From an uncultured virus (IMG/VR IMGVR_UViG_3300020195_000012) (Duplodnaviria; Heunggongvirae; Uroviricota; Caudoviricetes), in IMG/VR virus record IMGVR_UViG_3300020195_000012: a DNA stretch of 64,000 nt; one strand, written 5' to 3'. This document shows positions 1 to 64,000 of the stretch, in pieces. The position numbers were made by a program, and so were the translations under genes. The first letter of the stretch is position 1. Every line of letters starts with the position of its first letter. Below the pieces are notes generated by a model. The model searched no databases and was not told the DNA's origin. It was given only the letters and a program-made list of their open reading frames with translations.

Positions 1-122
1 AGTAGGAATTATTTTGCTTCGATCTTTAGTGCATCGCCTTCATCCCCTACCCTAAAGGGTTGCACCGCCCAAAGCGGCGGTGCAACATCTACCGATGTAG
101 GGGCTTTCGGCTCCGAAGACAG
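1..122 (-). mobile_element. Left end of an IS200/IS605-family element (second copy; continues off the window)
   Basis: About 105 nt nearly identical to 4604-4710; preceded on the minus strand by TTAC (123-126), as in the other copy. Confidence 0.8.
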
Positions 123-188
123 GTAAACGTCTAAGAGCATTAATTAAAGAAAGTATCAACAGGGAAATTATATAACAAGGAGGACACA

Positions 189-584
189 TTGGAAACTGAC
201 AATAGGACTTGTGGCGAACGCATTGCCGATCATGTCGCAGCCTTTGGTGGCTCTTGGAAATTTATACTTTCTGCTATGTTAGTAATAACATCCTGGATAT
301 GTCTCAACCTTATCCTGCCTCACGAATATCAATTTGATTCAAGCCCATTCATCCTTCTCAACCTTCTCCTTAGCCTTATTGCTGCTTTCCAAGCCCCATT
401 CATACTCATGTCTCAAGGCAGGGCTGAAAAGAAATCCGAAGAAGCTCACCGAAGAACTCTTCGTGGACTCAGAAGACTCGTCAAAAAAGATATTGAAATA
501 GAAAAAGAAATTTTGCTAATACTTAGAAATCAAAACAAAGATATCGAACATGAAATCCTAAATATACTAAGGAAACATGAATAA
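189..584 (+). CDS. DUF1003-like membrane protein
   Basis: GERIADHVAAFGGSWKF...FD..PFILLNL.LS..AAFQAPFILMSQ.R signature; AAGGAGG RBS before the TTG start. Confidence 0.8.
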   Translation: METDNRTCGERIADHVAAFGGSWKFILSAMLVITSWICLNLILPHEYQFDSSPFILLNLLLSLIAAFQAPFILMSQGRAEKKSEEAHRRTLRGLRRLVKKDIEIEKEILLILRNQNKDIEHEILNILRKHE

Positions 585-891
585 TTTTTGGCAATGGCTT
601 GAGAATTCTAATAGAACTGGCGCAAAACTAGGGCTGTACCCAGACATCGTAGATGCGCTGGGACAGACACCACCATTGTACGGAATGGCTTCTGCTGCTG
701 ATTTGATAACTTATATTAAGATTGCTTACGGAGATGAAGGACCACCCTGCGATAATAATGGCTATTACTGGCCCTACAACGTTCAAATACCTTCTAAAGA
801 TGGATTCACACCAAGATATGTGAATCCAGGTCCACATCGACACAAATTGGCACTGCAACATCCTCATAGATGGACAATGCCAAGAGAATAA
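577..891 (+). CDS. Hypothetical, putative internal head protein; paralog of 20997-21233
   Basis: N-terminus MNNFWQWLE; shared YPD..GQ.P..Y....AAD...Y motif. Confidence 0.6.
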   Translation: MNNFWQWLENSNRTGAKLGLYPDIVDALGQTPPLYGMASAADLITYIKIAYGDEGPPCDNNGYYWPYNVQIPSKDGFTPRYVNPGPHRHKLALQHPHRWTMPRE

Positions 892-1302
892 TCATTCTCC
901 AAACTCTTCCTTCAACTTTTCATACAAAGCACGATCTTCTTTCTTCTTCTTGTTCTCTTGAATCTTATCGTAGATCGCTTTGTTCTCATTGTACTCGTTT
1001 AGTTTTTTCGTGTACTCTTTGAACTGCTTGTTATACACCTTGATTAAATTGGCGTAATTAGGATTGGGAATTTCTTTATTTGGAGAGTACACAGATATTG
1101 TTATCTCGGTATCACCCCACCTCTCCCGCGACTCTACAGAGATAGAATCACCACCGTCAGCCATTAAATCAGCAATATTGATATTTCCATAACTTGACGC
1201 TTCAAATGTCTTGATTACGGTATTGCTCACCAATTTTTCTGGTGGTTTTACAGGAGGATATGGTTTGGCATGAACGTTAAATCCTACTGGCAACTTCTTC
1301 AT
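892..1302 (-). CDS. Hypothetical protein
   Basis: ORF with AAGGA RBS and coiled-coil C-terminus. Confidence 0.6.
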   Translation of the reverse strand: MKKLPVGFNVHAKPYPPVKPPEKLVSNTVIKTFEASSYGNINIADLMADGGDSISVESRERWGDTEITISVYSPNKEIPNPNYANLIKVYNKQFKEYTKKLNEYNENKAIYDKIQENKKKKEDRALYEKLKEEFGE

Positions 1303-1318
1303 CTTTCACATCCTTAAA

Positions 1319-1939
1319 TCAAAATGACACGCTGCTTCCACAACTTCCGCAACTTACAATATAATATTTTTTCGTTTCTCTATTATAACCAACAATCCCT
1401 TGTTTATAAAGATCAAAAATGACTTCTTTGCTTTTTCCGTGACAATTGTTGTGATCAGCAACAGACATGACTTGAAGATTGTCCAAATTGTTATTTGTTT
1501 TATTTCCATCAATGTGATGGACTACTTCACCTTTTTTGAGCGATCTTTCTAGATATTCTTCCATTATAAAAACATGCTCGCGAATTGACCCACAATAATC
1601 TCTTTCTCCGGTGTATTGTCTTTTATTGGAATTTTTAGGACCGATATATACATTGATGTATCCGCAAGAATCAATCCATTTGTTACCTATTCTGCTTTCG
1701 TATCCTTGAAATCTTTTTGCCCTGCCCAATTTATTAATTGTAGAAGGATCGTAACATGATGAACAAAAATGATTGTTCAAGTTTTTTCTGGTTCGACCGC
1801 TTTGTCTTTCAAATGTTTTGCCGCACGTATCACATTTGAAAATTAAAAACAGTATTGGTTTAGCCTTCCTGTAGAAGATTTTTCCATTGCGATGCCTAAT
1901 TGGAAAAGTCCTCTGTTCTTTTCTATTTGATATAAACAT
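1319..1939 (-). CDS. HNH homing endonuclease
   Basis: EHVFIME..L.R.L..GEVVHHIDGNKTNN.LDNL HNH motif; N-terminal CxxC..CxxC. Confidence 0.85.
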   Translation of the reverse strand: MFISNRKEQRTFPIRHRNGKIFYRKAKPILFLIFKCDTCGKTFERQSGRTRKNLNNHFCSSCYDPSTINKLGRAKRFQGYESRIGNKWIDSCGYINVYIGPKNSNKRQYTGERDYCGSIREHVFIMEEYLERSLKKGEVVHHIDGNKTNNNLDNLQVMSVADHNNCHGKSKEVIFDLYKQGIVGYNRETKKYYIVSCGSCGSSVSF

Positions 1940-2007
1940 TAAATTTCCTCCTGTCTATAAAACAGTAGGTCATTTAAATAATTGAAAATTTATTCACAGT
2001 TTGATTG

Positions 2008-2334
2008 TTACATATTGAAACTTGACCCGCAACCGCATCTACTCTTAATAGACGGATTATTCAATACGAACCCACGCTTGTTAAGATCAGTGTGATAGTC
2101 TACCACAGTTCCAGGCAAATACAACGCCGAGCGATTGTCAATTACAACCTTGATCCCTTCAACTTCATGTAAAGTATCCTTCTTTTCATCAAAAGACGTA
2201 TCTAACGCTAATGAAAATTGATAACCTGAACACCCGCCTCCTTTTATTCCAATACGAATAAATGTTTGTTCATTATTCATTTCTTCGATAATTCTTTTGA
2301 CTTCCTTGACAGCTAACTCAGTTAATGTTATCAT
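2008..2334 (-). CDS. iscA: Fe-S cluster A-type carrier (IscA/ErpA/HesB family)
   Basis: ITLTE.A, GGGCSG and CGCGSSF motifs. Confidence 0.9.
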   Translation of the reverse strand: MITLTELAVKEVKRIIEEMNNEQTFIRIGIKGGGCSGYQFSLALDTSFDEKKDTLHEVEGIKVVIDNRSALYLPGTVVDYHTDLNKRGFVLNNPSIKSRCGCGSSFNM

Positions 2335-2373
2335 TTGATCTCCTTGTCATATAATACTACCAAAAAGCGCAAA

Positions 2374-3237
2374 ATGAATCAAGATTTGTTGTTGAAGAAA
2401 AAACAAGATATAGTTCGTTCTCATCTCGCCAAGGAACTCACGAAAGATATTGAAGACACGTGGTGGAAAGCCGATCTAGCAATAGCTATCGAAAATCAAA
2501 TCTTGATAACTGAAGTTTCAAAAAATATGTCTTTGGAAGAAAAATCATCCACTATTGACATTGTCCACAAGTTTATGTTAAAGTCGATCTTTCCAAATAT
2601 CGTTAGCTGTCAATCTATGATGGGACCACAAGGATACGTATATTATGATGAATTCAAGTCCGAAGAAGTATTAGCTAAGACAAGACATGCCAAAACTACA
2701 TACAAACCAGATATAGAAACAACAAGTCAAAAAATCGCTGAAGAAATTGACATGGAAGTATTAACAGACATATCAAAAAATTCGGGTGTCAATTTTGTCT
2801 GTGATATGTCTGATAGTCGCCAATTGCGTGAAAATGCCACTAGATTGCTTTCAATCGTCAAAATGGCAAAACATACGGTCAAAGAGCGTTCGGGGCGTGG
2901 TGAGGCTAATTGGTGCGTTACGTCGCCTTTGACGGCAACACTGTTGTTCATGGACTCCCTGGAAGACTTCCACGCACTCAAACACAATACTGAAATTGGC
3001 ACTTTAGAAGAAATGCGGGTTTATTGCGTTCCCCAACTTGAACCGACAGACATTATTTTAGGATTCAAAGGACACCCATACGACTCAGGATATATTTATT
3101 GTCCATACGTTCCAATTTCATTTGCGGAAGGAATAACAGAAGAACCGGACTCACACAGAATGTTTTATAGATATGGAAAGAAATTAATAAAAGGTGGCTC
3201 TAATTATTACGCAAAAATTTCAGTAGTAAATATTTAA
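2374..3237 (+). CDS. Divergent major capsid protein (gp23) paralog
   Basis: IVSCQSMMGP, EEIDMEVLTD, GRGEANW..TSP, GFKG..YDSGYIYCPYVP, RYGKKL align with gp23 at 7908-9356; start taken at ATG 2374. Confidence 0.75.
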   Translation: MNQDLLLKKKQDIVRSHLAKELTKDIEDTWWKADLAIAIENQILITEVSKNMSLEEKSSTIDIVHKFMLKSIFPNIVSCQSMMGPQGYVYYDEFKSEEVLAKTRHAKTTYKPDIETTSQKIAEEIDMEVLTDISKNSGVNFVCDMSDSRQLRENATRLLSIVKMAKHTVKERSGRGEANWCVTSPLTATLLFMDSLEDFHALKHNTEIGTLEEMRVYCVPQLEPTDIILGFKGHPYDSGYIYCPYVPISFAEGITEEPDSHRMFYRYGKKLIKGGSNYYAKISVVNI

Positions 3238-3277
3238 GTCAGAACATTTCAAATAACTAAATTTAGAAAGATATAAA

Positions 3278-4282
3278 ATGGATAATTGCATGTTGGAAGA
3301 AGAATTGGCAGAACGAGCAAATGCAAAGAAAGCAATCGCAGAAAAGTGGAACAAATACAAGTTACTGGATCATCATTTTGCCGACGACCCATTCGCACAA
3401 ATGGACCTCGCTTTGATTCTTGAAAACCAAAGATTGTTCGATGAAACACATAATGATCATCAATTCAAACGAATTTCTATTCCTATTTGCATGAGGATTT
3501 TGAAAAGATTAATAATTAACAAAATTGCCAGCGTCCAACCATTGTTTGACAAAAAGGATGATTTGTTCTACTTGACCCACGAAGGAAATAAAACTTTCAT
3601 GGAGAAGCAAGAAGTTGAAGCAAAAGAATATAGACTCAAAACTGTCTGGAACTACGAAGTATCGCAAGACCTAAGAAGTCACAACGGACTTGATGCGGAA
3701 GCAGAATTAACAGCGATCTTGGCACAAGAAGTGACATTGGAATTAGATCGCAGATCACTTCTAACTATGTCTAAATTTGCAGGAACTAATTGGACGTGGG
3801 ATTTCGCCACGTCATTGGGTGATACAATCAAAGAAAAGTACGAAAGTTTGTATATGGAATTACATACTGTCTCTAAGCAAATTGAAGCAAAAACTGGTAG
3901 AGGGAAAGCAAATTGGATTGTTACTTCTCCTGAAATAGCCAGCATATTTGAAACTGTCTCATCTGGTTTTGCATATGTTGATAGTGATACATGGTCGGCA
4001 AGTCTTGGAATTTCTTACTGTGGAACTATTAATGGGAAGTGGAAACTTTATAAAGACCCATTATTCCAACCTAATAATATTCTGATGGGATACAAAGGCA
4101 ATCATCCTTATGATGCTGGATATATTTTCGGACCAAGAATCCTACTCAAACAAACTCCAATGTTTCTTGATCCAGACTCGTTCACGCCAAGAAAAGGTTT
4201 AATTACAGAATATTCTGACAAGATTATACCAGGAGGCGAAGACTTCTACGCTAATATCAAGGTGGCAAACTTTATCATTTGA
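3278..4282 (+). CDS. Major capsid protein (gp23) paralog lacking the central insertion
   Basis: LENQRL, QFKRISIP, QDLRS..LDAEAELTA.LAQE, LGDTIKEKYESLY, LDPDSFTPRKGLIT nearly identical to the main capsid protein. Confidence 0.85.
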   Translation: MDNCMLEEELAERANAKKAIAEKWNKYKLLDHHFADDPFAQMDLALILENQRLFDETHNDHQFKRISIPICMRILKRLIINKIASVQPLFDKKDDLFYLTHEGNKTFMEKQEVEAKEYRLKTVWNYEVSQDLRSHNGLDAEAELTAILAQEVTLELDRRSLLTMSKFAGTNWTWDFATSLGDTIKEKYESLYMELHTVSKQIEAKTGRGKANWIVTSPEIASIFETVSSGFAYVDSDTWSASLGISYCGTINGKWKLYKDPLFQPNNILMGYKGNHPYDAGYIFGPRILLKQTPMFLDPDSFTPRKGLITEYSDKIIPGGEDFYANIKVANFII

Positions 4283-4344
4283 CAAATTGATCAATCCATT
4301 TTTTATCTTCATCACTAAGATTTAAATATTTTGGTGATGAAGTC

Positions 4345-4552
4345 AACTTCCAATTTCTGTCAATGTGAACTACCCACGACCCTAAAGGGTCGGGGCTTCC
4401 CGTTTCAACCTCGGTCGCCTAAGTATCCAATTAAGGATGCACGGTCTTACACCAAGTCCACGGGCTTTACTTTCGGGCGTTCCGCCCGTAGTTTATTCCC
4501 CTTTCGGGGTGTTCTGATTGCATCACCGCTTGGTTTTCGTGGTGATACAACA
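4345..4552 (-). ncRNA. Predicted TnpB omegaRNA (scaffold plus flanking guide ATTGACAGAAATTGGAAG); boundaries approximate
   Basis: CTACGGGCGGAACGCCCG..GCCCGTGG..GTAAGAC..GTTGAAACGGGAAGCCCC resembles typical tnpB right-end RNAs; several hairpins. Confidence 0.65.
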
Positions 4553-4710
4553 TAATAGAGTCAGTTGTTAGTGTTTTATTCCACAAAAAGTAGTATTTGT
4601 TTTTGCTTCAATTTTTAGTGCATCGCCTTCATCCCCTACCCTAAAGGGTTGCACCGCCCAAAGCGGCGGTGCAACATCTACGATGTAGGGGCTTTCGGCT
4701 CCGAAGAATG
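4365..4710 (-). mobile_element. Non-autonomous IS200/IS605 (TnpB-type) miniature element
   Basis: Inserted 3' of TTAC with no target duplication; CCC..CTAAAG..GGG terminal hairpins; right end GAAGCCCCGACCCTTTAGGGTCGTGGGTAGTTCAC; no coding ORF. Confidence 0.85.
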
Positions 4711-4920
4711 GTAAACGAAATCATCTCCGCCGTATTGAACAACTGCCATGTTTTCATTCAATAGACTTGCCATCAAAGCAAGTCTATGTTTTATTTGTTC
4801 GTTCTCTAGTTTAATTTCAGTAATTCGTGGATCAACTGATGGAGTTGGTTTTGGTTTCAATGTAACGAAATAAATAGCCAATACAGCCATGATAAATACA
4901 ATGAACTTCATACAATTTCT

Positions 4921-5259
4921 TCAAAAAGGAACAAGTCCGTTATGACCTATTGGCCAGTTGATTATTCGTAGGCTGAATAGCCAACCAGTCATTGCCGTCC
5001 AATAACACAAATTAATAATAGTCAGTGAATCAGTTATCCATTCATATTTTCTAAATCTCAGACATCCAAATAAACAAATGTAAGTGAAGATTCGGCAAAT
5101 CCAAAGGGCAGGGTGAATGCCAATTTCTTTTATCATCCACGACATAATCGGAAAAGTTTCATTCTTCCAATTATTGCCAATGTAACGTTCAGTTAAAGCC
5201 ATGTCTAAAGACTGAATGGTAACTAATAATATAAAGTTTATCCAAAATGCCAATTTCAT
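4921..5259 (-). CDS. Membrane protein (DUF5658-like)
   Basis: LD..LT, E..P.M motifs and several hydrophobic helices. Confidence 0.55.
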   Translation of the reverse strand: MKLAFWINFILLVTIQSLDMALTERYIGNNWKNETFPIMSWMIKEIGIHPALWICRIFTYICLFGCLRFRKYEWITDSLTIINLCYWTAMTGWLFSLRIINWPIGHNGLVPF

Positions 5260-5327
5260 TTCTCACCTAGTCTTTCCATGACAAATTGACCTTCGTTCAA
5301 AAAGTTCACATGAAGTATTTATACAAT

Positions 5328-5753
5328 ATGCAAAACTTCAAAATGTTTTTGGCGGAAAACGTTATAAAAATGTGGCACGGCAGCAAAAGATGGGATGGCA
5401 CACCAGAAATACAACCACCACGTCAAAGCAGATACGAAGCAGGTCCAGGCATCTACCTCACAACCAACTACGAAACGGCGCGCAAATATGCTAAAGGTGG
5501 TGGGTCTACACTGCTAATGACGCTCAAGCCAGAAATTCGTTTTGCTGACAAGGTACAAATACCACTTCAAGAAGCTACAAAATTCATTATCGATAACAAA
5601 GTCAAAAAAGGAAAACAAATTGTAACTGATCTTACTAATTATGCAGCCAGAATTAACAGCGACTCAGTTCCAGCAGAAGTGATTATCAACTTGATTGTCA
5701 ACTACGAAAGTGGAGCAGGCAAAACTGGTGTTGCATTTCAGGAGAGACAATAA
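5328..5753 (+). CDS. ADP-ribosyltransferase-fold protein, possibly C-terminally truncated
   Basis: WHGS...GPGIYLT...A.KYA; start taken at MQNFKMFLAE. Confidence 0.6.
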   Translation: MQNFKMFLAENVIKMWHGSKRWDGTPEIQPPRQSRYEAGPGIYLTTNYETARKYAKGGGSTLLMTLKPEIRFADKVQIPLQEATKFIIDNKVKKGKQIVTDLTNYAARINSDSVPAEVIINLIVNYESGAGKTGVAFQERQ

Positions 5754-5850
5754 GTTGTTTGTATCCAAGCCAATCAAAATCACCAAATAAATTAATTATG
5801 TATTCTTTGTCTTTACCATGTATTTCACCATCAATTGTTTTTACTTTCAT
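5698..5850 (-). CDS. Small hypothetical ORF (50 aa, not in the ORF track)
   Basis: MKVKTIDGEIHGKDKEY..., directly downstream of 5857-6153. Confidence 0.4.
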   Translation of the reverse strand: MKVKTIDGEIHGKDKEYIINLFGDFDWLGYKQLIVSPEMQHQFCLLHFRS

Positions 5851-5856
5851 AACGTA

Positions 5857-6153
5857 TCATATCATCATGGTTATCAAAATGAACAACATTTTAATAATTG
5901 CGGCAATCAGTGCTTGTCCTTCTGGTGATTTGATCCAATCAACAATCTTGTGCCAAATAGTTCCATCGCCAATTACTCCAACTTCAGTATCAAATACAGG
6001 AATGGATATATTTTCAATTGCAGCTGCAGCTATAATCGTATCGTGGTTGTAATCATTAAGTACATCCTCAATTTGTTGTGACGTGCATCCTTTTCTGCGT
6101 AGTCCAAGACGTGCAAGTAGTTTGGTTCGCTGTACAAAAAATGGGTGAAACAT
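5857..6153 (-). CDS. Hypothetical protein with hydrophobic C-terminus
   Basis: Translationally coupled to the upstream gene (TAATG). Confidence 0.55.
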   Translation of the reverse strand: MFHPFFVQRTKLLARLGLRRKGCTSQQIEDVLNDYNHDTIIAAAAIENISIPVFDTEVGVIGDGTIWHKIVDWIKSPEGQALIAAIIKMLFILITMMI

Positions 6154-6560
6154 TATGATTCTTTCTTTTTGCTTTTGTGAAATTGATCTGCTATTCGTTC
6201 CATTTCATCTGGGTCTTCTAACTGATTCATTGACATTGAAACAGGTATGTTTCGCCTAGATGTATGAAAATGATACCAATCAATCAATTCTGACGTTGAT
6301 GCTTTTTTGCCTGGATGTGGTTTGCCAATGAAACGACTTAGTTTTCTAGCAGGTAGTTTACGTCCCAACTCATGAGCAACCTTATTGGTTACATGCGTTT
6401 GCGTATCATCATCGTCAGTAGATTCTTTTACTTTCTTCTTCTTGCTGTTACATAAGTCTCCCCAAATCTGGAAGTTGGGGTTGTTACAGTCTTTTTTGCT
6501 GACTATAGCACCAGTGCCAGCCATTTCTCTAATTTTCAGCCATTCAGCATAAGATTTCAT
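6153..6560 (-). CDS. Putative internal head protein
   Basis: MKSYAEWLKIRE N-terminus; TATATA 5 nt upstream. Confidence 0.6.
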   Translation of the reverse strand: MKSYAEWLKIREMAGTGAIVSKKDCNNPNFQIWGDLCNSKKKKVKESTDDDDTQTHVTNKVAHELGRKLPARKLSRFIGKPHPGKKASTSELIDWYHFHTSRRNIPVSMSMNQLEDPDEMERIADQFHKSKKKES

Positions 6561-6593
6561 GCTGGTATATATTGTTTTGCATTAAATTTTAAA

Positions 6594-6622
6594 TAAAAAC
6601 ACCCGGCATATGCCGGGTGTTA
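6594..6622 (-). terminator. Rho-independent terminator
   Basis: AACACCCGGCATATGCCGGGTGTT palindrome followed by a T-tract on the minus strand. Confidence 0.8.
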
Positions 6623-6627
6623 AAATA

Positions 6628-7722
6628 TCAATCTAATGATTCGCAAAATTCTTTGGCTAACTGTTCAGAGCCATCAAATAATTCTATCTCTGTCCACGTC
6701 TCATATGTCATACCAAGTTTTATAGCAATGTTTTTTGCCGCCTCAATTTTTGCTAATACTGTTGGTTTATTAAGTCTCCATACTGGCTTTACTTCCACTA
6801 ATTTTTTGCTCCCATCCTTATACCAAACTAATAAATCTATTAGGTAATTTGAATCGTGGTCGTCATCTGGTTTTCTATACACAATTGGAAACGGTTCGTA
6901 ATCATATTTCAAAACAGTATCATCTTCATCTAGCATCAAAAACGCTTTCTTTTCATAAGAAGATCGATATGGAATATCATCTCCAGTTTTAGTTATATGC
7001 CTACCACGTCGATGATACGTTTGTGGCTCAAATCCATTCTGATATTGACGCACAACTGCTTGGCTGATTTTAGCTTTTGTTTCTGGAAGCAATCCACCTT
7101 GTTCTTTAAGCATTTCTTTCCGACCTTTGGAAATATTTTCACAATGCTCTTCAGTCTTTTTAATACCAAGATTTGATTTGGATTGTTTGTCTCGTACTTC
7201 TTGAGGAGTCTTCAGTCCGGAATTCCATCCTCCGCCAATGCCAGGAATCAAATTTTCTCTACTAATACAATCTGGATGCTCTTTCCAATATTTAGATATA
7301 TTGTCTCTGTGATCTTGAGTTAATTCACGTCCTGTAAGCGATTGGCTAATTTTATCTCGTTGTTCTTCAGAAATCTCCTTACCCTTTTGAGCGCAAGATT
7401 TACATACTTGTTCATATGGTTTTTCCATTTTGCCAAAATAACAATTTTGTTTCATCTCTCGACTAGATTTACATTCTGGACATATAACGTTTATAATTTC
7501 ATTCGTTTGTCGTTTCACTTCATTTTTTACAAACAATGGATTTTCGTGAGTCATAAAACATTCTCTACAAACAAATTGTCCTTTTTTCATAATGTTTCTT
7601 TTGGCAGAAACTTTCTTTATTGACTTATTTGGATTTTTGCATTCTGGATGGTCGCACTGAATTTCAATTATATCGATATCTTTATTGGCTTTGTATTTGA
7701 CAGTAAATTCTTCAATGTTCAT
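6628..7722 (-). CDS. Free-standing endonuclease: Zn fingers, NUMOD3 repeats and TnsA-like PD-(D/E)XK domain
   Basis: CxxC pairs; EEQRDKIS/EEHCENIS repeats; YRSSYE...YEPF.I.Y...Y.ID......LVEVKP. Confidence 0.75.
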   Translation of the reverse strand: MNIEEFTVKYKANKDIDIIEIQCDHPECKNPNKSIKKVSAKRNIMKKGQFVCRECFMTHENPLFVKNEVKRQTNEIINVICPECKSSREMKQNCYFGKMEKPYEQVCKSCAQKGKEISEEQRDKISQSLTGRELTQDHRDNISKYWKEHPDCISRENLIPGIGGGWNSGLKTPQEVRDKQSKSNLGIKKTEEHCENISKGRKEMLKEQGGLLPETKAKISQAVVRQYQNGFEPQTYHRRGRHITKTGDDIPYRSSYEKKAFLMLDEDDTVLKYDYEPFPIVYRKPDDDHDSNYLIDLLVWYKDGSKKLVEVKPVWRLNKPTVLAKIEAAKNIAIKLGMTYETWTEIELFDGSEQLAKEFCESLD

Positions 7723-7750
7723 AAGTTGCTCCTGTTAATTGGAAGATACA

Positions 7751-7779
7751 AATGTATCATAATTAACCTAGTATGTCAA
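7751..7779 (-). promoter_or_regulatory. Sigma70-type promoter for the endonuclease gene
   Basis: TTGACA-N17-TACATT with extended TG. Confidence 0.65.
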
Positions 7780-7842
7780 TTATTTTTCTCCCAACGCAAA
7801 TACCTTTTTGCTAAAAATTCTATGGATGAATAATTATAGTCG

Positions 7843-7880
7843 AAAAACAAGACCCCGAGGCATATGCCTCGGGGTCTTTG
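7843..7880 (-). terminator. Terminator after the major capsid gene
   Basis: AAGACCCCGAGGCATATGCCTCGGGGTCTT followed by a T-tract. Confidence 0.85.
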
Positions 7881-7907
7881 TAAGTCCTTATTTGCAAGGA
7901 CTTTACG

Positions 7908-9356
7908 TCAGATTACGAAGTTCGCAATCGACATGCGTCCGTAGAATTTAGCCCCTTCACGCAATAACTTTTTTCCATATCGCGTAATCAAACCCTTGCG
8001 AGGTGTGAACGAATCTGGATCGAGAACTGTTGGGGTCTGGGTCAAAGGTACGTATGGACAATAGAAATAACCTGAGTCCATGTAACTGTCGCCCTTGTAT
8101 CCGAGCAAAATTTGTCCTGTTGGGAACAGTGGGTCTTTATACAATCTCCACTTGCTATTAACAGTACCTACATACTGGATGCCTAGGCTACTTGTGAAAG
8201 TATCAGACATTGTTGGTGCGAAACCGGCTGTTGCCGTCTCAAAGATTGAAGCAACTTCTGGTGAACATACAATCCAGTTAGCACCACCACGCAAAGTCTT
8301 TCGGTGAATGACGTTGCTGATTTCAACCAACTTAACATAAAGACTTTCGTACTTTTCCTTGATGGTATCACCAAGGGCGGTATTGAAGTCCCATGCTGCA
8401 ATTGTGCCTGCATTGTTACGAAGGTCAGTTATAACTTCTCGGTCAATCTCAAGATTGATTTCCTGTGCTAGAACAGCGGTCAACTCGGCTTCTGCGTCGA
8501 GGTTGTGCTGTGAGCGGAGGTCTTGTTGTGCTTCGTACGTCCAGACGGCTTTCAACTTACGAGTGATTGCAACGATATCTTCTGACTCAACAACGAGGTT
8601 GATTTCAGGGAGATCGCCTTGTCCTTCCATGTTGTACTCATAATTGAACACAACGTTGTTTGTGCCTGGATCGGCTGACCATGTCAACTTGACCACACCT
8701 GTGACAAGGTTCATTGTTGCTCCACTGACTGTTGGTGCTGGTGCGCCTACGGCTGTGAAGGTGAATGTTCCTGTCTGTGATACAACGAAGGTGTAAATCA
8801 ATACGCCGCCGTCATATACTTGTCCCGTCATCGTTCCAGCAAGAACTGGTGTGTGTTCGAGTTGGTATTCTGTGAAGAAGCTACCGCCAGAGGCATATGC
8901 ACCTGCGTTCGTCTGGTTTTCGCCAGAGATGAACTGGTGTGTATACCAGATGTCGACGTTTCCGTCACCGGAAGCGAGTTGCTGCAACGACAGTGCATCA
9001 TCACCAGGGAATCCTGGTTGGGTTTGACCACGTGTGGCACCCTTGTTGCTGCTGTAGCGGAAGCGGAGATAATAAACTAGACCCGTTGGGCCGAGTAGTG
9101 GCTGAACGCTAACAATCTTGTTAGCAATTAGCTGTGGATAGATACGGCGGACAAGCGGTATAGAAATACGCTTGAACTGTGCGATATCGCCTGTGTCAGT
9201 GCTTTGCTCGTTAATCAAACGCTGGTTTTCGAGCAGAACGCTGGCGGTCTGGCGATCCCACTTAGTCTTAAGACCCTCAAGCAAACCCCACTTAGACCAA
9301 CGGCCTTCCAGCTTCGTTGCTTCGTTAAGGTACTTGCTATTCAATGTCATTTGCAT
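7908..9356 (-). CDS. gp23: T4-like major capsid protein gp23
   Basis: LLENQ, PLVRRIYP.LIA..IVSVQP..GPTG, RKLKA.WT.EAQQDL, YCPYVPL, TRYG; follows gp21-gp22. Confidence 0.95.
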   Translation of the reverse strand: MQMTLNSKYLNEATKLEGRWSKWGLLEGLKTKWDRQTASVLLENQRLINEQSTDTGDIAQFKRISIPLVRRIYPQLIANKIVSVQPLLGPTGLVYYLRFRYSSNKGATRGQTQPGFPGDDALSLQQLASGDGNVDIWYTHQFISGENQTNAGAYASGGSFFTEYQLEHTPVLAGTMTGQVYDGGVLIYTFVVSQTGTFTFTAVGAPAPTVSGATMNLVTGVVKLTWSADPGTNNVVFNYEYNMEGQGDLPEINLVVESEDIVAITRKLKAVWTYEAQQDLRSQHNLDAEAELTAVLAQEINLEIDREVITDLRNNAGTIAAWDFNTALGDTIKEKYESLYVKLVEISNVIHRKTLRGGANWIVCSPEVASIFETATAGFAPTMSDTFTSSLGIQYVGTVNSKWRLYKDPLFPTGQILLGYKGDSYMDSGYFYCPYVPLTQTPTVLDPDSFTPRKGLITRYGKKLLREGAKFYGRMSIANFVI

Positions 9357-9400
9357 TTAAATGTCTTCCTTTAGTGTTATCGATAAATTTTGATTCAGTC

Positions 9401-10363
9401 TTAGACTTCTTCCTGACGGTTTAAACCTGACAGGTGTTTCCAGTCTGCAAAGACTTCATCGCCAACTTGTTCCGCAAACCGCTCCGAGCCGTCATTTGCG
9501 GATTTATGTTCTGCAACGGGTTCCCCAGTGTGTTCGCCAAGGAGAACCTCCTTGCGACGCTGTCGGTCTGTATTCGACTCGCCCCGTCCCTCTGCTTTTC
9601 GTGCTTTTTCTAGTCTTGCTTTCCTATCGCCTCTGGCGACTGATTCATTAATAACTTCCTGAGTGTGTCGTACAGACTCATTAAGTTTGGTGTTCTCCAT
9701 AGACAAACGCATGTTCTTGCCTTCAAGAATCTTCAACTGACCCTTTGTCTCATCGAGTTGTTTGGCTAGACCATCTACTTTGCTACTTGTAGCAAAGGCG
9801 TGATCTTCATCCGAAATGTAAGCGGATACTGTTTCGATAATCTTGTCAAAAGCTACTCTGTGTTCGGCAACGGCTGGATCATTGATCACATCGCGTTTTG
9901 CCATGTCATAATACTTGCCACCTTGCAATTGCAAGAATTGATCAAGCTTATCAACCAAGTATTCTTTGACATCAGTAAATCTACGATCATATTCTTCGTA
10001 TAGATCGACTTCGAGTGTATCGTTCTTAGCTCGTTCTTCTGTGAGCATTTGATAGGCTTCTTCATAGCCTTCCTCAAGTGCTTCCTCAAATTCTTCTTTT
10101 TGGACTTCAAGACGACCGCGAAGGTCTTCGATAACATCCCAAGCTTGGGCGTACCCTGCTTCGGCAATCTTTTTAGCTTCTTTTAAATCCTGTTGGTGCT
10201 GTGCGAAACCCTCTTTAAGATTGGTTTCATACTCAGATTCGAGTTCAGCTACTGCGTTCTCAAGGAAACTTGAAATTGCTGTGCTAACATCGTTCTGTGC
10301 GTCCTCGGGAATTAACCCCGAAAGTGCTTTCAAAATCTGCTCTTGACTCGTTTTCATAATCAC
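9401..10363 (-). CDS. gp22: Prohead core scaffold protein gp22-like
   Basis: Acidic coiled-coil protein between the protease and capsid genes. Confidence 0.75.
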   Translation of the reverse strand: MIMKTSQEQILKALSGLIPEDAQNDVSTAISSFLENAVAELESEYETNLKEGFAQHQQDLKEAKKIAEAGYAQAWDVIEDLRGRLEVQKEEFEEALEEGYEEAYQMLTEERAKNDTLEVDLYEEYDRRFTDVKEYLVDKLDQFLQLQGGKYYDMAKRDVINDPAVAEHRVAFDKIIETVSAYISDEDHAFATSSKVDGLAKQLDETKGQLKILEGKNMRLSMENTKLNESVRHTQEVINESVARGDRKARLEKARKAEGRGESNTDRQRRKEVLLGEHTGEPVAEHKSANDGSERFAEQVGDEVFADWKHLSGLNRQEEV

Positions 10364-10471
10364 TCCCTAACTTCAGGGTTATTGTTCCCTACGTATAGCC
10401 AATTTTGTGCTTACGATATATATGCAGGTGCATTCAATTTTGCGCACCATCGATACACAGTCACCGAGACT

Positions 10472-11116
10472 TTATATCTTTCTTTTCGCTTCATCAATTC
10501 TTTGTTGAAGAACTTGACCGAAATATCCAATCAACGCTTTCGGATTGACTTTGCTTCTTGATTCATTTTTCCCAAGATTTGCCGCAGATGGAACATAAGA
10601 TTCCTTCTTGCTTGGCGTAGTCATTTTGTGTTGGAAGGCTGAAAAAGTGCTTGGATCAGCTACTGCATCAAAAGTAATTAATTTATAGCTTTCACCAATA
10701 ACAAGGACTCCCTCGTTATTAACTTGTCCATTTCCGACACCACGACTGCTAATTCCGACGCGAACCCCGCCATCAATTAAACTCTTGAGAACCTTACCAG
10801 ATGGTGTATTTAAAACTTCACCTTCACCCATAAGAACATTTCCTTCCCACCATAACTTAGTAATTAAGTGAGAAGCATTTGCCAAATGCACAATACTATC
10901 TGTCGGGTGATCAAGTTCACCAAACATTCCACGTTCTTTAACTGTTTCTATAAGTTTGTCAACATTTGACGATAAAACGTCAAATGGATACATTCTCTTA
11001 TTTTTGTTTACCTGATTAGCTTCTTGAAACTTTCCAGTAAAACGAGTCACGCCATTGACGGACTCGTTTACTTTGAGTAAAGCATAACCAACACAATCAA
11101 CATATAATTGATCCAT
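10472..11116 (-). CDS. gp21: Prohead protease gp21
   Basis: N.N.R.YP, GELDHP, SH.I, TPSG, GISSRG.G, D.VADPS. Confidence 0.95.
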   Translation of the reverse strand: MDQLYVDCVGYALLKVNESVNGVTRFTGKFQEANQVNKNKRMYPFDVLSSNVDKLIETVKERGMFGELDHPTDSIVHLANASHLITKLWWEGNVLMGEGEVLNTPSGKVLKSLIDGGVRVGISSRGVGNGQVNNEGVLVIGESYKLITFDAVADPSTFSAFQHKMTTPSKKESYVPSAANLGKNESRSKVNPKALIGYFGQVLQQRIDEAKRKI

Positions 11117-11127
11117 GCTCTAGCTCC

Positions 11128-13056
11128 TTATTCGACAGAATTATTAGGTTCAACACTTTGTTTCGGCATTACAGCCTTTGGAATGTATGGGTTCTGGAGG
11201 TTTGGCCATGTATCGCCATCTCCCCAAGTTGCGAATGCGTCATCGTCATCAACAACAGACTTTTCACCCTTCATCTTGTAATCACCAAATGGTGCTGGAA
11301 CGTGTGGGTTACTCAATGTTGGCCAAGTTTCCTTGCCACCTGAATTCCCCCAACTGCGATTCCTTGCCTCGTCACCGTGATTCCAAGCATTACTGTCTTG
11401 CCCAATCATTGGTGCCTCATCGCCCCAATCACCGGGATATTGACTTGCAATACCAGGAACCTTAGCGTTCTTAGCCATTTGTGGGTGATCTCCAGTAGTA
11501 GTCTTGTGTGGAGTCTTTACAACATCCCAACTATCACTTGCTCCTGGCAAATTACCTTCAGCCAACTCTTCAAGCCAATCTGCTACATCAGCAGCCAACT
11601 CTAGATTTGGTACAAGACGACCCTTAAGAATTTGTTCAAGCTCTACAATGAATTCAGATGCTTCATTACGAACAACATCGTTTTCAGATTCCAAAGCAAT
11701 ACGACGAATATCAACAGCCGCATTGTACAAATCTTCAAACATCTTCATTTCAAGTTGAGTTGACTCATCCAACGATGGGAAAAAGTCAGTAACGATTTTC
11801 TGGAAATCAAGATAATTGTCATCTGATTCAGAAAGTTCGGTACGATTAGCCAATTTCTTGATCTTGTCTACTCGTTCAACATAAGCACCATGAGCAACAC
11901 GAAGAATGCCTTCAGCCATGAACTTACACGTCTGATCGTCGTAGTTGTTAACTCCCGCCGAATCAAGTGCCAGTCCTACTGTGCGTGCCAATTCTTCCTG
12001 AGTCAAATAAAGAACACTTGGGAATTTGCTAACCAATGTGTTAATTGATTCTTCAAGTTCTTTATTGTCAGAAATGTTGTTATATCGTTTTACATCTGCA
12101 ACAAGAGTACAGAAGTTTTGATCGTGTGCGAGTCTTCGTGCGGTTTCACGCAAAACCTTAACATCAGTCTTCATCATGTTGTCAAATTGCATCTTAAGCA
12201 ATTTAGCTTCATTACGAACTTTGCTGCTTGGAATTGAAACTGCCAATGACCCGTTTTCATTAATGATTTTTGTTTCGCTAATGATGTGGTGATTGTTGAC
12301 GAAATCAACATAGCCATAAACATTATTTGATAGGCTCAACCACTCGTTCATCTTCTTACGCTTGCCACTGTAGCGAACTCCAGTATTCAATGCGCGCAAC
12401 TTAGGGTGAAGACCCTTGTACTTTGATCGACGTGAACGTTCTTTGGTTAGGTTGCGATGACGCTTTTGCGTTCCTCTCATGTGAGAAGTACGACCTTCCC
12501 CACGCCAACTCTTTTTCCCAGCCGCGACTTTCTTTGGATTCTTTGGACCAGTTCGCTTGGAAATAACTGGCGTACTCTTGCCATGTGTCCGTTCCTTGCT
12601 ACCGTAGATACGTGCATATCCTTCTTCCAAAATATCACCTGAATCTTCGGCACATTCGCGCTTGTAGCGACGGCTCTGAAGGTTCATGTACTGCTCAAAT
12701 TGTGATTCTGCCTCACCCTTTTTGTTGTCAAGAATAGACTCAAGCATAGAACGAAGGATTTTCCTGCCTTCCTCTTTCTCGCTCTCTTCATTGATAACCA
12801 ATTGTTCTACGTCGTCAAATTGGACATTTTTCTTATTAACATCGTAACTTGCGCGGATATAATTGCCATCCGAAGATTCGTAGATAACAGTAGACTCATC
12901 GAACGAATTGAGTTTCAACTCTTCAACTTCTAACGCACGAGCTAGATGCTCTTCAGCCTCAATAAGCTCTTTTACGGTAGTCGTCAGAGATGTTTCTCTC
13001 ATCTTTTCGAAAACTTCATAATCAACAAGTTTTCTCTTCATGTTCAAACTCCTCAT
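11128..13056 (-). CDS. Large prohead core-associated protein
   Basis: Immediately upstream of gp21; acidic with a K/R-rich centre and repeated WP.L.NP motif. Confidence 0.55.
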   Translation of the reverse strand: MRSLNMKRKLVDYEVFEKMRETSLTTTVKELIEAEEHLARALEVEELKLNSFDESTVIYESSDGNYIRASYDVNKKNVQFDDVEQLVINEESEKEEGRKILRSMLESILDNKKGEAESQFEQYMNLQSRRYKRECAEDSGDILEEGYARIYGSKERTHGKSTPVISKRTGPKNPKKVAAGKKSWRGEGRTSHMRGTQKRHRNLTKERSRRSKYKGLHPKLRALNTGVRYSGKRKKMNEWLSLSNNVYGYVDFVNNHHIISETKIINENGSLAVSIPSSKVRNEAKLLKMQFDNMMKTDVKVLRETARRLAHDQNFCTLVADVKRYNNISDNKELEESINTLVSKFPSVLYLTQEELARTVGLALDSAGVNNYDDQTCKFMAEGILRVAHGAYVERVDKIKKLANRTELSESDDNYLDFQKIVTDFFPSLDESTQLEMKMFEDLYNAAVDIRRIALESENDVVRNEASEFIVELEQILKGRLVPNLELAADVADWLEELAEGNLPGASDSWDVVKTPHKTTTGDHPQMAKNAKVPGIASQYPGDWGDEAPMIGQDSNAWNHGDEARNRSWGNSGGKETWPTLSNPHVPAPFGDYKMKGEKSVVDDDDAFATWGDGDTWPNLQNPYIPKAVMPKQSVEPNNSVE

Positions 13057-13176
13057 GTGCTGTGTTTCAAAAGACTCGCAATCCAGATGGAACGCTACGC
13101 TAAATCATAGCTTATATATACATCAATAATTGATTTTCAAAACAGGTTTATTAAATGCCTGTAACGTATATATTGC

Positions 13177-13518
13177 ATGAGCAAAACATTTAAAGAGTTT
13201 GTATCTCACAAAGATGGAGTTATTCATCATCTTGGAGACGTTACAGAATTATTGCAGAGAATTGCAACCGAGCATGGAGCAAGGTTGAGACAACTTGTCC
13301 AATCAGCTATTTCTAGTGGAGAAATAGATGATGATAAAGAATTCAGGGATGATTTGCGAGAACTTAGCAAGGCATTATCTTCTAGTTCTTCGCAAGATCA
13401 ATTCCCGGTAAAAGAGCCACGTGGCAAGAGTGACCCAGACGTTGTCACACGCCCACGAGCAGATGGCGGTGGGGGTGGACCAATGGGTCAAGGTGGCGAA
13501 GGCGGCGGTGGAGATTAA
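13177..13518 (+). CDS. Putative internal head protein
   Basis: MSKTFKEFV N-terminus, Gly-rich tail, TATATA 4 nt upstream. Confidence 0.55.
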   Translation: MSKTFKEFVSHKDGVIHHLGDVTELLQRIATEHGARLRQLVQSAISSGEIDDDKEFRDDLRELSKALSSSSSQDQFPVKEPRGKSDPDVVTRPRADGGGGGPMGQGGEGGGGD

Positions 13519-16112
13519 GCATCGTCGAGTTCGCTCGCATCAATTTCTTCCTCGTCCTGTTCTTTACTATAATCCATTATTTCAAGATCGTATTTTTTGA
13601 TGTCTTCATGGTCTGGATCGGGCAGTCCTGATCCTTGAGACTTCTGTGGTTGACCATAAGTATCTGCGGCACTCTTGCTTCCATCACCCATCTTTTTCAT
13701 CATTGGTGGGGCTGCTGGTGGGGCTTCTCCTCCACCTTCTGGTGGTGGTAACGTGCCTGGTATTTCTCCACCTTCTCCACCTTCGGGTGGTGGAGCTTCT
13801 GGATTCATTCCACCCCCTTCCGCGCCTGCGCCCATATCTGGGGCTGGTTGAGCAGGCATTGCAATTCCAAGAAGTTGTGGATTTTGTGCCATTATCTGCA
13901 ACTTAAGTTGTTGTAGTTGTTGTATGGTACTACGAGATACAATCTCTTTTGCCTCATCAGGTGGAATCTTTAGAATTCTGGTCAGTACGTCAAAGTCAGA
14001 AAATAGTTGTGATCCCTTTATTGCCATTGCTCGATCAAATCTTGCTTGAGTTACATCATTTTCGCTCATCTCGCGATAAGGAGAAGGTGGTGTTAATTTA
14101 ATCTGAAGATCATCAAACAAATGATCTGGAAATCCTCTTAATGCTAAATGACGAACTGCTATTTCCATTAAACCATCAGCTAAACTTTGTTGAAGTCTTT
14201 CAACCAACCTAGCAAATTTAATGTCTACAGATGACAAGGTCACTCGTGTGATACTTGCATCCTCTTGAGCCATGTAGTTCTTTGGAAAATTCAACGCAAT
14301 AAACAATTTATTGCGGAAGTATAATGCATCATCGATTTCCCCGAGTGACTGTGCGCCTGGGAGAGTTTCGATACGAGTATTACTATTTGGACGTAGTGGA
14401 ATCCAAAAATCTTCATCAACAGAAGGAGCTGTCCAACGTTCTTCTACAGGAGATGCGCCTTGCGCTCCACCCTTAGCACTAAAAGTTTTACGTTTACGCA
14501 ACAAGTCTTTCATGCGTTCCATAAATCCTTCTGCTTTGAATGGTGGCAATTGTCCGACGTCGATGTAAAAAACACGCCTTTCGGGCGCTCTTGCCAGTCT
14601 ATACACAAGCATACTATCTTCCATTAGTTTTAGTTGATGTGCTGGTCCTCTTGCAGCATCGACTAATGAAATTCCATATGGATAATATTGTTGTCGTTCA
14701 TCTCCAATTCTAAAATGAATTATTTGTTCTGGAGTAAATCGTATAGCAGTTGCTTGTGCCAATTCTGCCACCGTTGCTTTAGTGACATCGATTTTAGCAA
14801 GACTTTGATAATCTGGACCTTCTCGGCTTTGCTGGAACTCAATCAATTTACCCTTGATTGTTTCAATTCTATAGACACTATCTGGTGGAAGATTTTGTAT
14901 CTTTAGAATACCCGATTTTGGTTCTTCTGTATCAATTACAAGTTCAACAAAGTGATCACCTTTTAGATACAAGTTTTTGGCTATATTCCATAATTTGCGA
15001 TCCATGTTTAGCATTTTAGGGCTAAAAAATAAGAATTCCAATTCTTCTTTAATGTCTCTATTTTTGCAGATGACATCGAATAAATGATTATGTTCACCAA
15101 TTTGACAATTGTGAAATATAGTTGTACTTGTAGCAAAATTTTCATGGTCTTTGACGGACAAGTCGTATACGTCTTGTTCTCCGTTTTCAACTATGTGTAA
15201 TACACGACGACGATCTTTGTATCTGGTTGTGAGGTTGCGAATTTCTGGTACAGAAAATCCGTGTACTTGAATGAAATCATCCAGAGAACCCCACGCCCGA
15301 TTTACTAACTTGGCTACTTGTCTTGTTGTTAACCCGGCAGACAATAATCTAATAACTTTAGCTAGTCTTTCTTGTTTTTCTGATTGCGCACCCATTCGCC
15401 ATTCATCAAGAAAGTTACGTTCTGTTTTCCACCCATCATTGAGTGTGAATATACGTGCAAATTGATTGATTTTTTGAGATGTCAAATGTGGTTCTGACTT
15501 GAGCCTGTAAAAAGGCATCAATTCATGTCCCTCTTTAATATTTTGAGCCTCAATCCATTTTCCATTTCTCAACAAAACTCTATGATCTTCCGTACAAGAA
15601 AAGTGTGTTCCATTATCAAGTATAAACTTTAAAGTTTTTGCTCGTTTCACTAATCTTGGGTTGAAAGCCCAACCGAGAGTGTAATCATTTTTTTCAAAAT
15701 CAAAACAATAAACCAAAAATTCTTCTGTTGAAGATTTGTCCTTAGTCAGTTGTTCGATAGTAAAAAATCCAAACGGAGTAGCAACTTCTGTATCGCCTGT
15801 AACGCAAGACTCATCAGCGAATACTGTAAGAGCGGTCTCAATTTCGGCTACGCTACGAAGACGATCATATTCTTTATATCGATTTTGTCTGTTGGTTACA
15901 GAGGATAAATCGATAAAATCACTACTGTCTCTTAATTGAACGACGCTACTGCCTTTACCTCCGGAAAGGTAGCCTCCATCTGATCTGAGATCAGGCATTG
16001 CTTCGGGAACGGCTACGCCTGCTCCTTCGATATTACGCGAACGCTCCCTTCGTCCGAGAGGATCGTCCGCTGTTGCCCACTTCCAGATTTTCAGTATGTC
16101 ATTCCAAGCCAT
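13515..16112 (-). CDS. gp20: Portal protein gp20 containing an intein
   Basis: LMEDSMLVYRLARAPERRVFYIDVG.LP..KAE, EDFWIP.R, IETLPG.Q.LG.IDD..YF. Confidence 0.95.
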   Translation of the reverse strand: MAWNDILKIWKWATADDPLGRRERSRNIEGAGVAVPEAMPDLRSDGGYLSGGKGSSVVQLRDSSDFIDLSSVTNRQNRYKEYDRLRSVAEIETALTVFADESCVTGDTEVATPFGFFTIEQLTKDKSSTEEFLVYCFDFEKNDYTLGWAFNPRLVKRAKTLKFILDNGTHFSCTEDHRVLLRNGKWIEAQNIKEGHELMPFYRLKSEPHLTSQKINQFARIFTLNDGWKTERNFLDEWRMGAQSEKQERLAKVIRLLSAGLTTRQVAKLVNRAWGSLDDFIQVHGFSVPEIRNLTTRYKDRRRVLHIVENGEQDVYDLSVKDHENFATSTTIFHNCQIGEHNHLFDVICKNRDIKEELEFLFFSPKMLNMDRKLWNIAKNLYLKGDHFVELVIDTEEPKSGILKIQNLPPDSVYRIETIKGKLIEFQQSREGPDYQSLAKIDVTKATVAELAQATAIRFTPEQIIHFRIGDERQQYYPYGISLVDAARGPAHQLKLMEDSMLVYRLARAPERRVFYIDVGQLPPFKAEGFMERMKDLLRKRKTFSAKGGAQGASPVEERWTAPSVDEDFWIPLRPNSNTRIETLPGAQSLGEIDDALYFRNKLFIALNFPKNYMAQEDASITRVTLSSVDIKFARLVERLQQSLADGLMEIAVRHLALRGFPDHLFDDLQIKLTPPSPYREMSENDVTQARFDRAMAIKGSQLFSDFDVLTRILKIPPDEAKEIVSRSTIQQLQQLKLQIMAQNPQLLGIAMPAQPAPDMGAGAEGGGMNPEAPPPEGGEGGEIPGTLPPPEGGGEAPPAAPPMMKKMGDGSKSAADTYGQPQKSQGSGLPDPDHEDIKKYDLEIMDYSKEQDEEEIDASELDDA
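15108..15806 (-). mobile_element. Intein (233 aa) in the portal gene
   Basis: Starts CVTGDTEV; block B CTEDH; ends DVYDLSV..HENF...IFHN followed by Cys. Confidence 0.9.
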
Positions 16113-16146
16113 TGATATTTCTCCAATGTTTATCTATAATAGTTCA

Positions 16147-16698
16147 ATGTTTTTATTCATTGCAACACATTTGGGGTCTGGAGCATCTATCTTGTGCGAT
16201 AGTTTGAATTCTCATAAGAATTGCCAATGCTCTTGGGTTCCTGGCGAACACACATATATTCATGGTTCTGATCTTATTAAGATGAAATCCGAGAATGCAA
16301 AAATTCATTTTGATAAACTGACTCATAATTATCAATTCACCTGTGCATCTCTTTATAGTCAATGTCGATTTATCTATGTGATTAGAGAACCGGGATTGTC
16401 AATACCATATCTTATTTCACACAAAAACTACACTCATAAACGTGCTTATAATTATTACACTTTTCGGTTGCGTCGTTTATGTGAAATGGCTAAAAAAACT
16501 CCTGGTTCCCTGTTGTTACGTGGAGATGATTTATTTTCTGGTCGAGCCTATCCTGCTGTTCAGAAGTATTTAGGCTTGCGTGATCCTATTAAATCTTCTT
16601 ATCAACACGAAGAATGTAATTATGTTACATCATCTGCGCAAATTGTTTATGATAAATACCTATCGATATTATTAAAAATGGATTTAGAGTTTAGTTGA
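16147..16698 (+). CDS. Sulfotransferase-like P-loop protein
   Basis: FI.THLGSG.S.L...LNSH and FIYVIREP. Confidence 0.55.
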   Translation: MFLFIATHLGSGASILCDSLNSHKNCQCSWVPGEHTYIHGSDLIKMKSENAKIHFDKLTHNYQFTCASLYSQCRFIYVIREPGLSIPYLISHKNYTHKRAYNYYTFRLRRLCEMAKKTPGSLLLRGDDLFSGRAYPAVQKYLGLRDPIKSSYQHEECNYVTSSAQIVYDKYLSILLKMDLEFS

Positions 16699-17161
16699 TT
16701 CCACAGCGAAAGGTATGATATTTGTATTTGAGTCCAAGATGAATGTCTATTTCAATTGCATTTAGGTCTTTCATCTCAACAGCAGTTGGGTAAGCATCAT
16801 GCATGATCCATTCTTCAAGGAAATTGCCAAGCCCATCATATATTCTCAGAACTGCTTTACCTTTCGGTGGAGCATTTTGTGTTATTGAATACATACGAAT
16901 AATTTCATTGAAGCCAGCCCACAATAAATCATCCTCAATATGAACTCCTTGAAAATCAATATCAAGAGTTCTCCATTCACCTATTGTTGGTTCTGTAAAT
17001 TCTGTACCATCATCAAATACTTCTCCTACTTTGACAAATCTTGGTGTTACTACCAATTTGCCATCAACATGATAAGTAAAAACCATTTGTAATTTTGGTC
17101 TTAGGTCTGTATCTGTTGTGTGCTTGACAATTAGACTAATTGCTTTATCTATATCTTCCAT
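16691..17161 (-). CDS. Divergent tail tube (gp19) paralog
   Basis: L.IYDG.GN.LE.W....AYP......L...I.L.L.Y matches the C-termini of both tube genes at 46120-47400. Confidence 0.6.
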   Translation of the reverse strand: MEDIDKAISLIVKHTTDTDLRPKLQMVFTYHVDGKLVVTPRFVKVGEVFDDGTEFTEPTIGEWRTLDIDFQGVHIEDDLLWAGFNEIIRMYSITQNAPPKGKAVLRIYDGLGNFLEEWIMHDAYPTAVEMKDLNAIEIDIHLGLKYKYHTFRCGIN

Positions 17162-17180
17162 AGTGTTCCTATATATTGTT

Positions 17181-17393
17181 ATGAACTTTCGTGACTTTCT
17201 TTACGAGGATGAAAATCCTCTTGGATGGGATTCTGTTGGAGATTGGATCAATCTCAAGAAGAATGGTGCGGACTATGCTAGTAAAAAGATACGTTCGAAT
17301 TATATGGTGCCCGATGGTGAAGTAAGACCAGAACCGAAACTTCGTAAAACTCCCGAAGAAATAATGGGAGTTTCCAGAAAAAGAAAACGTTAG
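17181..17393 (+). CDS. Putative small internal head protein
   Basis: MNFRDFLYE; TATATA 5 nt upstream. Confidence 0.55.
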   Translation: MNFRDFLYEDENPLGWDSVGDWINLKKNGADYASKKIRSNYMVPDGEVRPEPKLRKTPEEIMGVSRKRKR

Positions 17394-17632
17394 ATTCTTC
17401 CCAATGCCCTTAATCTAGCGTCTTGTCTTGCTTTTTGACGTGCTTTTCTATCAACATCATTTGGAGTCGGTTTAGGTATTTGTGTTGGCGCAATAGCCAA
17501 TGGCTTGATATTATTCACTGCAACAATGGTTTGTTGCTGAATGTTTTGATTAATTCTTGGCGGGCTTGCAGCCAATCTAGCCTTCTGAAAATTTGCCGAC
17601 GTATTTTTTTTGCCTGAGCATCCACATCCCAT
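17390..17632 (-). CDS. Small basic protein with MGCGC N-terminus
   Basis: AAGGAG RBS; start taken at ATG 17632. Confidence 0.55.
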   Translation of the reverse strand: MGCGCSGKKNTSANFQKARLAASPPRINQNIQQQTIVAVNNIKPLAIAPTQIPKPTPNDVDRKARQKARQDARLRALGRI

Positions 17633-17636
17633 TTGT

Positions 17637-17789
17637 TTACTCCTTTGTAAAATAGCCAATTATTTTTATTGTTCCTGTCGCTGCATGAACAAAATTAACA
17701 ACTGGAAGTTTCTTCTTCCAGTTTACCACAAATGGTTTTTTAGGATAAGTTATAGCGGCAGTGCGTTTTGTTGTACCACAGCATCCCAT
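17637..17789 (-). CDS. Small basic protein with MGCCG N-terminus (50 aa, not in the ORF track)
   Basis: Fills the gap between neighbours; ATGTIKII resembles ATGNIKTI in the upstream ORF. Confidence 0.5.
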   Translation of the reverse strand: MGCCGTTKRTAAITYPKKPFVVNWKKKLPVVNFVHAATGTIKIIGYFTKE

Positions 17790-17944
17790 ATTGTTTTTAT
17801 ATTTCCAGTTGCTTTGTAATAAAATTTAGTTGGTCTTTTCATTCGTATTGCTATACGTTGTTTTATTGGTCTAATTTTGAAATTAGCAGCAACAAACTCC
17901 GCAACTGCATTTCCAATCTTTCTTTCACAATCACTGCAAGCCAT
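17750..17944 (-). CDS. Small basic protein with MACSDC N-terminus
   Basis: ORF just downstream of a TATATA box. Confidence 0.5.
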   Translation of the reverse strand: MACSDCERKIGNAVAEFVAANFKIRPIKQRIAIRMKRPTKFYYKATGNIKTIWDAVVQQNALPL

Positions 17945-17960
17945 TTACTGTTATATAATC

Positions 17961-19409
17961 ATGCAACAATCAGAAATTGATAATTTGGTATCCGAAGCTC
18001 TCAAAAAAGCTTCATCAAAATACATTAATAAACAATTTAATGAATCCGAAGAATTATATCGTCAAATTCTTCGGGTTGATATTGACAATCAAGAAGCAAT
18101 GGAAATGTTGTCTTTGACCCTAAGCCAAAATTTTAAACATGATGAAGCAAAGCAAATAGGAGAAAAAGCTTTGTCGCGTGATCCATCAAATTATAAAGTT
18201 TATAATAATTTGGCTTTGATTAATGGAACAGCAGGTGATCACGATGAAGCTGTTCGTTTATTCAAGATAGCAATTAAATTAAATCCTAGCGAAGCATTTC
18301 TTTACACGAATCTTGCAATTGAAATCAAGAAACAAGGCAATGAGGAATTGGCTTTATCAATGATGGCAGATACAGCGAAACGTTATAGTAATTCTCACCA
18401 CGTGTGGTTCAATTATGGCGCACTCGCCCAGGAATTTGGCATGTATTCTTTAGCAAAAGAGTTATACGAAAAAGCATTATACATTTCACCAGAGATGTCT
18501 GTTTGTCATTACAACTTGTCTGCTGTTCATTTCCTCTTGAGGGAATATACCGAAGGGTGGGCAGAATATGAGTGGCGATGGAAACAATTTGAGAACCTTT
18601 GGAAAATACGAGCAAGAATAGGATTGCCATATTGGTCTGGTGAATCTCTGGCTGGCAAAACAATACTTCTGTACGGGGAACAGGGCGTTGGTGATACAAT
18701 TATGTTTGCGCGTTTCGTCAAAGATGTGAAAAATCTTGGAGCAAAGACCATTTTGTTGATTGTTCCCACTTTATATGATCTTTTTCGCTCTTGCTCTGGC
18801 GTTGATGAACTGGTTACTGTTTTTCACACCTATGCAGATTATCAATGTTCCTTGATGAGTATTCCTGGTATATTGGGTATGGAATACTCGGACATATCAT
18901 GTCCACATCGATATTTGAGTCCAACTGGACTTGGTGATGGCGATTGGGACGATTATCAGGGATTGAAGATTGGGATATGTTGGGCAGGAAACCCACAGCA
19001 CCCCAATGACCGCAATCGTTCAATTCCACTTCATCATTTTGAATCTTTATCTGGCTTCAATCTATTTTCTCTTCAGAAAGATCGCAGACCGCACGTGTAC
19101 CCTGACATTGGCGTGGTTGATTACTGCGCCAATACCAATTTGCAATTTGTTGATATGTCTGAGTACATGACCGATTTCAACAAGACAGCTAAAATACTAG
19201 ATCGATTAGATGTAGTGGTTACAGCAGATACAGCGTTGGCGCATTTGTCTGGAGCGTTAGGCAAGAGAACCTATGTGATGTTGCCGAAAGGACCAGATTG
19301 GCGATGGGGATTGAATGACTCAACCACAAATTGGTATGATGATATGACTTTGTGCCGACAGACGACGAAAGGTGATTGGGGAGGAGTATTTTCTGAACTT
19401 AAAGTTTAA
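17961..19409 (+). CDS. TPR-repeat glycosyltransferase (GT-B, GT9-like C-terminus)
   Basis: TPRs; GW.EYEWRW, EQG.GD.I.F.R, G.CWAGNP, D.V...DT..AHL.GALG, DWRW. Confidence 0.85.
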   Translation: MQQSEIDNLVSEALKKASSKYINKQFNESEELYRQILRVDIDNQEAMEMLSLTLSQNFKHDEAKQIGEKALSRDPSNYKVYNNLALINGTAGDHDEAVRLFKIAIKLNPSEAFLYTNLAIEIKKQGNEELALSMMADTAKRYSNSHHVWFNYGALAQEFGMYSLAKELYEKALYISPEMSVCHYNLSAVHFLLREYTEGWAEYEWRWKQFENLWKIRARIGLPYWSGESLAGKTILLYGEQGVGDTIMFARFVKDVKNLGAKTILLIVPTLYDLFRSCSGVDELVTVFHTYADYQCSLMSIPGILGMEYSDISCPHRYLSPTGLGDGDWDDYQGLKIGICWAGNPQHPNDRNRSIPLHHFESLSGFNLFSLQKDRRPHVYPDIGVVDYCANTNLQFVDMSEYMTDFNKTAKILDRLDVVVTADTALAHLSGALGKRTYVMLPKGPDWRWGLNDSTTNWYDDMTLCRQTTKGDWGGVFSELKV

Positions 19410-19449
19410 AAACCAACAGGAGGCAAACTTGCCTCCTGTTGGTTTTTTA
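19408..19449. terminator. Bidirectional terminator
   Basis: AAAAACCAACAGGAGGCAA-AC-TTGCCTCCTGTTGGTTTTT between convergent genes. Confidence 0.85.
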
Positions 19450-19719
19450 TCAGCCTGTCGTTGTACTTGTCGTCGCCTTCTTCGTCTTCTTGGCGGCGGG
19501 GGCTTGGGTATCCTCCACCTCCAAGCCGAAGCCTAGACGAGTCGCAAGTGTCTTCGCCGCAGACTGCACACCACTCGCGTTCGCGTAGGTTGTGGTGTCG
19601 TCCTTCTTGGTCAACTTGGTTGGCTTGAGACCAGGGACGGAGATTGTTCCCTCGTACCCTGCGGTGGTCTTACGAACTCGGCAACGTAGCACTGTCTGGT
19701 TTGGATTGCTCATCTTCAT
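19450..19719 (-). CDS. Small basic hypothetical protein
   Basis: ORF with K/T/A-rich tail. Confidence 0.55.
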   Translation of the reverse strand: MKMSNPNQTVLRCRVRKTTAGYEGTISVPGLKPTKLTKKDDTTTYANASGVQSAAKTLATRLGFGLEVEDTQAPAAKKTKKATTSTTTG

Positions 19720-19746
19720 TCTTTCTTGCGCCTTTGGCGCTGTTGG

Positions 19747-20916
19747 TTAAAAACGCCTATGCGTATTTTTGTTGTTATCCACCAGATTCATTGGTAAGAA
19801 ACTCTGAAGGATATCAACTGGTAAAGCACGCACACCAGCAGAACAATGGTTGGGTATGTCACACCCGAATAATGTTGGAGCGAATACTTTGTCTCCATTT
19901 GTTCTGGCTCGATGCTGGTTGAACTCCATAACTGCCTGTTGGTACTTGTGATACAATTTCATTGGCGATGCTTCACGAACATTTTCATACAAGTTGAAAC
20001 ATGCGAGTTGCTCGATGATCGTTTGTAAGACGGATTCCACCGGCATTTTTCGCTTACCAATTTTACTGAAATCAATGAACCAACAGAACGTTTCCGGATC
20101 GTACCGGAAAATTGGGTTTTGTACCCCAATTCTAACATGCAACTCCAAATAATCCTGAATGTCAATCAAATGCATTGTTGGAGATTTTGGAGCCGCGTAA
20201 TACGAATAGTAATAGTACCCAAGAATGCCTCGGTAAGTCAATACCATTACGTTGTTGTTACATCTGTGGTAATAATCATTGCGAATGCAGAAATTACAAA
20301 AGAACCTATCCACGCCACCAAGTTTATCTGAAAATTTCTGTTGGTGACGATTCACCATTGTCATTTTTTCACAAAAATTGCAACGACAATAAACTTTCAA
20401 ACCTTCATGAAGTTTATCATCTTTAATTTCCGTAAATTCTACCTTGTTAATATCTGGCTTTTTGACTGACGACGTGGTTGGAGTAACCGTTCCTGAATAA
20501 TTATTAGCCGTGTACGTGTATCCTGTGTTGTAACTTCCTGCATAATTATTATGTCTGGTAGTGTGGTTGTCTACGCGGTTCGGTCCATACGTTTCCGTTT
20601 TTCCAGATGTATCTTCAATCCTTTTGATTGCTTGATCTGCTGCCTCTGCAAGCAATTTTTCATTCGCAGTTCCTCCAGGTTTCAAAATGAGTTCTTTTAG
20701 ATAAGGAACTGCTGCGACAGCGTTCTTGCTGAGCTTGCCCAACGCAGCTATTACACTAATGCGATAAGACGCAGTGTAATCATCACACTTCATTTCGGTA
20801 ACGAGCTGGCTTAGGTTGACAGAACCATTCAGTTCTTCAACAAAAACAGTCGATCCCGTAGGCAGAATCACGTGTCCCATCGTTACCCTCCCGATTGAGT
20901 ACGAGTCTATATCCAA
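19747..20916 (-). CDS. Hypothetical protein with HEAT-like repeat and Zn-finger-like motifs
   Basis: ALGKL...A..AVP.L; C.CNFC and CNFC; real start probably ATG about 20883. Confidence 0.6.
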   Translation of the reverse strand: MDIDSYSIGRVTMGHVILPTGSTVFVEELNGSVNLSQLVTEMKCDDYTASYRISVIAALGKLSKNAVAAVPYLKELILKPGGTANEKLLAEAADQAIKRIEDTSGKTETYGPNRVDNHTTRHNNYAGSYNTGYTYTANNYSGTVTPTTSSVKKPDINKVEFTEIKDDKLHEGLKVYCRCNFCEKMTMVNRHQQKFSDKLGGVDRFFCNFCIRNDYYHRCNNNVMVLTYRGILGYYYYSYYAAPKSPTMHLIDIQDYLELHVRIGVQNPIFRYDPETFCWFIDFSKIGKRKMPVESVLQTIIEQLACFNLYENVREASPMKLYHKYQQAVMEFNQHRARTNGDKVFAPTLFGCDIPNHCSAGVRALPVDILQSFLPMNLVDNNKNTHRRF

Positions 20917-20996
20917 AATTGAATCATATCAAGAGAGAAATTTTTAGCGAGAGGTAACTATATAAAATACGTACATTGCCCCAGAGGTATTCGAAC

Positions 20997-21233
20997 ATGA
21001 GTGAAACAGAACAAGTTACCGATTTTTTTAGCTGGTGTGAGACAAAAGGCTTCGAACTCCCAACTTTTACCGAACAGCCAGAGGCGGCTACGCCAACCAG
21101 TGAAAGTGGAAGCGGACGACGCGCAGCCGTTCGTTCACACGCTTATCCCGATCTATATGGTAGAGGACAGTATCCAAAGGGATACTTCATGCCAACCGCT
21201 GCCGACACATTGGTGTACAACAAGGACAAGTAA
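20997..21233 (+). CDS. Hypothetical, paralog of 577-891
   Basis: DFFSWCE N-terminal motif; YPD..GQYP..Y...AAD...Y. Confidence 0.6.
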   Translation: MSETEQVTDFFSWCETKGFELPTFTEQPEAATPTSESGSGRRAAVRSHAYPDLYGRGQYPKGYFMPTAADTLVYNKDK

Positions 21234-21247
21234 TAAACTTTATAAAT

Positions 21248-21280
21248 GAAAAACCCCGCAATTTGCGGGGTTTCTTTTTT
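21248..21280. terminator. Bidirectional terminator
   Basis: AAACCCCGCAATTTGCGGGGTTT with flanking T-tracts. Confidence 0.8.
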
Positions 21281-21288
21281 GACTAAAC

Positions 21289-21684
21289 TCAACGAATCAC
21301 TTTTATCCCGCCAACTGGAGACTCAGTTAAGAGTACGTCGGTTGTTGGAGTCTTTACTTCGTTACACTTGGGCTTCTCGACAAATTCCACTGTGCCTTCG
21401 TTTGTAACAGTAGGTGGTTGTTCAGTAAGCAACTTTGTTGGTACTGCTGCTGCTACCTCTCGGATCAACTTGAGTTCATTGGTCCTCAACATTGCGAAGT
21501 AGTAGTTATCGCCACTGAACTGTTCTCCTTTACGTACAAAACGACGACCTGAATGTGTCGGACGTGGTAGGTAGAGATCGCCCTTGGTGTTATTTTCAAA
21601 AATGTACATGCCTTGTCCGGACAGTTCTTCTTTGATTTTTGCATTCCTGATTTCTCGGGCAATCTGCCGTGATAAATTACTCAT
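21289..21684 (-). CDS. Hypothetical protein
   Basis: Clean ORF in the coding frame. Confidence 0.55.
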   Translation of the reverse strand: MSNLSRQIAREIRNAKIKEELSGQGMYIFENNTKGDLYLPRPTHSGRRFVRKGEQFSGDNYYFAMLRTNELKLIREVAAAVPTKLLTEQPPTVTNEGTVEFVEKPKCNEVKTPTTDVLLTESPVGGIKVIR

Positions 21685-21828
21685 ATGCCTTTAATTCCTT
21701 CTTTAATGACTGGGTCGCACATCCAGATTGGACCTGACTCAACTAACCTTTACTTAGTTGTTCCCCTCGATATAATAGTGAGTCGGGTCGCGAATTTTTC
21801 CGAATTCCGTACAATGAGGAGCAGACGC

Positions 21829-22173
21829 ATGTCGCAGAAGACTCTGAAGAAGTGGTGGGCTGTTTACGCCAATGATGAAGAAAAGCGTTTCTTCGTCGGC
21901 AAAGACGGTAACTCAGGCTTGTGTCGAAACACTGAGTTCGACTGGCGGTCCACTGAAGCGCTGGCTCGTGAAAGCGGCCTGAGCAAAGCCAAAATCGAAA
22001 TCATCATCGACAAATACCACAAAGCGGGTATTGTGGTACAACACGCCAAAGACCCCGAGAAGTGGGGCTATTGGGAAAAATGCTCGTCCACCGTAACATC
22101 TTCAACCAAAGATGTTACGAAGGATGATCAACAAGCCCGAGTCGATAAGGCAAAAGGCGTGAAGAAAAAGTAA
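21829..22173 (+). CDS. Hypothetical, possible winged-helix protein
   Basis: GAGGAG RBS; WRST.ALA.E.GLS. Confidence 0.5.
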   Translation: MSQKTLKKWWAVYANDEEKRFFVGKDGNSGLCRNTEFDWRSTEALARESGLSKAKIEIIIDKYHKAGIVVQHAKDPEKWGYWEKCSSTVTSSTKDVTKDDQQARVDKAKGVKKK

Positions 22174-22200
22174 CCAATAACAGTCCTTGAGAGAATTACA

Positions 22201-22836
22201 ATGCTTTCTGAAAAAACGGTGCTGGTGATCGGTGGCGGGCAAATTTACTACCAGCCCTTCAGTAGATTCGGGAAGTATTCCTCTGATCAAGGACTGTTAT
22301 CCACACCAGAAAAAATCTCTTTGGTGGTTTTTTCTGGTGGTGCCGACATTAGCCCATCTCTATACGGTTGCTCCATAAGTCGCTTGACTTATTGCAACCC
22401 CAAACGCGATGTTTTTGAATTGATAATGTTTAGACAAGCACTCAAAGCCAAACTCCCAATGGCAGGCATTTGTCGTGGCGCACAGTTCTTGTGCGCAATG
22501 GCAGGCGGAACATTATTTCAGCATGTTGCAGGACATTCTGATGGTCGCCATGCAATGAAAACTTGGGATGACCGCTTGTTCAATGTTACTTCCACACATC
22601 ACCAAATGCAAAAACCACCCGAAGACGCAAAAATACTTGCATGGTCTGAATATCCTCTTAGTGACATCTATGTAACTGAGGATGACCTGGAAGTAGAAGC
22701 GCCAGAACTAGAAGTTGAATGCGCTTACTACCCCAACATCAATGCTGTTGGGATGCAATATCACCCCGAAATGATGCCAGACAATTCCGAAGGCTTTCAA
22801 TTCGCTGAAGAACTTGTTATGGATTTTGTTTTATAA
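22201..22836 (+). CDS. Class I glutamine amidotransferase (peptidase C26/PuuD-like)
   Basis: SGGADISP..Y, RD.FE, GICRGAQ, STHHQ, QYHPE. Confidence 0.9.
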   Translation: MLSEKTVLVIGGGQIYYQPFSRFGKYSSDQGLLSTPEKISLVVFSGGADISPSLYGCSISRLTYCNPKRDVFELIMFRQALKAKLPMAGICRGAQFLCAMAGGTLFQHVAGHSDGRHAMKTWDDRLFNVTSTHHQMQKPPEDAKILAWSEYPLSDIYVTEDDLEVEAPELEVECAYYPNINAVGMQYHPEMMPDNSEGFQFAEELVMDFVL

Positions 22837-22913
22837 AGTTTAAACAATGGGGGAATTCCCCCTTGTTTTTTCCACTTCTGCTCTCTACAATGATTTGTGC
22901 AATGTCATGATCC

Positions 22914-22946
22914 TTTGGGAATGATCACAACCCGATCATTCCCAAA
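22914..22946. repeat. Perfect 13-bp inverted repeat upstream of the AAA gene
   Basis: TTTGGGAATGATC-ACAACCC-GATCATTCCCAAA. Confidence 0.8.
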
Positions 22947-22966
22947 ACTCTGTTTAATGGTGATAC

Positions 22967-24118
22967 ATGCCAGAATCAGTAAATGAATTCGCAGCCGACC
23001 ACACCATCGAAATGATCAAATTGAGCCAAAAAAGACTCAATCACGAAAAAATCAAGATTCAGATTGAAAAAATCATGGATCGTGGTCTGTCCGGTGGTCC
23101 GCGCCAAAAAGGTTGGAAACTTGACATTATCAATCCTGAATGGATGACCCCAAGAATGCAAGGCGGGTCATACCAATACCTTTGCAAATTGCGATTGACC
23201 TGTACCGCCAAACGACCCAGAACAGACATTGCTCTCCGTCAGGACTACGACAACATTATAAAGATTATCGCCGCCGCTGGCGCTCAACCAGGGTGGGAAG
23301 TCACCTTGCTTGACGGAAAAGTTGCATCCAAGGCAGATGATAGACTTCCGGGCGCTGTTGGATATGTGCCTGTCGCAATCCCTGACGATTGGCAGGATTC
23401 TATCTCTCACATCTACGAACGAGAATCCCAGATCGAAATCCTCATGTCTACCATCAAGGCAGGCATTGATTCCGATTTCACCAATCGATTTCACTGCGCG
23501 CTCATCGGACCTCCGGCTTGCGGAAAAACAGAGACACTTCGCGGCATCAAGAAAATGCTCGGTGAAGACGCCGTTCTGGAATACGACGCTACCGCAACCA
23601 CACAAGCAGGGGCAATCAAAGACCTTGACGAACGCGCCGAACTCCCTCGCATCCTCATCGTTGAGGAAATCGAGAAAACTGACGAGAATAGCCTGAGATG
23701 GTTATTGTCCGTGATGGATCATCGAGCAGAAATTCGCAAAGTGACCGCTCGTAGCAACATCCAAAAAGAAACCAAGATGTTGACGCTGGCTACCGTCAAT
23801 GATTACAAACTGTTCAGCAAGCTCATGTTCGGAGCCTTGGCGAGTCGGTTCACATACCACTTGCACTTCCCTCGCCCAGATCGTGCATTGCTTCAACGTA
23901 TTCTGACTCGTGAAATTGAACGAGTTCAAGGAAACAAGCGGTGGATCAAGCCCACTCTAGACTACGCAGTCAGTGAGAATATTTTTGATCCACGTAAGGT
24001 CGCGGCAATTTGCTTGTGCGGTCAGGATCAACTGCTGACCGGCGAGTACCAAGCAAAATTGAAAAAATGTTCCGCAAGCAATTTCCTGAAAGAAATCAAC
24101 TCACGGAAAGACGATTGA
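22967..24118 (+). CDS. AAA+ ATPase
   Basis: Walker A GPPACGKT, Walker B LIVEEIEK, sensor ATVN, arginine finger ALASRF. Confidence 0.85.
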   Translation: MPESVNEFAADHTIEMIKLSQKRLNHEKIKIQIEKIMDRGLSGGPRQKGWKLDIINPEWMTPRMQGGSYQYLCKLRLTCTAKRPRTDIALRQDYDNIIKIIAAAGAQPGWEVTLLDGKVASKADDRLPGAVGYVPVAIPDDWQDSISHIYERESQIEILMSTIKAGIDSDFTNRFHCALIGPPACGKTETLRGIKKMLGEDAVLEYDATATTQAGAIKDLDERAELPRILIVEEIEKTDENSLRWLLSVMDHRAEIRKVTARSNIQKETKMLTLATVNDYKLFSKLMFGALASRFTYHLHFPRPDRALLQRILTREIERVQGNKRWIKPTLDYAVSENIFDPRKVAAICLCGQDQLLTGEYQAKLKKCSASNFLKEINSRKDD

Positions 24119-24322
24119 TTGTAACGATTCTAAATTACTATCAAGTTCTTGCATCTGTTTCTTGATAGCACTTATAAGAGATTTCTGTTGGTTTTTCTGA
24201 GACATTGATATCTTCGTGTCGTCTGTGATCACTGGCAGATCAGGATTTTCACGACGTAACATGCTGATATTCACAACATCAATAACTTGTACAGGCAAAG
24301 CTTTCATCTTGACGCCTTTCAT
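24101..24322 (-). CDS. Small hypothetical protein
   Basis: ORF coupled to the upstream stop; start uncertain. Confidence 0.4.
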   Translation of the reverse strand: MKGVKMKALPVQVIDVVNISMLRRENPDLPVITDDTKISMSQKNQQKSLISAIKKQMQELDSNLESLQSIVFP

Positions 24323-26421
24323 GTTAAACCCGCTGCTCTCATTGCAGCTAATTTTTGTTCCGGACTCATCTTCATCCAAGCCTGCATTCCAACATTTCCA
24401 GGTTTTCTAAACGACATCAAAGGTGATGTGCCTGGCGCTTGAGGACGCTGCGCAGTGAAATCCTGTGGTTCATTCGGGTCCAAATCATAATCGTAATCCG
24501 TGTCATCATCATCATGCCCAACAGCAAAACTACTACTTGTTTCTGGAGCATCTGTACGATGTGTCGCTACACCAGTATTATTTGTATCACCTTTTTCTCT
24601 AGCTGCTGCTGAATCAATTCCACTTGGCATGTCATCAGAATCCTTGCCTCCCTCACCCCCCCTGCCGCGCTGCTTGAAAAAATCAATAATTGCTCTAGAT
24701 GCAGCTTGTTTTGCGAACTTAATTCTTTGAGCTTGAGATCGATATTCTTCTGGATCAACACCAGTTTTACTTACCATCAAATCAGTTAATACCGCCTGAC
24801 CAATCTCATTGTTTCCTATGTCATCGACACTTTTTGGTGCATTGACATTTGTTCGGAAATTTGGGTCTCCTTTGTATTTCGTTCCAGATAAAATACCAAT
24901 TGCTAACATTACGCCTTTATAAGCATCATGTTTTATTAAATCGTCCCAAGACATAGAATCTGCATTATATGCTACACCGGCATCTGCAATATTTGGAGAT
25001 TGAATGATGGTATCGCCATCTCTCCACGTCAATTTTTCAACTTTGACATTTTTAACGAGTGGCACACCAGACACAGGTTCTCCACCCGATTTTCGCCAAG
25101 CATCATGGTCAATACTTATTTGCTTGTAAAAATCATTATCTTTTAACATCGTTCCATAATTTGTTGCCCAGTTCGGATGGAACTTTTTGTTTTTCAACCA
25201 ACGTGTTGCTACTTGTTTGCCATCAGATCGTGCTTTCGGATCGCCGCCACCATGCGGCATTAATGGCTCTTTAACAAAATTCCTACCTTTTTTAAACCTT
25301 TCAAATTTCTTAACTAAATCTGGAAGATTCATATAAACTTTAGACACATTAATAGCAACTCCACTAGCATTTTCATTAATGATGTCACATGCTATAAGAT
25401 AGGGATTATACGATTCAATTCCATCAAACAAACCTGGCGTCCCTGGCTTTGTTGAATTCGGAGTAGGACGATATGGTTTTGGAGCCGAAGGTCTTCTTGC
25501 CGGTGGTGGGGCTTCTTCTGGTTTAGGATTGATAAGTGCTTTTCGCCATGGGATATAAATTGTTGCAAACATATCTCCATCAGGATGTTCTTTTGATTTG
25601 TATTCATCCTTTGCGACAAATGTATCGCCATCCATCTTTATAAAATGATCACTATATCGAATAGCAAGTGCATATGGTAAAACTTGTGGAAGTTCTAATT
25701 CTACCATCACGCCTTCTTTACCATACTTCTCTCTGAATCTTTCCTCAAAACTTTTCAAGAATTTATTATCTTCTTCATCAAGTGGAATTGCTTCCATACT
25801 CTTTTCTTGAAATTGTTCAAAATTACGTGTTTTTGGTTTGCCTTTTTCTTTTGATGCTACGTGAGCTGATTTTTCTTCTTCAGAAGCTTGTGAATGCATT
25901 GCATTTGAAGGAGGATTGTAATATTGATGTTTATCTGACATTTCATCATCATTTGTGAAATAATCGATAATATTTTGCGCACGTGCTTGTTCAGGTTGCC
26001 AGTTACCTTTACTCAATCCAAACTCTGGCATGTGCCAATTCCAACCTTGTGCCTCAATTTTTGCAATGATCTGCTTTGGATATACAGGCACATCCTTAAT
26101 TGAAATTTTACCGCCACCTGGAGTAAATGTTATAGTTTGAATGTCTGCTTGTGATTCTGGATTGTCATGCAGCAAACCACTTCTCTCTTGATTCCCATAT
26201 CTCTTGTAAATCGCTTGTTGCATCAACCGCCTAAAAGCAGTTTTGTCTTTACGAATATCTTCAGGGGTATTTAAATAAATGTGTTTGTAATAATCTTTAT
26301 CTTTATCATCCCAAATAAATAATCGATTTCCAGACCTCTTCGCCATCTCCGTAAGCGTATCCAATTTACGGAGATGATCTTTTGGACCAAACGATTTGAC
26401 AAACAATTTGAATGAGTTCAT
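24319..26421 (-). CDS. Large hypothetical, possible internal/ejected protein
   Basis: About 700 aa; MNSFKLF N-terminus; Pro-rich linker; late-type promoter. Confidence 0.6.
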   Translation of the reverse strand: MNSFKLFVKSFGPKDHLRKLDTLTEMAKRSGNRLFIWDDKDKDYYKHIYLNTPEDIRKDKTAFRRLMQQAIYKRYGNQERSGLLHDNPESQADIQTITFTPGGGKISIKDVPVYPKQIIAKIEAQGWNWHMPEFGLSKGNWQPEQARAQNIIDYFTNDDEMSDKHQYYNPPSNAMHSQASEEEKSAHVASKEKGKPKTRNFEQFQEKSMEAIPLDEEDNKFLKSFEERFREKYGKEGVMVELELPQVLPYALAIRYSDHFIKMDGDTFVAKDEYKSKEHPDGDMFATIYIPWRKALINPKPEEAPPPARRPSAPKPYRPTPNSTKPGTPGLFDGIESYNPYLIACDIINENASGVAINVSKVYMNLPDLVKKFERFKKGRNFVKEPLMPHGGGDPKARSDGKQVATRWLKNKKFHPNWATNYGTMLKDNDFYKQISIDHDAWRKSGGEPVSGVPLVKNVKVEKLTWRDGDTIIQSPNIADAGVAYNADSMSWDDLIKHDAYKGVMLAIGILSGTKYKGDPNFRTNVNAPKSVDDIGNNEIGQAVLTDLMVSKTGVDPEEYRSQAQRIKFAKQAASRAIIDFFKQRGRGGEGGKDSDDMPSGIDSAAAREKGDTNNTGVATHRTDAPETSSSFAVGHDDDDTDYDYDLDPNEPQDFTAQRPQAPGTSPLMSFRKPGNVGMQAWMKMSPEQKLAAMRAAGLT

Positions 26422-26486
26422 TCCAGTACCTTTATTCATATATGTCTTATATATATGTTAGAAAAGGAATTCAACAAAGGGAATCC

Positions 26487-27365
26487 ATGCCAAATTGCGG
26501 ACCATCAACTTTACTCATCAGTCGCCCAACAAAAGACGGTAAACCTTGCGGTTCTGGCTGTGATGCCGGTGGACCAGCAGATTGTGGCGAAAAGATCGGA
26601 CCACGAAGAAATCGTGGACGAGTCATAGAGCAAGTTAAAGATTATGTTATTCTCATGCTAGGCGGTCCCGTCATTGACCTCGAACTAGACGAACAACAAC
26701 TGGATTTAGCCGTCAAACAAACACTAAAAGTCATGGAGTATTACGCTCCAAGAGAATTCTTCCGATACTACACATTCATCACAACTCCAGGCAAAAGCGT
26801 CTACGAAATGCCACCAGACGTCGGATATATTCGTGGCGTCCACTACCGAACTAGCGGCGAATTTGCTTTCACTTCTGCCGACCTTCAAGGTAGCATCCCA
26901 ATCGAATACTTCTACCCTGGTGGTGCTTATAGCTCAATTCAAGGCGGTCTAGTCGATCCAATTCAGCCAATTTGGGGTCGTGCAGGCGAGTGGATGTTAT
27001 ACAAGGGATACGAGAGAATGTATTCTCGAATGAGTAGTGGTTTGGGTGGTTGGGAATTTGTAGGTGGATATAAGCATGTTAAACTTTATCCGATACCTTA
27101 TCGTGCTTATCACGTTGTGGTTCACTATATGCAACGTTGTAATGATTGGGATGAAGTGACACTTGCAATGCAAGAAGGCGCGCTCGCACACGCAAAAATG
27201 ATGCTCGGCACGATCCGTAAGAAGTATCAAGGTGGGTTAGGACCATCTGGCGGAATGACGTTAGACGGTGACTCAATGTATCAAGAAGGCAAAGCTGAGT
27301 ATACACAGTGGAAAGAAGACTTGATTTATAAATTCGGGGAGACAGGCAGCATTACAATGGGATGA
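26487..27365 (+). CDS. Neck protein gp13-like
   Basis: DY....LG.PVI..EL...Q; K...G..R.KY.G..GP.G..TLDG. Confidence 0.75.
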   Translation: MPNCGPSTLLISRPTKDGKPCGSGCDAGGPADCGEKIGPRRNRGRVIEQVKDYVILMLGGPVIDLELDEQQLDLAVKQTLKVMEYYAPREFFRYYTFITTPGKSVYEMPPDVGYIRGVHYRTSGEFAFTSADLQGSIPIEYFYPGGAYSSIQGGLVDPIQPIWGRAGEWMLYKGYERMYSRMSSGLGGWEFVGGYKHVKLYPIPYRAYHVVVHYMQRCNDWDEVTLAMQEGALAHAKMMLGTIRKKYQGGLGPSGGMTLDGDSMYQEGKAEYTQWKEDLIYKFGETGSITMG

Positions 27366-27399
27366 AATAAGAGGACTGTAAATTACAGTCCTCTTATTT
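27365..27399. terminator. Bidirectional terminator
   Basis: AAATAAGAGGACTGTAA-A-TTACAGTCCTCTTATTT. Confidence 0.85.
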
Positions 27400-29051
27400 T
27401 AGATATTTATTATCCATCTTTTTTTGCCACAGTCCCAAATACGAGCCAATCCGTGTTCAATTGCCCATTGATGTTCTGTTATATCTTTTGGACATCCAGT
27501 ATTGCTTTTTTTGCATGATTGTTTACTCAATCTATTATAATTTGGTTTTTTGAAATCAACATAAGAATAATCTGGTGGTATATCATCTTCTAAAGTAAAT
27601 CCTAAGATTTTATAGACGTTTCCATGGCTCCATCGATTGTCACTCCATGTTGTAATTTTTTCATATCCATTATCTTTTGCCCATGTTTTACAAGAAGCAA
27701 ACATTTTACTTGCGCCACCGATTACTTGTACGCCAGATTTGAAAACAAGTCGATCTAAAGTTAATGAGTTATTGACTCTGTGATGTCTACCTAGAGACAT
27801 ACATGCAACTAATTCGTCATTATGTGTCAATCCAAAAAAACATTTACCAAGACCACTCTTTCCTTGAATGTGATATAATTCAGCAAATTCATTAAATTGT
27901 TGTTTGGATAAATTTATCAATTTGCATTTTCGGGCATAAATTTTAACGTCATTATTGCCAATAATAGATCGTAAAATTCCTTTACATTGTTTGTTTTTAT
28001 GTTTCCATTCATCTTCAAATATTGTGATTAATTTAATTTCTTTGTTTTTGCATCCAATATATTTGTCATAGTGATAATGTTTAAGTCTAGATGTTGGCGA
28101 AAATTCATTGTGCCAGTAAAGACCACAAAATTCTATGGCGATTTTCTTTTCTGAATCATATAAGTCAATTTCTTTTCCATCCAAAATTGAATAATCTTCT
28201 TTGAATGAATATCCAAGAGAGTTAATCCATTCTTGAAGTTCTTGTTGAGTTTTTCCAAACAATCTATTTTCTTTTAAGCACAACGGATTAGGAACTCCCC
28301 ATTTCTCCATGCATAATTTAACATAATCATCTTTATATTTATTTGTTCTGCAATATAGATCACCGTATCGTTCAATTTGTGTTTGCGCTGCTTTTTCTCG
28401 ATTGCCTGGAACTTGTGAAGTGTGTTCGTACCCCGTTTCCTCTAATGTATTTTTCTTGCGATTTTCCCAATACTCATCCGTTTGCGTATAATTAATTTTC
28501 CCAAATCTATTTGAACACGTATTATTTTTTTTGTCAATAAATTCTTGTAATTGCATTACATTATCAACCCCATATTTTTCCTGATTAATAGCTCTTACTT
28601 TGTCAACATAACCTTCTATTTGACTGTAATTCTCTACACCATATGTTTGACAACAAGTTTTCTTTTGTCTGTCTTGTATTTCTAGATTCTTAAGTGGACT
28701 ATCACAACCAAATCTCTCTATCAATTTTTGTTTTCTTTTATTTTTAAACTCCTCGCTCTGATAATAATGTTTTACACCATGTTTAGACAAATTGGATTTC
28801 TCTAGCGTGTCCTTGAATTGTTGTGATTCAAATATTGAAGTAGTGCCAAACTTCAATATTGATATTTCTTCTCTTTTTTTATTACTGCATTCGCAATTAC
28901 CACAACTATCCTTGTTGATATTTTTGTTCAATCTTTTATTATCTTTAATAGTCCTCTGAAATGGGTTTTCACAATAATCACATTTCCACCAAACCAACGT
29001 CCTGGTTGAACATAAATTAAGTGGTTTTTCAAGCATCGATTCCATTATCAT
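27399..29051 (-). CDS. Putative free-standing homing endonuclease (KYG repeats plus PD-(D/E)XK/Vsr-like domain)
   Basis: Repeated ..EKYGV.N units; EIDLY....IAIEF.GLYWH; IFEDEW; YARKC; D.RWS.G; IWDCG. Confidence 0.7.
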   Translation of the reverse strand: MIMESMLEKPLNLCSTRTLVWWKCDYCENPFQRTIKDNKRLNKNINKDSCGNCECSNKKREEISILKFGTTSIFESQQFKDTLEKSNLSKHGVKHYYQSEEFKNKRKQKLIERFGCDSPLKNLEIQDRQKKTCCQTYGVENYSQIEGYVDKVRAINQEKYGVDNVMQLQEFIDKKNNTCSNRFGKINYTQTDEYWENRKKNTLEETGYEHTSQVPGNREKAAQTQIERYGDLYCRTNKYKDDYVKLCMEKWGVPNPLCLKENRLFGKTQQELQEWINSLGYSFKEDYSILDGKEIDLYDSEKKIAIEFCGLYWHNEFSPTSRLKHYHYDKYIGCKNKEIKLITIFEDEWKHKNKQCKGILRSIIGNNDVKIYARKCKLINLSKQQFNEFAELYHIQGKSGLGKCFFGLTHNDELVACMSLGRHHRVNNSLTLDRLVFKSGVQVIGGASKMFASCKTWAKDNGYEKITTWSDNRWSHGNVYKILGFTLEDDIPPDYSYVDFKKPNYNRLSKQSCKKSNTGCPKDITEHQWAIEHGLARIWDCGKKRWIINI

Positions 29052-29159
29052 TTTTGTTCCTTGTATTTATAGCAACCATTCTACTGGTCGTCCTCAAATT
29101 ATATATTATTATTTTTCGAAGTAAATATCGAAATCAATAAATTTTGACTTGATTTCGAT

Positions 29160-29843
29160 ATGAATATTTTTAGTTCGGCAGGGGATTTGGGAGATTTGAT
29201 TTATCAACTCCCAACTATCCAAAGTCTCGGTGGTGGATCACTAAATCTCCATACCCAAAATCAATTCTACATTCGACAACCGTGGACACAAAAATCTGTC
29301 TCATGTGTGACTTCGTTTCTTTTATCTCAACCATATATCTCCGACGTCAAATTCAGCAATAAACCTGAAGGAATCGTAATTGATGATTGGAGGTTAAACA
29401 TTAACAACAACATGAGTTTGGCTGACAATGTTGCTGTTCATTTCAATGTTACTCCGCATCCTTTAGAATTACCTTGGGCGGAAGTTGAGCCAAATCGTAT
29501 TTCTAAATATGTATTACATCGTTCTGGAAGGTATCATTACAGGCGTTTTCCGTGGAAAGAGATTGTTAAAAAGATTGGTAGAGAGGCGGTGATGGTAGGG
29601 AGTCGAGAGGAGCATATTAATTTCTGTGATGAATTTGGTGATGTTGAGTATTATTTCACGAAGACGATTCTTGATTTGGCGGGAGTTATTGCTGGTTCGG
29701 AGATGTTTGTAGGTAATCAGAGTGCGCCTAGGGCGATAGCGGAGTCTTTGAAGGTTTCTGTTTGGCAGGAGACGGGGAATCCGCCCAATTGTTATTTTGA
29801 ACGCAATAATGCATTTTATTTTCCTAATGACTGGCCAATATAA
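29160..29843 (+). CDS. GT9-like glycosyltransferase
   Basis: GDLGD.I..LP; LA..I.....FVGNQS....IA. Confidence 0.65.
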   Translation: MNIFSSAGDLGDLIYQLPTIQSLGGGSLNLHTQNQFYIRQPWTQKSVSCVTSFLLSQPYISDVKFSNKPEGIVIDDWRLNINNNMSLADNVAVHFNVTPHPLELPWAEVEPNRISKYVLHRSGRYHYRRFPWKEIVKKIGREAVMVGSREEHINFCDEFGDVEYYFTKTILDLAGVIAGSEMFVGNQSAPRAIAESLKVSVWQETGNPPNCYFERNNAFYFPNDWPI

Positions 29844-29870
29844 TCTTTTGAGTATCCATATATAAATTAT

Positions 29871-30791
29871 ATGGCTAATTTTCGTGCGATAACAATCAAT
29901 GCAGGGACGTTTGACGACATTGATGATACTAACACCCTCATTGTTGGTGCAGGTATTACTACCAGTGCTTCTGTCGCCTTAACTATTACTGCCAATGCTG
30001 CTTCTTGTACATGGTCTACTTCTGCTGGTTTACTTACAGTTCGTGGTTTTGCTGGGGTAACAGTTAGTACGCCAGCCGCCACAGGTACTACTGTTGCCGG
30101 GTCATCTGTAAATACTTCTCCAGGTGCAGGCTCGGTTGCTACTGGCGCAAATGCTGGTGGTGTTGGTGGTGCAATAAATCATACTGGTGGTGTTGGTGGT
30201 GCTGCTGCTGGTGGTGCTGGTATTGGGGGCGCTGGTGGCACAATTACTGGTTTTGCTGGTACTGGTGGTGTAGCTTCATCAACAGCAAATGCTGGTGTTG
30301 GTGGGAACTTTCTTGCTGCTGCTGGAACTGGCGGCGACAGTGCTGCGAGTGGTACTGGTGCCGCTGGCGTTGGTGGAACTGCTGCGATATTCGGCGGTGC
30401 TGCTGGTTCTGCTGGTGCAGGCGCAAACGCTTCGGCAATGTCATCGATTACATTGTCAGGCGGTGCGGGTGGTGGTGGTGCTAATGCTAGTAATGTTGTT
30501 GCTGCTGGAGGAAATATTACTGGTGCTGGTACATTCCCAACTGTAAACGGCGGTGCAGCAAATAGTGATGGTAACGCAGGACTTATGCTCAGATTCCCAG
30601 GCATACAATATAGTTATCAAGCATTTCGTGCTTGTGGTGGGAGTGGTGCTGGCGGTGCTAGTGCTACTGGAGGGTTTATAGGTGGTTGGGGAGCAATTGG
30701 TTGTGGAGGTGGTGGAGGTGGTGGCGGAACTGGTACTGGTGGTGCTGGTGGAAGAGGCGGTGACGGAATGATAATTATTACTGCTTGGTAA
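29871..30791 (+). CDS. Glycine-rich virion/fibre protein
   Basis: G/A-rich repeats ending GG.GG.GGDG.IIIT.W. Confidence 0.65.
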   Translation: MANFRAITINAGTFDDIDDTNTLIVGAGITTSASVALTITANAASCTWSTSAGLLTVRGFAGVTVSTPAATGTTVAGSSVNTSPGAGSVATGANAGGVGGAINHTGGVGGAAAGGAGIGGAGGTITGFAGTGGVASSTANAGVGGNFLAAAGTGGDSAASGTGAAGVGGTAAIFGGAAGSAGAGANASAMSSITLSGGAGGGGANASNVVAAGGNITGAGTFPTVNGGAANSDGNAGLMLRFPGIQYSYQAFRACGGSGAGGASATGGFIGGWGAIGCGGGGGGGGTGTGGAGGRGGDGMIIITAW

Positions 30792-30811
30792 ATTTTTAGG
30801 AGAATATATAT

Positions 30812-31117
30812 ATGAGTTTTTCATCTACGGTTTCTATTACTGGCACGCAAAAAGTAACTTTGCACGCTGATTGCAGAGATGTTTGTGGTATGTGCATGTT
30901 GTCGCCTTCTACTCCATCTTGGAGTAATAGCGACAACGCAGTGGCAACCATAACTCCGTCCGGAGATAATCTTTCTTGCGACGTAATAGCTGTTTCAGCT
31001 GGATTTACAGATGTCACTGTAACAATTAATTCTAGTTCAACAATCACTAGAGTCGTCGTGTCTGGACCTGTATTCAATTATATCAAAGTGAATGCTGACG
31101 ATCCAGTTTCACAATAA
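30812..31117 (+). CDS. Ig-like (Big_2-type) domain protein
   Basis: W.NSD.AVATI....V.A.S.G...VTV. Confidence 0.55.
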   Translation: MSFSSTVSITGTQKVTLHADCRDVCGMCMLSPSTPSWSNSDNAVATITPSGDNLSCDVIAVSAGFTDVTVTINSSSTITRVVVSGPVFNYIKVNADDPVSQ

Positions 31118-31135
31118 GTGAAACTATATTAGTGT

Positions 31136-31732
31136 GTGAACCCATTCGTTACAGTACAGCAGTTTGAACAAGTGGTTGCCGAATATACAGGTAGCCCATA
31201 CGCCGTGGCAATTGATAGTTGCACCGGCGCTTTGTTTTTAACCTGCAAATATCTTGAAGTCAAAGAAGTTACAATTCCAGCACGAACTTACGTATCCGTT
31301 CCTTGCTCTGTTATTCATGCTGGTGGAACTGTTGTCATGGAAGACGTTTCTTGGGCAGGAGCATATCAATTAAAGCCATATCCAATATGGGATTGTGCAT
31401 GCCGTTTTACCAAAGATATGTACGTACCTGGAACATATCAATGTTTGTCATTCCAATACAAAAAGCATCTTCCTATTGGACGCGGTGGAATGATACTGAC
31501 AGACAACATTGAAGCAGTGAAGTGGTTCAAATTAGCCCGATTTCACGGAAGGCATGAAGTTCCTTTGATGGAAGATACTCCGGCAATGGTCGGTTGGCAT
31601 CTTTACATGGAACCAGAACGCGCGTCTCGTGGATTAACCTTAATGAGTAGTTACCCAAAACACAATGACGACCTCAATTTTGAATACCCCGACCTCAGAA
31701 AATTTGGCATCTACGATTCCCCACTTCTCTAG
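31136..31732 (+). CDS. DegT/DnrJ-family sugar aminotransferase (compact)
   Basis: FE...AEY.G..YAVA.DSCT.AL, D.A, SF...K.L..G.GG. Confidence 0.85.
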   Translation: MNPFVTVQQFEQVVAEYTGSPYAVAIDSCTGALFLTCKYLEVKEVTIPARTYVSVPCSVIHAGGTVVMEDVSWAGAYQLKPYPIWDCACRFTKDMYVPGTYQCLSFQYKKHLPIGRGGMILTDNIEAVKWFKLARFHGRHEVPLMEDTPAMVGWHLYMEPERASRGLTLMSSYPKHNDDLNFEYPDLRKFGIYDSPLL

Positions 31733-32447
31733 CGTTATATCCGCTGGTGAACGCATGGAAAGTCGATTAGAACTATTCTTCCAATCACTAATCAATCCAG
31801 GTGGATTAACTAATTGGCATGCAACTATTTTCATCCTAGAAGGCGAAAAGATTGAGAGTAAGTATCTCAAAGAAGTTGCCGAAATAGTTGAATATGAAAG
31901 AGACCCAAAATACAAACGTCCTTGGAATGTATCTCCACGATGGAGATGTCAACCAAAAAGCGATCTCTGTATTTGCGTAGATGCAGATGTCGTTGTATTG
32001 GATAAGTTTTCTCTTCTTTTAGATACTTGTGTTGATAAAGATGCGGTGTATGGCGTTCAGGCATGGCACAGTCCATTTTGGAATCACCATGAAAAAGGTT
32101 GGCAAAAGGTATTTGACTCCGTTGGACTGGCATTATCCGAATCAACAAACAAACAAGTATTCATGCCATGGTACGTCAACCATGGATTGATTGTTGTGCC
32201 ATCAAAATATATGTCAGATATCAATGAGGCAATCAAGGAAGTTTCGTATAAAGTTTATGATGTGATACCTGGCTTATACTATTTTGCGCAACTAAAAACC
32301 ACTGCTGCATTAGAAAAACTGAACATTCCAAGAAAATTGCTGCCTTCTCGGTTCAATTCACAAAATCTACATGACGATACAGTATTGTGGCATTACACGT
32401 CATTTGATTTCAATGAAGTCAAAAACATACTAAGGAAAAAACAATGA
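31665..32447 (+). CDS. GT-A (GT8-like) glycosyltransferase
   Basis: DAD motif, Y.N.G, LP.RFN, HY; start uncertain. Confidence 0.6.
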   Translation: MTTSILNTPTSENLASTIPHFSSVISAGERMESRLELFFQSLINPGGLTNWHATIFILEGEKIESKYLKEVAEIVEYERDPKYKRPWNVSPRWRCQPKSDLCICVDADVVVLDKFSLLLDTCVDKDAVYGVQAWHSPFWNHHEKGWQKVFDSVGLALSESTNKQVFMPWYVNHGLIVVPSKYMSDINEAIKEVSYKVYDVIPGLYYFAQLKTTAALEKLNIPRKLLPSRFNSQNLHDDTVLWHYTSFDFNEVKNILRKKQ

Positions 32448-33040
32448 GACTGGCTATCATGCAGCCATACTTCTTCCCATATTACGGCTATTTTGACCTT
32501 ATCAGTAAAGTAGATTTGTTTCTGTTTCTCACAGACGTTCAATACATTCGTCGTGGCTGGATAAACAGAAACAGAATAAGATCAGGGCAATACATTACCG
32601 TTCCAATATCACATTGCCATCAATCAACTAAAATAAAAGATATTAGAATTGCTGGAGAGTGGAAATCCAAAGTATTATCTTCATTAAGATCAACGTACAA
32701 AAAGGCAACTCTACATACCTTATACAAACTCATAGAACGGCAGACTGGTAGTAATTTATCTTCTGTGCTGCAACAAACAATAATTGAAACCGCATCTTTT
32801 CTAGGTATCAATACTAAGTTCGAGGAAGCAGAACCAACACCAGGACGTGGCAAAGAACTTATTAGTAATCTGTGTAGAAAGTATGGAGCAACAACTTACG
32901 TCAATCTACCAGGAGGACGAGAATTATATAATAAGTTTGATATTGATATTGAATTTGTTGATACCGTTCCAGACTATTCAATCCTTGACTTCTGTCTTAG
33001 GGATACCGTCCCATCGCCCACCAGTGCGCAACATGACTAA
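32444..33040 (+). CDS. WbqC-like protein
   Basis: QPYFFPY.GYF, DVQY...GWINRNRI, YVN..GG..LY. Confidence 0.85.
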   Translation: MRLAIMQPYFFPYYGYFDLISKVDLFLFLTDVQYIRRGWINRNRIRSGQYITVPISHCHQSTKIKDIRIAGEWKSKVLSSLRSTYKKATLHTLYKLIERQTGSNLSSVLQQTIIETASFLGINTKFEEAEPTPGRGKELISNLCRKYGATTYVNLPGGRELYNKFDIDIEFVDTVPDYSILDFCLRDTVPSPTSAQHD

Positions 33041-33610
33041 AAAGTAAGAATGATTTTTACGTGCGTGAACTTGACGTTTTCTTGGATGCGGTCTTTTATT
33101 GGATTGAACTAATACAAAAATGTCTTCGCAACGAAAACCAATTGTTGAAGCATGGGTAATAAGATCACAATGAACCAATACTTGTCTATTTGCGCACACC
33201 ATATCTTGGCATTTTATTATCATCACACCAGAAGAATTCAATACTCGATTGGCTTCGTTCATTCCTTTTATGTAAATATCAAGAACTGCATCTGCCCATT
33301 TTTTATCAGTAAAAGTGCGTTCAATGCCATAGTAATCAGAGAATTGTGATATGCCTGTGTATTGAGTAGGCATGTAAGGTGGGTCCATAACCAATGCATC
33401 AAATGATCCTGCTTCATAAGGCAAAGCAGTCATGTCAACACCAGTTTTCAAATCTGTTGGCGTGAATTCATATTTAGACGTATCAACATTTCTCCAAAAC
33501 ACACCTTTGCCATAATTAACATCCGTTATCTTGCTTCCTGGTTTGACATAAATGTCTAGTATGCCAGGAAAAAGGTCTGCGTTAGTTCCGACGCTTGCTG
33601 TATAAATCAC
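32978..33610 (-). CDS. SAM-dependent amino (DNA) methyltransferase
   Basis: D.NYG.G.F motif I, DPPY, IKCQD, HARKNHSY. Confidence 0.75.
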   Translation of the reverse strand: MIYTASVGTNADLFPGILDIYVKPGSKITDVNYGKGVFWRNVDTSKYEFTPTDLKTGVDMTALPYEAGSFDALVMDPPYMPTQYTGISQFSDYYGIERTFTDKKWADAVLDIYIKGMNEANRVLNSSGVMIIKCQDMVCANRQVLVHCDLITHASTIGFRCEDIFVLVQSNKRPHPRKRQVHARKNHSYFLVMLRTGGRWDGIPKTEVKD

Positions 33611-33780
33611 GATTTTTTGCCTACCGTTCTAATTAAAGTAAATTTAGTTTGAATAATCAACCATCTCACTTTCACCGTGAGACTTTCAATGGATTGATTA
33701 CTACTGGCCTTGCGGCAAGGCTCCTATCCCCTATTCCTGCGAACTCAGAGATTACTTTTCGTCCTATGTTGAGAGAACCA
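33607..33780 (-). ncRNA. Predicted tnpB omegaRNA with guide GGTAGGCAAAAAATCGTGA (33625-33607); boundaries inferred
   Basis: Overlaps the tnpB 3' end; scaffold end inferred at TTAGAAC from the duplicated gene tail. Confidence 0.45.
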
Positions 33781-34847
33781 TTAACGTCAGCATTCACAGC
33801 AAATCCATCCTTCGTAACGTACAAACCACGTTTCTTTCTCTTTCCAGAAAATTCAGGTACAGGCTCTCCGTACTTGGGTAATGGATCATTATCATAAAAA
33901 CTGGCTTTACTTGTGTACGCTTCTTCCGTGAATGTTACATCAATTCCTGCAATATCTGCTTTGTACTTGATTTTTTGCAAAAGTAAATATATTGGCACAC
34001 AGCAAAATGCTTGGTTTGTCTTTTTGCCTAAATTGATATTTTGTTTCCATCCATTATTTTTGCCAATAACAATATGACCAATACCTTCCTTTACACATAA
34101 GTCAATAATGAATTTACTTACATGATGGAAATAGTTTTCAAGCCTCCAATACCTTTTACGCAAACGATTCTTGCAAGGACGTTTATTGTACCATTGATTG
34201 ATGGACTTGACGATGCGACCATTGATCAGTATCGGACGGTTCTGATCGTAAGTTATCGCACACAAATTATTTAATCCAATATCAATCGTACAAATCTTGT
34301 TTTTGTTAAACTTTATCTTTTCACTGTTTTCTTTCTTTTCGTATTGGACGTCAATTACGAATCCAAACGCTTTTGGCGTAATGACAACTTGTTTGTATCC
34401 TTCTTTGAATGGAACAGAAAAACAATCGTTGTTCGCAGTGAGTGTGGTTAATGGTTTTTTGCCTTGTCCTCTTTTAATTGTGTGTTTGGAAAAAATTACT
34501 TGAGCCATTTTATTTTTGTAATTAGGCGGTTTTGGACATTTGATGAACTTACTTGAGTCTTTCTTGTAAGCAGTTAATGCTTTCAAAAAATTACTCCAAT
34601 CTATAAGACATTTTCGTATTGTTTGTGTAGCAGTTTTAGTATTGCCAAATTGCTGAAAACAATCAAGTAGTCTTGTTTCTTTCACAAGTATACTAATGTT
34701 AGGAATTTGTCGATATTTTACGTGTTGTTGATTGAACCATGCTTGACGCATCAAATAATTACATCGATTGTATAATTCTTTGCTCAGAGAGCAAAGACGA
34801 GTGATTTCAGCATTGCCATTTGTGTAGTGTCGTTCGGATAATATCAT
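33672..34847 (-). CDS. tnpB: TnpB RNA-guided endonuclease (IS200/IS605 family), no tnpA in the window
   Basis: LYN..NY, IDIGLNNL (RuvC-I), IVIG.N.GWKQ, EEAYTSK, NADVNGSLNI (RuvC-III). Confidence 0.92.
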   Translation of the reverse strand: MILSERHYTNGNAEITRLCSLSKELYNRCNYLMRQAWFNQQHVKYRQIPNISILVKETRLLDCFQQFGNTKTATQTIRKCLIDWSNFLKALTAYKKDSSKFIKCPKPPNYKNKMAQVIFSKHTIKRGQGKKPLTTLTANNDCFSVPFKEGYKQVVITPKAFGFVIDVQYEKKENSEKIKFNKNKICTIDIGLNNLCAITYDQNRPILINGRIVKSINQWYNKRPCKNRLRKRYWRLENYFHHVSKFIIDLCVKEGIGHIVIGKNNGWKQNINLGKKTNQAFCCVPIYLLLQKIKYKADIAGIDVTFTEEAYTSKASFYDNDPLPKYGEPVPEFSGKRKKRGLYVTKDGFAVNADVNGSLNIGRKVISEFAGIGDRSLAARPVVINPLKVSR

Positions 34848-34849
34848 TT

Positions 34850-35725
34850 TCAATGGTTTTTGCCTAGTCTAAATTTGCGATGACCTTGGACATCTTGAAA
34901 TTTGCGAATCAATTCATATGTTGGTCGATTATATTCACGTTCTACATCTTCATTGTCTTCAACTGGTTCTCCAAGAACTCGTTCTAAGAACTTAAGCCAT
35001 TGACGACCGCGCCAACCTGCGTATTCACTCCACTTCATTGAATGTAGTGCTTGAAGAACTATTTGATTGAATTTATAACTACCTTCCATAACCCAGTGTG
35101 CAAGATCAGTATATTGTATCATATCTTGAAGCATGTTTACAACAGCATGTTCTACGTCATCCATTGATGCCGTTGTAAACCTTCTTTTTGGCTGATTTGC
35201 TTCGGGCGAAATACTAGGTATTTTACCTTTATTAACCTTGGCAATGAACTGCTTCATTGGTGTTTCTGGAGGGATAGAATTTGACAAATCGAAATTACTG
35301 ACTGGGTAAATCACGCCAGTGATGTATTTTGCAGGTATTGGAACAGGTGAAAATGCTTGAAGTCTAGTAGTTGCATCAAATGTTTCTTTGTCATCTGGGT
35401 CAACTTGCAATATTGAAAATGGAACTTCAGCAACAAACATAAGATGATCACCGCCATGTTTAGTTACGGCAGCATGACTATACATATTCGTTCTGCCTGG
35501 ATCAAAAGAGAAAAAGACCCCAGGAGTTACCTTGCTCCAGTTCATCCGTGATTTATCGAATGTGAATCCGTTATTGACAATCTCCCAAAACCATTTTGTA
35601 CTTGTCCCGTGATAAACTAACGCTTTTTTCTTACGTCCAACTATTGATTTTTGAAAATCTGGATCAAATGGGTTATCAACCACACTCATATCCATCGCCA
35701 TCTCTAACCATTTCCTGAACTCCAT
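34850..35725 (-). CDS. ADP-ribosyltransferase-fold protein, putative internal head protein
   Basis: MEFRKWLE; VYHGTS....I...G, PGVFFS, IP..YI. Confidence 0.6.
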   Translation of the reverse strand: MEFRKWLEMAMDMSVVDNPFDPDFQKSIVGRKKKALVYHGTSTKWFWEIVNNGFTFDKSRMNWSKVTPGVFFSFDPGRTNMYSHAAVTKHGGDHLMFVAEVPFSILQVDPDDKETFDATTRLQAFSPVPIPAKYITGVIYPVSNFDLSNSIPPETPMKQFIAKVNKGKIPSISPEANQPKRRFTTASMDDVEHAVVNMLQDMIQYTDLAHWVMEGSYKFNQIVLQALHSMKWSEYAGWRGRQWLKFLERVLGEPVEDNEDVEREYNRPTYELIRKFQDVQGHRKFRLGKNH

Positions 35726-35727
35726 AA

Positions 35728-35737
35728 CTATATATAG
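35728..35737. promoter_or_regulatory. Palindromic bidirectional late promoter
   Basis: CTATATATAG fills the 12-nt gap between divergent start codons. Confidence 0.6.
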
Positions 35738-36295
35738 ATGATGGAAAACAATATAGATTCAGCATTCAATGAATGGCTTGAACACAGAGACTTAGGCACC
35801 GAATTAACCGAATCATTGCAATCAAATCGCTATAGCATAGAAGTCAACTACAGAACCAAAATCGAAGAAGTAGTCGATAATTTTGCCAAATTAGCTTTAG
35901 GATACATAAGTGCTGGAATGAAGAACTGTGGGTATCACTGCAAAACGATGTTCATAGATCAACCGTTCCGAGTCATGGTATCAACTCGCAACTGGGACGA
36001 TGGAGAATGGGTTGGATTAGCCATCTTTAGCCACAAGGAAGGTCAATTCATCATTGCCAAGGGTTCATACAACAAAGACGTGAAGACGGTAACAATACAG
36101 TCAAGCAAGAAAAGTACGGGAGTTTCTGCTGCTGAAATTGTACGAGAACTAAGAAACTTGATGGAAGAACTCAAACGAACTCCTCCACGCGGCAGCAATA
36201 CATTGAATCCAGCAGAACTTAAACGTGGACCAAAACCAACTCATCTCAAGAAAGTAAATAAGGTGACTGGTCCTTGGAAACCAAAGTTCAATTAA
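35738..36295 (+). CDS. Hypothetical, putative internal head protein
   Basis: FNEWLE near the N-terminus; basic tail. Confidence 0.55.
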   Translation: MMENNIDSAFNEWLEHRDLGTELTESLQSNRYSIEVNYRTKIEEVVDNFAKLALGYISAGMKNCGYHCKTMFIDQPFRVMVSTRNWDDGEWVGLAIFSHKEGQFIIAKGSYNKDVKTVTIQSSKKSTGVSAAEIVRELRNLMEELKRTPPRGSNTLNPAELKRGPKPTHLKKVNKVTGPWKPKFN

Positions 36296-36504
36296 TACCA
36301 ACAACAATTGCGAATCATCTTCTTGATTTCTTGCAATTCAACTAAGATTGCGCCAAGAGCAAGTCCGGCGAAACCAATAATGCAATCTTCATTTATAAGT
36401 GCATAAGATACCATGATTGCAGGAATAACCAAAGTACACCTTTGACAAAACATAGAAGCCAATTTGCCTAATTGACAACAAATACATTCAAAAAAAGATT
36501 TCAT
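36292..36504 (-). CDS. Small Cys-rich membrane protein
   Basis: Two hydrophobic segments; ATGA coupling. Confidence 0.5.
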   Translation of the reverse strand: MKSFFECICCQLGKLASMFCQRCTLVIPAIMVSYALINEDCIIGFAGLALGAILVELQEIKKMIRNCCWY

Positions 36505-37391
36505 CGAGTGTCCTCAAGACGTGTGTTAAAATAATCCTTGATCCCTCTGTGCATGTCTAGTTTGTCCGATGACCACTCAAAAACTGGACCAACTAACTTT
36601 ACATCTTTATCTGGGTCATAATCACAAGATAATAAAATCTCATGCCTCTTCATGTACCCACGATTGCGTAAATCACCATGCCACAAATGAAACAAGTCTA
36701 CTGGTAGATAGTCCACATTTATACGTTTCTTTTTGAATTCACTCGCCCAACTTTGAATATGCTGTTTCATTCTCTCAGAAAACTTACGTTCATATCCATG
36801 CAATGCCCAAGAATCAACTAAAGAGTCAACAAAAATACAATCACCACTACCAACAATATCCCAGTCATAAACCCCACCAAAATCCCTACGCGCAGCCCAC
36901 GCAAAACCCGGTGCCGCAAAAGGTAAATCCTTGTTCTCTCGACGTACTAACCAATTGCGATTTTTTGCTCTTTGTGCAATAATCCCATCAAAAGCATGTT
37001 GTTGCTCTCCACGATATTCTGTATGACCTGGAGGTAAATAATAAATGCGCCTAAACAATTGTATTACATCACATTTGTCTAAAGCAGAAATGACTGAAGA
37101 GTTCCATCCATCCGGTAACAACAAATCACAATCCAACCAAGCAAATTTATCGCAATCATTTGGAAGGATAGACATCCCATAATTGATCAATCTTTCTTTC
37201 AACCACATACAGTCTTTTGATCTGATTTGTTCTACGCCTTCAAGATAAAAAGGATCATTTCCAAAAGCAACTTCAATGGTTAATAACTTTACGCCTTGCC
37301 TTCGCAAATTATGCGAAAACAAAGCGTGATTGTTAACCAATGCTTTATAACCAGCAGGATTGAAAAATGTGGTGATTGCCCAGAAGCTCAC
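36501..37391 (-). CDS. Glycosyltransferase-like (GT-A) protein
   Basis: W.KERLIN, WLDCD, PGFAWA, G.GD, HLWHG. Confidence 0.6.
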   Translation of the reverse strand: MSFWAITTFFNPAGYKALVNNHALFSHNLRRQGVKLLTIEVAFGNDPFYLEGVEQIRSKDCMWLKERLINYGMSILPNDCDKFAWLDCDLLLPDGWNSSVISALDKCDVIQLFRRIYYLPPGHTEYRGEQQHAFDGIIAQRAKNRNWLVRRENKDLPFAAPGFAWAARRDFGGVYDWDIVGSGDCIFVDSLVDSWALHGYERKFSERMKQHIQSWASEFKKKRINVDYLPVDLFHLWHGDLRNRGYMKRHEILLSCDYDPDKDVKLVGPVFEWSSDKLDMHRGIKDYFNTRLEDTR

Positions 37392-37702
37392 TCGTTGTCC
37401 TCAATAGCAAACCAACTCAAACGACAATCGTTATGAACTTGAACTTTGAATTGGAACCCACCAGGAACAACCACCGCTTCACTAATGTAACAAACCTCAC
37501 CCATATTTTCATTGTATGGATGAACGTGAGGTATAATAGAGAACCACACTCTCAAAACATTTAATTCTGTTTCTATGAACATAGTACTGTCATTATCAAC
37601 CATTGAAATATCTAATGTTCCATATTGATAATGGCTTGCACCAAAAAAATCACGAACTAATTTAACTATACGAGCAACAAAATTATTGGTTATTCCTGGC
37701 AT
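37388..37702 (-). CDS. Hypothetical protein
   Basis: Coupled ORF in an operon. Confidence 0.5.
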   Translation of the reverse strand: MPGITNNFVARIVKLVRDFFGASHYQYGTLDISMVDNDSTMFIETELNVLRVWFSIIPHVHPYNENMGEVCYISEAVVVPGGFQFKVQVHNDCRLSWFAIEDNE

Positions 37703-38348
37703 CGTTCACTCCCTTGATTATTGATTCTATCGCCTTGATCGGATCAGCGGATTCACTAATCGGTCTTCCGACCACAAATAGATCACCACCACCCCCATCA
37801 CCGACTCGCTTTTGATCGTCGCCTTCTACATTCTTCACACGAATGCCGGGGACTACCTTTATAAAGTTTAAATGCTTCAATAAATTCACTTCACGAGACG
37901 AACAAACGATCCCATGCGTTCCCGCTTCATACGCAAGATGAGCCAAATCCCACACCGTTTCCTCAACAGGACGATGGTAAATCTCATGAACCTCTGCTTC
38001 GTCCATACTCGTCAAAGCAGTTACCGCAAGTATCTTGGATTCACCGCAATTCTCTACTGCTGCCTTCATCATCCTTTTTCCGCCACTAGCATGAACCGTA
38101 ATCAAGTCAGCACCAGCATGAGCCAAACGCCTCACACTATTCCCAACTGTCTTTGGTATGTCAAACAATTTAGGATCAGCAAAAACTTTACCCAAACATT
38201 TCAACTCTGTGATAATTTCTATGCCGCATGAAAGCAAAAGATCATTGACTTTGAATCCCCAAACAGTTGAAGATAGAGTCCAGGCAAGCATCAGTGCTTC
38301 TTCACGGTCCATTCCGTCCAAGGCTACGATAATCTGATTGGATTGCAT
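37683..38348 (-). CDS. pyrF: Orotidine-5'-phosphate decarboxylase
   Basis: IIVALD, D.KL.DIP.TV, TVHASGG, VT.LTS, PGIR, DDQKR, VVGRPI. Confidence 0.92.
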   Translation of the reverse strand: MQSNQIIVALDGMDREEALMLAWTLSSTVWGFKVNDLLLSCGIEIITELKCLGKVFADPKLFDIPKTVGNSVRRLAHAGADLITVHASGGKRMMKAAVENCGESKILAVTALTSMDEAEVHEIYHRPVEETVWDLAHLAYEAGTHGIVCSSREVNLLKHLNFIKVVPGIRVKNVEGDDQKRVGDGGGGDLFVVGRPISESADPIKAIESIIKGVNDARNNQ

Positions 38349-38405
38349 TGCTGCCTCTCTTGGGTTATACTCTGTAGTTATCCAGAACGAATTGGGAATT
38401 GATAA

Positions 38406-39506
38406 ATGATCCCACCTAATATAGCCATGTTGCCACACCAACTGCGAGAAATTGCAGCTCAACTCTCACGTTCAGTCAAATCTAACTCCGATAATTGGTT
38501 CCAAGAGCGCGGCATAGACATTCACAACAAAGATATGTTTTGGATTCTCGACCAGAAAACCCAAGCCAACAAAAATCCCTGGAACTCAATTTGTAACGGT
38601 CTAGTATACACGAAAGAACAATTTTTGATATCAGTTCCTCCAACAAAATTCTACAACTTCTCAGACCAAAACGCCGTCATCAACCTTCACGACAGCGATT
38701 TACTACAAAAAGTCGACGGCGAAATGTTCGTTGCCATATTCCCTTGGAGTAATCACGAACACCCCTGCATCCACACCAGAACTAAAATCAGCTACGTCAC
38801 AGGCGATATGGGCGAAGGTACACCCTTGTACGCAGGTCGCAAAGCCATTCGTGAACGTACATATAAAAAATCAGATACAGACTACGGCTACACATTCCAA
38901 TACGACGGAAGAGATTTATTCCTCGTTGCCGGAAGACATATCGGTTCTCTCTTTGAACACTCAGAAGAAGAACTTGACTCAATAGCGAAACGATTAGGTT
39001 GCATGCGACCACTTCGCTATCCATGTCAAAAAGGATGGCTGACCGTGGAAAGGATTCTCAAAGAATTTGATGAGTCTTTCTTTGTTCGTGATCGCAACAC
39101 AGGTGATCGTGCCCACGTCATGCTCCCAATCGCGATTAAACGCCCCAAGTTGCTCATATCTGGTAAGTACAAGTATTTACTACCTTATTGGCTCAATGGC
39201 GAATACAAGTCACTCCTAAACTCTTATCCACTGTTCAGAGAACGATACGCAGTGGTTGACGACACTTTGTTAAAGATTAAAACCCGAATGAAAAAAGCAG
39301 CAGAGCATTGGTGCCGTTCCCTCTCCGCTCCAAACAAGGCAGCAATTGCTGCTGCCTTGAACGAATCACAAGAACCTTATTGGGCAAAACGAATCATTTT
39401 GAGGTTAGTTGACATTCATCAAGAGCGATGGGATGAATCAATCACAGAATACTTCCGCAGATTGACACCAAAAGCACTTATCGAAATAATGGGACTTATT
39501 GATTAG
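38406..39506 (+). CDS. RNA ligase (Rnl1-like), divergent
   Basis: CNGL, P..KFYN, KVDG nucleotidyltransferase motif I. Confidence 0.55.
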   Translation: MIPPNIAMLPHQLREIAAQLSRSVKSNSDNWFQERGIDIHNKDMFWILDQKTQANKNPWNSICNGLVYTKEQFLISVPPTKFYNFSDQNAVINLHDSDLLQKVDGEMFVAIFPWSNHEHPCIHTRTKISYVTGDMGEGTPLYAGRKAIRERTYKKSDTDYGYTFQYDGRDLFLVAGRHIGSLFEHSEEELDSIAKRLGCMRPLRYPCQKGWLTVERILKEFDESFFVRDRNTGDRAHVMLPIAIKRPKLLISGKYKYLLPYWLNGEYKSLLNSYPLFRERYAVVDDTLLKIKTRMKKAAEHWCRSLSAPNKAAIAAALNESQEPYWAKRIILRLVDIHQERWDESITEYFRRLTPKALIEIMGLID

Positions 39507-39514
39507 GAGATGAA

Positions 39515-39697
39515 ATGGAAGAATCTAGGGCCGCAGAAAATCTTAAATTAGCTAATGAGTTTGCGCAACCAGGAACGGTAAAACATTTTATGCTTCGACA
39601 AGGTTTCATGCCGTTTGATGAAAAAGATGCCGAAGCAATTATTATCAACATCTTCAAAGAATGGGAAGACTTACAATGGAAACGAGATCACGGTTAA
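39515..39697 (+). CDS. Small hypothetical protein
   Basis: AGGAG RBS. Confidence 0.5.
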   Translation: MEESRAAENLKLANEFAQPGTVKHFMLRQGFMPFDEKDAEAIIINIFKEWEDLQWKRDHG

Positions 39698-39703
39698 ACA
39701 TTA

Positions 39704-40249
39704 TCATTTGAAGTCCGTAATCTTGAAGTCTGGTGTTGCCTGAGTGACACGCCCTTCGCCCGTCGTAGTAGTTTCTTGGAACTTGCGACAATGCAAGAGT
39801 AATCTGATTGCGCCCCACAACTTGAATTGATCCAATCTCGTATCAATGATGATCCAGTTCTCTCCACGATGAGGCGTATAGATTCGTGATCCAATTTTTG
39901 GGTGATGCCCAATTGTTGTTTCTACTGCCTTGAAATTCAATTCAAAGATAATTTCTTCATCTGGCGTGTCAATCGCAAACATGCCAGACATATTCTGCTG
40001 TTGTGGTGGTTCGTAAAACGCAAATAGTTGAACTGGCACTGGAGAGAACAATTTGCCACGGTCTTCCATGTACAAAGGATCAACCGTTTGTTGTTGGATG
40101 AACACTTCGTAGTACAAGATTGGTGCGCCACTGAATTGAATCATTTCTGCGTCGTAACGATTCAATAGATCATGACTTGGACTGTCCGGATCAAACTGTT
40201 GGAGAGTTCCCTTGAGAGTATACTGTTGACCATTTGGACGACAAATCAT
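39704..40249 (-). CDS. Neck/head-closure protein gp14-like
   Basis: E.I...G..I.Y, DPLY.ED, P..G..IY.P; lies in the neck-tail region. Confidence 0.65.
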   Translation of the reverse strand: MICRPNGQQYTLKGTLQQFDPDSPSHDLLNRYDAEMIQFSGAPILYYEVFIQQQTVDPLYMEDRGKLFSPVPVQLFAFYEPPQQQNMSGMFAIDTPDEEIIFELNFKAVETTIGHHPKIGSRIYTPHRGENWIIIDTRLDQFKLWGAIRLLLHCRKFQETTTTGEGRVTQATPDFKITDFK

Positions 40250-40267
40250 AACAATCCTTTGTAAAGA

Positions 40268-40681
40268 TTAATCAAGTTTTATCTGAGCGTCAATGTCTAC
40301 ACTGCCCCCGCCGCTCGGTATAACAAATGGTGCGCCAGTAAATCTTTCTGCGTGTACTAATTCTTGAACGTTGATGTTATTCTTGTTCGTCATGTAATAT
40401 CCGTACACTGTTTCAGATGTACCGTATGAAAATGTTTGACGAGCATATATTGCACTTGACGTCCCTGCCGAAGTAGCAAATGTCCAAGCTGTACCTGTCA
40501 AGGCAAAAGGGGTATATCCTGCTGCCGATGACTCCGTAAATGTTGCAAGAATATCATTTTCTGAGGGCGTAACATTGTTTGTGTATAAATGTAATCGAAC
40601 ATCACCAGGCGTGGTGTGATTAAGCATATACTTAAGCAATAATATTTCCGCTAAATCTGGTGTTACAAAGCTCACTTGCAT
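40268..40681 (-). CDS. Putative virion structural protein
   Basis: L.LYTN..TP, GY....L....W, VYGYY; TATAAATA upstream. Confidence 0.55.
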   Translation of the reverse strand: MQVSFVTPDLAEILLLKYMLNHTTPGDVRLHLYTNNVTPSENDILATFTESSAAGYTPFALTGTAWTFATSAGTSSAIYARQTFSYGTSETVYGYYMTNKNNINVQELVHAERFTGAPFVIPSGGGSVDIDAQIKLD

Positions 40682-40705
40682 TCCTCCGTAATAATCTTAC
40701 TTGTG

Positions 40706-40713
40706 TATTTATA
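40706..40713 (-). promoter_or_regulatory. T4-type late promoter TATAAATA
   Basis: Exact T4 late consensus in an intergenic region; also at 29064-29071 and 53851-53858. Confidence 0.65.
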
Positions 40714-40755
40714 TAACCATTCAACAAAATTAACTCAATATCTAAATATGTAGAA

Positions 40756-41316
40756 ATGGCAATCAAACGTAAAGATGGTAGTAAATATCGACTTCAAGGT
40801 CCAAACCCCATAATGAAAGAACAAAACCCATGGGTGGAAGACTCCAAAATCCATAATTTTAACTTTCCGGAAATAACAACAAAAGAAGGAATGATCGAAG
40901 AAGAAGAATACGAAACGTTCACACCAACAGAAATTCCACAAAGAGTTGAACCAAAAGAAGAAATAGTTACGGTAACAGAAACCACAAAAGAAAAACCACA
41001 AAGAATTGTGCCAAAAGGAGTCAAACGAAACCAAGTCTGGATTCTTCCCGCTACAATCACCGAATTCAAAGACCCGCTCTACGGTGAAACAAGATCATCT
41101 ATCAACTACGGAAATAAAATCAATGGTGAAGTTGTTATTATGTCATCTAATGATTTGTCTGTTACTGTATGGACAAATGGCGTCAAAGTAGAACGCGGAT
41201 CAATTATCTACATTTGCGAAGAACGACGTTGGTGGAAAGTTCAACAAGCCTCAGAAAAATCTGACGGATTCCTCTACATTTGCACTATAAGTGATTTTCA
41301 ACCTGCGTTTGAATGA
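40756..41316 (+). CDS. Hypothetical, possible head-closure (gp14) paralog
   Basis: I.R.DG..Y.L.G N-terminus, DPLYGE and GS.IY.....W shared with 39704-40249. Confidence 0.5.
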   Translation: MAIKRKDGSKYRLQGPNPIMKEQNPWVEDSKIHNFNFPEITTKEGMIEEEEYETFTPTEIPQRVEPKEEIVTVTETTKEKPQRIVPKGVKRNQVWILPATITEFKDPLYGETRSSINYGNKINGEVVIMSSNDLSVTVWTNGVKVERGSIIYICEERRWWKVQQASEKSDGFLYICTISDFQPAFE

Positions 41317-41555
41317 CCTGACACAATCGCTACTTCATACCCAAGTTCTCGTAACTTTACTTTGTAATCTTGAACTGCTTTCTCGTAACCTTTACTGTAA
41401 GAATCTGCAACCATCTGACAAAATTCACGTACGTCTTTCTCTGTAGTCATATGGTAAGTAACACGAGACAACACTTCTTCGTATGCAGAATATCTTTCTT
41501 GCAATATATCAAAAACATATTTTTTTACGACATATGGATATTGTTGGTGCATCAT
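41298..41555 (-). CDS. Hypothetical protein
   Basis: Coupled ORF. Confidence 0.5.
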   Translation of the reverse strand: MMHQQYPYVVKKYVFDILQERYSAYEEVLSRVTYHMTTEKDVREFCQMVADSYSKGYEKAVQDYKVKLRELGYEVAIVSGHSNAG

Positions 41556-41716
41556 GGTTTAATTACTTTCATCTTGAATTTAGGTCTAGGGAGAATTATT
41601 ACTTCCTTGCCAGCATCAACCGTCACATTAATAATTGGCTTTCCTGCTCCAAGAACCTTGCCTTCCCATACTACTACATTTTCTTTGCGACGATTGATTG
41701 GACACCATTTAAACAT
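41552..41716 (-). CDS. Small hypothetical (54 aa, not in the ORF track)
   Basis: MFKWCPINRRKE..., coupled at both ends (TAATG, ATGA). Confidence 0.5.
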   Translation of the reverse strand: MFKWCPINRRKENVVVWEGKVLGAGKPIINVTVDAGKEVIILPRPKFKMKVIKP

Positions 41717-42534
41717 TATATCACTTTCCGTTTGAACTTCATCCTAGCTCTGTCTTTCTTTTCTTCTTGTTCTTTCTCAACATTATTATCTATTTCTTTC
41801 AAGTGATCATAAACTGCTTCGGCTCCACTTTTTTTTGCAATTTTACTCAAGTTCTTATATTTATTATCAAATTGTTCACCTTTAAGAGTCTTCCAAGTGT
41901 TAGTTGAGATTTGTTCGTTATGATCACTTAATATTTTGTCCATTTCACTACGAATTTTTATTTCCTCTTGCGTCATTGGAATTACATTATATTGAACCGT
42001 CTTTGGAACGACAATAACTTTGGCGTAACCTTCACCTTTCCTGAATATGTATGTTTGACCTTCCAAGGGACTTTTGAAAACAACAAAAAATACTTTTGGC
42101 CAGAAGTCTGATTCAATAATACCAGAAACTACCAATGGGACAGTACCCGTTCTATCCGTATAGTATCTTGGATGAGGCAAAAGCATTATTCCATATCCTT
42201 CTTCTGTCATAAGGTCAACTGAAGACGTGAATCCAAAATGACCTGGAGCAAATGAAGAAAAAGGACGTTCCCATTTCTGATCTCCCTTTTCTTTCGTGAA
42301 ATCTCCTTCAAATACTAATTCGTTATTTTTTGTTGTTACTTTGCATTCTGTGTCAAATGGATAAATCAATTCTACCCCATAGACACTACCATCGATAAAA
42401 GGTTTGCAATGATGTGGTTGTCCTGAATCTCTAGTCCTTTCGCCCGCCCAGCCAGGAATTTCAAGTTTGGTATGTCTTGGCGCTTCGCCTTTGAACCAAG
42501 TCCGATATTTTAAGTTAATTTGTGTATCCATCAT
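41716..42534 (-). CDS. Hypothetical with possible dUTPase-like beta fold
   Basis: C.PF, G..L.YP, SGIIESD, F.KGE. Confidence 0.45.
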   Translation of the reverse strand: MMDTQINLKYRTWFKGEAPRHTKLEIPGWAGERTRDSGQPHHCKPFIDGSVYGVELIYPFDTECKVTTKNNELVFEGDFTKEKGDQKWERPFSSFAPGHFGFTSSVDLMTEEGYGIMLLPHPRYYTDRTGTVPLVVSGIIESDFWPKVFFVVFKSPLEGQTYIFRKGEGYAKVIVVPKTVQYNVIPMTQEEIKIRSEMDKILSDHNEQISTNTWKTLKGEQFDNKYKNLSKIAKKSGAEAVYDHLKEIDNNVEKEQEEKKDRARMKFKRKVI

Positions 42535-42546
42535 CTAATATAGTTA

Positions 42547-43503
42547 ATGGAAAAATCCTTAAACGAATGTCCTGATAAGTGGCCAGAACCTCCATTCAAC
42601 CTCGATAAGCCATCACCTTTGTGCAAAGACGATTGTGCCATTGATCCGTCTCTAAAAGACGTCAATACATTTTTCGATGATGTAGTGCATACAAATAAAG
42701 GTCTTGGCGCAGATGGAAACTGCGATCCAATGATGTCAGGGCAAATTGCGCAAGATTTAGCCAAAACTCCAAACCGTGACACAATTTATCGATACAGCAA
42801 AGGTATACGTGGTTGTGACGAAGCGATGAAAGATTTGTTTAGCAATCTCATTGTTATTGACGAACGAGGAGTTTCGCATCCTGTACCTATTCTTTGGTCT
42901 ACTCAGGAACGCGCTGTCGCTGCTGTTGTGCAAGAAAATGTTAGGAAAGATACAAGTCTTGTTGTTGATAGAGTTAGATTGCCATTGATGTCAATTTATT
43001 CATCTAATTTTACTTTCAATCAAAGCAGATATACGTATCACAAGGCAATTAATTATTTCAGAGGCAGTGATGGAAAGCCTGGTTTGACGATACGTGAAAA
43101 ATATGATAGAGACACAATATTTGGATTGGCGAGAGGTATTCCAATCGATGTTGGATACACATTAACGATATGGACTTATTTCATAGAAGACATGAATCAA
43201 ATTCTAGAACAAGTTCTCTTAAAATTTTCCCCTATTGCATATATACGAATACAAGGCGTGCAATGGGAAACGATAGTCAAGTTGGATGCAATTGCAAACA
43301 ATGTTGACATAGAACCTGGAAATACGGCGAACAGGGTAGTAAAGTTTCAAATTAGCATGACGGCGGAAAGTTATATACCGCAGCCAATCACTAGAGAAAA
43401 AGCAGTCCTTAGAACGAGGGTTGAAATAGTGGATGGTCTAAGTGATGACGAAATAACCCAAGTCATTACAAGACTAGAAAACGCTGTAGATGAGTTAAAA
43501 TAA
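42547..43503 (+). CDS. Tail sheath terminator gp15-like
   Basis: F.N..V, VPI, LP.MS, P.D..Y.L.I......D..QI.EQ....F.P; upstream of the sheath gene. Confidence 0.75.
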   Translation: MEKSLNECPDKWPEPPFNLDKPSPLCKDDCAIDPSLKDVNTFFDDVVHTNKGLGADGNCDPMMSGQIAQDLAKTPNRDTIYRYSKGIRGCDEAMKDLFSNLIVIDERGVSHPVPILWSTQERAVAAVVQENVRKDTSLVVDRVRLPLMSIYSSNFTFNQSRYTYHKAINYFRGSDGKPGLTIREKYDRDTIFGLARGIPIDVGYTLTIWTYFIEDMNQILEQVLLKFSPIAYIRIQGVQWETIVKLDAIANNVDIEPGNTANRVVKFQISMTAESYIPQPITREKAVLRTRVEIVDGLSDDEITQVITRLENAVDELK

Positions 43504-43709
43504 TGATCGAGATAACAAACAGAACTGCTGGGCCTATTCAGATTCTAGTAAGGTCTCGCAAAAAAGCTAGAGCTTTTACAACCCTCATTGTTCCAGGACG
43601 TGGATCGGGACATAACGTAAAAACAATCGAGGACGAGCTATATACTGAGTATATTGACCGTGCGGAAGGCTTTGGATTGATTTCCACACGCAAAATCACA
43701 AATAAGTAA
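43503..43709 (+). CDS. Small hypothetical protein
   Basis: TAATG-coupled ORF. Confidence 0.55.
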   Translation: MIEITNRTAGPIQILVRSRKKARAFTTLIVPGRGSGHNVKTIEDELYTEYIDRAEGFGLISTRKITNK

Positions 43710-43727
43710 AGTAGGGAGAACGACACT

Positions 43728-46097
43728 ATGGCGATACTAACGGGTTTTCCACCTTCGAACTTGATTAGTCCGAGCGTCCGCATTGCTGAGAAAGACCTCA
43801 GCTTTATTGCTCCAGAGCAAACCGGGCACCGCGCAGGATTAGTTGGGTTTGCAAGCAAGGGACCAATTAATGTGCCGACTTTGGTTACAACTTCACGGCA
43901 ATTACACACAGTTTTTGGGCAGCCACATCCAGATGTAGGCGATCCATATCTGCTTTATGCAGCCGAACAATATCTACAAATCGCCAATGAACTATTCATT
44001 GTCCGTGTAGCTGATACAGCACCTACTAGCGACGAAGCCGCAGTCGTTGCCTCTGTTGACGTTCTGACCGCAGGTGGTCCAGTCGTTATCGAAGGTAATG
44101 TTGCTGTTGGTGGCGGTGGCTGGGTGTTTCCAAGCGATACATTCTTCCGATGGCGGTTAAATGGAGTGCTTGCTAGTAAAGTTCTTGTTGTTATTGCTGG
44201 TACATACAGCGATCCACAAGACCTAGTAGATGATCTCAACAGCCAACTCAGTGCAGAATTTGATGGAATTCAGTTTGGGCTTGTTGGAAGTGGTACGGCA
44301 CGCAAGTTGAAAGTTTATACGACTTTTGCTTATGGTCCAGTTGCTTCAGTTGAATTGATTTCGGTAACAAGCAGCCTTTATGGTCCTACCAGCGTTGTTG
44401 GTATGGGCACAGGTATGACGGCTGGTTCGATTACTGGTACATTGACTCAATATCCAGCAACATCTATTCCAAATCCAGGCGACTTTGATTTCAGTGGTTT
44501 TGCTACTGACACTATCAATTTGCAAATTGTTATTGACGGAACAGATAATCCTTTGATCGATAATGTCGTTCAAACTGTTATTATCCCTTCAGTTGATTAC
44601 CCAACAACCGCAGATGTTGCTACAGTTATCAATGATGCAATTACAATGGGTGATATTCCTGGTGGGTTTGTTGCTTCTGTAACTTCAAATGCACTTGTTC
44701 TTACGACTCTTCATGTTGGTGATGATGCGAAGTTGCTTGTTAAGAGTAGCAGCACCGCTGATACACTACTTGGACTTGATAACTTGACACATTCAGGTAG
44801 CACAGGCGCTCCTTGTATTACAGCCCCAGGAGCAACTTACACATGCGGTAAGGTAACTGGAGATGCGAACAACAGTGGTGAGATTTGCTTTAGTGTTACG
44901 GCTGATACGGCTGGCATTGATGGTAATAACACTCAATTGGTTATTACAAGTCATATTGCTGACGGTAATTTCACAATGGAAATTTATTCATATGGAAACC
45001 AAGTAGAAGCTTGGGGAAATTTGTCGAAAGACCCTTCCAGTCGCTTCTATGTTGAATCCTATATGGCAACCGTTTCTGATTACATTCGTGTGACAGACAA
45101 CGCTGGCACATTGGCACTACCACAAGATGCAAGTGGATCAGCTCCACTACAACTTTCTGGTGGTACAGATGGTATTCCTTCTGATCCAAACGTACAAGAT
45201 AGTTTGTTGATTGGTAGCATCACGGCAATGACTGGTTTGGCTGCATTGTCTGACCCAGAACAAGTTGATATTGATTTGATTGCAATTCCTGGTCACACAT
45301 CTACGGATATTGTGAATGGACTGATTGATTTCTGTCAATTGCGTCAAGACTGTTTCTCTATTGTTGATGCTCCATTCGGCTTGACTGTCAATGAAGTTAC
45401 ACACTGGCAGAATGGTACTCACCCATTGAACGATGTTCGGTTTGATAGTGATTTCGCAGCATTGTACTGGCCATGGTGCAAGATTCGTGACACCTTCAAC
45501 AAGATTGATGTGTGGGCACCTCCTTCTGGCGGTGTGATGGCAGCTTACGCTCGTAGCGATTCTATTAGTGCCCCATGGTTTGCTCCAGCAGGTACAACTA
45601 GAGGATTGGTTCCAAGTGTATTGGATGTATTTAGTCGACCATCTTTGATTGAACGTGACTCAATGTATGGAAACCGCAATGCGGTCAACCCAATCATTCA
45701 CTTCGTTGATTTGGATGGATTCTTGATTTGGGGTCAGAAAACTCTCCAGAGGACGCCTTCGGCACTTGACCGAGTCAATGTGCGAAGAATGATGTTGTAT
45801 GTTGAGAAGCGTATCAAGGCAGACTCTCGTAGTTTGTTGTTTGAGCCAAATGATGCTTCTGTTCGTTCTTCATTCATCCGAATTGCAACCAGGACTTTGA
45901 AGCGAGTCAAAGAAAGTCGTGGTATTGCTGACTTTATTATCAAATGCGATGAAGAATTGAACACACCTGATGTAATTGACAGGAATGAACTTCGTGCCAG
46001 AATCGGCATTCAGCCAACCCGTGCGGTAGAGTTTATCTTTATCGAATTTTCAATACACCGTACCGGAGATTTCGGTGAAGCTTCATCGAACTTCTAA
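43728..46097 (+). CDS. gp18: Tail sheath protein gp18
   Basis: SPSV.I.E.D, KGP...P, YWPW, PWFAPAG..RG, WGQKT, RVNVRR, FEPND, EFI. Confidence 0.95.
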   Translation: MAILTGFPPSNLISPSVRIAEKDLSFIAPEQTGHRAGLVGFASKGPINVPTLVTTSRQLHTVFGQPHPDVGDPYLLYAAEQYLQIANELFIVRVADTAPTSDEAAVVASVDVLTAGGPVVIEGNVAVGGGGWVFPSDTFFRWRLNGVLASKVLVVIAGTYSDPQDLVDDLNSQLSAEFDGIQFGLVGSGTARKLKVYTTFAYGPVASVELISVTSSLYGPTSVVGMGTGMTAGSITGTLTQYPATSIPNPGDFDFSGFATDTINLQIVIDGTDNPLIDNVVQTVIIPSVDYPTTADVATVINDAITMGDIPGGFVASVTSNALVLTTLHVGDDAKLLVKSSSTADTLLGLDNLTHSGSTGAPCITAPGATYTCGKVTGDANNSGEICFSVTADTAGIDGNNTQLVITSHIADGNFTMEIYSYGNQVEAWGNLSKDPSSRFYVESYMATVSDYIRVTDNAGTLALPQDASGSAPLQLSGGTDGIPSDPNVQDSLLIGSITAMTGLAALSDPEQVDIDLIAIPGHTSTDIVNGLIDFCQLRQDCFSIVDAPFGLTVNEVTHWQNGTHPLNDVRFDSDFAALYWPWCKIRDTFNKIDVWAPPSGGVMAAYARSDSISAPWFAPAGTTRGLVPSVLDVFSRPSLIERDSMYGNRNAVNPIIHFVDLDGFLIWGQKTLQRTPSALDRVNVRRMMLYVEKRIKADSRSLLFEPNDASVRSSFIRIATRTLKRVKESRGIADFIIKCDEELNTPDVIDRNELRARIGIQPTRAVEFIFIEFSIHRTGDFGEASSNF

Positions 46098-46119
46098 TAT
46101 AATCAAGGAGATATAAAAT

Positions 46120-46746
46120 ATGTCATTTTGCGAAGGTAATGCAGCTTTTCCAGAATCAGTTGCTCAGATGGAGGGTGGTGGAATTGTCAAAGCCGGAATG
46201 GGCATGGGCAAACTAGGTGGTGCGGACCTTGTAATGAAACGAAAATTTCGTTGGGTGTTCCAAATAACCACCACGTGTGCTGGAGTCGTTCCAGCATACT
46301 TTGTGAAAACAGCCAGCCGTCCTGATCTCAGCATCGAAGAAACTGAAATCAACTTCTTGAATGCAAAAACCTGGATTCCAGGCAAAGCATCTTGGGAAGC
46401 AATTACAATTACATACTATGATGTTGCGACTGGTGATAACATCAACTTGTGGAATTGGCTAGCTTCAGTTTATGATTTTACAAACTCTGATTGTTTGCAT
46501 ATGAATTCACAACGTAGTGGATATGCAGGCACAGCTAATTTGTATTTGTTGGACGGTTGTGGAAATCCACTAGAACATTGGACTCTAGACGATGTGTGGC
46601 CAACTTCAATCAAATTCGGAGAACTAGATTATTCTAGCTCTGATACAGTTGATATTGAACTCACTCTTCGATATAGCCAGGTAAAGTACAACATGCTTTG
46701 TCCAAAACTGGAAGTCAAACCTTGTCCATGCATACCTTGCGTATAA
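46120..46746 (+). CDS. gp19: Tail tube protein gp19-like
   Basis: Follows the sheath; RKFRW, GK..W..IT.T, W.L..VWP....G.LD, L.LRY. Confidence 0.85.
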   Translation: MSFCEGNAAFPESVAQMEGGGIVKAGMGMGKLGGADLVMKRKFRWVFQITTTCAGVVPAYFVKTASRPDLSIEETEINFLNAKTWIPGKASWEAITITYYDVATGDNINLWNWLASVYDFTNSDCLHMNSQRSGYAGTANLYLLDGCGNPLEHWTLDDVWPTSIKFGELDYSSSDTVDIELTLRYSQVKYNMLCPKLEVKPCPCIPCV

Positions 46747-46815
46747 TACGCAATTTCAATTCAAAACACCAAGACTTTGTCTTGGTGTTTGTTTTCGATA
46801 CAACTATATAATAAT

Positions 46816-47400
46816 ATGGCAATATCAAGTAAAGACGATTCGTGTATGGGACTTCGGTTTGGATTCGAGAATCCAACCAATAGCCCAAAACGAAAATTCC
46901 GTTGGCTTTTTCAAATAGATGATATTAGCGCAAAAAACTCTAAAGCGAGTGAAGCAAAAGCGTTACCACACCGACGTGGAGCAAGACCTAGTCTGTCATG
47001 GAAAGAAATGGAATGTCAACACATGAATGAAACAATCTGGTTTCCAATGAAACCAGATTGGAAACCAGTTCAACTTCATTTATACGACATTCATTGTAAC
47101 TCAAATCCTGTTTTTGATTGGATTCGTTATAGTGAAAGAAATACTGGCGGCGAAGGCATATACGACCCGCAAAATGGAGTTTGGAATCCTATTCTTGATG
47201 CCGAACTAAAACGAGAAGCCACAATAAAAATGCTAGATGGATGCGGTAACGTTCTTGAAACTTGGACTTTGGAAGGATGCTATCCCCAAAACATTGAATG
47301 GGGAGAGCTTGATATGGACAACGTTGATCTCGTTACAGTAGACTTAACCTTGCGTTATGATCGCGCATTTATTGTTCCTGGTGGTGGTGGAGATTTCTAA
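46816..47400 (+). CDS. Second tail tube-like protein
   Basis: Paralogous to 46120-46746 (KRKFRW, LDGCGN.LE.WTL, GELD, LTLRY). Confidence 0.8.
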   Translation: MAISSKDDSCMGLRFGFENPTNSPKRKFRWLFQIDDISAKNSKASEAKALPHRRGARPSLSWKEMECQHMNETIWFPMKPDWKPVQLHLYDIHCNSNPVFDWIRYSERNTGGEGIYDPQNGVWNPILDAELKREATIKMLDGCGNVLETWTLEGCYPQNIEWGELDMDNVDLVTVDLTLRYDRAFIVPGGGGDF

Positions 47401-47631
47401 TCACAAGAAAAGATCAACACCTAATATCTTACGACATTCTGCCATCGTATCTTCTAACTGTTTTGTTTTCCAGTTAAGAACTCTACAAGCACCAGATTTA
47501 TTTGGTCTACCTTTTTTCGTATAACACCTTTGTTCATTATACAAAAATGCTTCTACGAACTCTGAAAATCCATTATCAATAAGTTTCTGAATCAATTCTT
47601 GACGTTCGATATTATCAACTATTTTTGGCAT
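47401..47631 (-). CDS. Small HTH-like protein
   Basis: YTKKGR.NKSGACRVL.W; GAGGAGG RBS; start taken at MPKIV. Confidence 0.55.
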   Translation of the reverse strand: MPKIVDNIERQELIQKLIDNGFSEFVEAFLYNEQRCYTKKGRPNKSGACRVLNWKTKQLEDTMAECRKILGVDLFL

Positions 47632-48070
47632 GCTTGCCTCCTCGATATAATTGTCTTGCGGAACATAACATGATAGTGGTAAAATAATTGAATGCTCTGC
47701 CACTTCCTGTGGCGAACCTATCAATTTTACTCCACGCAGCACTAACCATATCAAGCACAACGTCTTGTTTTGGTTGAAACTTAAAACCTCTTTCAAAACC
47801 CGCACCATCATAAATTCTGTTGGCTAAGACAAAGAATGCTTCGCCAACAGAATCGTGTGTAGAAAAAAATTGTTTGGTGCCAAGTCGATTAGCACAATCC
47901 AAACAATTTTTTTCATCTAAATACTTTCCAATCAAATCATCTAAATACTTACCAGAAAAGTCTTGATCCACATTTTCTCCAACATTAAGAGTGTTCTTCG
48001 TCTTTGTTTCGCCGGTATTGATTGTTGCGAGCTTTCTTGCCCTTATTACCGGAAAAGTCCACTTTTTCAC
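47615..48070 (-). CDS. gp55-like late sigma factor paralog
   Basis: GRAFNYFTTI...RQLYR shared with the adjacent gene; start uncertain. Confidence 0.6.
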   Translation of the reverse strand: MKKWTFPVIRARKLATINTGETKTKNTLNVGENVDQDFSGKYLDDLIGKYLDEKNCLDCANRLGTKQFFSTHDSVGEAFFVLANRIYDGAGFERGFKFQPKQDVVLDMVSAAWSKIDRFATGSGRAFNYFTTIMLCSARQLYRGGKHAKNS

Positions 48071-48428
48071 AAAGATGATCGTGATAACGTATTTTTAGTT
48101 CATTGTAATTTTTTGCTGTTCTGTAAAGTTGTCTATAATGATTAAGAATTATAGTAGTACAAAAATTAAACGCCCTTCCAATGTTGGGATCAAATCTGTA
48201 CAATTTCTCAAAACAAATCATAACGCCTTCTTGCAAGGCATCATCTTTGTCCACTAACTGAAATTTAAAGGCACGTATTATATTCTTCGCCAAAGTATAA
48301 AATGCTGTTGCTAATTCAAGCTGAGATTGCTCAAATTCAACTAAATTCTTCTTTTTGTTCTTCTCAGCTTTTCGATACCTGGCAATAACTGCCTCAAACA
48401 CTTTGTTATTCAAATATTCTACAGACAT
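47985..48428 (-). CDS. gp55: Late transcription sigma factor gp55-like
   Basis: YLNNK.F, LA..I, D..QEG...C.....FDP...AF.F.T.I. Confidence 0.75.
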   Translation of the reverse strand: MSVEYLNNKVFEAVIARYRKAEKNKKKNLVEFEQSQLELATAFYTLAKNIIRAFKFQLVDKDDALQEGVMICFEKLYRFDPNIGRAFNFCTTIILNHYRQLYRTAKNYNELKIRYHDHLCEKVDFSGNKGKKARNNQYRRNKDEEHS

Positions 48429-48487
48429 ATATCCCTCCAGTTATTGCCACATCCATGTTTACCAGATGTACATACTAATATAGTAGC

Positions 48488-48712
48488 ATGAATATGTTAC
48501 AATCACTCTACGTTGATTTAATATCAAATCCTTTTGCTCCAAAACCATACAGAGAATTAGCAAAGTATTACGAAAAAATTGGACAACAAGATAATGCAGA
48601 TGTGTTTTGGCATGCACTAAGCGTCAAATTTGAGAACATAAATGAACCTGACAGTACAAATCCTGACCAAGAACAATGTGTCAACATTGAAAGATTGCTT
48701 GACATCCCTTGA
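48488..48712 (+). CDS. Small TPR-like protein
   Basis: P....Y.ELA.YY...G. Confidence 0.45.
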   Translation: MNMLQSLYVDLISNPFAPKPYRELAKYYEKIGQQDNADVFWHALSVKFENINEPDSTNPDQEQCVNIERLLDIP

Positions 48713-49574
48713 ACCACTCGATGCCAAAATAATTGTTGCAGATATGGGTAGCACGGATGGCACAACAGATTTGCACCCAACAATACACGTCGACGATAAA
48801 AACTATTCAAAAATTAGAAATGACATAATAGGCAATTCAGATTGGCAAATGTGGATTGAACCATGGGAAATTCTCACATCTGGCGCAGACCAAATACTAT
48901 ACGCAATACGACAACAAGAACCTGCATATAATGTTTATACATTGCAAGGCAACATCTTGTCTAAATCAACTAGACTATGGCGAAAATCATCTGGAATACA
49001 TTTCGAAAGACCAGTATATGAAAGCCTTGAACCAGATATTGAACGACCACTCATTCAAGCAGTAATATCTGGCACCGGCTCTCGTGACCAAACAGAAATT
49101 ATGTCTTTGTTAAATTTATGGGAATCAACAAATCCACATGCTGCTGATGTTGAATATTACAAAGCATGTACATATCTGATACATGGAAGATATGATCAAT
49201 TCTTGACCCACGCGAACAATTACTTGTTTCGTGCAAACAAAGTCTCTACATCATCCATTCTTACGAATTATTACATTTCATTAATTATGCTGCATCACAA
49301 AAACAATCCATCAAAATGTATTCAACACATCACTCATTGCATTTCCTGCTATCCTACTTTGGCTGAATTCTGGTGTTTGTTGGGAGATGCTTTCGCCAAA
49401 ATGGGACAATGGCATCGCGCGAGTGGATTTTATGACAATGCTATTGTTCTTGGATCACGCAGGAAACATGATGATCAATTTCCAATAGAAATATCTAAAT
49501 ACAAAGAGTATCCAGACAAAATGCTAGAACGATGTCGCGAAGCAATAAAACAAATGCATGGAATTAAGTCTTGA
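48642..49574 (+). CDS. GT2 glycosyltransferase-like protein with TPR C-terminus
   Basis: L..CL.SL, D.GSTDGT, RN; LGD...G.W..A..FY. Confidence 0.7.
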   Translation: MNLTVQILTKNNVSTLKDCLTSLEPLDAKIIVADMGSTDGTTDLHPTIHVDDKNYSKIRNDIIGNSDWQMWIEPWEILTSGADQILYAIRQQEPAYNVYTLQGNILSKSTRLWRKSSGIHFERPVYESLEPDIERPLIQAVISGTGSRDQTEIMSLLNLWESTNPHAADVEYYKACTYLIHGRYDQFLTHANNYLFRANKVSTSSILTNYYISLIMLHHKNNPSKCIQHITHCISCYPTLAEFWCLLGDAFAKMGQWHRASGFYDNAIVLGSRRKHDDQFPIEISKYKEYPDKMLERCREAIKQMHGIKS

Positions 49575-49815
49575 CAAGTTCCCAACCAACTTCCAAACCA
49601 ACCATCACATCAGAGTTCAATGGCTCACTTGAAAGCCATGACAAACGTACTTTCATATGTTTTTTTGTAAAATCATAAGACATGCCACTAATACGAAGTG
49701 GCTGTTCTTGAGCAAGTCCTTCAAAGTCCATGCCTGGATATGGCGTAAATGGCAAATCACGCTCACATTTAATCCATTTTGTATCATTTGCCATTAAATA
49801 TAAAATTGTGTTCAT
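49564..49815 (-). CDS. Hypothetical protein
   Basis: Coupled ORF. Confidence 0.5.
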   Translation of the reverse strand: MNTILYLMANDTKWIKCERDLPFTPYPGMDFEGLAQEQPLRISGMSYDFTKKHMKVRLSWLSSEPLNSDVMVGLEVGWELVKT

Positions 49816-50177
49816 ACTAGGTAATCCAATTCATTTACGACTAAGGTTATCTCATTTTCCCAACGCGCAATTGCAATTTGTTTTCGTCCAGTACCCAATT
49901 TCCTCAATTGCTTCTCCAACTCATCTGCCTTACAATTAATGACTTTCCATTTGTTTTTAGATAACGCTTCTATTTCTTCTTTCGGCGTGATGATTGTCTT
50001 GGTTGGAAAATAGGCTTGCAATCTATCTTTATGCTCCATGATTTTTCTATAAAGATCAACATTACATGCGCAACCTGGGTTGTTCAAGAACTCCGTGAAG
50101 TCATATTCAGGGAAAAGTTCACGAAAACGTTTGTCCCAAATTGCTTGTTTGACGTCTAGAAGAGTCAGTGGCTTCAT
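49812..50177 (-). CDS. Hypothetical protein
   Basis: ATGA-coupled ORF; NPGCAC motif. Confidence 0.55.
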   Translation of the reverse strand: MKPLTLLDVKQAIWDKRFRELFPEYDFTEFLNNPGCACNVDLYRKIMEHKDRLQAYFPTKTIITPKEEIEALSKNKWKVINCKADELEKQLRKLGTGRKQIAIARWENEITLVVNELDYLV

Positions 50178-50509
50178 TGATTGTTTCCCGTGTGAGTTTG
50201 TATCCAAACGATAAAAATAGCTGCTTGAGGACTTAAATAACTACCTGCGCATCCATATATGAATGCAGACAAAGGCATCCACGATAGTCCGCAATTCAAT
50301 GGATCAACTCCCATAACACACATCAACGATCCTGTAAATAGTCCACTCCACCACCCAGAGCATTGATAACAGTTCATTAGATTGAGAAGTTTCGTTCTGA
50401 ACCACCCACCTTTTTCAAGCCAAACTTTAAAAGGATTGAAAATTGATCCATCTACAAGCGTGTGTGACATTCCAATAGTAGCCAGTATAAACATTAAAGT
50501 GTTTGTCAT
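50174..50509 (-). CDS. DUF1360-like membrane protein
   Basis: IF, L..C.QC.G.W.G and hydrophobic helices. Confidence 0.55.
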   Translation of the reverse strand: MTNTLMFILATIGMSHTLVDGSIFNPFKVWLEKGGWFRTKLLNLMNCYQCSGWWSGLFTGSLMCVMGVDPLNCGLSWMPLSAFIYGCAGSYLSPQAAIFIVWIQTHTGNNQ

Positions 50510-50511
50510 TT

Positions 50512-50871
50512 TTACCTCCAACATGATAGATACATTTGATCATCTTTTCTAGCGATACTGACATTCCAGTCATCTAACTCACATAATTTATCTTGTAAAT
50601 TTTCTTTATTGACAATTATGTTTTTTACTATACTTGAATCGATTCTTTGTAATGAAACAGGTAATCCCCAATAATCAGATATCTTGTCCAGTTGATCGTT
50701 AGAAATTATATTGATAAAGTCAAACAAAGCGTCTTTCGCCATTGATTTCATACCTGATCTCGTACCTAAAATCCACTTATTAAAAATAAATGAAAATTCT
50801 GGAAAAAGTTGTTGTACTTTATTATCGAAAAAAATCAATTCCTCAATATTTTGAAATGTTAAATTAATCAC
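50512..50871 (-). CDS. Hypothetical protein
   Basis: Clean ORF. Confidence 0.5.
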   Translation of the reverse strand: MINLTFQNIEELIFFDNKVQQLFPEFSFIFNKWILGTRSGMKSMAKDALFDFINIISNDQLDKISDYWGLPVSLQRIDSSIVKNIIVNKENLQDKLCELDDWNVSIARKDDQMYLSCWR

Positions 50872-50902
50872 TGTTATAAGTTAGTCAAAGGAGAAAATAA
50901 TT

Positions 50903-51910
50903 ATGGATTCAGAAACTTTCCGTCCCAGGAAGCCAGCCGTCGAAGAAACCAAGTCTACAGATACGGGGCTTCCACCCAATATAGACAAGCTTCCTGGCCC
51001 AGTTCAACACGCACTTAGACAAAATGCCGAACGAATGTCTGCACGTAAGACCGAAGATGAAACTCCATCACAAGGTCCACGCCTCGCTTTCACTGGCAAT
51101 GCCAAGCTTGATGAACTGTTGGCTGGAATCAAAGAACAAGTCTACAAATACGAGGAGCAAACCCTTCCTTCTCGCGGCAAGTTCTATGATGGGACTGTCG
51201 CTCCTTCCAACGGAGTAATTCACATTCGTTGCATGACGGGCGAAGAAGAACAAATCCTGGCAACTCCAAGATACATCAAAAAAGGTCAAGCCATCAATAT
51301 GATCTTCAAGAACTGTGTTCGGGAATCAATCATCCCAGAAAAGTTGTTGACAATTGATAGGACTTGGTTGTTGATCTTCCTGCGTGGTATTAGTTATGGA
51401 CCAGATTACGAAGTAGAAGTTCGTTGTACAGAATGTGCAACTAAATTCCAAAGCAATCTTGACCTGGACAGTTTACTTGTCAACCCATGCCAGAACGATT
51501 TTGGACCAGAGAACCTTACGGACGTTCTTCCAAAGTCTGGATATAAGTTCTCATATCGCTTGCCAACTGGCAAAGATGAAAACATGATTCAAGAGCATCG
51601 TGACCAAAGAATTCGTAAAAATACGGATGGTGGGTCTGATGACACTTGGACGTATCGTGCTTCTCTGCTGATTTCTGATGTTGAAGGACTAACAGACAAG
51701 GATGCTTTACAAGCGTTGATTAGTAGATTGCCAATTCAGGATGTTGCATATATCCGAACTGCATTGAATGATCCACCATTTGGCGTTGATACCAAGGTGT
51801 CTATTGCGTGCCCTAATTGTTCGGAAGGTTTTCAAGTTGAGATGCCGATGGACACAAATTTTTTCTTCCCGAAGGCAAAGAGGGTCAAACACACCCTTCC
51901 CTCGTCCTGA
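50903..51910 (+). CDS. Baseplate hub / tail assembly chaperone, gp26-like
   Basis: LPS.G, MT..EE.IL, DR..L...LR.ISYG, two CxxC, ends NFF. Confidence 0.75.
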   Translation: MDSETFRPRKPAVEETKSTDTGLPPNIDKLPGPVQHALRQNAERMSARKTEDETPSQGPRLAFTGNAKLDELLAGIKEQVYKYEEQTLPSRGKFYDGTVAPSNGVIHIRCMTGEEEQILATPRYIKKGQAINMIFKNCVRESIIPEKLLTIDRTWLLIFLRGISYGPDYEVEVRCTECATKFQSNLDLDSLLVNPCQNDFGPENLTDVLPKSGYKFSYRLPTGKDENMIQEHRDQRIRKNTDGGSDDTWTYRASLLISDVEGLTDKDALQALISRLPIQDVAYIRTALNDPPFGVDTKVSIACPNCSEGFQVEMPMDTNFFFPKAKRVKHTLPSS

Positions 51911-52077
51911 AAAAGCATCTGCTTGAGGAAGAATTTTTCTATTGGTACTATTACCATAGTCCACCTTGGGAGTCACGACGATTACCAATTTATGAACGCA
52001 AATGGTTCATAAGTCGTTTCGTAGAGCAAAAAGAAAAAGAGAACCAAGAATTAGAAAGAGCAAGAAAGAAAAAGTAA
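51862..52077 (+). CDS. gp51-like C-terminal extension reached by a -1 frameshift
   Basis: Start-less -1 frame ORF (..LEEEFFYW..LPIYERKWFI..EQKEKE..) behind slippery A AAT TTT at 51856-51862. Confidence 0.65.
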   Translation, partial: FLPEGKEGQTHPSLVLKKHLLEEEFFYWYYYHSPPWESRRLPIYERKWFISRFVEQKEKENQELERARKKK

Positions 52078-52080
52078 AAT

Positions 52081-52821
52081 ATGACTAAAGAACGAAATCA
52101 AAATGCCGCCATTGGCGATACCTTGAAATTAAGGTTAATAGCTTTCAATTCTAATCTTCAGGTTGACGTAGATTCTATTGACAGGATTGAGATTTACAAA
52201 CTTGATCCTGCTAATTGCTCTGAATCTTGTAAAGATGGAAGAACTTTAGTTGAAACTATATCAGGTACGTACATAAATGCAGATTGTACTGGTTCTTACT
52301 CATACGATTTAGTGTTAGAAGGACCAAAATACACAATCGGTAAATATATCGATATTTGGTACGTAAGCCCAAGAAATGGTGATCCATTACTTGCCATCGA
52401 TAACAGATTTGAAGTATTTTCTGATCTGTGGTATTTCAGCACGATCCCTGCCGTCTACGGATTTGACTTTCAATTCCAACCTAATATGATACGTCAAGGC
52501 AGCAAAAAATGGCTGACGATCAAGATTACACCCAACATTCCACGTGCAACAGAACTTGAACGATATTATACCAATCTGGCAATATCATCAAATCTATTGA
52601 TCAACATTGAAACGAATTGTTCGCCATGCCCACCAGCAGACTCCGGACTCATCGTTGAAGACGCCGTAGTTTGTGTCCGAGACAAGGTATTTGGATTTTA
52701 TTTCTTGGATTTGAGTGAAGACGGACTTGATCTTCCATGCGGAATTTATAACGTGTGGTTCAAACTCGCTTATGCAAATAGTCTTGAAATTTCTCCTAAA
52801 ATGCAATTTCAAATTTTCTAG
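52081..52821 (+). CDS. Putative virion structural protein
   Basis: Beta-rich, Cys-containing ORF after the baseplate gene. Confidence 0.5.
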   Translation: MTKERNQNAAIGDTLKLRLIAFNSNLQVDVDSIDRIEIYKLDPANCSESCKDGRTLVETISGTYINADCTGSYSYDLVLEGPKYTIGKYIDIWYVSPRNGDPLLAIDNRFEVFSDLWYFSTIPAVYGFDFQFQPNMIRQGSKKWLTIKITPNIPRATELERYYTNLAISSNLLINIETNCSPCPPADSGLIVEDAVVCVRDKVFGFYFLDLSEDGLDLPCGIYNVWFKLAYANSLEISPKMQFQIF

Positions 52822-52869
52822 AATTATTTTTTGGTGATATTCTGTGATTGAACCAAAAAAGGACCAATA

Positions 52870-53418
52870 ATGTCAGATGACGATGATTTCTTTATTGATG
52901 ATGTTCTCGGAGATTTGAGCAAAAAAAGAACCAAGAAAAAGGTCAACAGTAAAGACAAAGGTCAACGTGGAGAACGCGGTCTGTGCGAAGTCCTTTCAGC
53001 ACGATTCCCTGATCGTAAAGGGTGGGCGAGAGTGGTTGGTTCTGGTAATGCCTGGGCACATGGCGAAATGACCGAACAAGCCAAGCAAGTCCTCACTTCA
53101 GATATCGTCTGTCCCGAAGGATTCAAGTTCTCCATTGAATGCAAATTCGGCTACAAAGATTATGACCTGTCTGCTGCTTTTGATAAACGTCTCAAGGGGT
53201 TAGATGAATTTCTTGAACAATCTGAGAAGGATGCCGCGAGAGTCAATAAAAAATCGTGGCTCTGTTGGAAGAAGCCACGACAAGGTTGGTTAGTATTTCT
53301 CAAAGATGATCCGATTGGTCCATTCAAGGTTAAACTTTATTACCATGACTGGGTCGGTGTTTCTCTTGCCGAATTACTAGCCGTTAAATCAGACGACTAC
53401 TTCTTTACGACCTTCTAG
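52870..53418 (+). CDS. Holliday junction resolvase-like PD-(D/E)XK nuclease
   Basis: NSK.KG.RGER, R..GSG, D....IECK, Q...DA. Confidence 0.75.
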   Translation: MSDDDDFFIDDVLGDLSKKRTKKKVNSKDKGQRGERGLCEVLSARFPDRKGWARVVGSGNAWAHGEMTEQAKQVLTSDIVCPEGFKFSIECKFGYKDYDLSAAFDKRLKGLDEFLEQSEKDAARVNKKSWLCWKKPRQGWLVFLKDDPIGPFKVKLYYHDWVGVSLAELLAVKSDDYFFTTF

Positions 53419-53845
53419 CTGCATTGGCTGCTGCTTGTGCCCTAAGTGCAGCAACGTGTTTGTTCGTAGAAGGCTTTTGAGTTGGTTGCGTTCCAAATTG
53501 GTTGTATAGTTGAGAATGTCCTGCCATTGGCAAGTGTACATCTGGATGTGTTTTGACAAACTTTCTAAGAATTTCAGTAACAAGTTCCGCCAAATCAGAT
53601 TCAAGTTCCGGATTATGCTTAACAACATTAATGACTGTTAGTTGAAAATCATGTAGAACATCAGGCTCAGCTTCAAAAGTCGATAAAAGACCCGTAATAT
53701 AATTATTTCCTTTAGTCATTAATTTCATTTGATTAATGACTTTGATTTGAAGAGAGTTAGCTCCACCAGCACTCAAAGTGTTCTCCACTAGATTGTTTTT
53801 AGCTTTTTGTTCTACAAAGCCTTGAAATGTCGGGAATTTTTGCAT
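53405..53845 (-). CDS. Putative internal head protein
   Basis: TFQGFVE N-terminus; TATAAATA 5 nt upstream. Confidence 0.55.
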   Translation of the reverse strand: MQKFPTFQGFVEQKAKNNLVENTLSAGGANSLQIKVINQMKLMTKGNNYITGLLSTFEAEPDVLHDFQLTVINVVKHNPELESDLAELVTEILRKFVKTHPDVHLPMAGHSQLYNQFGTQPTQKPSTNKHVAALRAQAAANAARRS

Positions 53846-53874
53846 ACCAATATTTATACTTCATAAAACAAAAA

Positions 53875-54279
53875 TCATCCAACCAACAAAGATCGATATG
53901 CATGATCTACAGTTTTTGCTTCCAATCTCTTAACAACTTCACTCAATTTCATCTTATAGGGTTTATTATGCGTAGAACACATCACGTTGCCAAAGTGATA
54001 GACAAAGTAGTGTCCGTGCTTCTTTCCCTCTGAATGCAGCCAGACGCCACTGTAGACGATATAAAGCCCATTCTCTGACAACTCCGTAAACTTGTACTCT
54101 TTCTTGTAATAAGAAAGAATGTCACAAATGTCATTAAAGTAGATTCCGCTCTTCTCCGGAGAGAAGAAACGGAACTCTTTTATCCACGTTTCGTAGTCTT
54201 CAGTTACGGTTGCGGCGTAGTGTGCGCACCTATAACCACAATCACGTGTGTTATCTGGCTGATTGAAAGGAAAATTCAT
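53875..54279 (-). CDS. Papain-fold (C39-like) peptidase
   Basis: Q.....DCG..C and GHYFV. Confidence 0.55.
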   Translation of the reverse strand: MNFPFNQPDNTRDCGYRCAHYAATVTEDYETWIKEFRFFSPEKSGIYFNDICDILSYYKKEYKFTELSENGLYIVYSGVWLHSEGKKHGHYFVYHFGNVMCSTHNKPYKMKLSEVVKRLEAKTVDHAYRSLLVG

Positions 54280-54842
54280 TTTGCTCGTCCTGCATATTCA
54301 CATTTGACAGTATCGACAAGAACACTTTCACCTTGAACCACGAAAGACGGAATCGCAATTTGCAGTCCCGTCTCTAACGTCGCTTGCTTGTATTGTGCAG
54401 CCGCCGTCGCACCCTTGATGCTTGGCTCCGTCTCTGTAACCTTGAGCGTCACCGTGGGAGGTGGAACGGCTTGAAGTGCATTGCCTTCGTAGAACGTAAC
54501 CTGAACCTCGTCATTCTCTTTGATAAACAACATCAGATCGTCCACAACTTCAAGAGAGAATGACATTTGGTCATAGGTTTCCATGTCCATAAACACATAA
54601 TCTGCGCCGTCACGGTACAGATATGACATGGTGCGAGTTTCCAAATAAGCAATTTCTGCTTTGTCTTCTGGATGAACTCTGATTTCGTTAACATACCCTG
54701 TTTTCAGATTTTTAACTGTTAACGAAAGTTTGGACGGCAAATTACCAGGAGTTCGAAGGTCACGCTCAATAACTTGAAGTAATTTGCCTCCGTCATCAAT
54801 GACGTGACCTTTACGAACATCAACAAACAACATACGACTCAT
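54276..54842 (-). CDS. efp: Translation elongation factor P
   Basis: TPGN loop, KNL.TG, YLY.DG..Y.FMD.ETY.Q, TEP..KG.T, A.LETG. Confidence 0.92.
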   Translation of the reverse strand: MSRMLFVDVRKGHVIDDGGKLLQVIERDLRTPGNLPSKLSLTVKNLKTGYVNEIRVHPEDKAEIAYLETRTMSYLYRDGADYVFMDMETYDQMSFSLEVVDDLMLFIKENDEVQVTFYEGNALQAVPPPTVTLKVTETEPSIKGATAAAQYKQATLETGLQIAIPSFVVQGESVLVDTVKCEYAGRAK

Positions 54843-54851
54843 GGCAAATTC

Positions 54852-56330
54852 CTATTTCATGCCCTGTGGAAAATTCAAAGATTCAGCATGATTTACAGAC
54901 ACAGCAACCTTATGGCAAACTGCATCAAACATACCAGCCGCAGAACCATACCCATTACCTGACGCTTTTATTCCCGTAAATGGCAAGTGGCTCTCGGCTC
55001 CAATGCTGCCAAGATTGAAATAGATCATTCCAGCATCGCAACGATTGCGAATCTCTCTCATCTTTCTGAAATCGTTAGTGACAACTCCTAACGCCAATCC
55101 AAAATCCGTATCGTTGTAGATACGAACAGCATCATTCAAGTCGTCAAATGGAATGATCGCCACGTGGGGTCCAAACACTTCTTGCTTGAGATATGGTTTG
55201 TCTGACCATTCTACCATATAAACAAATGGATTCAAGAAATAACCATCTGATTTTGGCTTTCCGCCATCGTACAAGATTTTGGCGTCTTTATCATTCCTAA
55301 CCATCTCATTGAACACGCAAACTCGTTCAAGTTGTTCACTACTAATCAAAGGTCCGAATTGAATTGGCGCAGAAATATTGGGTTTGAACGGATCACCAAC
55401 ATAAGCCTTACTAACCACATCTACAAATTGTTCAGCAAAATCATCAACAATGCTTCTCTGGACGAGAATTCTTCCAGAAGATACGCAACGTTGACCACTC
55501 AACTTGAATGCACTGTTTGCAGCCGCATTGACAGCCAATTCACGATTTGAGTCACTGAATACGATTACGGCTGACTTACTGCCCAATTCACAACTGCAAG
55601 TCTTGTGCTTCGTGTCTGCGCAATGCTTTCTTATCAGTTGCCCGACTTCAGCAGAACCAGTAAAAACGATATGATCTACATCGGATTCAACCAGCATTTT
55701 GCCAACATTGCCGTCACCGTGAATCAGGTTGAATACACCTGGAGGGAAACCAGCGTCATTATAAAGTTTAGCAATCGCATCGCCAACCAATGGAGTGAGT
55801 TCACTTGGCTTCAAAACCACAGTGTTTCCTTCCAATAGGGCTGGACCACTACACCAGAATCCACCGACCGCAGCTGGGAAATTCCAAGGGCTGACGACAG
55901 CAATTACACCTTTTGGCTTCCTGATCACGTAAGAATCACGTTCAGGCAATTCGGATGCAACGACATCCCCGCATGATTCGCGACCTTTACTGAAGCACAA
56001 TTGAGCCATGTGTAATGACTCGATAACTTCTGCGCGACTTTCGTTGAGACTCTTGCCTGTTTCTAGGGAAATTATGGTTGTAATTTCATCAATTCGGGAT
56101 TTCATTATCTGACATAATTTGTCGAATAAGTCTGCGCGTTGTACGCGACTCATTGCTTGCCAAGCCGGTTGTGCTTTGCGAGCAGCATCTACTGCATATT
56201 TTACATCAGATTTGCTTGCAATGGCAAATTCAGCTATTGATTTGCCATTGCAAGGGTTGAGTGAAGTAAAGAAATCCGTACCAAGACGTGGTTTGCCATC
56301 AATGTAACAATAGTTAATACCGTAATTCAT
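54852..56330 (-). CDS. NAD(P)-dependent aldehyde dehydrogenase
   Basis: PWNFP, KPSE, FTGS, ELG.K, GQRC, EVFGP, PF.G.K.SG. Confidence 0.93.
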   Translation of the reverse strand: MNYGINYCYIDGKPRLGTDFFTSLNPCNGKSIAEFAIASKSDVKYAVDAARKAQPAWQAMSRVQRADLFDKLCQIMKSRIDEITTIISLETGKSLNESRAEVIESLHMAQLCFSKGRESCGDVVASELPERDSYVIRKPKGVIAVVSPWNFPAAVGGFWCSGPALLEGNTVVLKPSELTPLVGDAIAKLYNDAGFPPGVFNLIHGDGNVGKMLVESDVDHIVFTGSAEVGQLIRKHCADTKHKTCSCELGSKSAVIVFSDSNRELAVNAAANSAFKLSGQRCVSSGRILVQRSIVDDFAEQFVDVVSKAYVGDPFKPNISAPIQFGPLISSEQLERVCVFNEMVRNDKDAKILYDGGKPKSDGYFLNPFVYMVEWSDKPYLKQEVFGPHVAIIPFDDLNDAVRIYNDTDFGLALGVVTNDFRKMREIRNRCDAGMIYFNLGSIGAESHLPFTGIKASGNGYGSAAGMFDAVCHKVAVSVNHAESLNFPQGMK

Positions 56331-56350
56331 AAAGTAATCCTGTTTAAAGT

Positions 56351-56584
56351 TTATTCACCGTAGCGAAACATTTCATCCCATGCCCGTTCTCTCTCTTCCA
56401 AAAAAGCAGCATCTTCCAATACTTGCTTTATTTTCTTGAGATTTTTCTTGAGATTACATGCTTTAAAAATAAAAAGACGAAATTCATCTGAAGTGAGGGA
56501 GCCATCTTCATAGAGCCTCCTCACTTCAGTTACGGCTGCGGAGAAATCTTTCTCCACTGCCATGATAAGTTCTTGGTGTTTCAT
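56351..56584 (-). CDS. Small hypothetical protein
   Basis: ATGA-coupled ORF. Confidence 0.5.
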   Translation of the reverse strand: MKHQELIMAVEKDFSAAVTEVRRLYEDGSLTSDEFRLFIFKACNLKKNLKKIKQVLEDAAFLEERERAWDEMFRYGE

Positions 56585-57990
56585 GGTTTGATGAAGAGAA
56601 GACTGCCCTTGAGTTCTGCCTGTGCATCACGCAGGCTGTTCATTATGACCGAGAAGTCTTTTGGCGACAGCGCATCTGCTTTTTGCAATGCCGCTACATT
56701 GGTCTTAATGCTGGTCAGAAGTTCTTCCAACTCAGTGACCATTCCGTCAAATGACGCCATGTCAATCTCCAAAGGTTCCAATGTGGTTTCGTTTAGATCG
56801 GAAAGAGCTGAATCTTTGTTTGACGCAGAAGTTCTTGCGTCAATATCGTCGTCGTCATCTGCGAGAGTTCCTGGGTCTACATCGCCCTCGCGATCACGGG
56901 ACACAATCGGGGATATCAGTGATTTTTTTTTACGGTTGATACTTGGCACCGTTCCAGTATTGGCACCGTGATCAACTTTACTTTCAACCCGCTCAGTCTT
57001 GGGTGGAGTTGCAACTTCCTCATCCTGCAAAAGACGACTGATTACTCCACTAAGAACCTTTGGAGCTTTGGAACGGAACATTTTCTTTCCGTCATCGTCT
57101 TCTGCCTTGTAATCGTAAAACTTCGTCTTCGTGATCTTGAACTTCTTTGTTTTCCACACGTCTTTATCTGGGTTGTCCACTTCCTCATCAGATGGCTCTG
57201 CTTGCAGCATCCAAACTTGATAGGCTGGAAACTCAATAACCCGTTGATCGTCCGGAATATAAGGTTTAATGCCCGGAGTCATCTCCACAGCACTTCGCCA
57301 GATTTCCGCTGTTGAGCAGAAAAAGATTTGTCCGATTGTACTTCTGAGATCAATCACATGCAAAGGTCGTTCTTCGTCACGGAACAACCAAAGTCTGCGA
57401 CCACGTTCGTTGTCTGCTCGTTCCGCAACAGCAACCGCCATTGCCCCATAATTGACCCTTGAAAACACTTCCTTCATTCCCATCATCCGATAAGCGATAT
57501 CGGGCGGAAGATTGGGAAATTCTTGTTTCAAGTAGTCTTCTTTGTTCTTGAATTCTTCTCCACTCTCAAACATGGAAAGAAGAATTTCCGAATCACAGTC
57601 AGAACGAAGATCATATCGACTCTTGAGAGCCGAATATTCGGGTATCTTCCCGTTATGGACGAGAGCTGTACGTCGATTTGCGCTTGCGTGAGGGTGATTG
57701 TTTTTGTTGTGTTTTTCGTGTCCTGCACCTGCCGTACTGAATCGGCAGTGTGCAATCAACAAATCCGCATCCACAGCAGCAAATTGTTGGGACCAGATAT
57801 CTCGTCCCACGTAGATGGTAGATTTAACTGGTTCCTTGTCGTAGAAGATTTGGTTGTTGCCACGCTCACAAGCCCAAAACCCCGCAGCATGTTCGCCGCG
57901 AGATTCCGTCTTGATGAATAAGGCATTAGCCAATTCAAACGACGTTTTCGGACTCTTAGACCTACCAATGAATCCTAATATGCCACACAA
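56581..57990 (-). CDS. Class II (Ntn) glutamine amidotransferase domain protein
   Basis: TTG start giving MCGILG; RG.HAAG, HCRFST, NNHP, HNG, DSE. Confidence 0.85.
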   Translation of the reverse strand: MCGILGFIGRSKSPKTSFELANALFIKTESRGEHAAGFWACERGNNQIFYDKEPVKSTIYVGRDIWSQQFAAVDADLLIAHCRFSTAGAGHEKHNKNNHPHASANRRTALVHNGKIPEYSALKSRYDLRSDCDSEILLSMFESGEEFKNKEDYLKQEFPNLPPDIAYRMMGMKEVFSRVNYGAMAVAVAERADNERGRRLWLFRDEERPLHVIDLRSTIGQIFFCSTAEIWRSAVEMTPGIKPYIPDDQRVIEFPAYQVWMLQAEPSDEEVDNPDKDVWKTKKFKITKTKFYDYKAEDDDGKKMFRSKAPKVLSGVISRLLQDEEVATPPKTERVESKVDHGANTGTVPSINRKKKSLISPIVSRDREGDVDPGTLADDDDDIDARTSASNKDSALSDLNETTLEPLEIDMASFDGMVTELEELLTSIKTNVAALQKADALSPKDFSVIMNSLRDAQAELKGSLLFIKP

Positions 57991-58059
57991 GGTAATGCCC
58001 CTTTCTTGCGGTTCTGAACGATTCACCAAAGTATACTAAACTTTATAACCTGACGTCAA

Positions 58060-58494
58060 CTACAAACTCATGTGCGATCCACGTTCGAGAGGTTCATCCT
58101 CGTCAGGCTTGGGCTGACTGTCTGTAGGTTTGTCTTCATTTCCTAAAGAGTTGATCGGAACTTGGAGTTTGTCCAACATACCTTCCATCTCCGAAACTGA
58201 AGAGGCTACAACTTCTTGAAGGTCGTCATTCTCATCAATCGCCTTCATTAAAGCAACACCAATTTTTTGTAGGCTTTTAAGGTGTTGGACATCTTCATCA
58301 TCCCAGCGTCCATGCAAAATACGTCGTATCTGATTGACAATGCCTGTTGATGCGCGGATCAGGGCGCGATTGCCCATACTGGCTGCATCTTCGTGTAAAT
58401 TCTGAAGGGCAGTTAAAATGTCTCCTGCCCTTTGTCCAAGATATTGTTTCGACTCATTAAGAAGAAAATATCTAAATTGCTCCATTTTATTCAT
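58060..58494 (-). CDS. Hypothetical, putative internal head protein
   Basis: EQFRYFLLNE N-terminus. Confidence 0.5.
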   Translation of the reverse strand: MNKMEQFRYFLLNESKQYLGQRAGDILTALQNLHEDAASMGNRALIRASTGIVNQIRRILHGRWDDEDVQHLKSLQKIGVALMKAIDENDDLQEVVASSVSEMEGMLDKLQVPINSLGNEDKPTDSQPKPDEDEPLERGSHMSL

Positions 58495-60146
58495 ACAGTA
58501 TTTACGGTCTTAGCTAAAGTTTCTTGATGCTGAACAATTGCTGCTGCAACCAATCCACGAAATAATGGCGCAGCATTAGTCAAACGACTCTTGAATTCAG
58601 GATGTGCTTGCGTCCCAATGAAATAAGGATGAATGGTTTTCTCCATTTCCATTATTTCAATTAAACCCGTTTCTGGGTTTTGCCCGCTTACTATGAATCC
58701 CTTTTTTGCATATCTTTCAACAAAATCAGGATTTACTTCATATCGATGTCTGTGTCGTTCACTAATCAATTTATTTCCATACACTTCTGCCGCAATGGTG
58801 TCCTTGGCTAATTCACAATCGTATGCTCCCAATCGCATAGTTGCTGATTTAGTCTTGAGTCCTTCCTGACCTTCTACAAAATGGATGACTGGATGAGGAG
58901 TCTCTTGATTGAATTCCAGACTGTTCGCTCCTTCTAACCCACAGATATTACGTGCAAATTCAATTACTGCCATTTGCAATCCAAGACATATTCCCAGAAA
59001 TGGAATCTTTTTCTCTCTGACATATTGAATGGCTTTAATTTTGCCTTCTGTGCCTCTTTTATCAAATCCACCTGGAACAATGACTCCGTCCAATCCATCA
59101 AAATACTTATGAAGTCCACGATAATCTTTATATTTTTCTAATTCTTCCGCCTTAATCCATTTGATTTTAACTTTTATATCGTTGGCAATACCAGCATGAA
59201 TCAACGCCTCTTTCAAAGAAATATAAGCTTCTTCTCCGTCATACTTGCCAAAAATACCAATCTCGACTTGAGAAAATTGGTTGTTTGTATATTTCTCTAC
59301 CACTTCACGGTATTTTGAAATATTACATCTAGAACGATTCAGACGAAACAAATCAACAAACAAATCATCAACTTGTCGTTCATAAAACTGCAAAGGCACT
59401 TGATAAATTGTCGACACGTCAGCAGCTTCAAAAATATGCTGACGTGTAACGTTGGTTAGCATCGATACTTTGTCTAGTATCTTCTCAGGAATTGGTTTTT
59501 CTGTCCTGCAAAAAATAACATCTGGTTGTAATCCATGTCTCTGAAGTTCCTTTACAGCATTCTGTAAAGGCTTAGTCTTAAATTCTTTAATTGTATTGAC
59601 CCAAAGAACTGGCGCAACCATTACAATCAAAATTTCATCCTTGTGCTTGCCTTCATCCCGCCATTTGAACTGACGCATCGCTTCGAAAAAAGCAAAACTT
59701 TCACTGTCCCCAACCGTGCCACCAATCTCAGCAATGACAATGTCGTGCGTCTTTCCCAAATCCAACAATCGTTGTTGGATTCTGTCTGTAAGGTGCGGCG
59801 TAATTTGGACCGTCTGACCAAGATATTTACCTTGTTCTTGCTCCTCAATAAGCTCTTTGTAAAGAGTTCCAGACGTAACAATATTTGCCTTGCCAACAGT
59901 AATACCCATTATTCTTTCGGCATGACCTAAATCTAAATCTGTTTCTGTCCCGTCAGAACACAAAAAACATTCGCCATGCTCACGCGGGGACAAAATCCCC
60001 GCGTTGACTGAAAGATAAGGATCGAATTTTATATACGTGACATCATGCCCACGAAGTCGCAACAAAAGCCCAATGCTGGCAGCAGATACTCCTTTACCCG
60101 AAGAACTGTAGCACCCTCCCACAATCGTGATATACTTAGCCATCAT
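58491..60146 (-). CDS. pyrG: CTP synthase
   Basis: SS.GKG, ETDLDLGH, EIGGTVGD.E, KTKP.Q, GICLG.Q, RHRHRYE, HPEF. Confidence 0.97.
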   Translation of the reverse strand: MMAKYITIVGGCYSSSGKGVSAASIGLLLRLRGHDVTYIKFDPYLSVNAGILSPREHGECFLCSDGTETDLDLGHAERIMGITVGKANIVTSGTLYKELIEEQEQGKYLGQTVQITPHLTDRIQQRLLDLGKTHDIVIAEIGGTVGDSESFAFFEAMRQFKWRDEGKHKDEILIVMVAPVLWVNTIKEFKTKPLQNAVKELQRHGLQPDVIFCRTEKPIPEKILDKVSMLTNVTRQHIFEAADVSTIYQVPLQFYERQVDDLFVDLFRLNRSRCNISKYREVVEKYTNNQFSQVEIGIFGKYDGEEAYISLKEALIHAGIANDIKVKIKWIKAEELEKYKDYRGLHKYFDGLDGVIVPGGFDKRGTEGKIKAIQYVREKKIPFLGICLGLQMAVIEFARNICGLEGANSLEFNQETPHPVIHFVEGQEGLKTKSATMRLGAYDCELAKDTIAAEVYGNKLISERHRHRYEVNPDFVERYAKKGFIVSGQNPETGLIEIMEMEKTIHPYFIGTQAHPEFKSRLTNAAPLFRGLVAAAIVQHQETLAKTVNTV

Positions 60147-60192
60147 AACTCACTTTTAAATATAATTTACCACTCGATCAATTATTACCAAA

Positions 60193-60957
60193 TTAATTAC
60201 AAATACTCATAACTTTCTTCGACTTCGACTTTGATTTTGTCTTCGGCATCGACTTCGGCTTTGGCTTTGACTTGGACCTCGACTTTGGCAAATAACTAAC
60301 TCCATAATAGTTCTGACTGTATACTAGAAGTTTCTGAGATTCATTTTTTGGATTATCTACAATCTCAATGTTTGACGAATTGAGATTATTTTTCATGTAA
60401 TTAAGACTAGCATCAACTTCGCCAATTGGCGAAGTTACTATTATACTAATTGTATTGTCATTAACTAACTTGAATATATCTGCATTAGCGGAAAACATTG
60501 ATCGAAAGCGGTGAGCTATTTCATCATAATGACGAGTTTTACCAATTACTTTAAACGGATTACAACCTTTTTCAATCCGTTCCTTTATTTCCGATCTAGA
60601 CACATCACCACTAAAAAGAATAACAGCAGGCATAACGAAATCAATAAACGATTCCATTTCAACATTCAATGAATTCAAAAAATAACTTCCATTAACAATT
60701 ATCATTTTGTTCTTGTTTTTATATCGAATGCCATAATAATGATTTCTGTGTGGAAGAGTAGAATTAAATTGAACACTTCCTCTTTCACTACTCTTCCACT
60801 CAAATAGTGTTCCGTCAATCAAAATGGTGTCCGGAAACTTACTTGCTGAAATTGTCTTGGACAACGGCAATCTTATATCTTCCAATTTACATATCATTAA
60901 ATCCGGAACAGCAGTCAAATAAAGATACGATTCAAAAATCGACTTAGGATAAAACAT
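60193..60957 (-). CDS. Hypothetical protein with KSKPKP-repeat tail
   Basis: ORF; low-complexity basic C-terminus. Confidence 0.5.
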   Translation of the reverse strand: MFYPKSIFESYLYLTAVPDLMICKLEDIRLPLSKTISASKFPDTILIDGTLFEWKSSERGSVQFNSTLPHRNHYYGIRYKNKNKMIIVNGSYFLNSLNVEMESFIDFVMPAVILFSGDVSRSEIKERIEKGCNPFKVIGKTRHYDEIAHRFRSMFSANADIFKLVNDNTISIIVTSPIGEVDASLNYMKNNLNSSNIEIVDNPKNESQKLLVYSQNYYGVSYLPKSRSKSKPKPKSMPKTKSKSKSKKVMSICN

Positions 60958-60981
60958 TAAATATACCTTATTGAAAATAAA

Positions 60982-63249
60982 TTAAATTTCACAATTACCA
61001 CCTGCACATGCTGCTGCTTCAACTAACTTAGTGTTATCTTCATCTTCTATACAAGTCGTGTAATCAACTGGCTTATATTCCCTCTTCAAATCAAGCCAAG
61101 TCTTTAATAACGATACTTGCTTCAAACAATAACACGTATGACGTAAATCACCAGCAAAATATCTCTCACTGAACTGACGGAAACGTCTAATCCAATCCTT
61201 CTTGCGATCATTTTCTTCTTTTGCATCTTTCCACCGCATGAACTCCTGAACTTCTTCAAAAGGACCATACGGATGATTATCGTTCCAAGACATAATCTTG
61301 TCATAATCACCAAGACTCATCGCTGCGTCGCACGCGATCCACAAGTTGTTGCCAAATGCCGCCAATCCATCCACAATCAACCCAGACGCCAACATGCTTC
61401 CAGAACCGTACTTCGCTATCAATTCACCCGCTTCTAACACAGCAACCATTGGCGCTTGCTGATAATCCAAATCACCAGTCTGAGGCAACAAAGAAACACC
61501 TGCAAAATACTGACGGTTGTTGTAAATGAAATCTCTTACTTCATCCCATTCATTGTGATCAACATTTATCGTGTTGCTAACATTGTGAGTCAACCATGGT
61601 TGCGTACATAATTCCTTACGTGTTCCTGGCAATACCCAATTTTGTTGAGTGGATTTAACAGCTTCCAATAATTCTACTGCACTGACATCCTTTTTAGTTT
61701 GTGCAGTTTCAGGAACATCGATACAGAAAGTAATAACTGCATCCGTCTTATTAGCAGACCAAACAGATTCTTCTACCGCTAATGGATTCACTTTATAGAA
61801 ATGTTGAAGTGGCGCTTCCATCTTATTGGTTTGAACACGTCGTAAGTATTTTCTCCAGTGATGCGGGTGAATTCCAGAAGACGTTCCTAAAATACACGAC
61901 GTAGTTCCAGCTGGTTTAATACATGTCGATCTTGCCGAAGGGTTAATTCCAATTAGTTTTGCAATATCAGCATTCGTATCCAATACCAATTGAGCCATTT
62001 CACGTTGAATATCAGGATTTAATGTTATACTTGGATTTTCCATAACACCCGTGATACTGACGCCCAACAATGCTTCTCTTCGAACAATTCTTTCTGTTAT
62101 TTCTCCCAAGTATGGAAGAGAAGTGTATCCTGCTTGAAGAGTGCCAATAATTGCTCCTGCGCGTGCAGCAATGGCAAAATCTTCTTTAGTTTTGATTAAT
62201 CCGCCATTGATTTCTGACAAATTGCAAAAGTGCCAGCCACTTTTGCCAGTCGTTTCGTCAACAGGCCACATTCCAATTTCAACACAAGGATTTACAAGGC
62301 ATTCTGTGCTATCAGCGAAAAGAAATCCTGGCTCGCCAAATTCCTTGACGCTTTTCATTATCTCGGCAAATTGCTCTGCTGTCGTCTTGTCTCGCAAAAG
62401 CAACACACTGTTATTTGATCTTCCCCTCTGTGGATTGTCATAAAACCAGTTGCCGACCTTGGCATTCATCATCAATTCGTCATCTGGCGAGAACAGACAG
62501 ATTGTAGCTGAACGCCGTACACCACCTGCCAAAACTGCATCAGAAGCATGCATCACAATGTCATACGCATCAATTGTTCGTAGAAAATTTTGATTGCTCT
62601 CAAGACAACGATCTAATAATTTTCTAATCTTCTCCAACGCGCGACGTAATGGTTCTGGACCAGGAGCCTTTCCAGACGACGAATTTAACTTAGAGCCTGC
62701 TTCTCTAACATCAGAATAATCAAAAACCACATTGCATCCTGCATACTCTGGATATACAGGCATATAAAAATAACTACTTAGTAGTACGCCTAACGCATCT
62801 GCCCATCCTTCAATGGAATCAGGAATTAAATACTTCTTCTTGTCTAACTTTTCACGTTCTTGTTTCGTATGAGAAAATAAAGACAATTTACCAACATGGT
62901 GCTTCTGAACTGAGAAACCCACTCCAGAACCGCAAAGCAAAAGCCAAAACGCTTCTTGGAAGAATCTCAATCGATCACAGAATGACACGCAGCAATTATA
63001 AATTCTCGCATTTACTTTCTCAATTGGTTTTCCACCAAACTGAAGTGCGCGTTGAGAACCTAATACTCTCTTTTCTTTGACTCTATCGAATGCCCATTCA
63101 ATATGATCTTTAGCTTGTGGATAACGATTCAAGTGCATATTCTTGACACGATCTACTGCTTCATCCCACGTTTCTCTTCGCTTCTTTTCTTCATTGTATC
63201 GTGCATACCGAGAAGTAAATGTATAATCTTTAAGTGCTTCTATTGACAT
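60982..63249 (-). CDS. nrdJ: Class II (B12-dependent) ribonucleotide reductase
   Basis: YNC, GSGVGFS, GGVRRSA, NPCVEI, CNL.E, KPAGT.S, terminal CAGGNCEI. Confidence 0.88.
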   Translation of the reverse strand: MSIEALKDYTFTSRYARYNEEKKRRETWDEAVDRVKNMHLNRYPQAKDHIEWAFDRVKEKRVLGSQRALQFGGKPIEKVNARIYNCCVSFCDRLRFFQEAFWLLLCGSGVGFSVQKHHVGKLSLFSHTKQEREKLDKKKYLIPDSIEGWADALGVLLSSYFYMPVYPEYAGCNVVFDYSDVREAGSKLNSSSGKAPGPEPLRRALEKIRKLLDRCLESNQNFLRTIDAYDIVMHASDAVLAGGVRRSATICLFSPDDELMMNAKVGNWFYDNPQRGRSNNSVLLLRDKTTAEQFAEIMKSVKEFGEPGFLFADSTECLVNPCVEIGMWPVDETTGKSGWHFCNLSEINGGLIKTKEDFAIAARAGAIIGTLQAGYTSLPYLGEITERIVRREALLGVSITGVMENPSITLNPDIQREMAQLVLDTNADIAKLIGINPSARSTCIKPAGTTSCILGTSSGIHPHHWRKYLRRVQTNKMEAPLQHFYKVNPLAVEESVWSANKTDAVITFCIDVPETAQTKKDVSAVELLEAVKSTQQNWVLPGTRKELCTQPWLTHNVSNTINVDHNEWDEVRDFIYNNRQYFAGVSLLPQTGDLDYQQAPMVAVLEAGELIAKYGSGSMLASGLIVDGLAAFGNNLWIACDAAMSLGDYDKIMSWNDNHPYGPFEEVQEFMRWKDAKEENDRKKDWIRRFRQFSERYFAGDLRHTCYCLKQVSLLKTWLDLKREYKPVDYTTCIEDEDNTKLVEAAACAGGNCEI

Positions 63250-63289
63250 ATAAACCTCATTTTAGGGAAAAGTATATAATCCCTACCTA

Positions 63290-64000
63290 TTACTTTCTAA
63301 TTGACGTAGTTCCATTTTTCATAACAACTTCGATTGTATCATATCCACTAAGTAAATCCAAAAGGTCTGGATCATGTGTAATAACAAATACTTGTCTATC
63401 TCTAGATAATTCACAAACCATCTTGAACAACGATTGAACACCTGGACGGTCAACGTGCGCAGCGACCTCATCTAGAAAAATAACACTTGGACAAGTATTT
63501 GCCGTCATCATCATCACATGCGAAAATGCTTGAGAGATCGCCAAATCTATTCTGGTGTGTTCGCCACCGCTCAAACCTGCGTAAACGAACGGGTCTTGAT
63601 CGACTGGATTTCTCTGAATTACCTCATCTAACTGATTATTGAAATGCAGTTGAATTCTTCCATCCATCAAAAACTGCAACCAGTAATTGATTCTTGAGTT
63701 CAATGCAGGAATCATCTCATCGATTACAAATGCTCTTATGCCATCGTCACCAAAAGCCCTAACCCAAAAATTATAATACGGCACATGAGTTTCTAACGTT
63801 TTTGCTTCAGTTCTATGTATTTCCGTCCTGGCTTCCGCTTCTTTGAGTTCTTTGTCTAACGTTTGTATCATTTCAATGTACGGATCATTTGTCTCAAACC
63901 CATCTTTGGTTTGCTTGACCAAGTTGTGAAGATGTTCAATATCACGTTCCAATACCATGATTTCGCCTGCTGCGTCTGGTCTGTTGATCTTGACCAGTTC
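63290..64000 (-). CDS. gp46: gp46/SbcC-like recombination ATPase, C-terminal part (5' end off the window)
   Basis: LSGGE..R.DL, LDEV...D..G, VITH. Confidence 0.9.
   Translation of the reverse strand, partial: ELVKINRPDAAGEIMVLERDIEHLHNLVKQTKDGFETNDPYIEMIQTLDKELKEAEARTEIHRTEAKTLETHVPYYNFWVRAFGDDGIRAFVIDEMIPALNSRINYWLQFLMDGRIQLHFNNQLDEVIQRNPVDQDPFVYAGLSGGEHTRIDLAISQAFSHVMMMTANTCPSVIFLDEVAAHVDRPGVQSLFKMVCELSRDRQVFVITHDPDLLDLLSGYDTIEVVMKNGTTSIRK

Follow-up and report, generated by a model that had tools for sequence, protein, structure and literature searches.

A tnpB gene that has neither a transposase nor a transposon left end, and that is packed between two phage genes, raises the question of whether an RNA-guided nuclease has been stranded there or serves as a homing gene. 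The locus lies in a 64-kb window, the whole stretch of 64,000 nucleotides of viral DNA that was analyzed; coordinates refer to this window, and all features described are on its minus strand. The preferred explanation, to which we give an even chance, is an IS200/IS605-type tnpB-omegaRNA unit without tnpA and with its left end lost, situated between the ART-like and methyltransferase genes of a T4-like phage, where it homes or excludes rivals. A preliminary description of the same DNA had proposed an RNA-guided homing endonuclease accompanied by a recoded copy of its target gene tail. That interpretation is partly supported: the anatomy of tnpB is largely confirmed, and the mechanism stands as a proposal.

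Locus anatomy and neighboring genes

Upstream of tnpB lies a PARP/ART-like gene of 291 amino acids (34850..35725), recognized from the ORF call and a Pfam PARP match (E 4e-6) and ending in FRLGKNH*, as had been described. Its stop codon TGA occupies 34852-34850 and the tnpB ATG stands at 34847, which leaves the gap of 2 nt noted earlier. The sequence before tnpB is ART coding sequence, alignable to ART homologues as far as their stop; the homologue at 60% identity ends in YRLGRQPPKRQ and that at 52% identity in YRLGKKP. Downstream, an N6/N4 DNA methyltransferase gene (Pfam N6_N4_Mtase) with a GTG start spans 32978..33610. In N-terminal alignments, the methyltransferase start is offset by 0-7 residues from those of 13 homologues, and by 0-2 residues for the relatives P0127 and P0134. 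One methyltransferase homologue, co-located with an ART homologue, is written with V as its first residue, meaning GTG. The ART and methyltransferase homologues sit on contigs of equal size (9138, 12261, and 15451), and the adjacency of the two genes in these relatives is deduced from the equal sizes alone. Both genes seem to share one contig, with no close TnpB, in relatives whose proteins are 52-74% identical.

The nuclease and its catalytic residues

The tnpB gene (33672..34847) is an intact ORF of 391 amino acids with Pfam matches to OrfB_IS605 (PF01385, E 4.7e-8) and Cas12f1-like_TNB (PF07282, E 1.2e-8), both exceeding the curated cut-offs. A RuvC D-E-D triad appears to be present, consisting of D189 in RuvC-I, D354 in RuvC-III, and E308/E309 as the predicted acting Glu; the canonical RuvC-II Glu place, aligned to the Glu in 'iqmErl' of Cas12f, is occupied by Gly262. 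The columns of D189, E308/E309, and D354 are invariant among 31 aligned family sequences. The Gly at RuvC-II and an alternative Glu had been singled out in the preliminary description, and both residues are there; they are not special to the window copy, however, because Gly holds this position in 31/31 aligned family members. Its replacement of the RuvC-II Glu, compensated by another Glu, is described by Altae-Tran et al. (2023, PMC10691335) as a trait of a large TnpB clade; among the clades whose RuvC-II site is rearranged, that work names RIIr-5. The window protein resembles the rearranged clades in its Gly at the canonical Glu and in an invariant Glu pair 46-47 residues further on; compared with RIIr-5, the alignment of the window family contains no CxxC zinc finger. 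Homologues of this TnpB number 3383, and the best 120 of the 3383 are 63-100% identical, the 100% entry being the window's own protein. The best TnpB match in bacterial genomes reaches just 60% identity.

The guide RNA scaffold and guide

An omegaRNA-like scaffold (33623..33764, start approximate) overlaps the 3' end of tnpB and terminates in GAACGGT. The scaffold is conserved in alignments of 21 and 22 loci, in which similarity ceases right after GAACGGT, and RNAalifold assigns it 24 pairs, 12 of which show compensatory changes (21 loci). A structured guide RNA, conserved and covarying, is predicted at the tnpB 3' end; the nuclease ORF is intact, as is this predicted scaffold. Rfam gave no match in the locus, in the 64-kb window, or in a near-identical phage variant (L014).

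GAACGGT is part of the element in 21/21 loci of one alignment and in 22 of another, which places within the element the GGT that had been counted as flank. Since GAACGGT ends at 33623, the guide would begin at 33622 (AGGC...), 3 nt later than the flank boundary drawn in the preliminary description. Guides of TnpB systems are ~16-20 nt long, a length adopted for the predicted guide template (33603..33622), which begins at 33622 and extends downwards over the GTG start of the methyltransferase gene. The earlier observation that the guide resembles the tail of the upstream gene and overlaps the methyltransferase start holds with the scaffold end at 33623.

The missing left end and transposase

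A conserved left end lies ~91-124 nt (mostly ~115) before the ATG in 16 of the 24 related loci examined. Its left junction carries the motif (A)GGGT(T), with GGGT in 15/16 loci and the preceding A in 12/16. From these 16 junctions, the TAM of the family is guessed as (A)GGGT(T), in place of the TTTAG suggested earlier. The window contains no such left end, as ART coding continues to 2 nt before the ATG, and no Y1 transposase or resolvase family Pfam match was found among its 76 ORFs, in agreement with the earlier claim that both left end and tnpA are missing. Because the left end is wholly absent, TnpA could not move the window tnpB. Since tnpB lacks a left end bearing a promoter and lies 2 nt behind the ART stop, it is probably expressed together with ART. 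A sigma-70-type promoter/terminator scan found 11 promoter-like sites against 11.6 expected; a T4 late-promoter word gave 4 matches against 3.2 expected, none of them in the tnpB locus.

Among the related tnpB loci, none of the 16 left-end-bearing relatives has space for tnpA between left end and tnpB, and a gene tail replaces the left end in 0/21 aligned family loci besides the window. A gene-tail left border is therefore not the design of this family. An attempt to fix boundary and TAM at a tRNA-like insertion site (L021) gave an ambiguous placement, with an ARAGORN tRNA only when 9 element-end bases were kept and with a loop lacking U33; an intact copy was searched for, and none was found.

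The duplicated gene tail

The 10-mer TAGGCAAAAA is present three times in the 64 kb, where 0.2 occurrences would be expected, and all three copies are on the minus strand in the tnpB locus (34866-34857, 34030-34021, and 33623-33614). The first lies in the upstream, functional gene-tail copy TAGGCAAAAACCATTGA (34850..34866), which ends in the ART stop codon. The last overlaps the putative relic tail copy AGGCAAAAAATCGTGA (33607..33622), whose TGA closes a frame reading GKKS* and which overlaps the methyltransferase GTG. An ungapped comparison finds the two flank copies identical at 13/17 positions, and in both the TGA ends 7 nt past the 10-mer. The copies had been said to be altered at two TAM-proximal bases; the differences fall instead at guide positions 10-13.

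The repeat is real, and its origin by chance is moderately unlikely. An LCS of at least 10 was reached by 33/19887 random 40-mer pairs and by 17/2701 pairs of gene-upstream 43-mers, and the flank local-alignment score was attained by 73/4954 random 66-mer pairs. When the 17-mer was allowed up to 4 mismatches, just 5 other sites appeared in 128 kb; with fewer than 4, the guide template is the sole window site. The third 10-mer copy (34021..34030) encodes the conserved motif NLGKKT and is native TnpB coding sequence, which indicates that words of this type recur in such a sequence composition, and an equally good chance look-alike of the ART tail lies within tnpB at 34465-34449. An ordinary target-site duplication was also considered and was rejected for the tnpB family: the 16 relatives having a left end are without one, and their flank LCS is merely 3-7.

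The downstream copy is plausibly the ancestral ART tail, since it reads xGKKS* within a GTGA stop/start overlap, an ART homologue ends in RLGKKP*, and the co-located methyltransferase homologue has a GTG start. Joining the upstream ...AG to the scaffold-end GGT would restore the family motif, AGGGT, immediately before the guide match on its 5' side; because the element end itself provides three of the five motif bases, AG is the sole independent coincidence (~1/16) in this join. The tail reconstructed earlier, FRVGKKS*, contains a Val where ART homologues have Leu, and an alternative join retaining Leu is without the family left-junction motif.

Search for an undivided junction

An allele without tnpB was sought in phages by megablast of 5.5 kb and tblastn of the ART protein, which returned nothing, and in viral and metagenome contigs with ART, the methyltransferase, and alignments of them, which returned none. 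Apart from the IMG/VR record of the window itself, the latter scan yielded only homologues that were non-syntenic, at ~42%, and methyltransferases at 56% or less with no ART or TnpB nearby. Among viral contigs, a 26-mer from the methyltransferase start had an exact match only in the window's own record. The stretch is present in seven sequencing runs, four of which may be its source, and in the contigs of four runs none joins the flanks across tnpB. As no empty allele appeared in any collection or in the four runs, homing is something that we infer. In one run (X6, ~6x depth), there is no identical cover of 34338-34671 and 34839-35506 and a contig ends at 33608; at this depth, gaps carry no evidential weight.

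Origin and action of the locus

A more specific reading, advanced tentatively, is that tnpB is a free-standing RNA-guided homing endonuclease gene in a duplicated stop/start junction, with the relic copy as its guide and the working copy immune. The guide template would be left over from the ancestral junction between ART stop and methyltransferase start, and a diverged second copy upstream would now close the ART frame, such that ART and methyltransferase are both kept whole. A speculative route to this state is canonical insertion in the junction, followed by recombination that swapped the left end for the tail of a diverged allele. The TnpB-omegaRNA complex would cut related phages with an undivided junction beside a TAM; because the relic junction copy would be the guide, only undivided ancestral junctions would be cut. 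Repair from the tnpB-bearing genome would then copy tnpB in, or the outcome would be mere exclusion of the rival phage. The upstream copy would be spared by its own nuclease through the guide mismatches at positions 10-13 and the lack of the family left-junction motif.

It is doubtful that the locus is a neutral remnant, in which a solo tnpB inserted, its left end was later deleted, the flanks are alike by chance, and the nuclease benefits neither the phage nor its own spread. The genome is A-rich and Lys-codon-rich, and the frequencies with which gene-upstream pairs share 10-mers (17/2701) and random pairs attain the alignment score (73/4954) fit such a remnant, as do the two further tail look-alikes within tnpB; against this, the repeat lies exactly at both junctions with its stop codon in the same register, and the downstream copy resembles a homologue tail in a GTGA overlap. 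The close TnpB clade is huge and consists mostly of ordinary two-ended elements, and no empty allele came from the phage, viral-contig, or run-contig searches, both of which would suit a remnant. An intact ORF, intact catalytic residues, and an intact scaffold would not, and packing 2 nt behind the ART stop would be an unusual outcome of random deletion.

The design of the preliminary description is improbable. It holds that the element carries a recoded tail as its left border, with a TAM of about TTTAG, two TAM-proximal protective changes, and an empty allele ending in FRVGKKS*. The tail duplication is probably real, and the join used there does put AGGGT immediately 5' of the guide match. 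The left-junction motif (GGGT 15/16, A 12/16) is nevertheless not TTTAG, GGT falls within the conserved scaffold end (21/21 loci), the copies differ at guide positions 10-13, no aligned family locus (0/21) has a gene tail for a left end, and ART homologues have Leu and not Val. Domestication for a non-homing phage function, for instance to regulate the methyltransferase start by RNA guidance or to act on host DNA, is very improbable: the guide spans the methyltransferase start codon and tnpB is packed in the ART transcription unit with no promoter excess, but a match to the element's 3' flank is inherent in every IS-borne guide, the catalytic residues are kept, unlike those of nuclease-dead TnpB-like repressors, and the window has no second guide target.

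Comparison with known systems

Karvelis and colleagues reportedly described in 2021 IS200/IS605-family elements (ISDra2/IS608 type) in which tnpB is accompanied by a right-end omegaRNA. Like a solo tnpB of this family, the window element has the RuvC D/E/D residues, a scaffold overlapping the tnpB 3' end, and a predicted guide from the 3' flank, and is without tnpA, as are most copies. Unlike a solo tnpB, it has no left end, sits 2 nt behind a phage gene, and has a 3' flank resembling the tail of that gene. A published study of plasmid populations is said to document TnpB-driven, TnpA-independent spread of IS605; the window replicon is in contrast a lytic-type phage, and its element can no longer transpose. 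TnpB-dependent homing into homologous replicons is presented, as a concept and for plasmids, under the name 'transposon non-restorative homing' (PMC13565253), and homing by TnpB is reported in the work of Meers et al. (bioRxiv 10.1101/2023.03.14.532601). The spread proposed for the window element would likewise require only TnpB, a guide, and two-sided homology.

T-even phages carry free-standing homing endonuclease genes such as Seg and Mob, whose intronless homing is outlined in PMC13565253. The window tnpB is similarly a nuclease gene between two conserved phage genes, and would be expected to cut the allele without the gene, which repair would then fill. Unlike Seg and Mob, target recognition would use an RNA guide and a TAM instead of protein. 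If the homing reading is true, a transposon RNA-guided nuclease would have given up transposition and persisted in a phage as a gene for homing or exclusion, with its neighbors unharmed, which would provide a concrete path from transposon nucleases to phage homing genes and tie T-even homing endonucleases to the TnpB/Cas12 lineage. The locus would also offer a natural, compact triplet of nuclease, guide, and target that is directly testable. If the homing reading is false, the locus would be another stranded IS remnant.

A different element in the ART gene

A site in the ART gene (35560..35570) is occupied by a different tnpB element in the near-identical phage variant (L014). The variant is 99.9% identical to the window across 1235 bp, ending at window position 35562. 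Loose contig ends are observed at 35565, in the ART gene, in two of the sequencing runs (X5 and X6).

Organization of the tnpB locus

The tnpB gene (391 aa, 34847-33672, minus strand) starts with an ATG 2 nt past the TGA stop of the PARP/ART-like (ART) gene, whose ORF of 291 aa matches the PARP catalytic domain (35725-34850, minus strand). A gap of 61 nt separates it from a DNA methyltransferase gene on the same strand, which begins with GTG at 33610. ORF calls and domain matches confirm this arrangement as given in the preliminary description. By sequence, the unit is a genuine, intact TnpB-omegaRNA of an established type, unusual in being immobilised and in sparing the genes around it.

The TnpB family and its catalytic residues

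Homologues of the TnpB protein number 3383 at E <= 0.001. The best 120 of these share 63-100% identity with it, the 100% match being the window's own protein and the nearest other one standing at 79%. The best matches in cultured phages are 31-38% identical, and the best match in bacterial genomes (one per species) is 60% identical. IMG/VR viral contigs hold 31 further loci besides the window's own record, at no more than 81% identity over the best matched segment.

An alignment of 31 TnpB sequences reveals invariant residues at D189 (TIDIGLN), the E308/E309 pair (FTEE[SA]YTS) and D354 (NADVNGSLN). Gly262 (IIIGKN) is also invariant, and in a profile search of solved structures it falls opposite the Glu of 'iqmErl', a Cas12f motif. 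The Gly at the RuvC-II position and the likely alternative Glu had been correctly picked out before; they are not a peculiarity of this protein but a published family trait, as Altae-Tran et al. (2023, PMC10691335) describe large TnpB clades that carry Gly in place of the RuvC-II Glu, with compensation by another Glu.

Loss of the left end

The left end is kept in 16 of the 24 relatives examined. Starting with GGGT(T) 91-124 nt (mostly ~115) before the ATG, it includes a hairpin and, immediately ahead of the tnpB start, a box resembling TATATAA; GGGT is present in 15/16 left ends and a preceding A in 12/16. In none of the 16 could tnpA fit into this space, and a transposase-free state is ordinary for this TnpB family. 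No conserved left end is present in the window, where the ART coding sequence runs to 2 nt before the tnpB ATG and aligns with its homologues to their last residues. Among 22 loci compared, the window alone has lost the left end completely, which puts this copy beyond the reach of any TnpA. A scan of 76 window ORFs turned up no transposase of the Y1 or serine type; the previously noted absence of both left end and tnpA is borne out. TTTAG, earlier proposed as the TAM, is without backing; the motif found in the family at the place expected of a TAM, judged from 16 left junctions, is (A)GGGT(T).

Right end, scaffold and guide

All loci have in common a scaffold 3' of the tnpB stop, consisting of a hairpin GAGC-N-TTGCCGCAA-N-GC whose middle pair covaries (CG 8, GC 7, AU 6), a long-range helix, a terminal hairpin and the invariant end GAACGGT, past which nothing is common among loci. 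RNAalifold predicts 24 pairs from 21 sequences, 12 of them with compensatory changes. Every scaffold element is present in the window. The scaffold ends at 33623, so the predicted guide template begins at 33622 (AGGCAAAAAATCGTGATTTA...) and runs over the start codon of the methyltransferase. The border between scaffold and flank had been placed 3 nt too early, as the GGT counted as flank belongs to GAACGGT.

Probable duplication of the ART tail

Three copies of the 10-mer TAGGCAAAAA are present in the 64 kb, where 0.2 would be expected, and all of them belong to the minus strand of the tnpB locus. One is in the ART tail (34866-34857), one inside tnpB as codons of the conserved NLGKKT (34030-34021), and one at the border of scaffold and guide (33623-33614). 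This last copy shares its first T with the end of GAACGGT, so 9 nt of it are genuine flank. The two flank copies align ungapped with 13/17 identity, and TGA ends 7 nt past the 10-mer in both. A common substring of at least 10 was found in 33/19887 random 40-mer pairs and, as a fairer null, in 17/2701 pairs of gene-upstream 43-mers; 73/4954 random 66-mer pairs reach the local-alignment score. With at most 4 mismatches, the 17-mer has five other sites in 128 kb, including the ART tail and a chance look-alike inside tnpB that encodes GKKPL (34465-34449). In the sixteen relatives with left ends, the longest common substring of the flanks is 3-7.

The 10-mer by itself would be weak evidence (a chance rate of about 0.2-0.6%). 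Weighed together with its position at both junctions and the common stop register, it points to a genuine duplication of the tail, which we consider somewhat better than an even bet. Mismatches between the copies fall at guide positions 10-13, and further ones lie 5' of the repeat; they are not at the two TAM-proximal bases, as had been stated. A gene tail standing for the left end as a design of the family was rejected, as no other family member examined has one; the replacement is probably the individual history of the window locus. In the part of the literature on TnpB, phage and homing and on the rearranged catalytic Glu that was covered, no phage tnpB flanked by a duplicated host-gene tail was found, although absence from print is not thereby proven; the duplicated tail is a feature particular to this locus.

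The relative age of the two copies can be judged indirectly, from homologues. The nearest ART homologues end in YRLGRQPPKRQ (60% identity) and YRLGKKP (52% identity). The methyltransferase homologues at 74% and 67% identity have longest contigs of size 9138 and 12261, matching the contigs of those two ART homologues, and a contig size of 15451 is common to members of the ART and methyltransferase clusters. None of the best 120 of the 3383 TnpB homologues lies on contigs of these three sizes. The JGI copy of the 67% methyltransferase has its first residue written as V, meaning a GTG start, and the downstream copy in the window reads ..AAA AAA TCG TGA over GTG ATT. A GKKP* tail whose last codon ends in G and overlaps a GTG start would have exactly the arrangement of this downstream copy. 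The comparison makes it the likelier reading that the downstream copy (xGKKS*) is the ancestral tail and the upstream copy (GKNH*) the replacement, which supports the central idea of the preliminary description. One ART homologue on another contig (P0004) keeps the N-terminal half and continues into unrelated sequence with a DNA polymerase III delta'-type Pfam label; it may be another disrupted or chimeric allele.

The junction proposed earlier for the undivided allele would create AGGGT just 5' of the guide match, which speaks slightly for it (about 1 in 16 as an independent coincidence), but puts Val at a position that is Leu in both ART homologues. If the join is instead made after ..GACT, Leu is retained and the resulting tail is one residue away from GKKP, without the family motif.

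Proposed history and function

The intact nuclease gene and covarying scaffold, the position of the guide, the lack of a left end or tnpA and the short direct repeat at both junctions are established. The element may first have inserted at the junction of ART stop and methyltransferase start. Later recombination would have swapped the left end for a tail from a diverged allele or diverged duplicate, restoring ART and putting tnpB under its expression signals; a promoter scan found no separate promoter signal for tnpB. The unit would then persist and spread solely by cutting genomes with an undivided junction, followed by repair from the window phage genome. Such spread would be the same process as the 'non-restorative homing' that PMC13565253 discusses as a possibility for phages and reports for plasmids, citing PMC11870625. 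Alternatively, the unit may merely exclude rivals with an undivided junction. Phage, viral and metagenome searches and four sequencing runs yielded no such junction without tnpB, so the function is put forward as a hypothesis. Homing is plausible on the sequence evidence, and a role in either homing or exclusion is given slightly less than an even chance. The homing-like layout first described is broadly right; its details of boundary, TAM and 'recoding' are not borne out.

Other insertion sequence traces and phage gene content

Over window 36796-35562 the metagenome contig L014 shows 99.9% identity; it then diverges within the ART gene into a different IS (L014:1225-2294). This IS comprises a structured left end, a small ORF of the ribbon-helix-helix type (RHH_1, 19.2 bits, under the 20.5 cut-off) and the N-terminal part of a tnpB (HTH_OrfB_IS605, E 2.7e-15). 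A recent preprint (bioRxiv 10.64898/2026.09.24.754181) reports RHH (Arc) proteins of IS605 elements as repressors. The junction (window 35550-35575, minus strand) is also present as loose ends in sequencing runs X5 and X6. Where the IS is inserted, L014 has TTTAC versus TTCAC in the window; the change is synonymous in a Phe codon and could bear on the target motif. Two direct repeats of 118 bp (window 12-129 and 4601-4717; 96% mutual identity) are ~73% like the left end of this IS; each is preceded by TTTACC, and the middle hairpin of each differs by compensating changes from that of L014. They have no Rfam match and may be solo ends or miniature derivatives of the IS. On another viral contig, a TnpB family member lies within a tRNA-Leu-like gene (L021:2800-2890 and 4220-4300), where ARAGORN finds a tRNA only if 9 bases of the element's two ends stay between the flanks.

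The window (64 kb, 40% GC) is a metagenomic contig of a T4-like myovirus. Its gene products include gp23-type capsid proteins, a prohead protease, gp18 sheath, gp19 tube and baseplate proteins, a gp20 portal with an intein splicing domain (13515-16112) and proteins of nucleotide metabolism. Selfish-nuclease genes are plentiful, with an HNH endonuclease (1319-1939), a TnsA-like endonuclease domain protein (6628-7722) and a PDDEXK endonuclease (52870-53418) besides the intein. Homologues of elongation factor P (54276-54842), CTP synthase (58491-60146) and orotidine-5'-phosphate decarboxylase (37683-38462) are also encoded. Three ORFs belong to the gp23 family (2374-4282 and 7908-9356); the two shorter ones (287 and 334 aa) match the Pfam model in the C-terminal half only and have 76% DNA stretches in common with the full-length gene, in inverted orientation.
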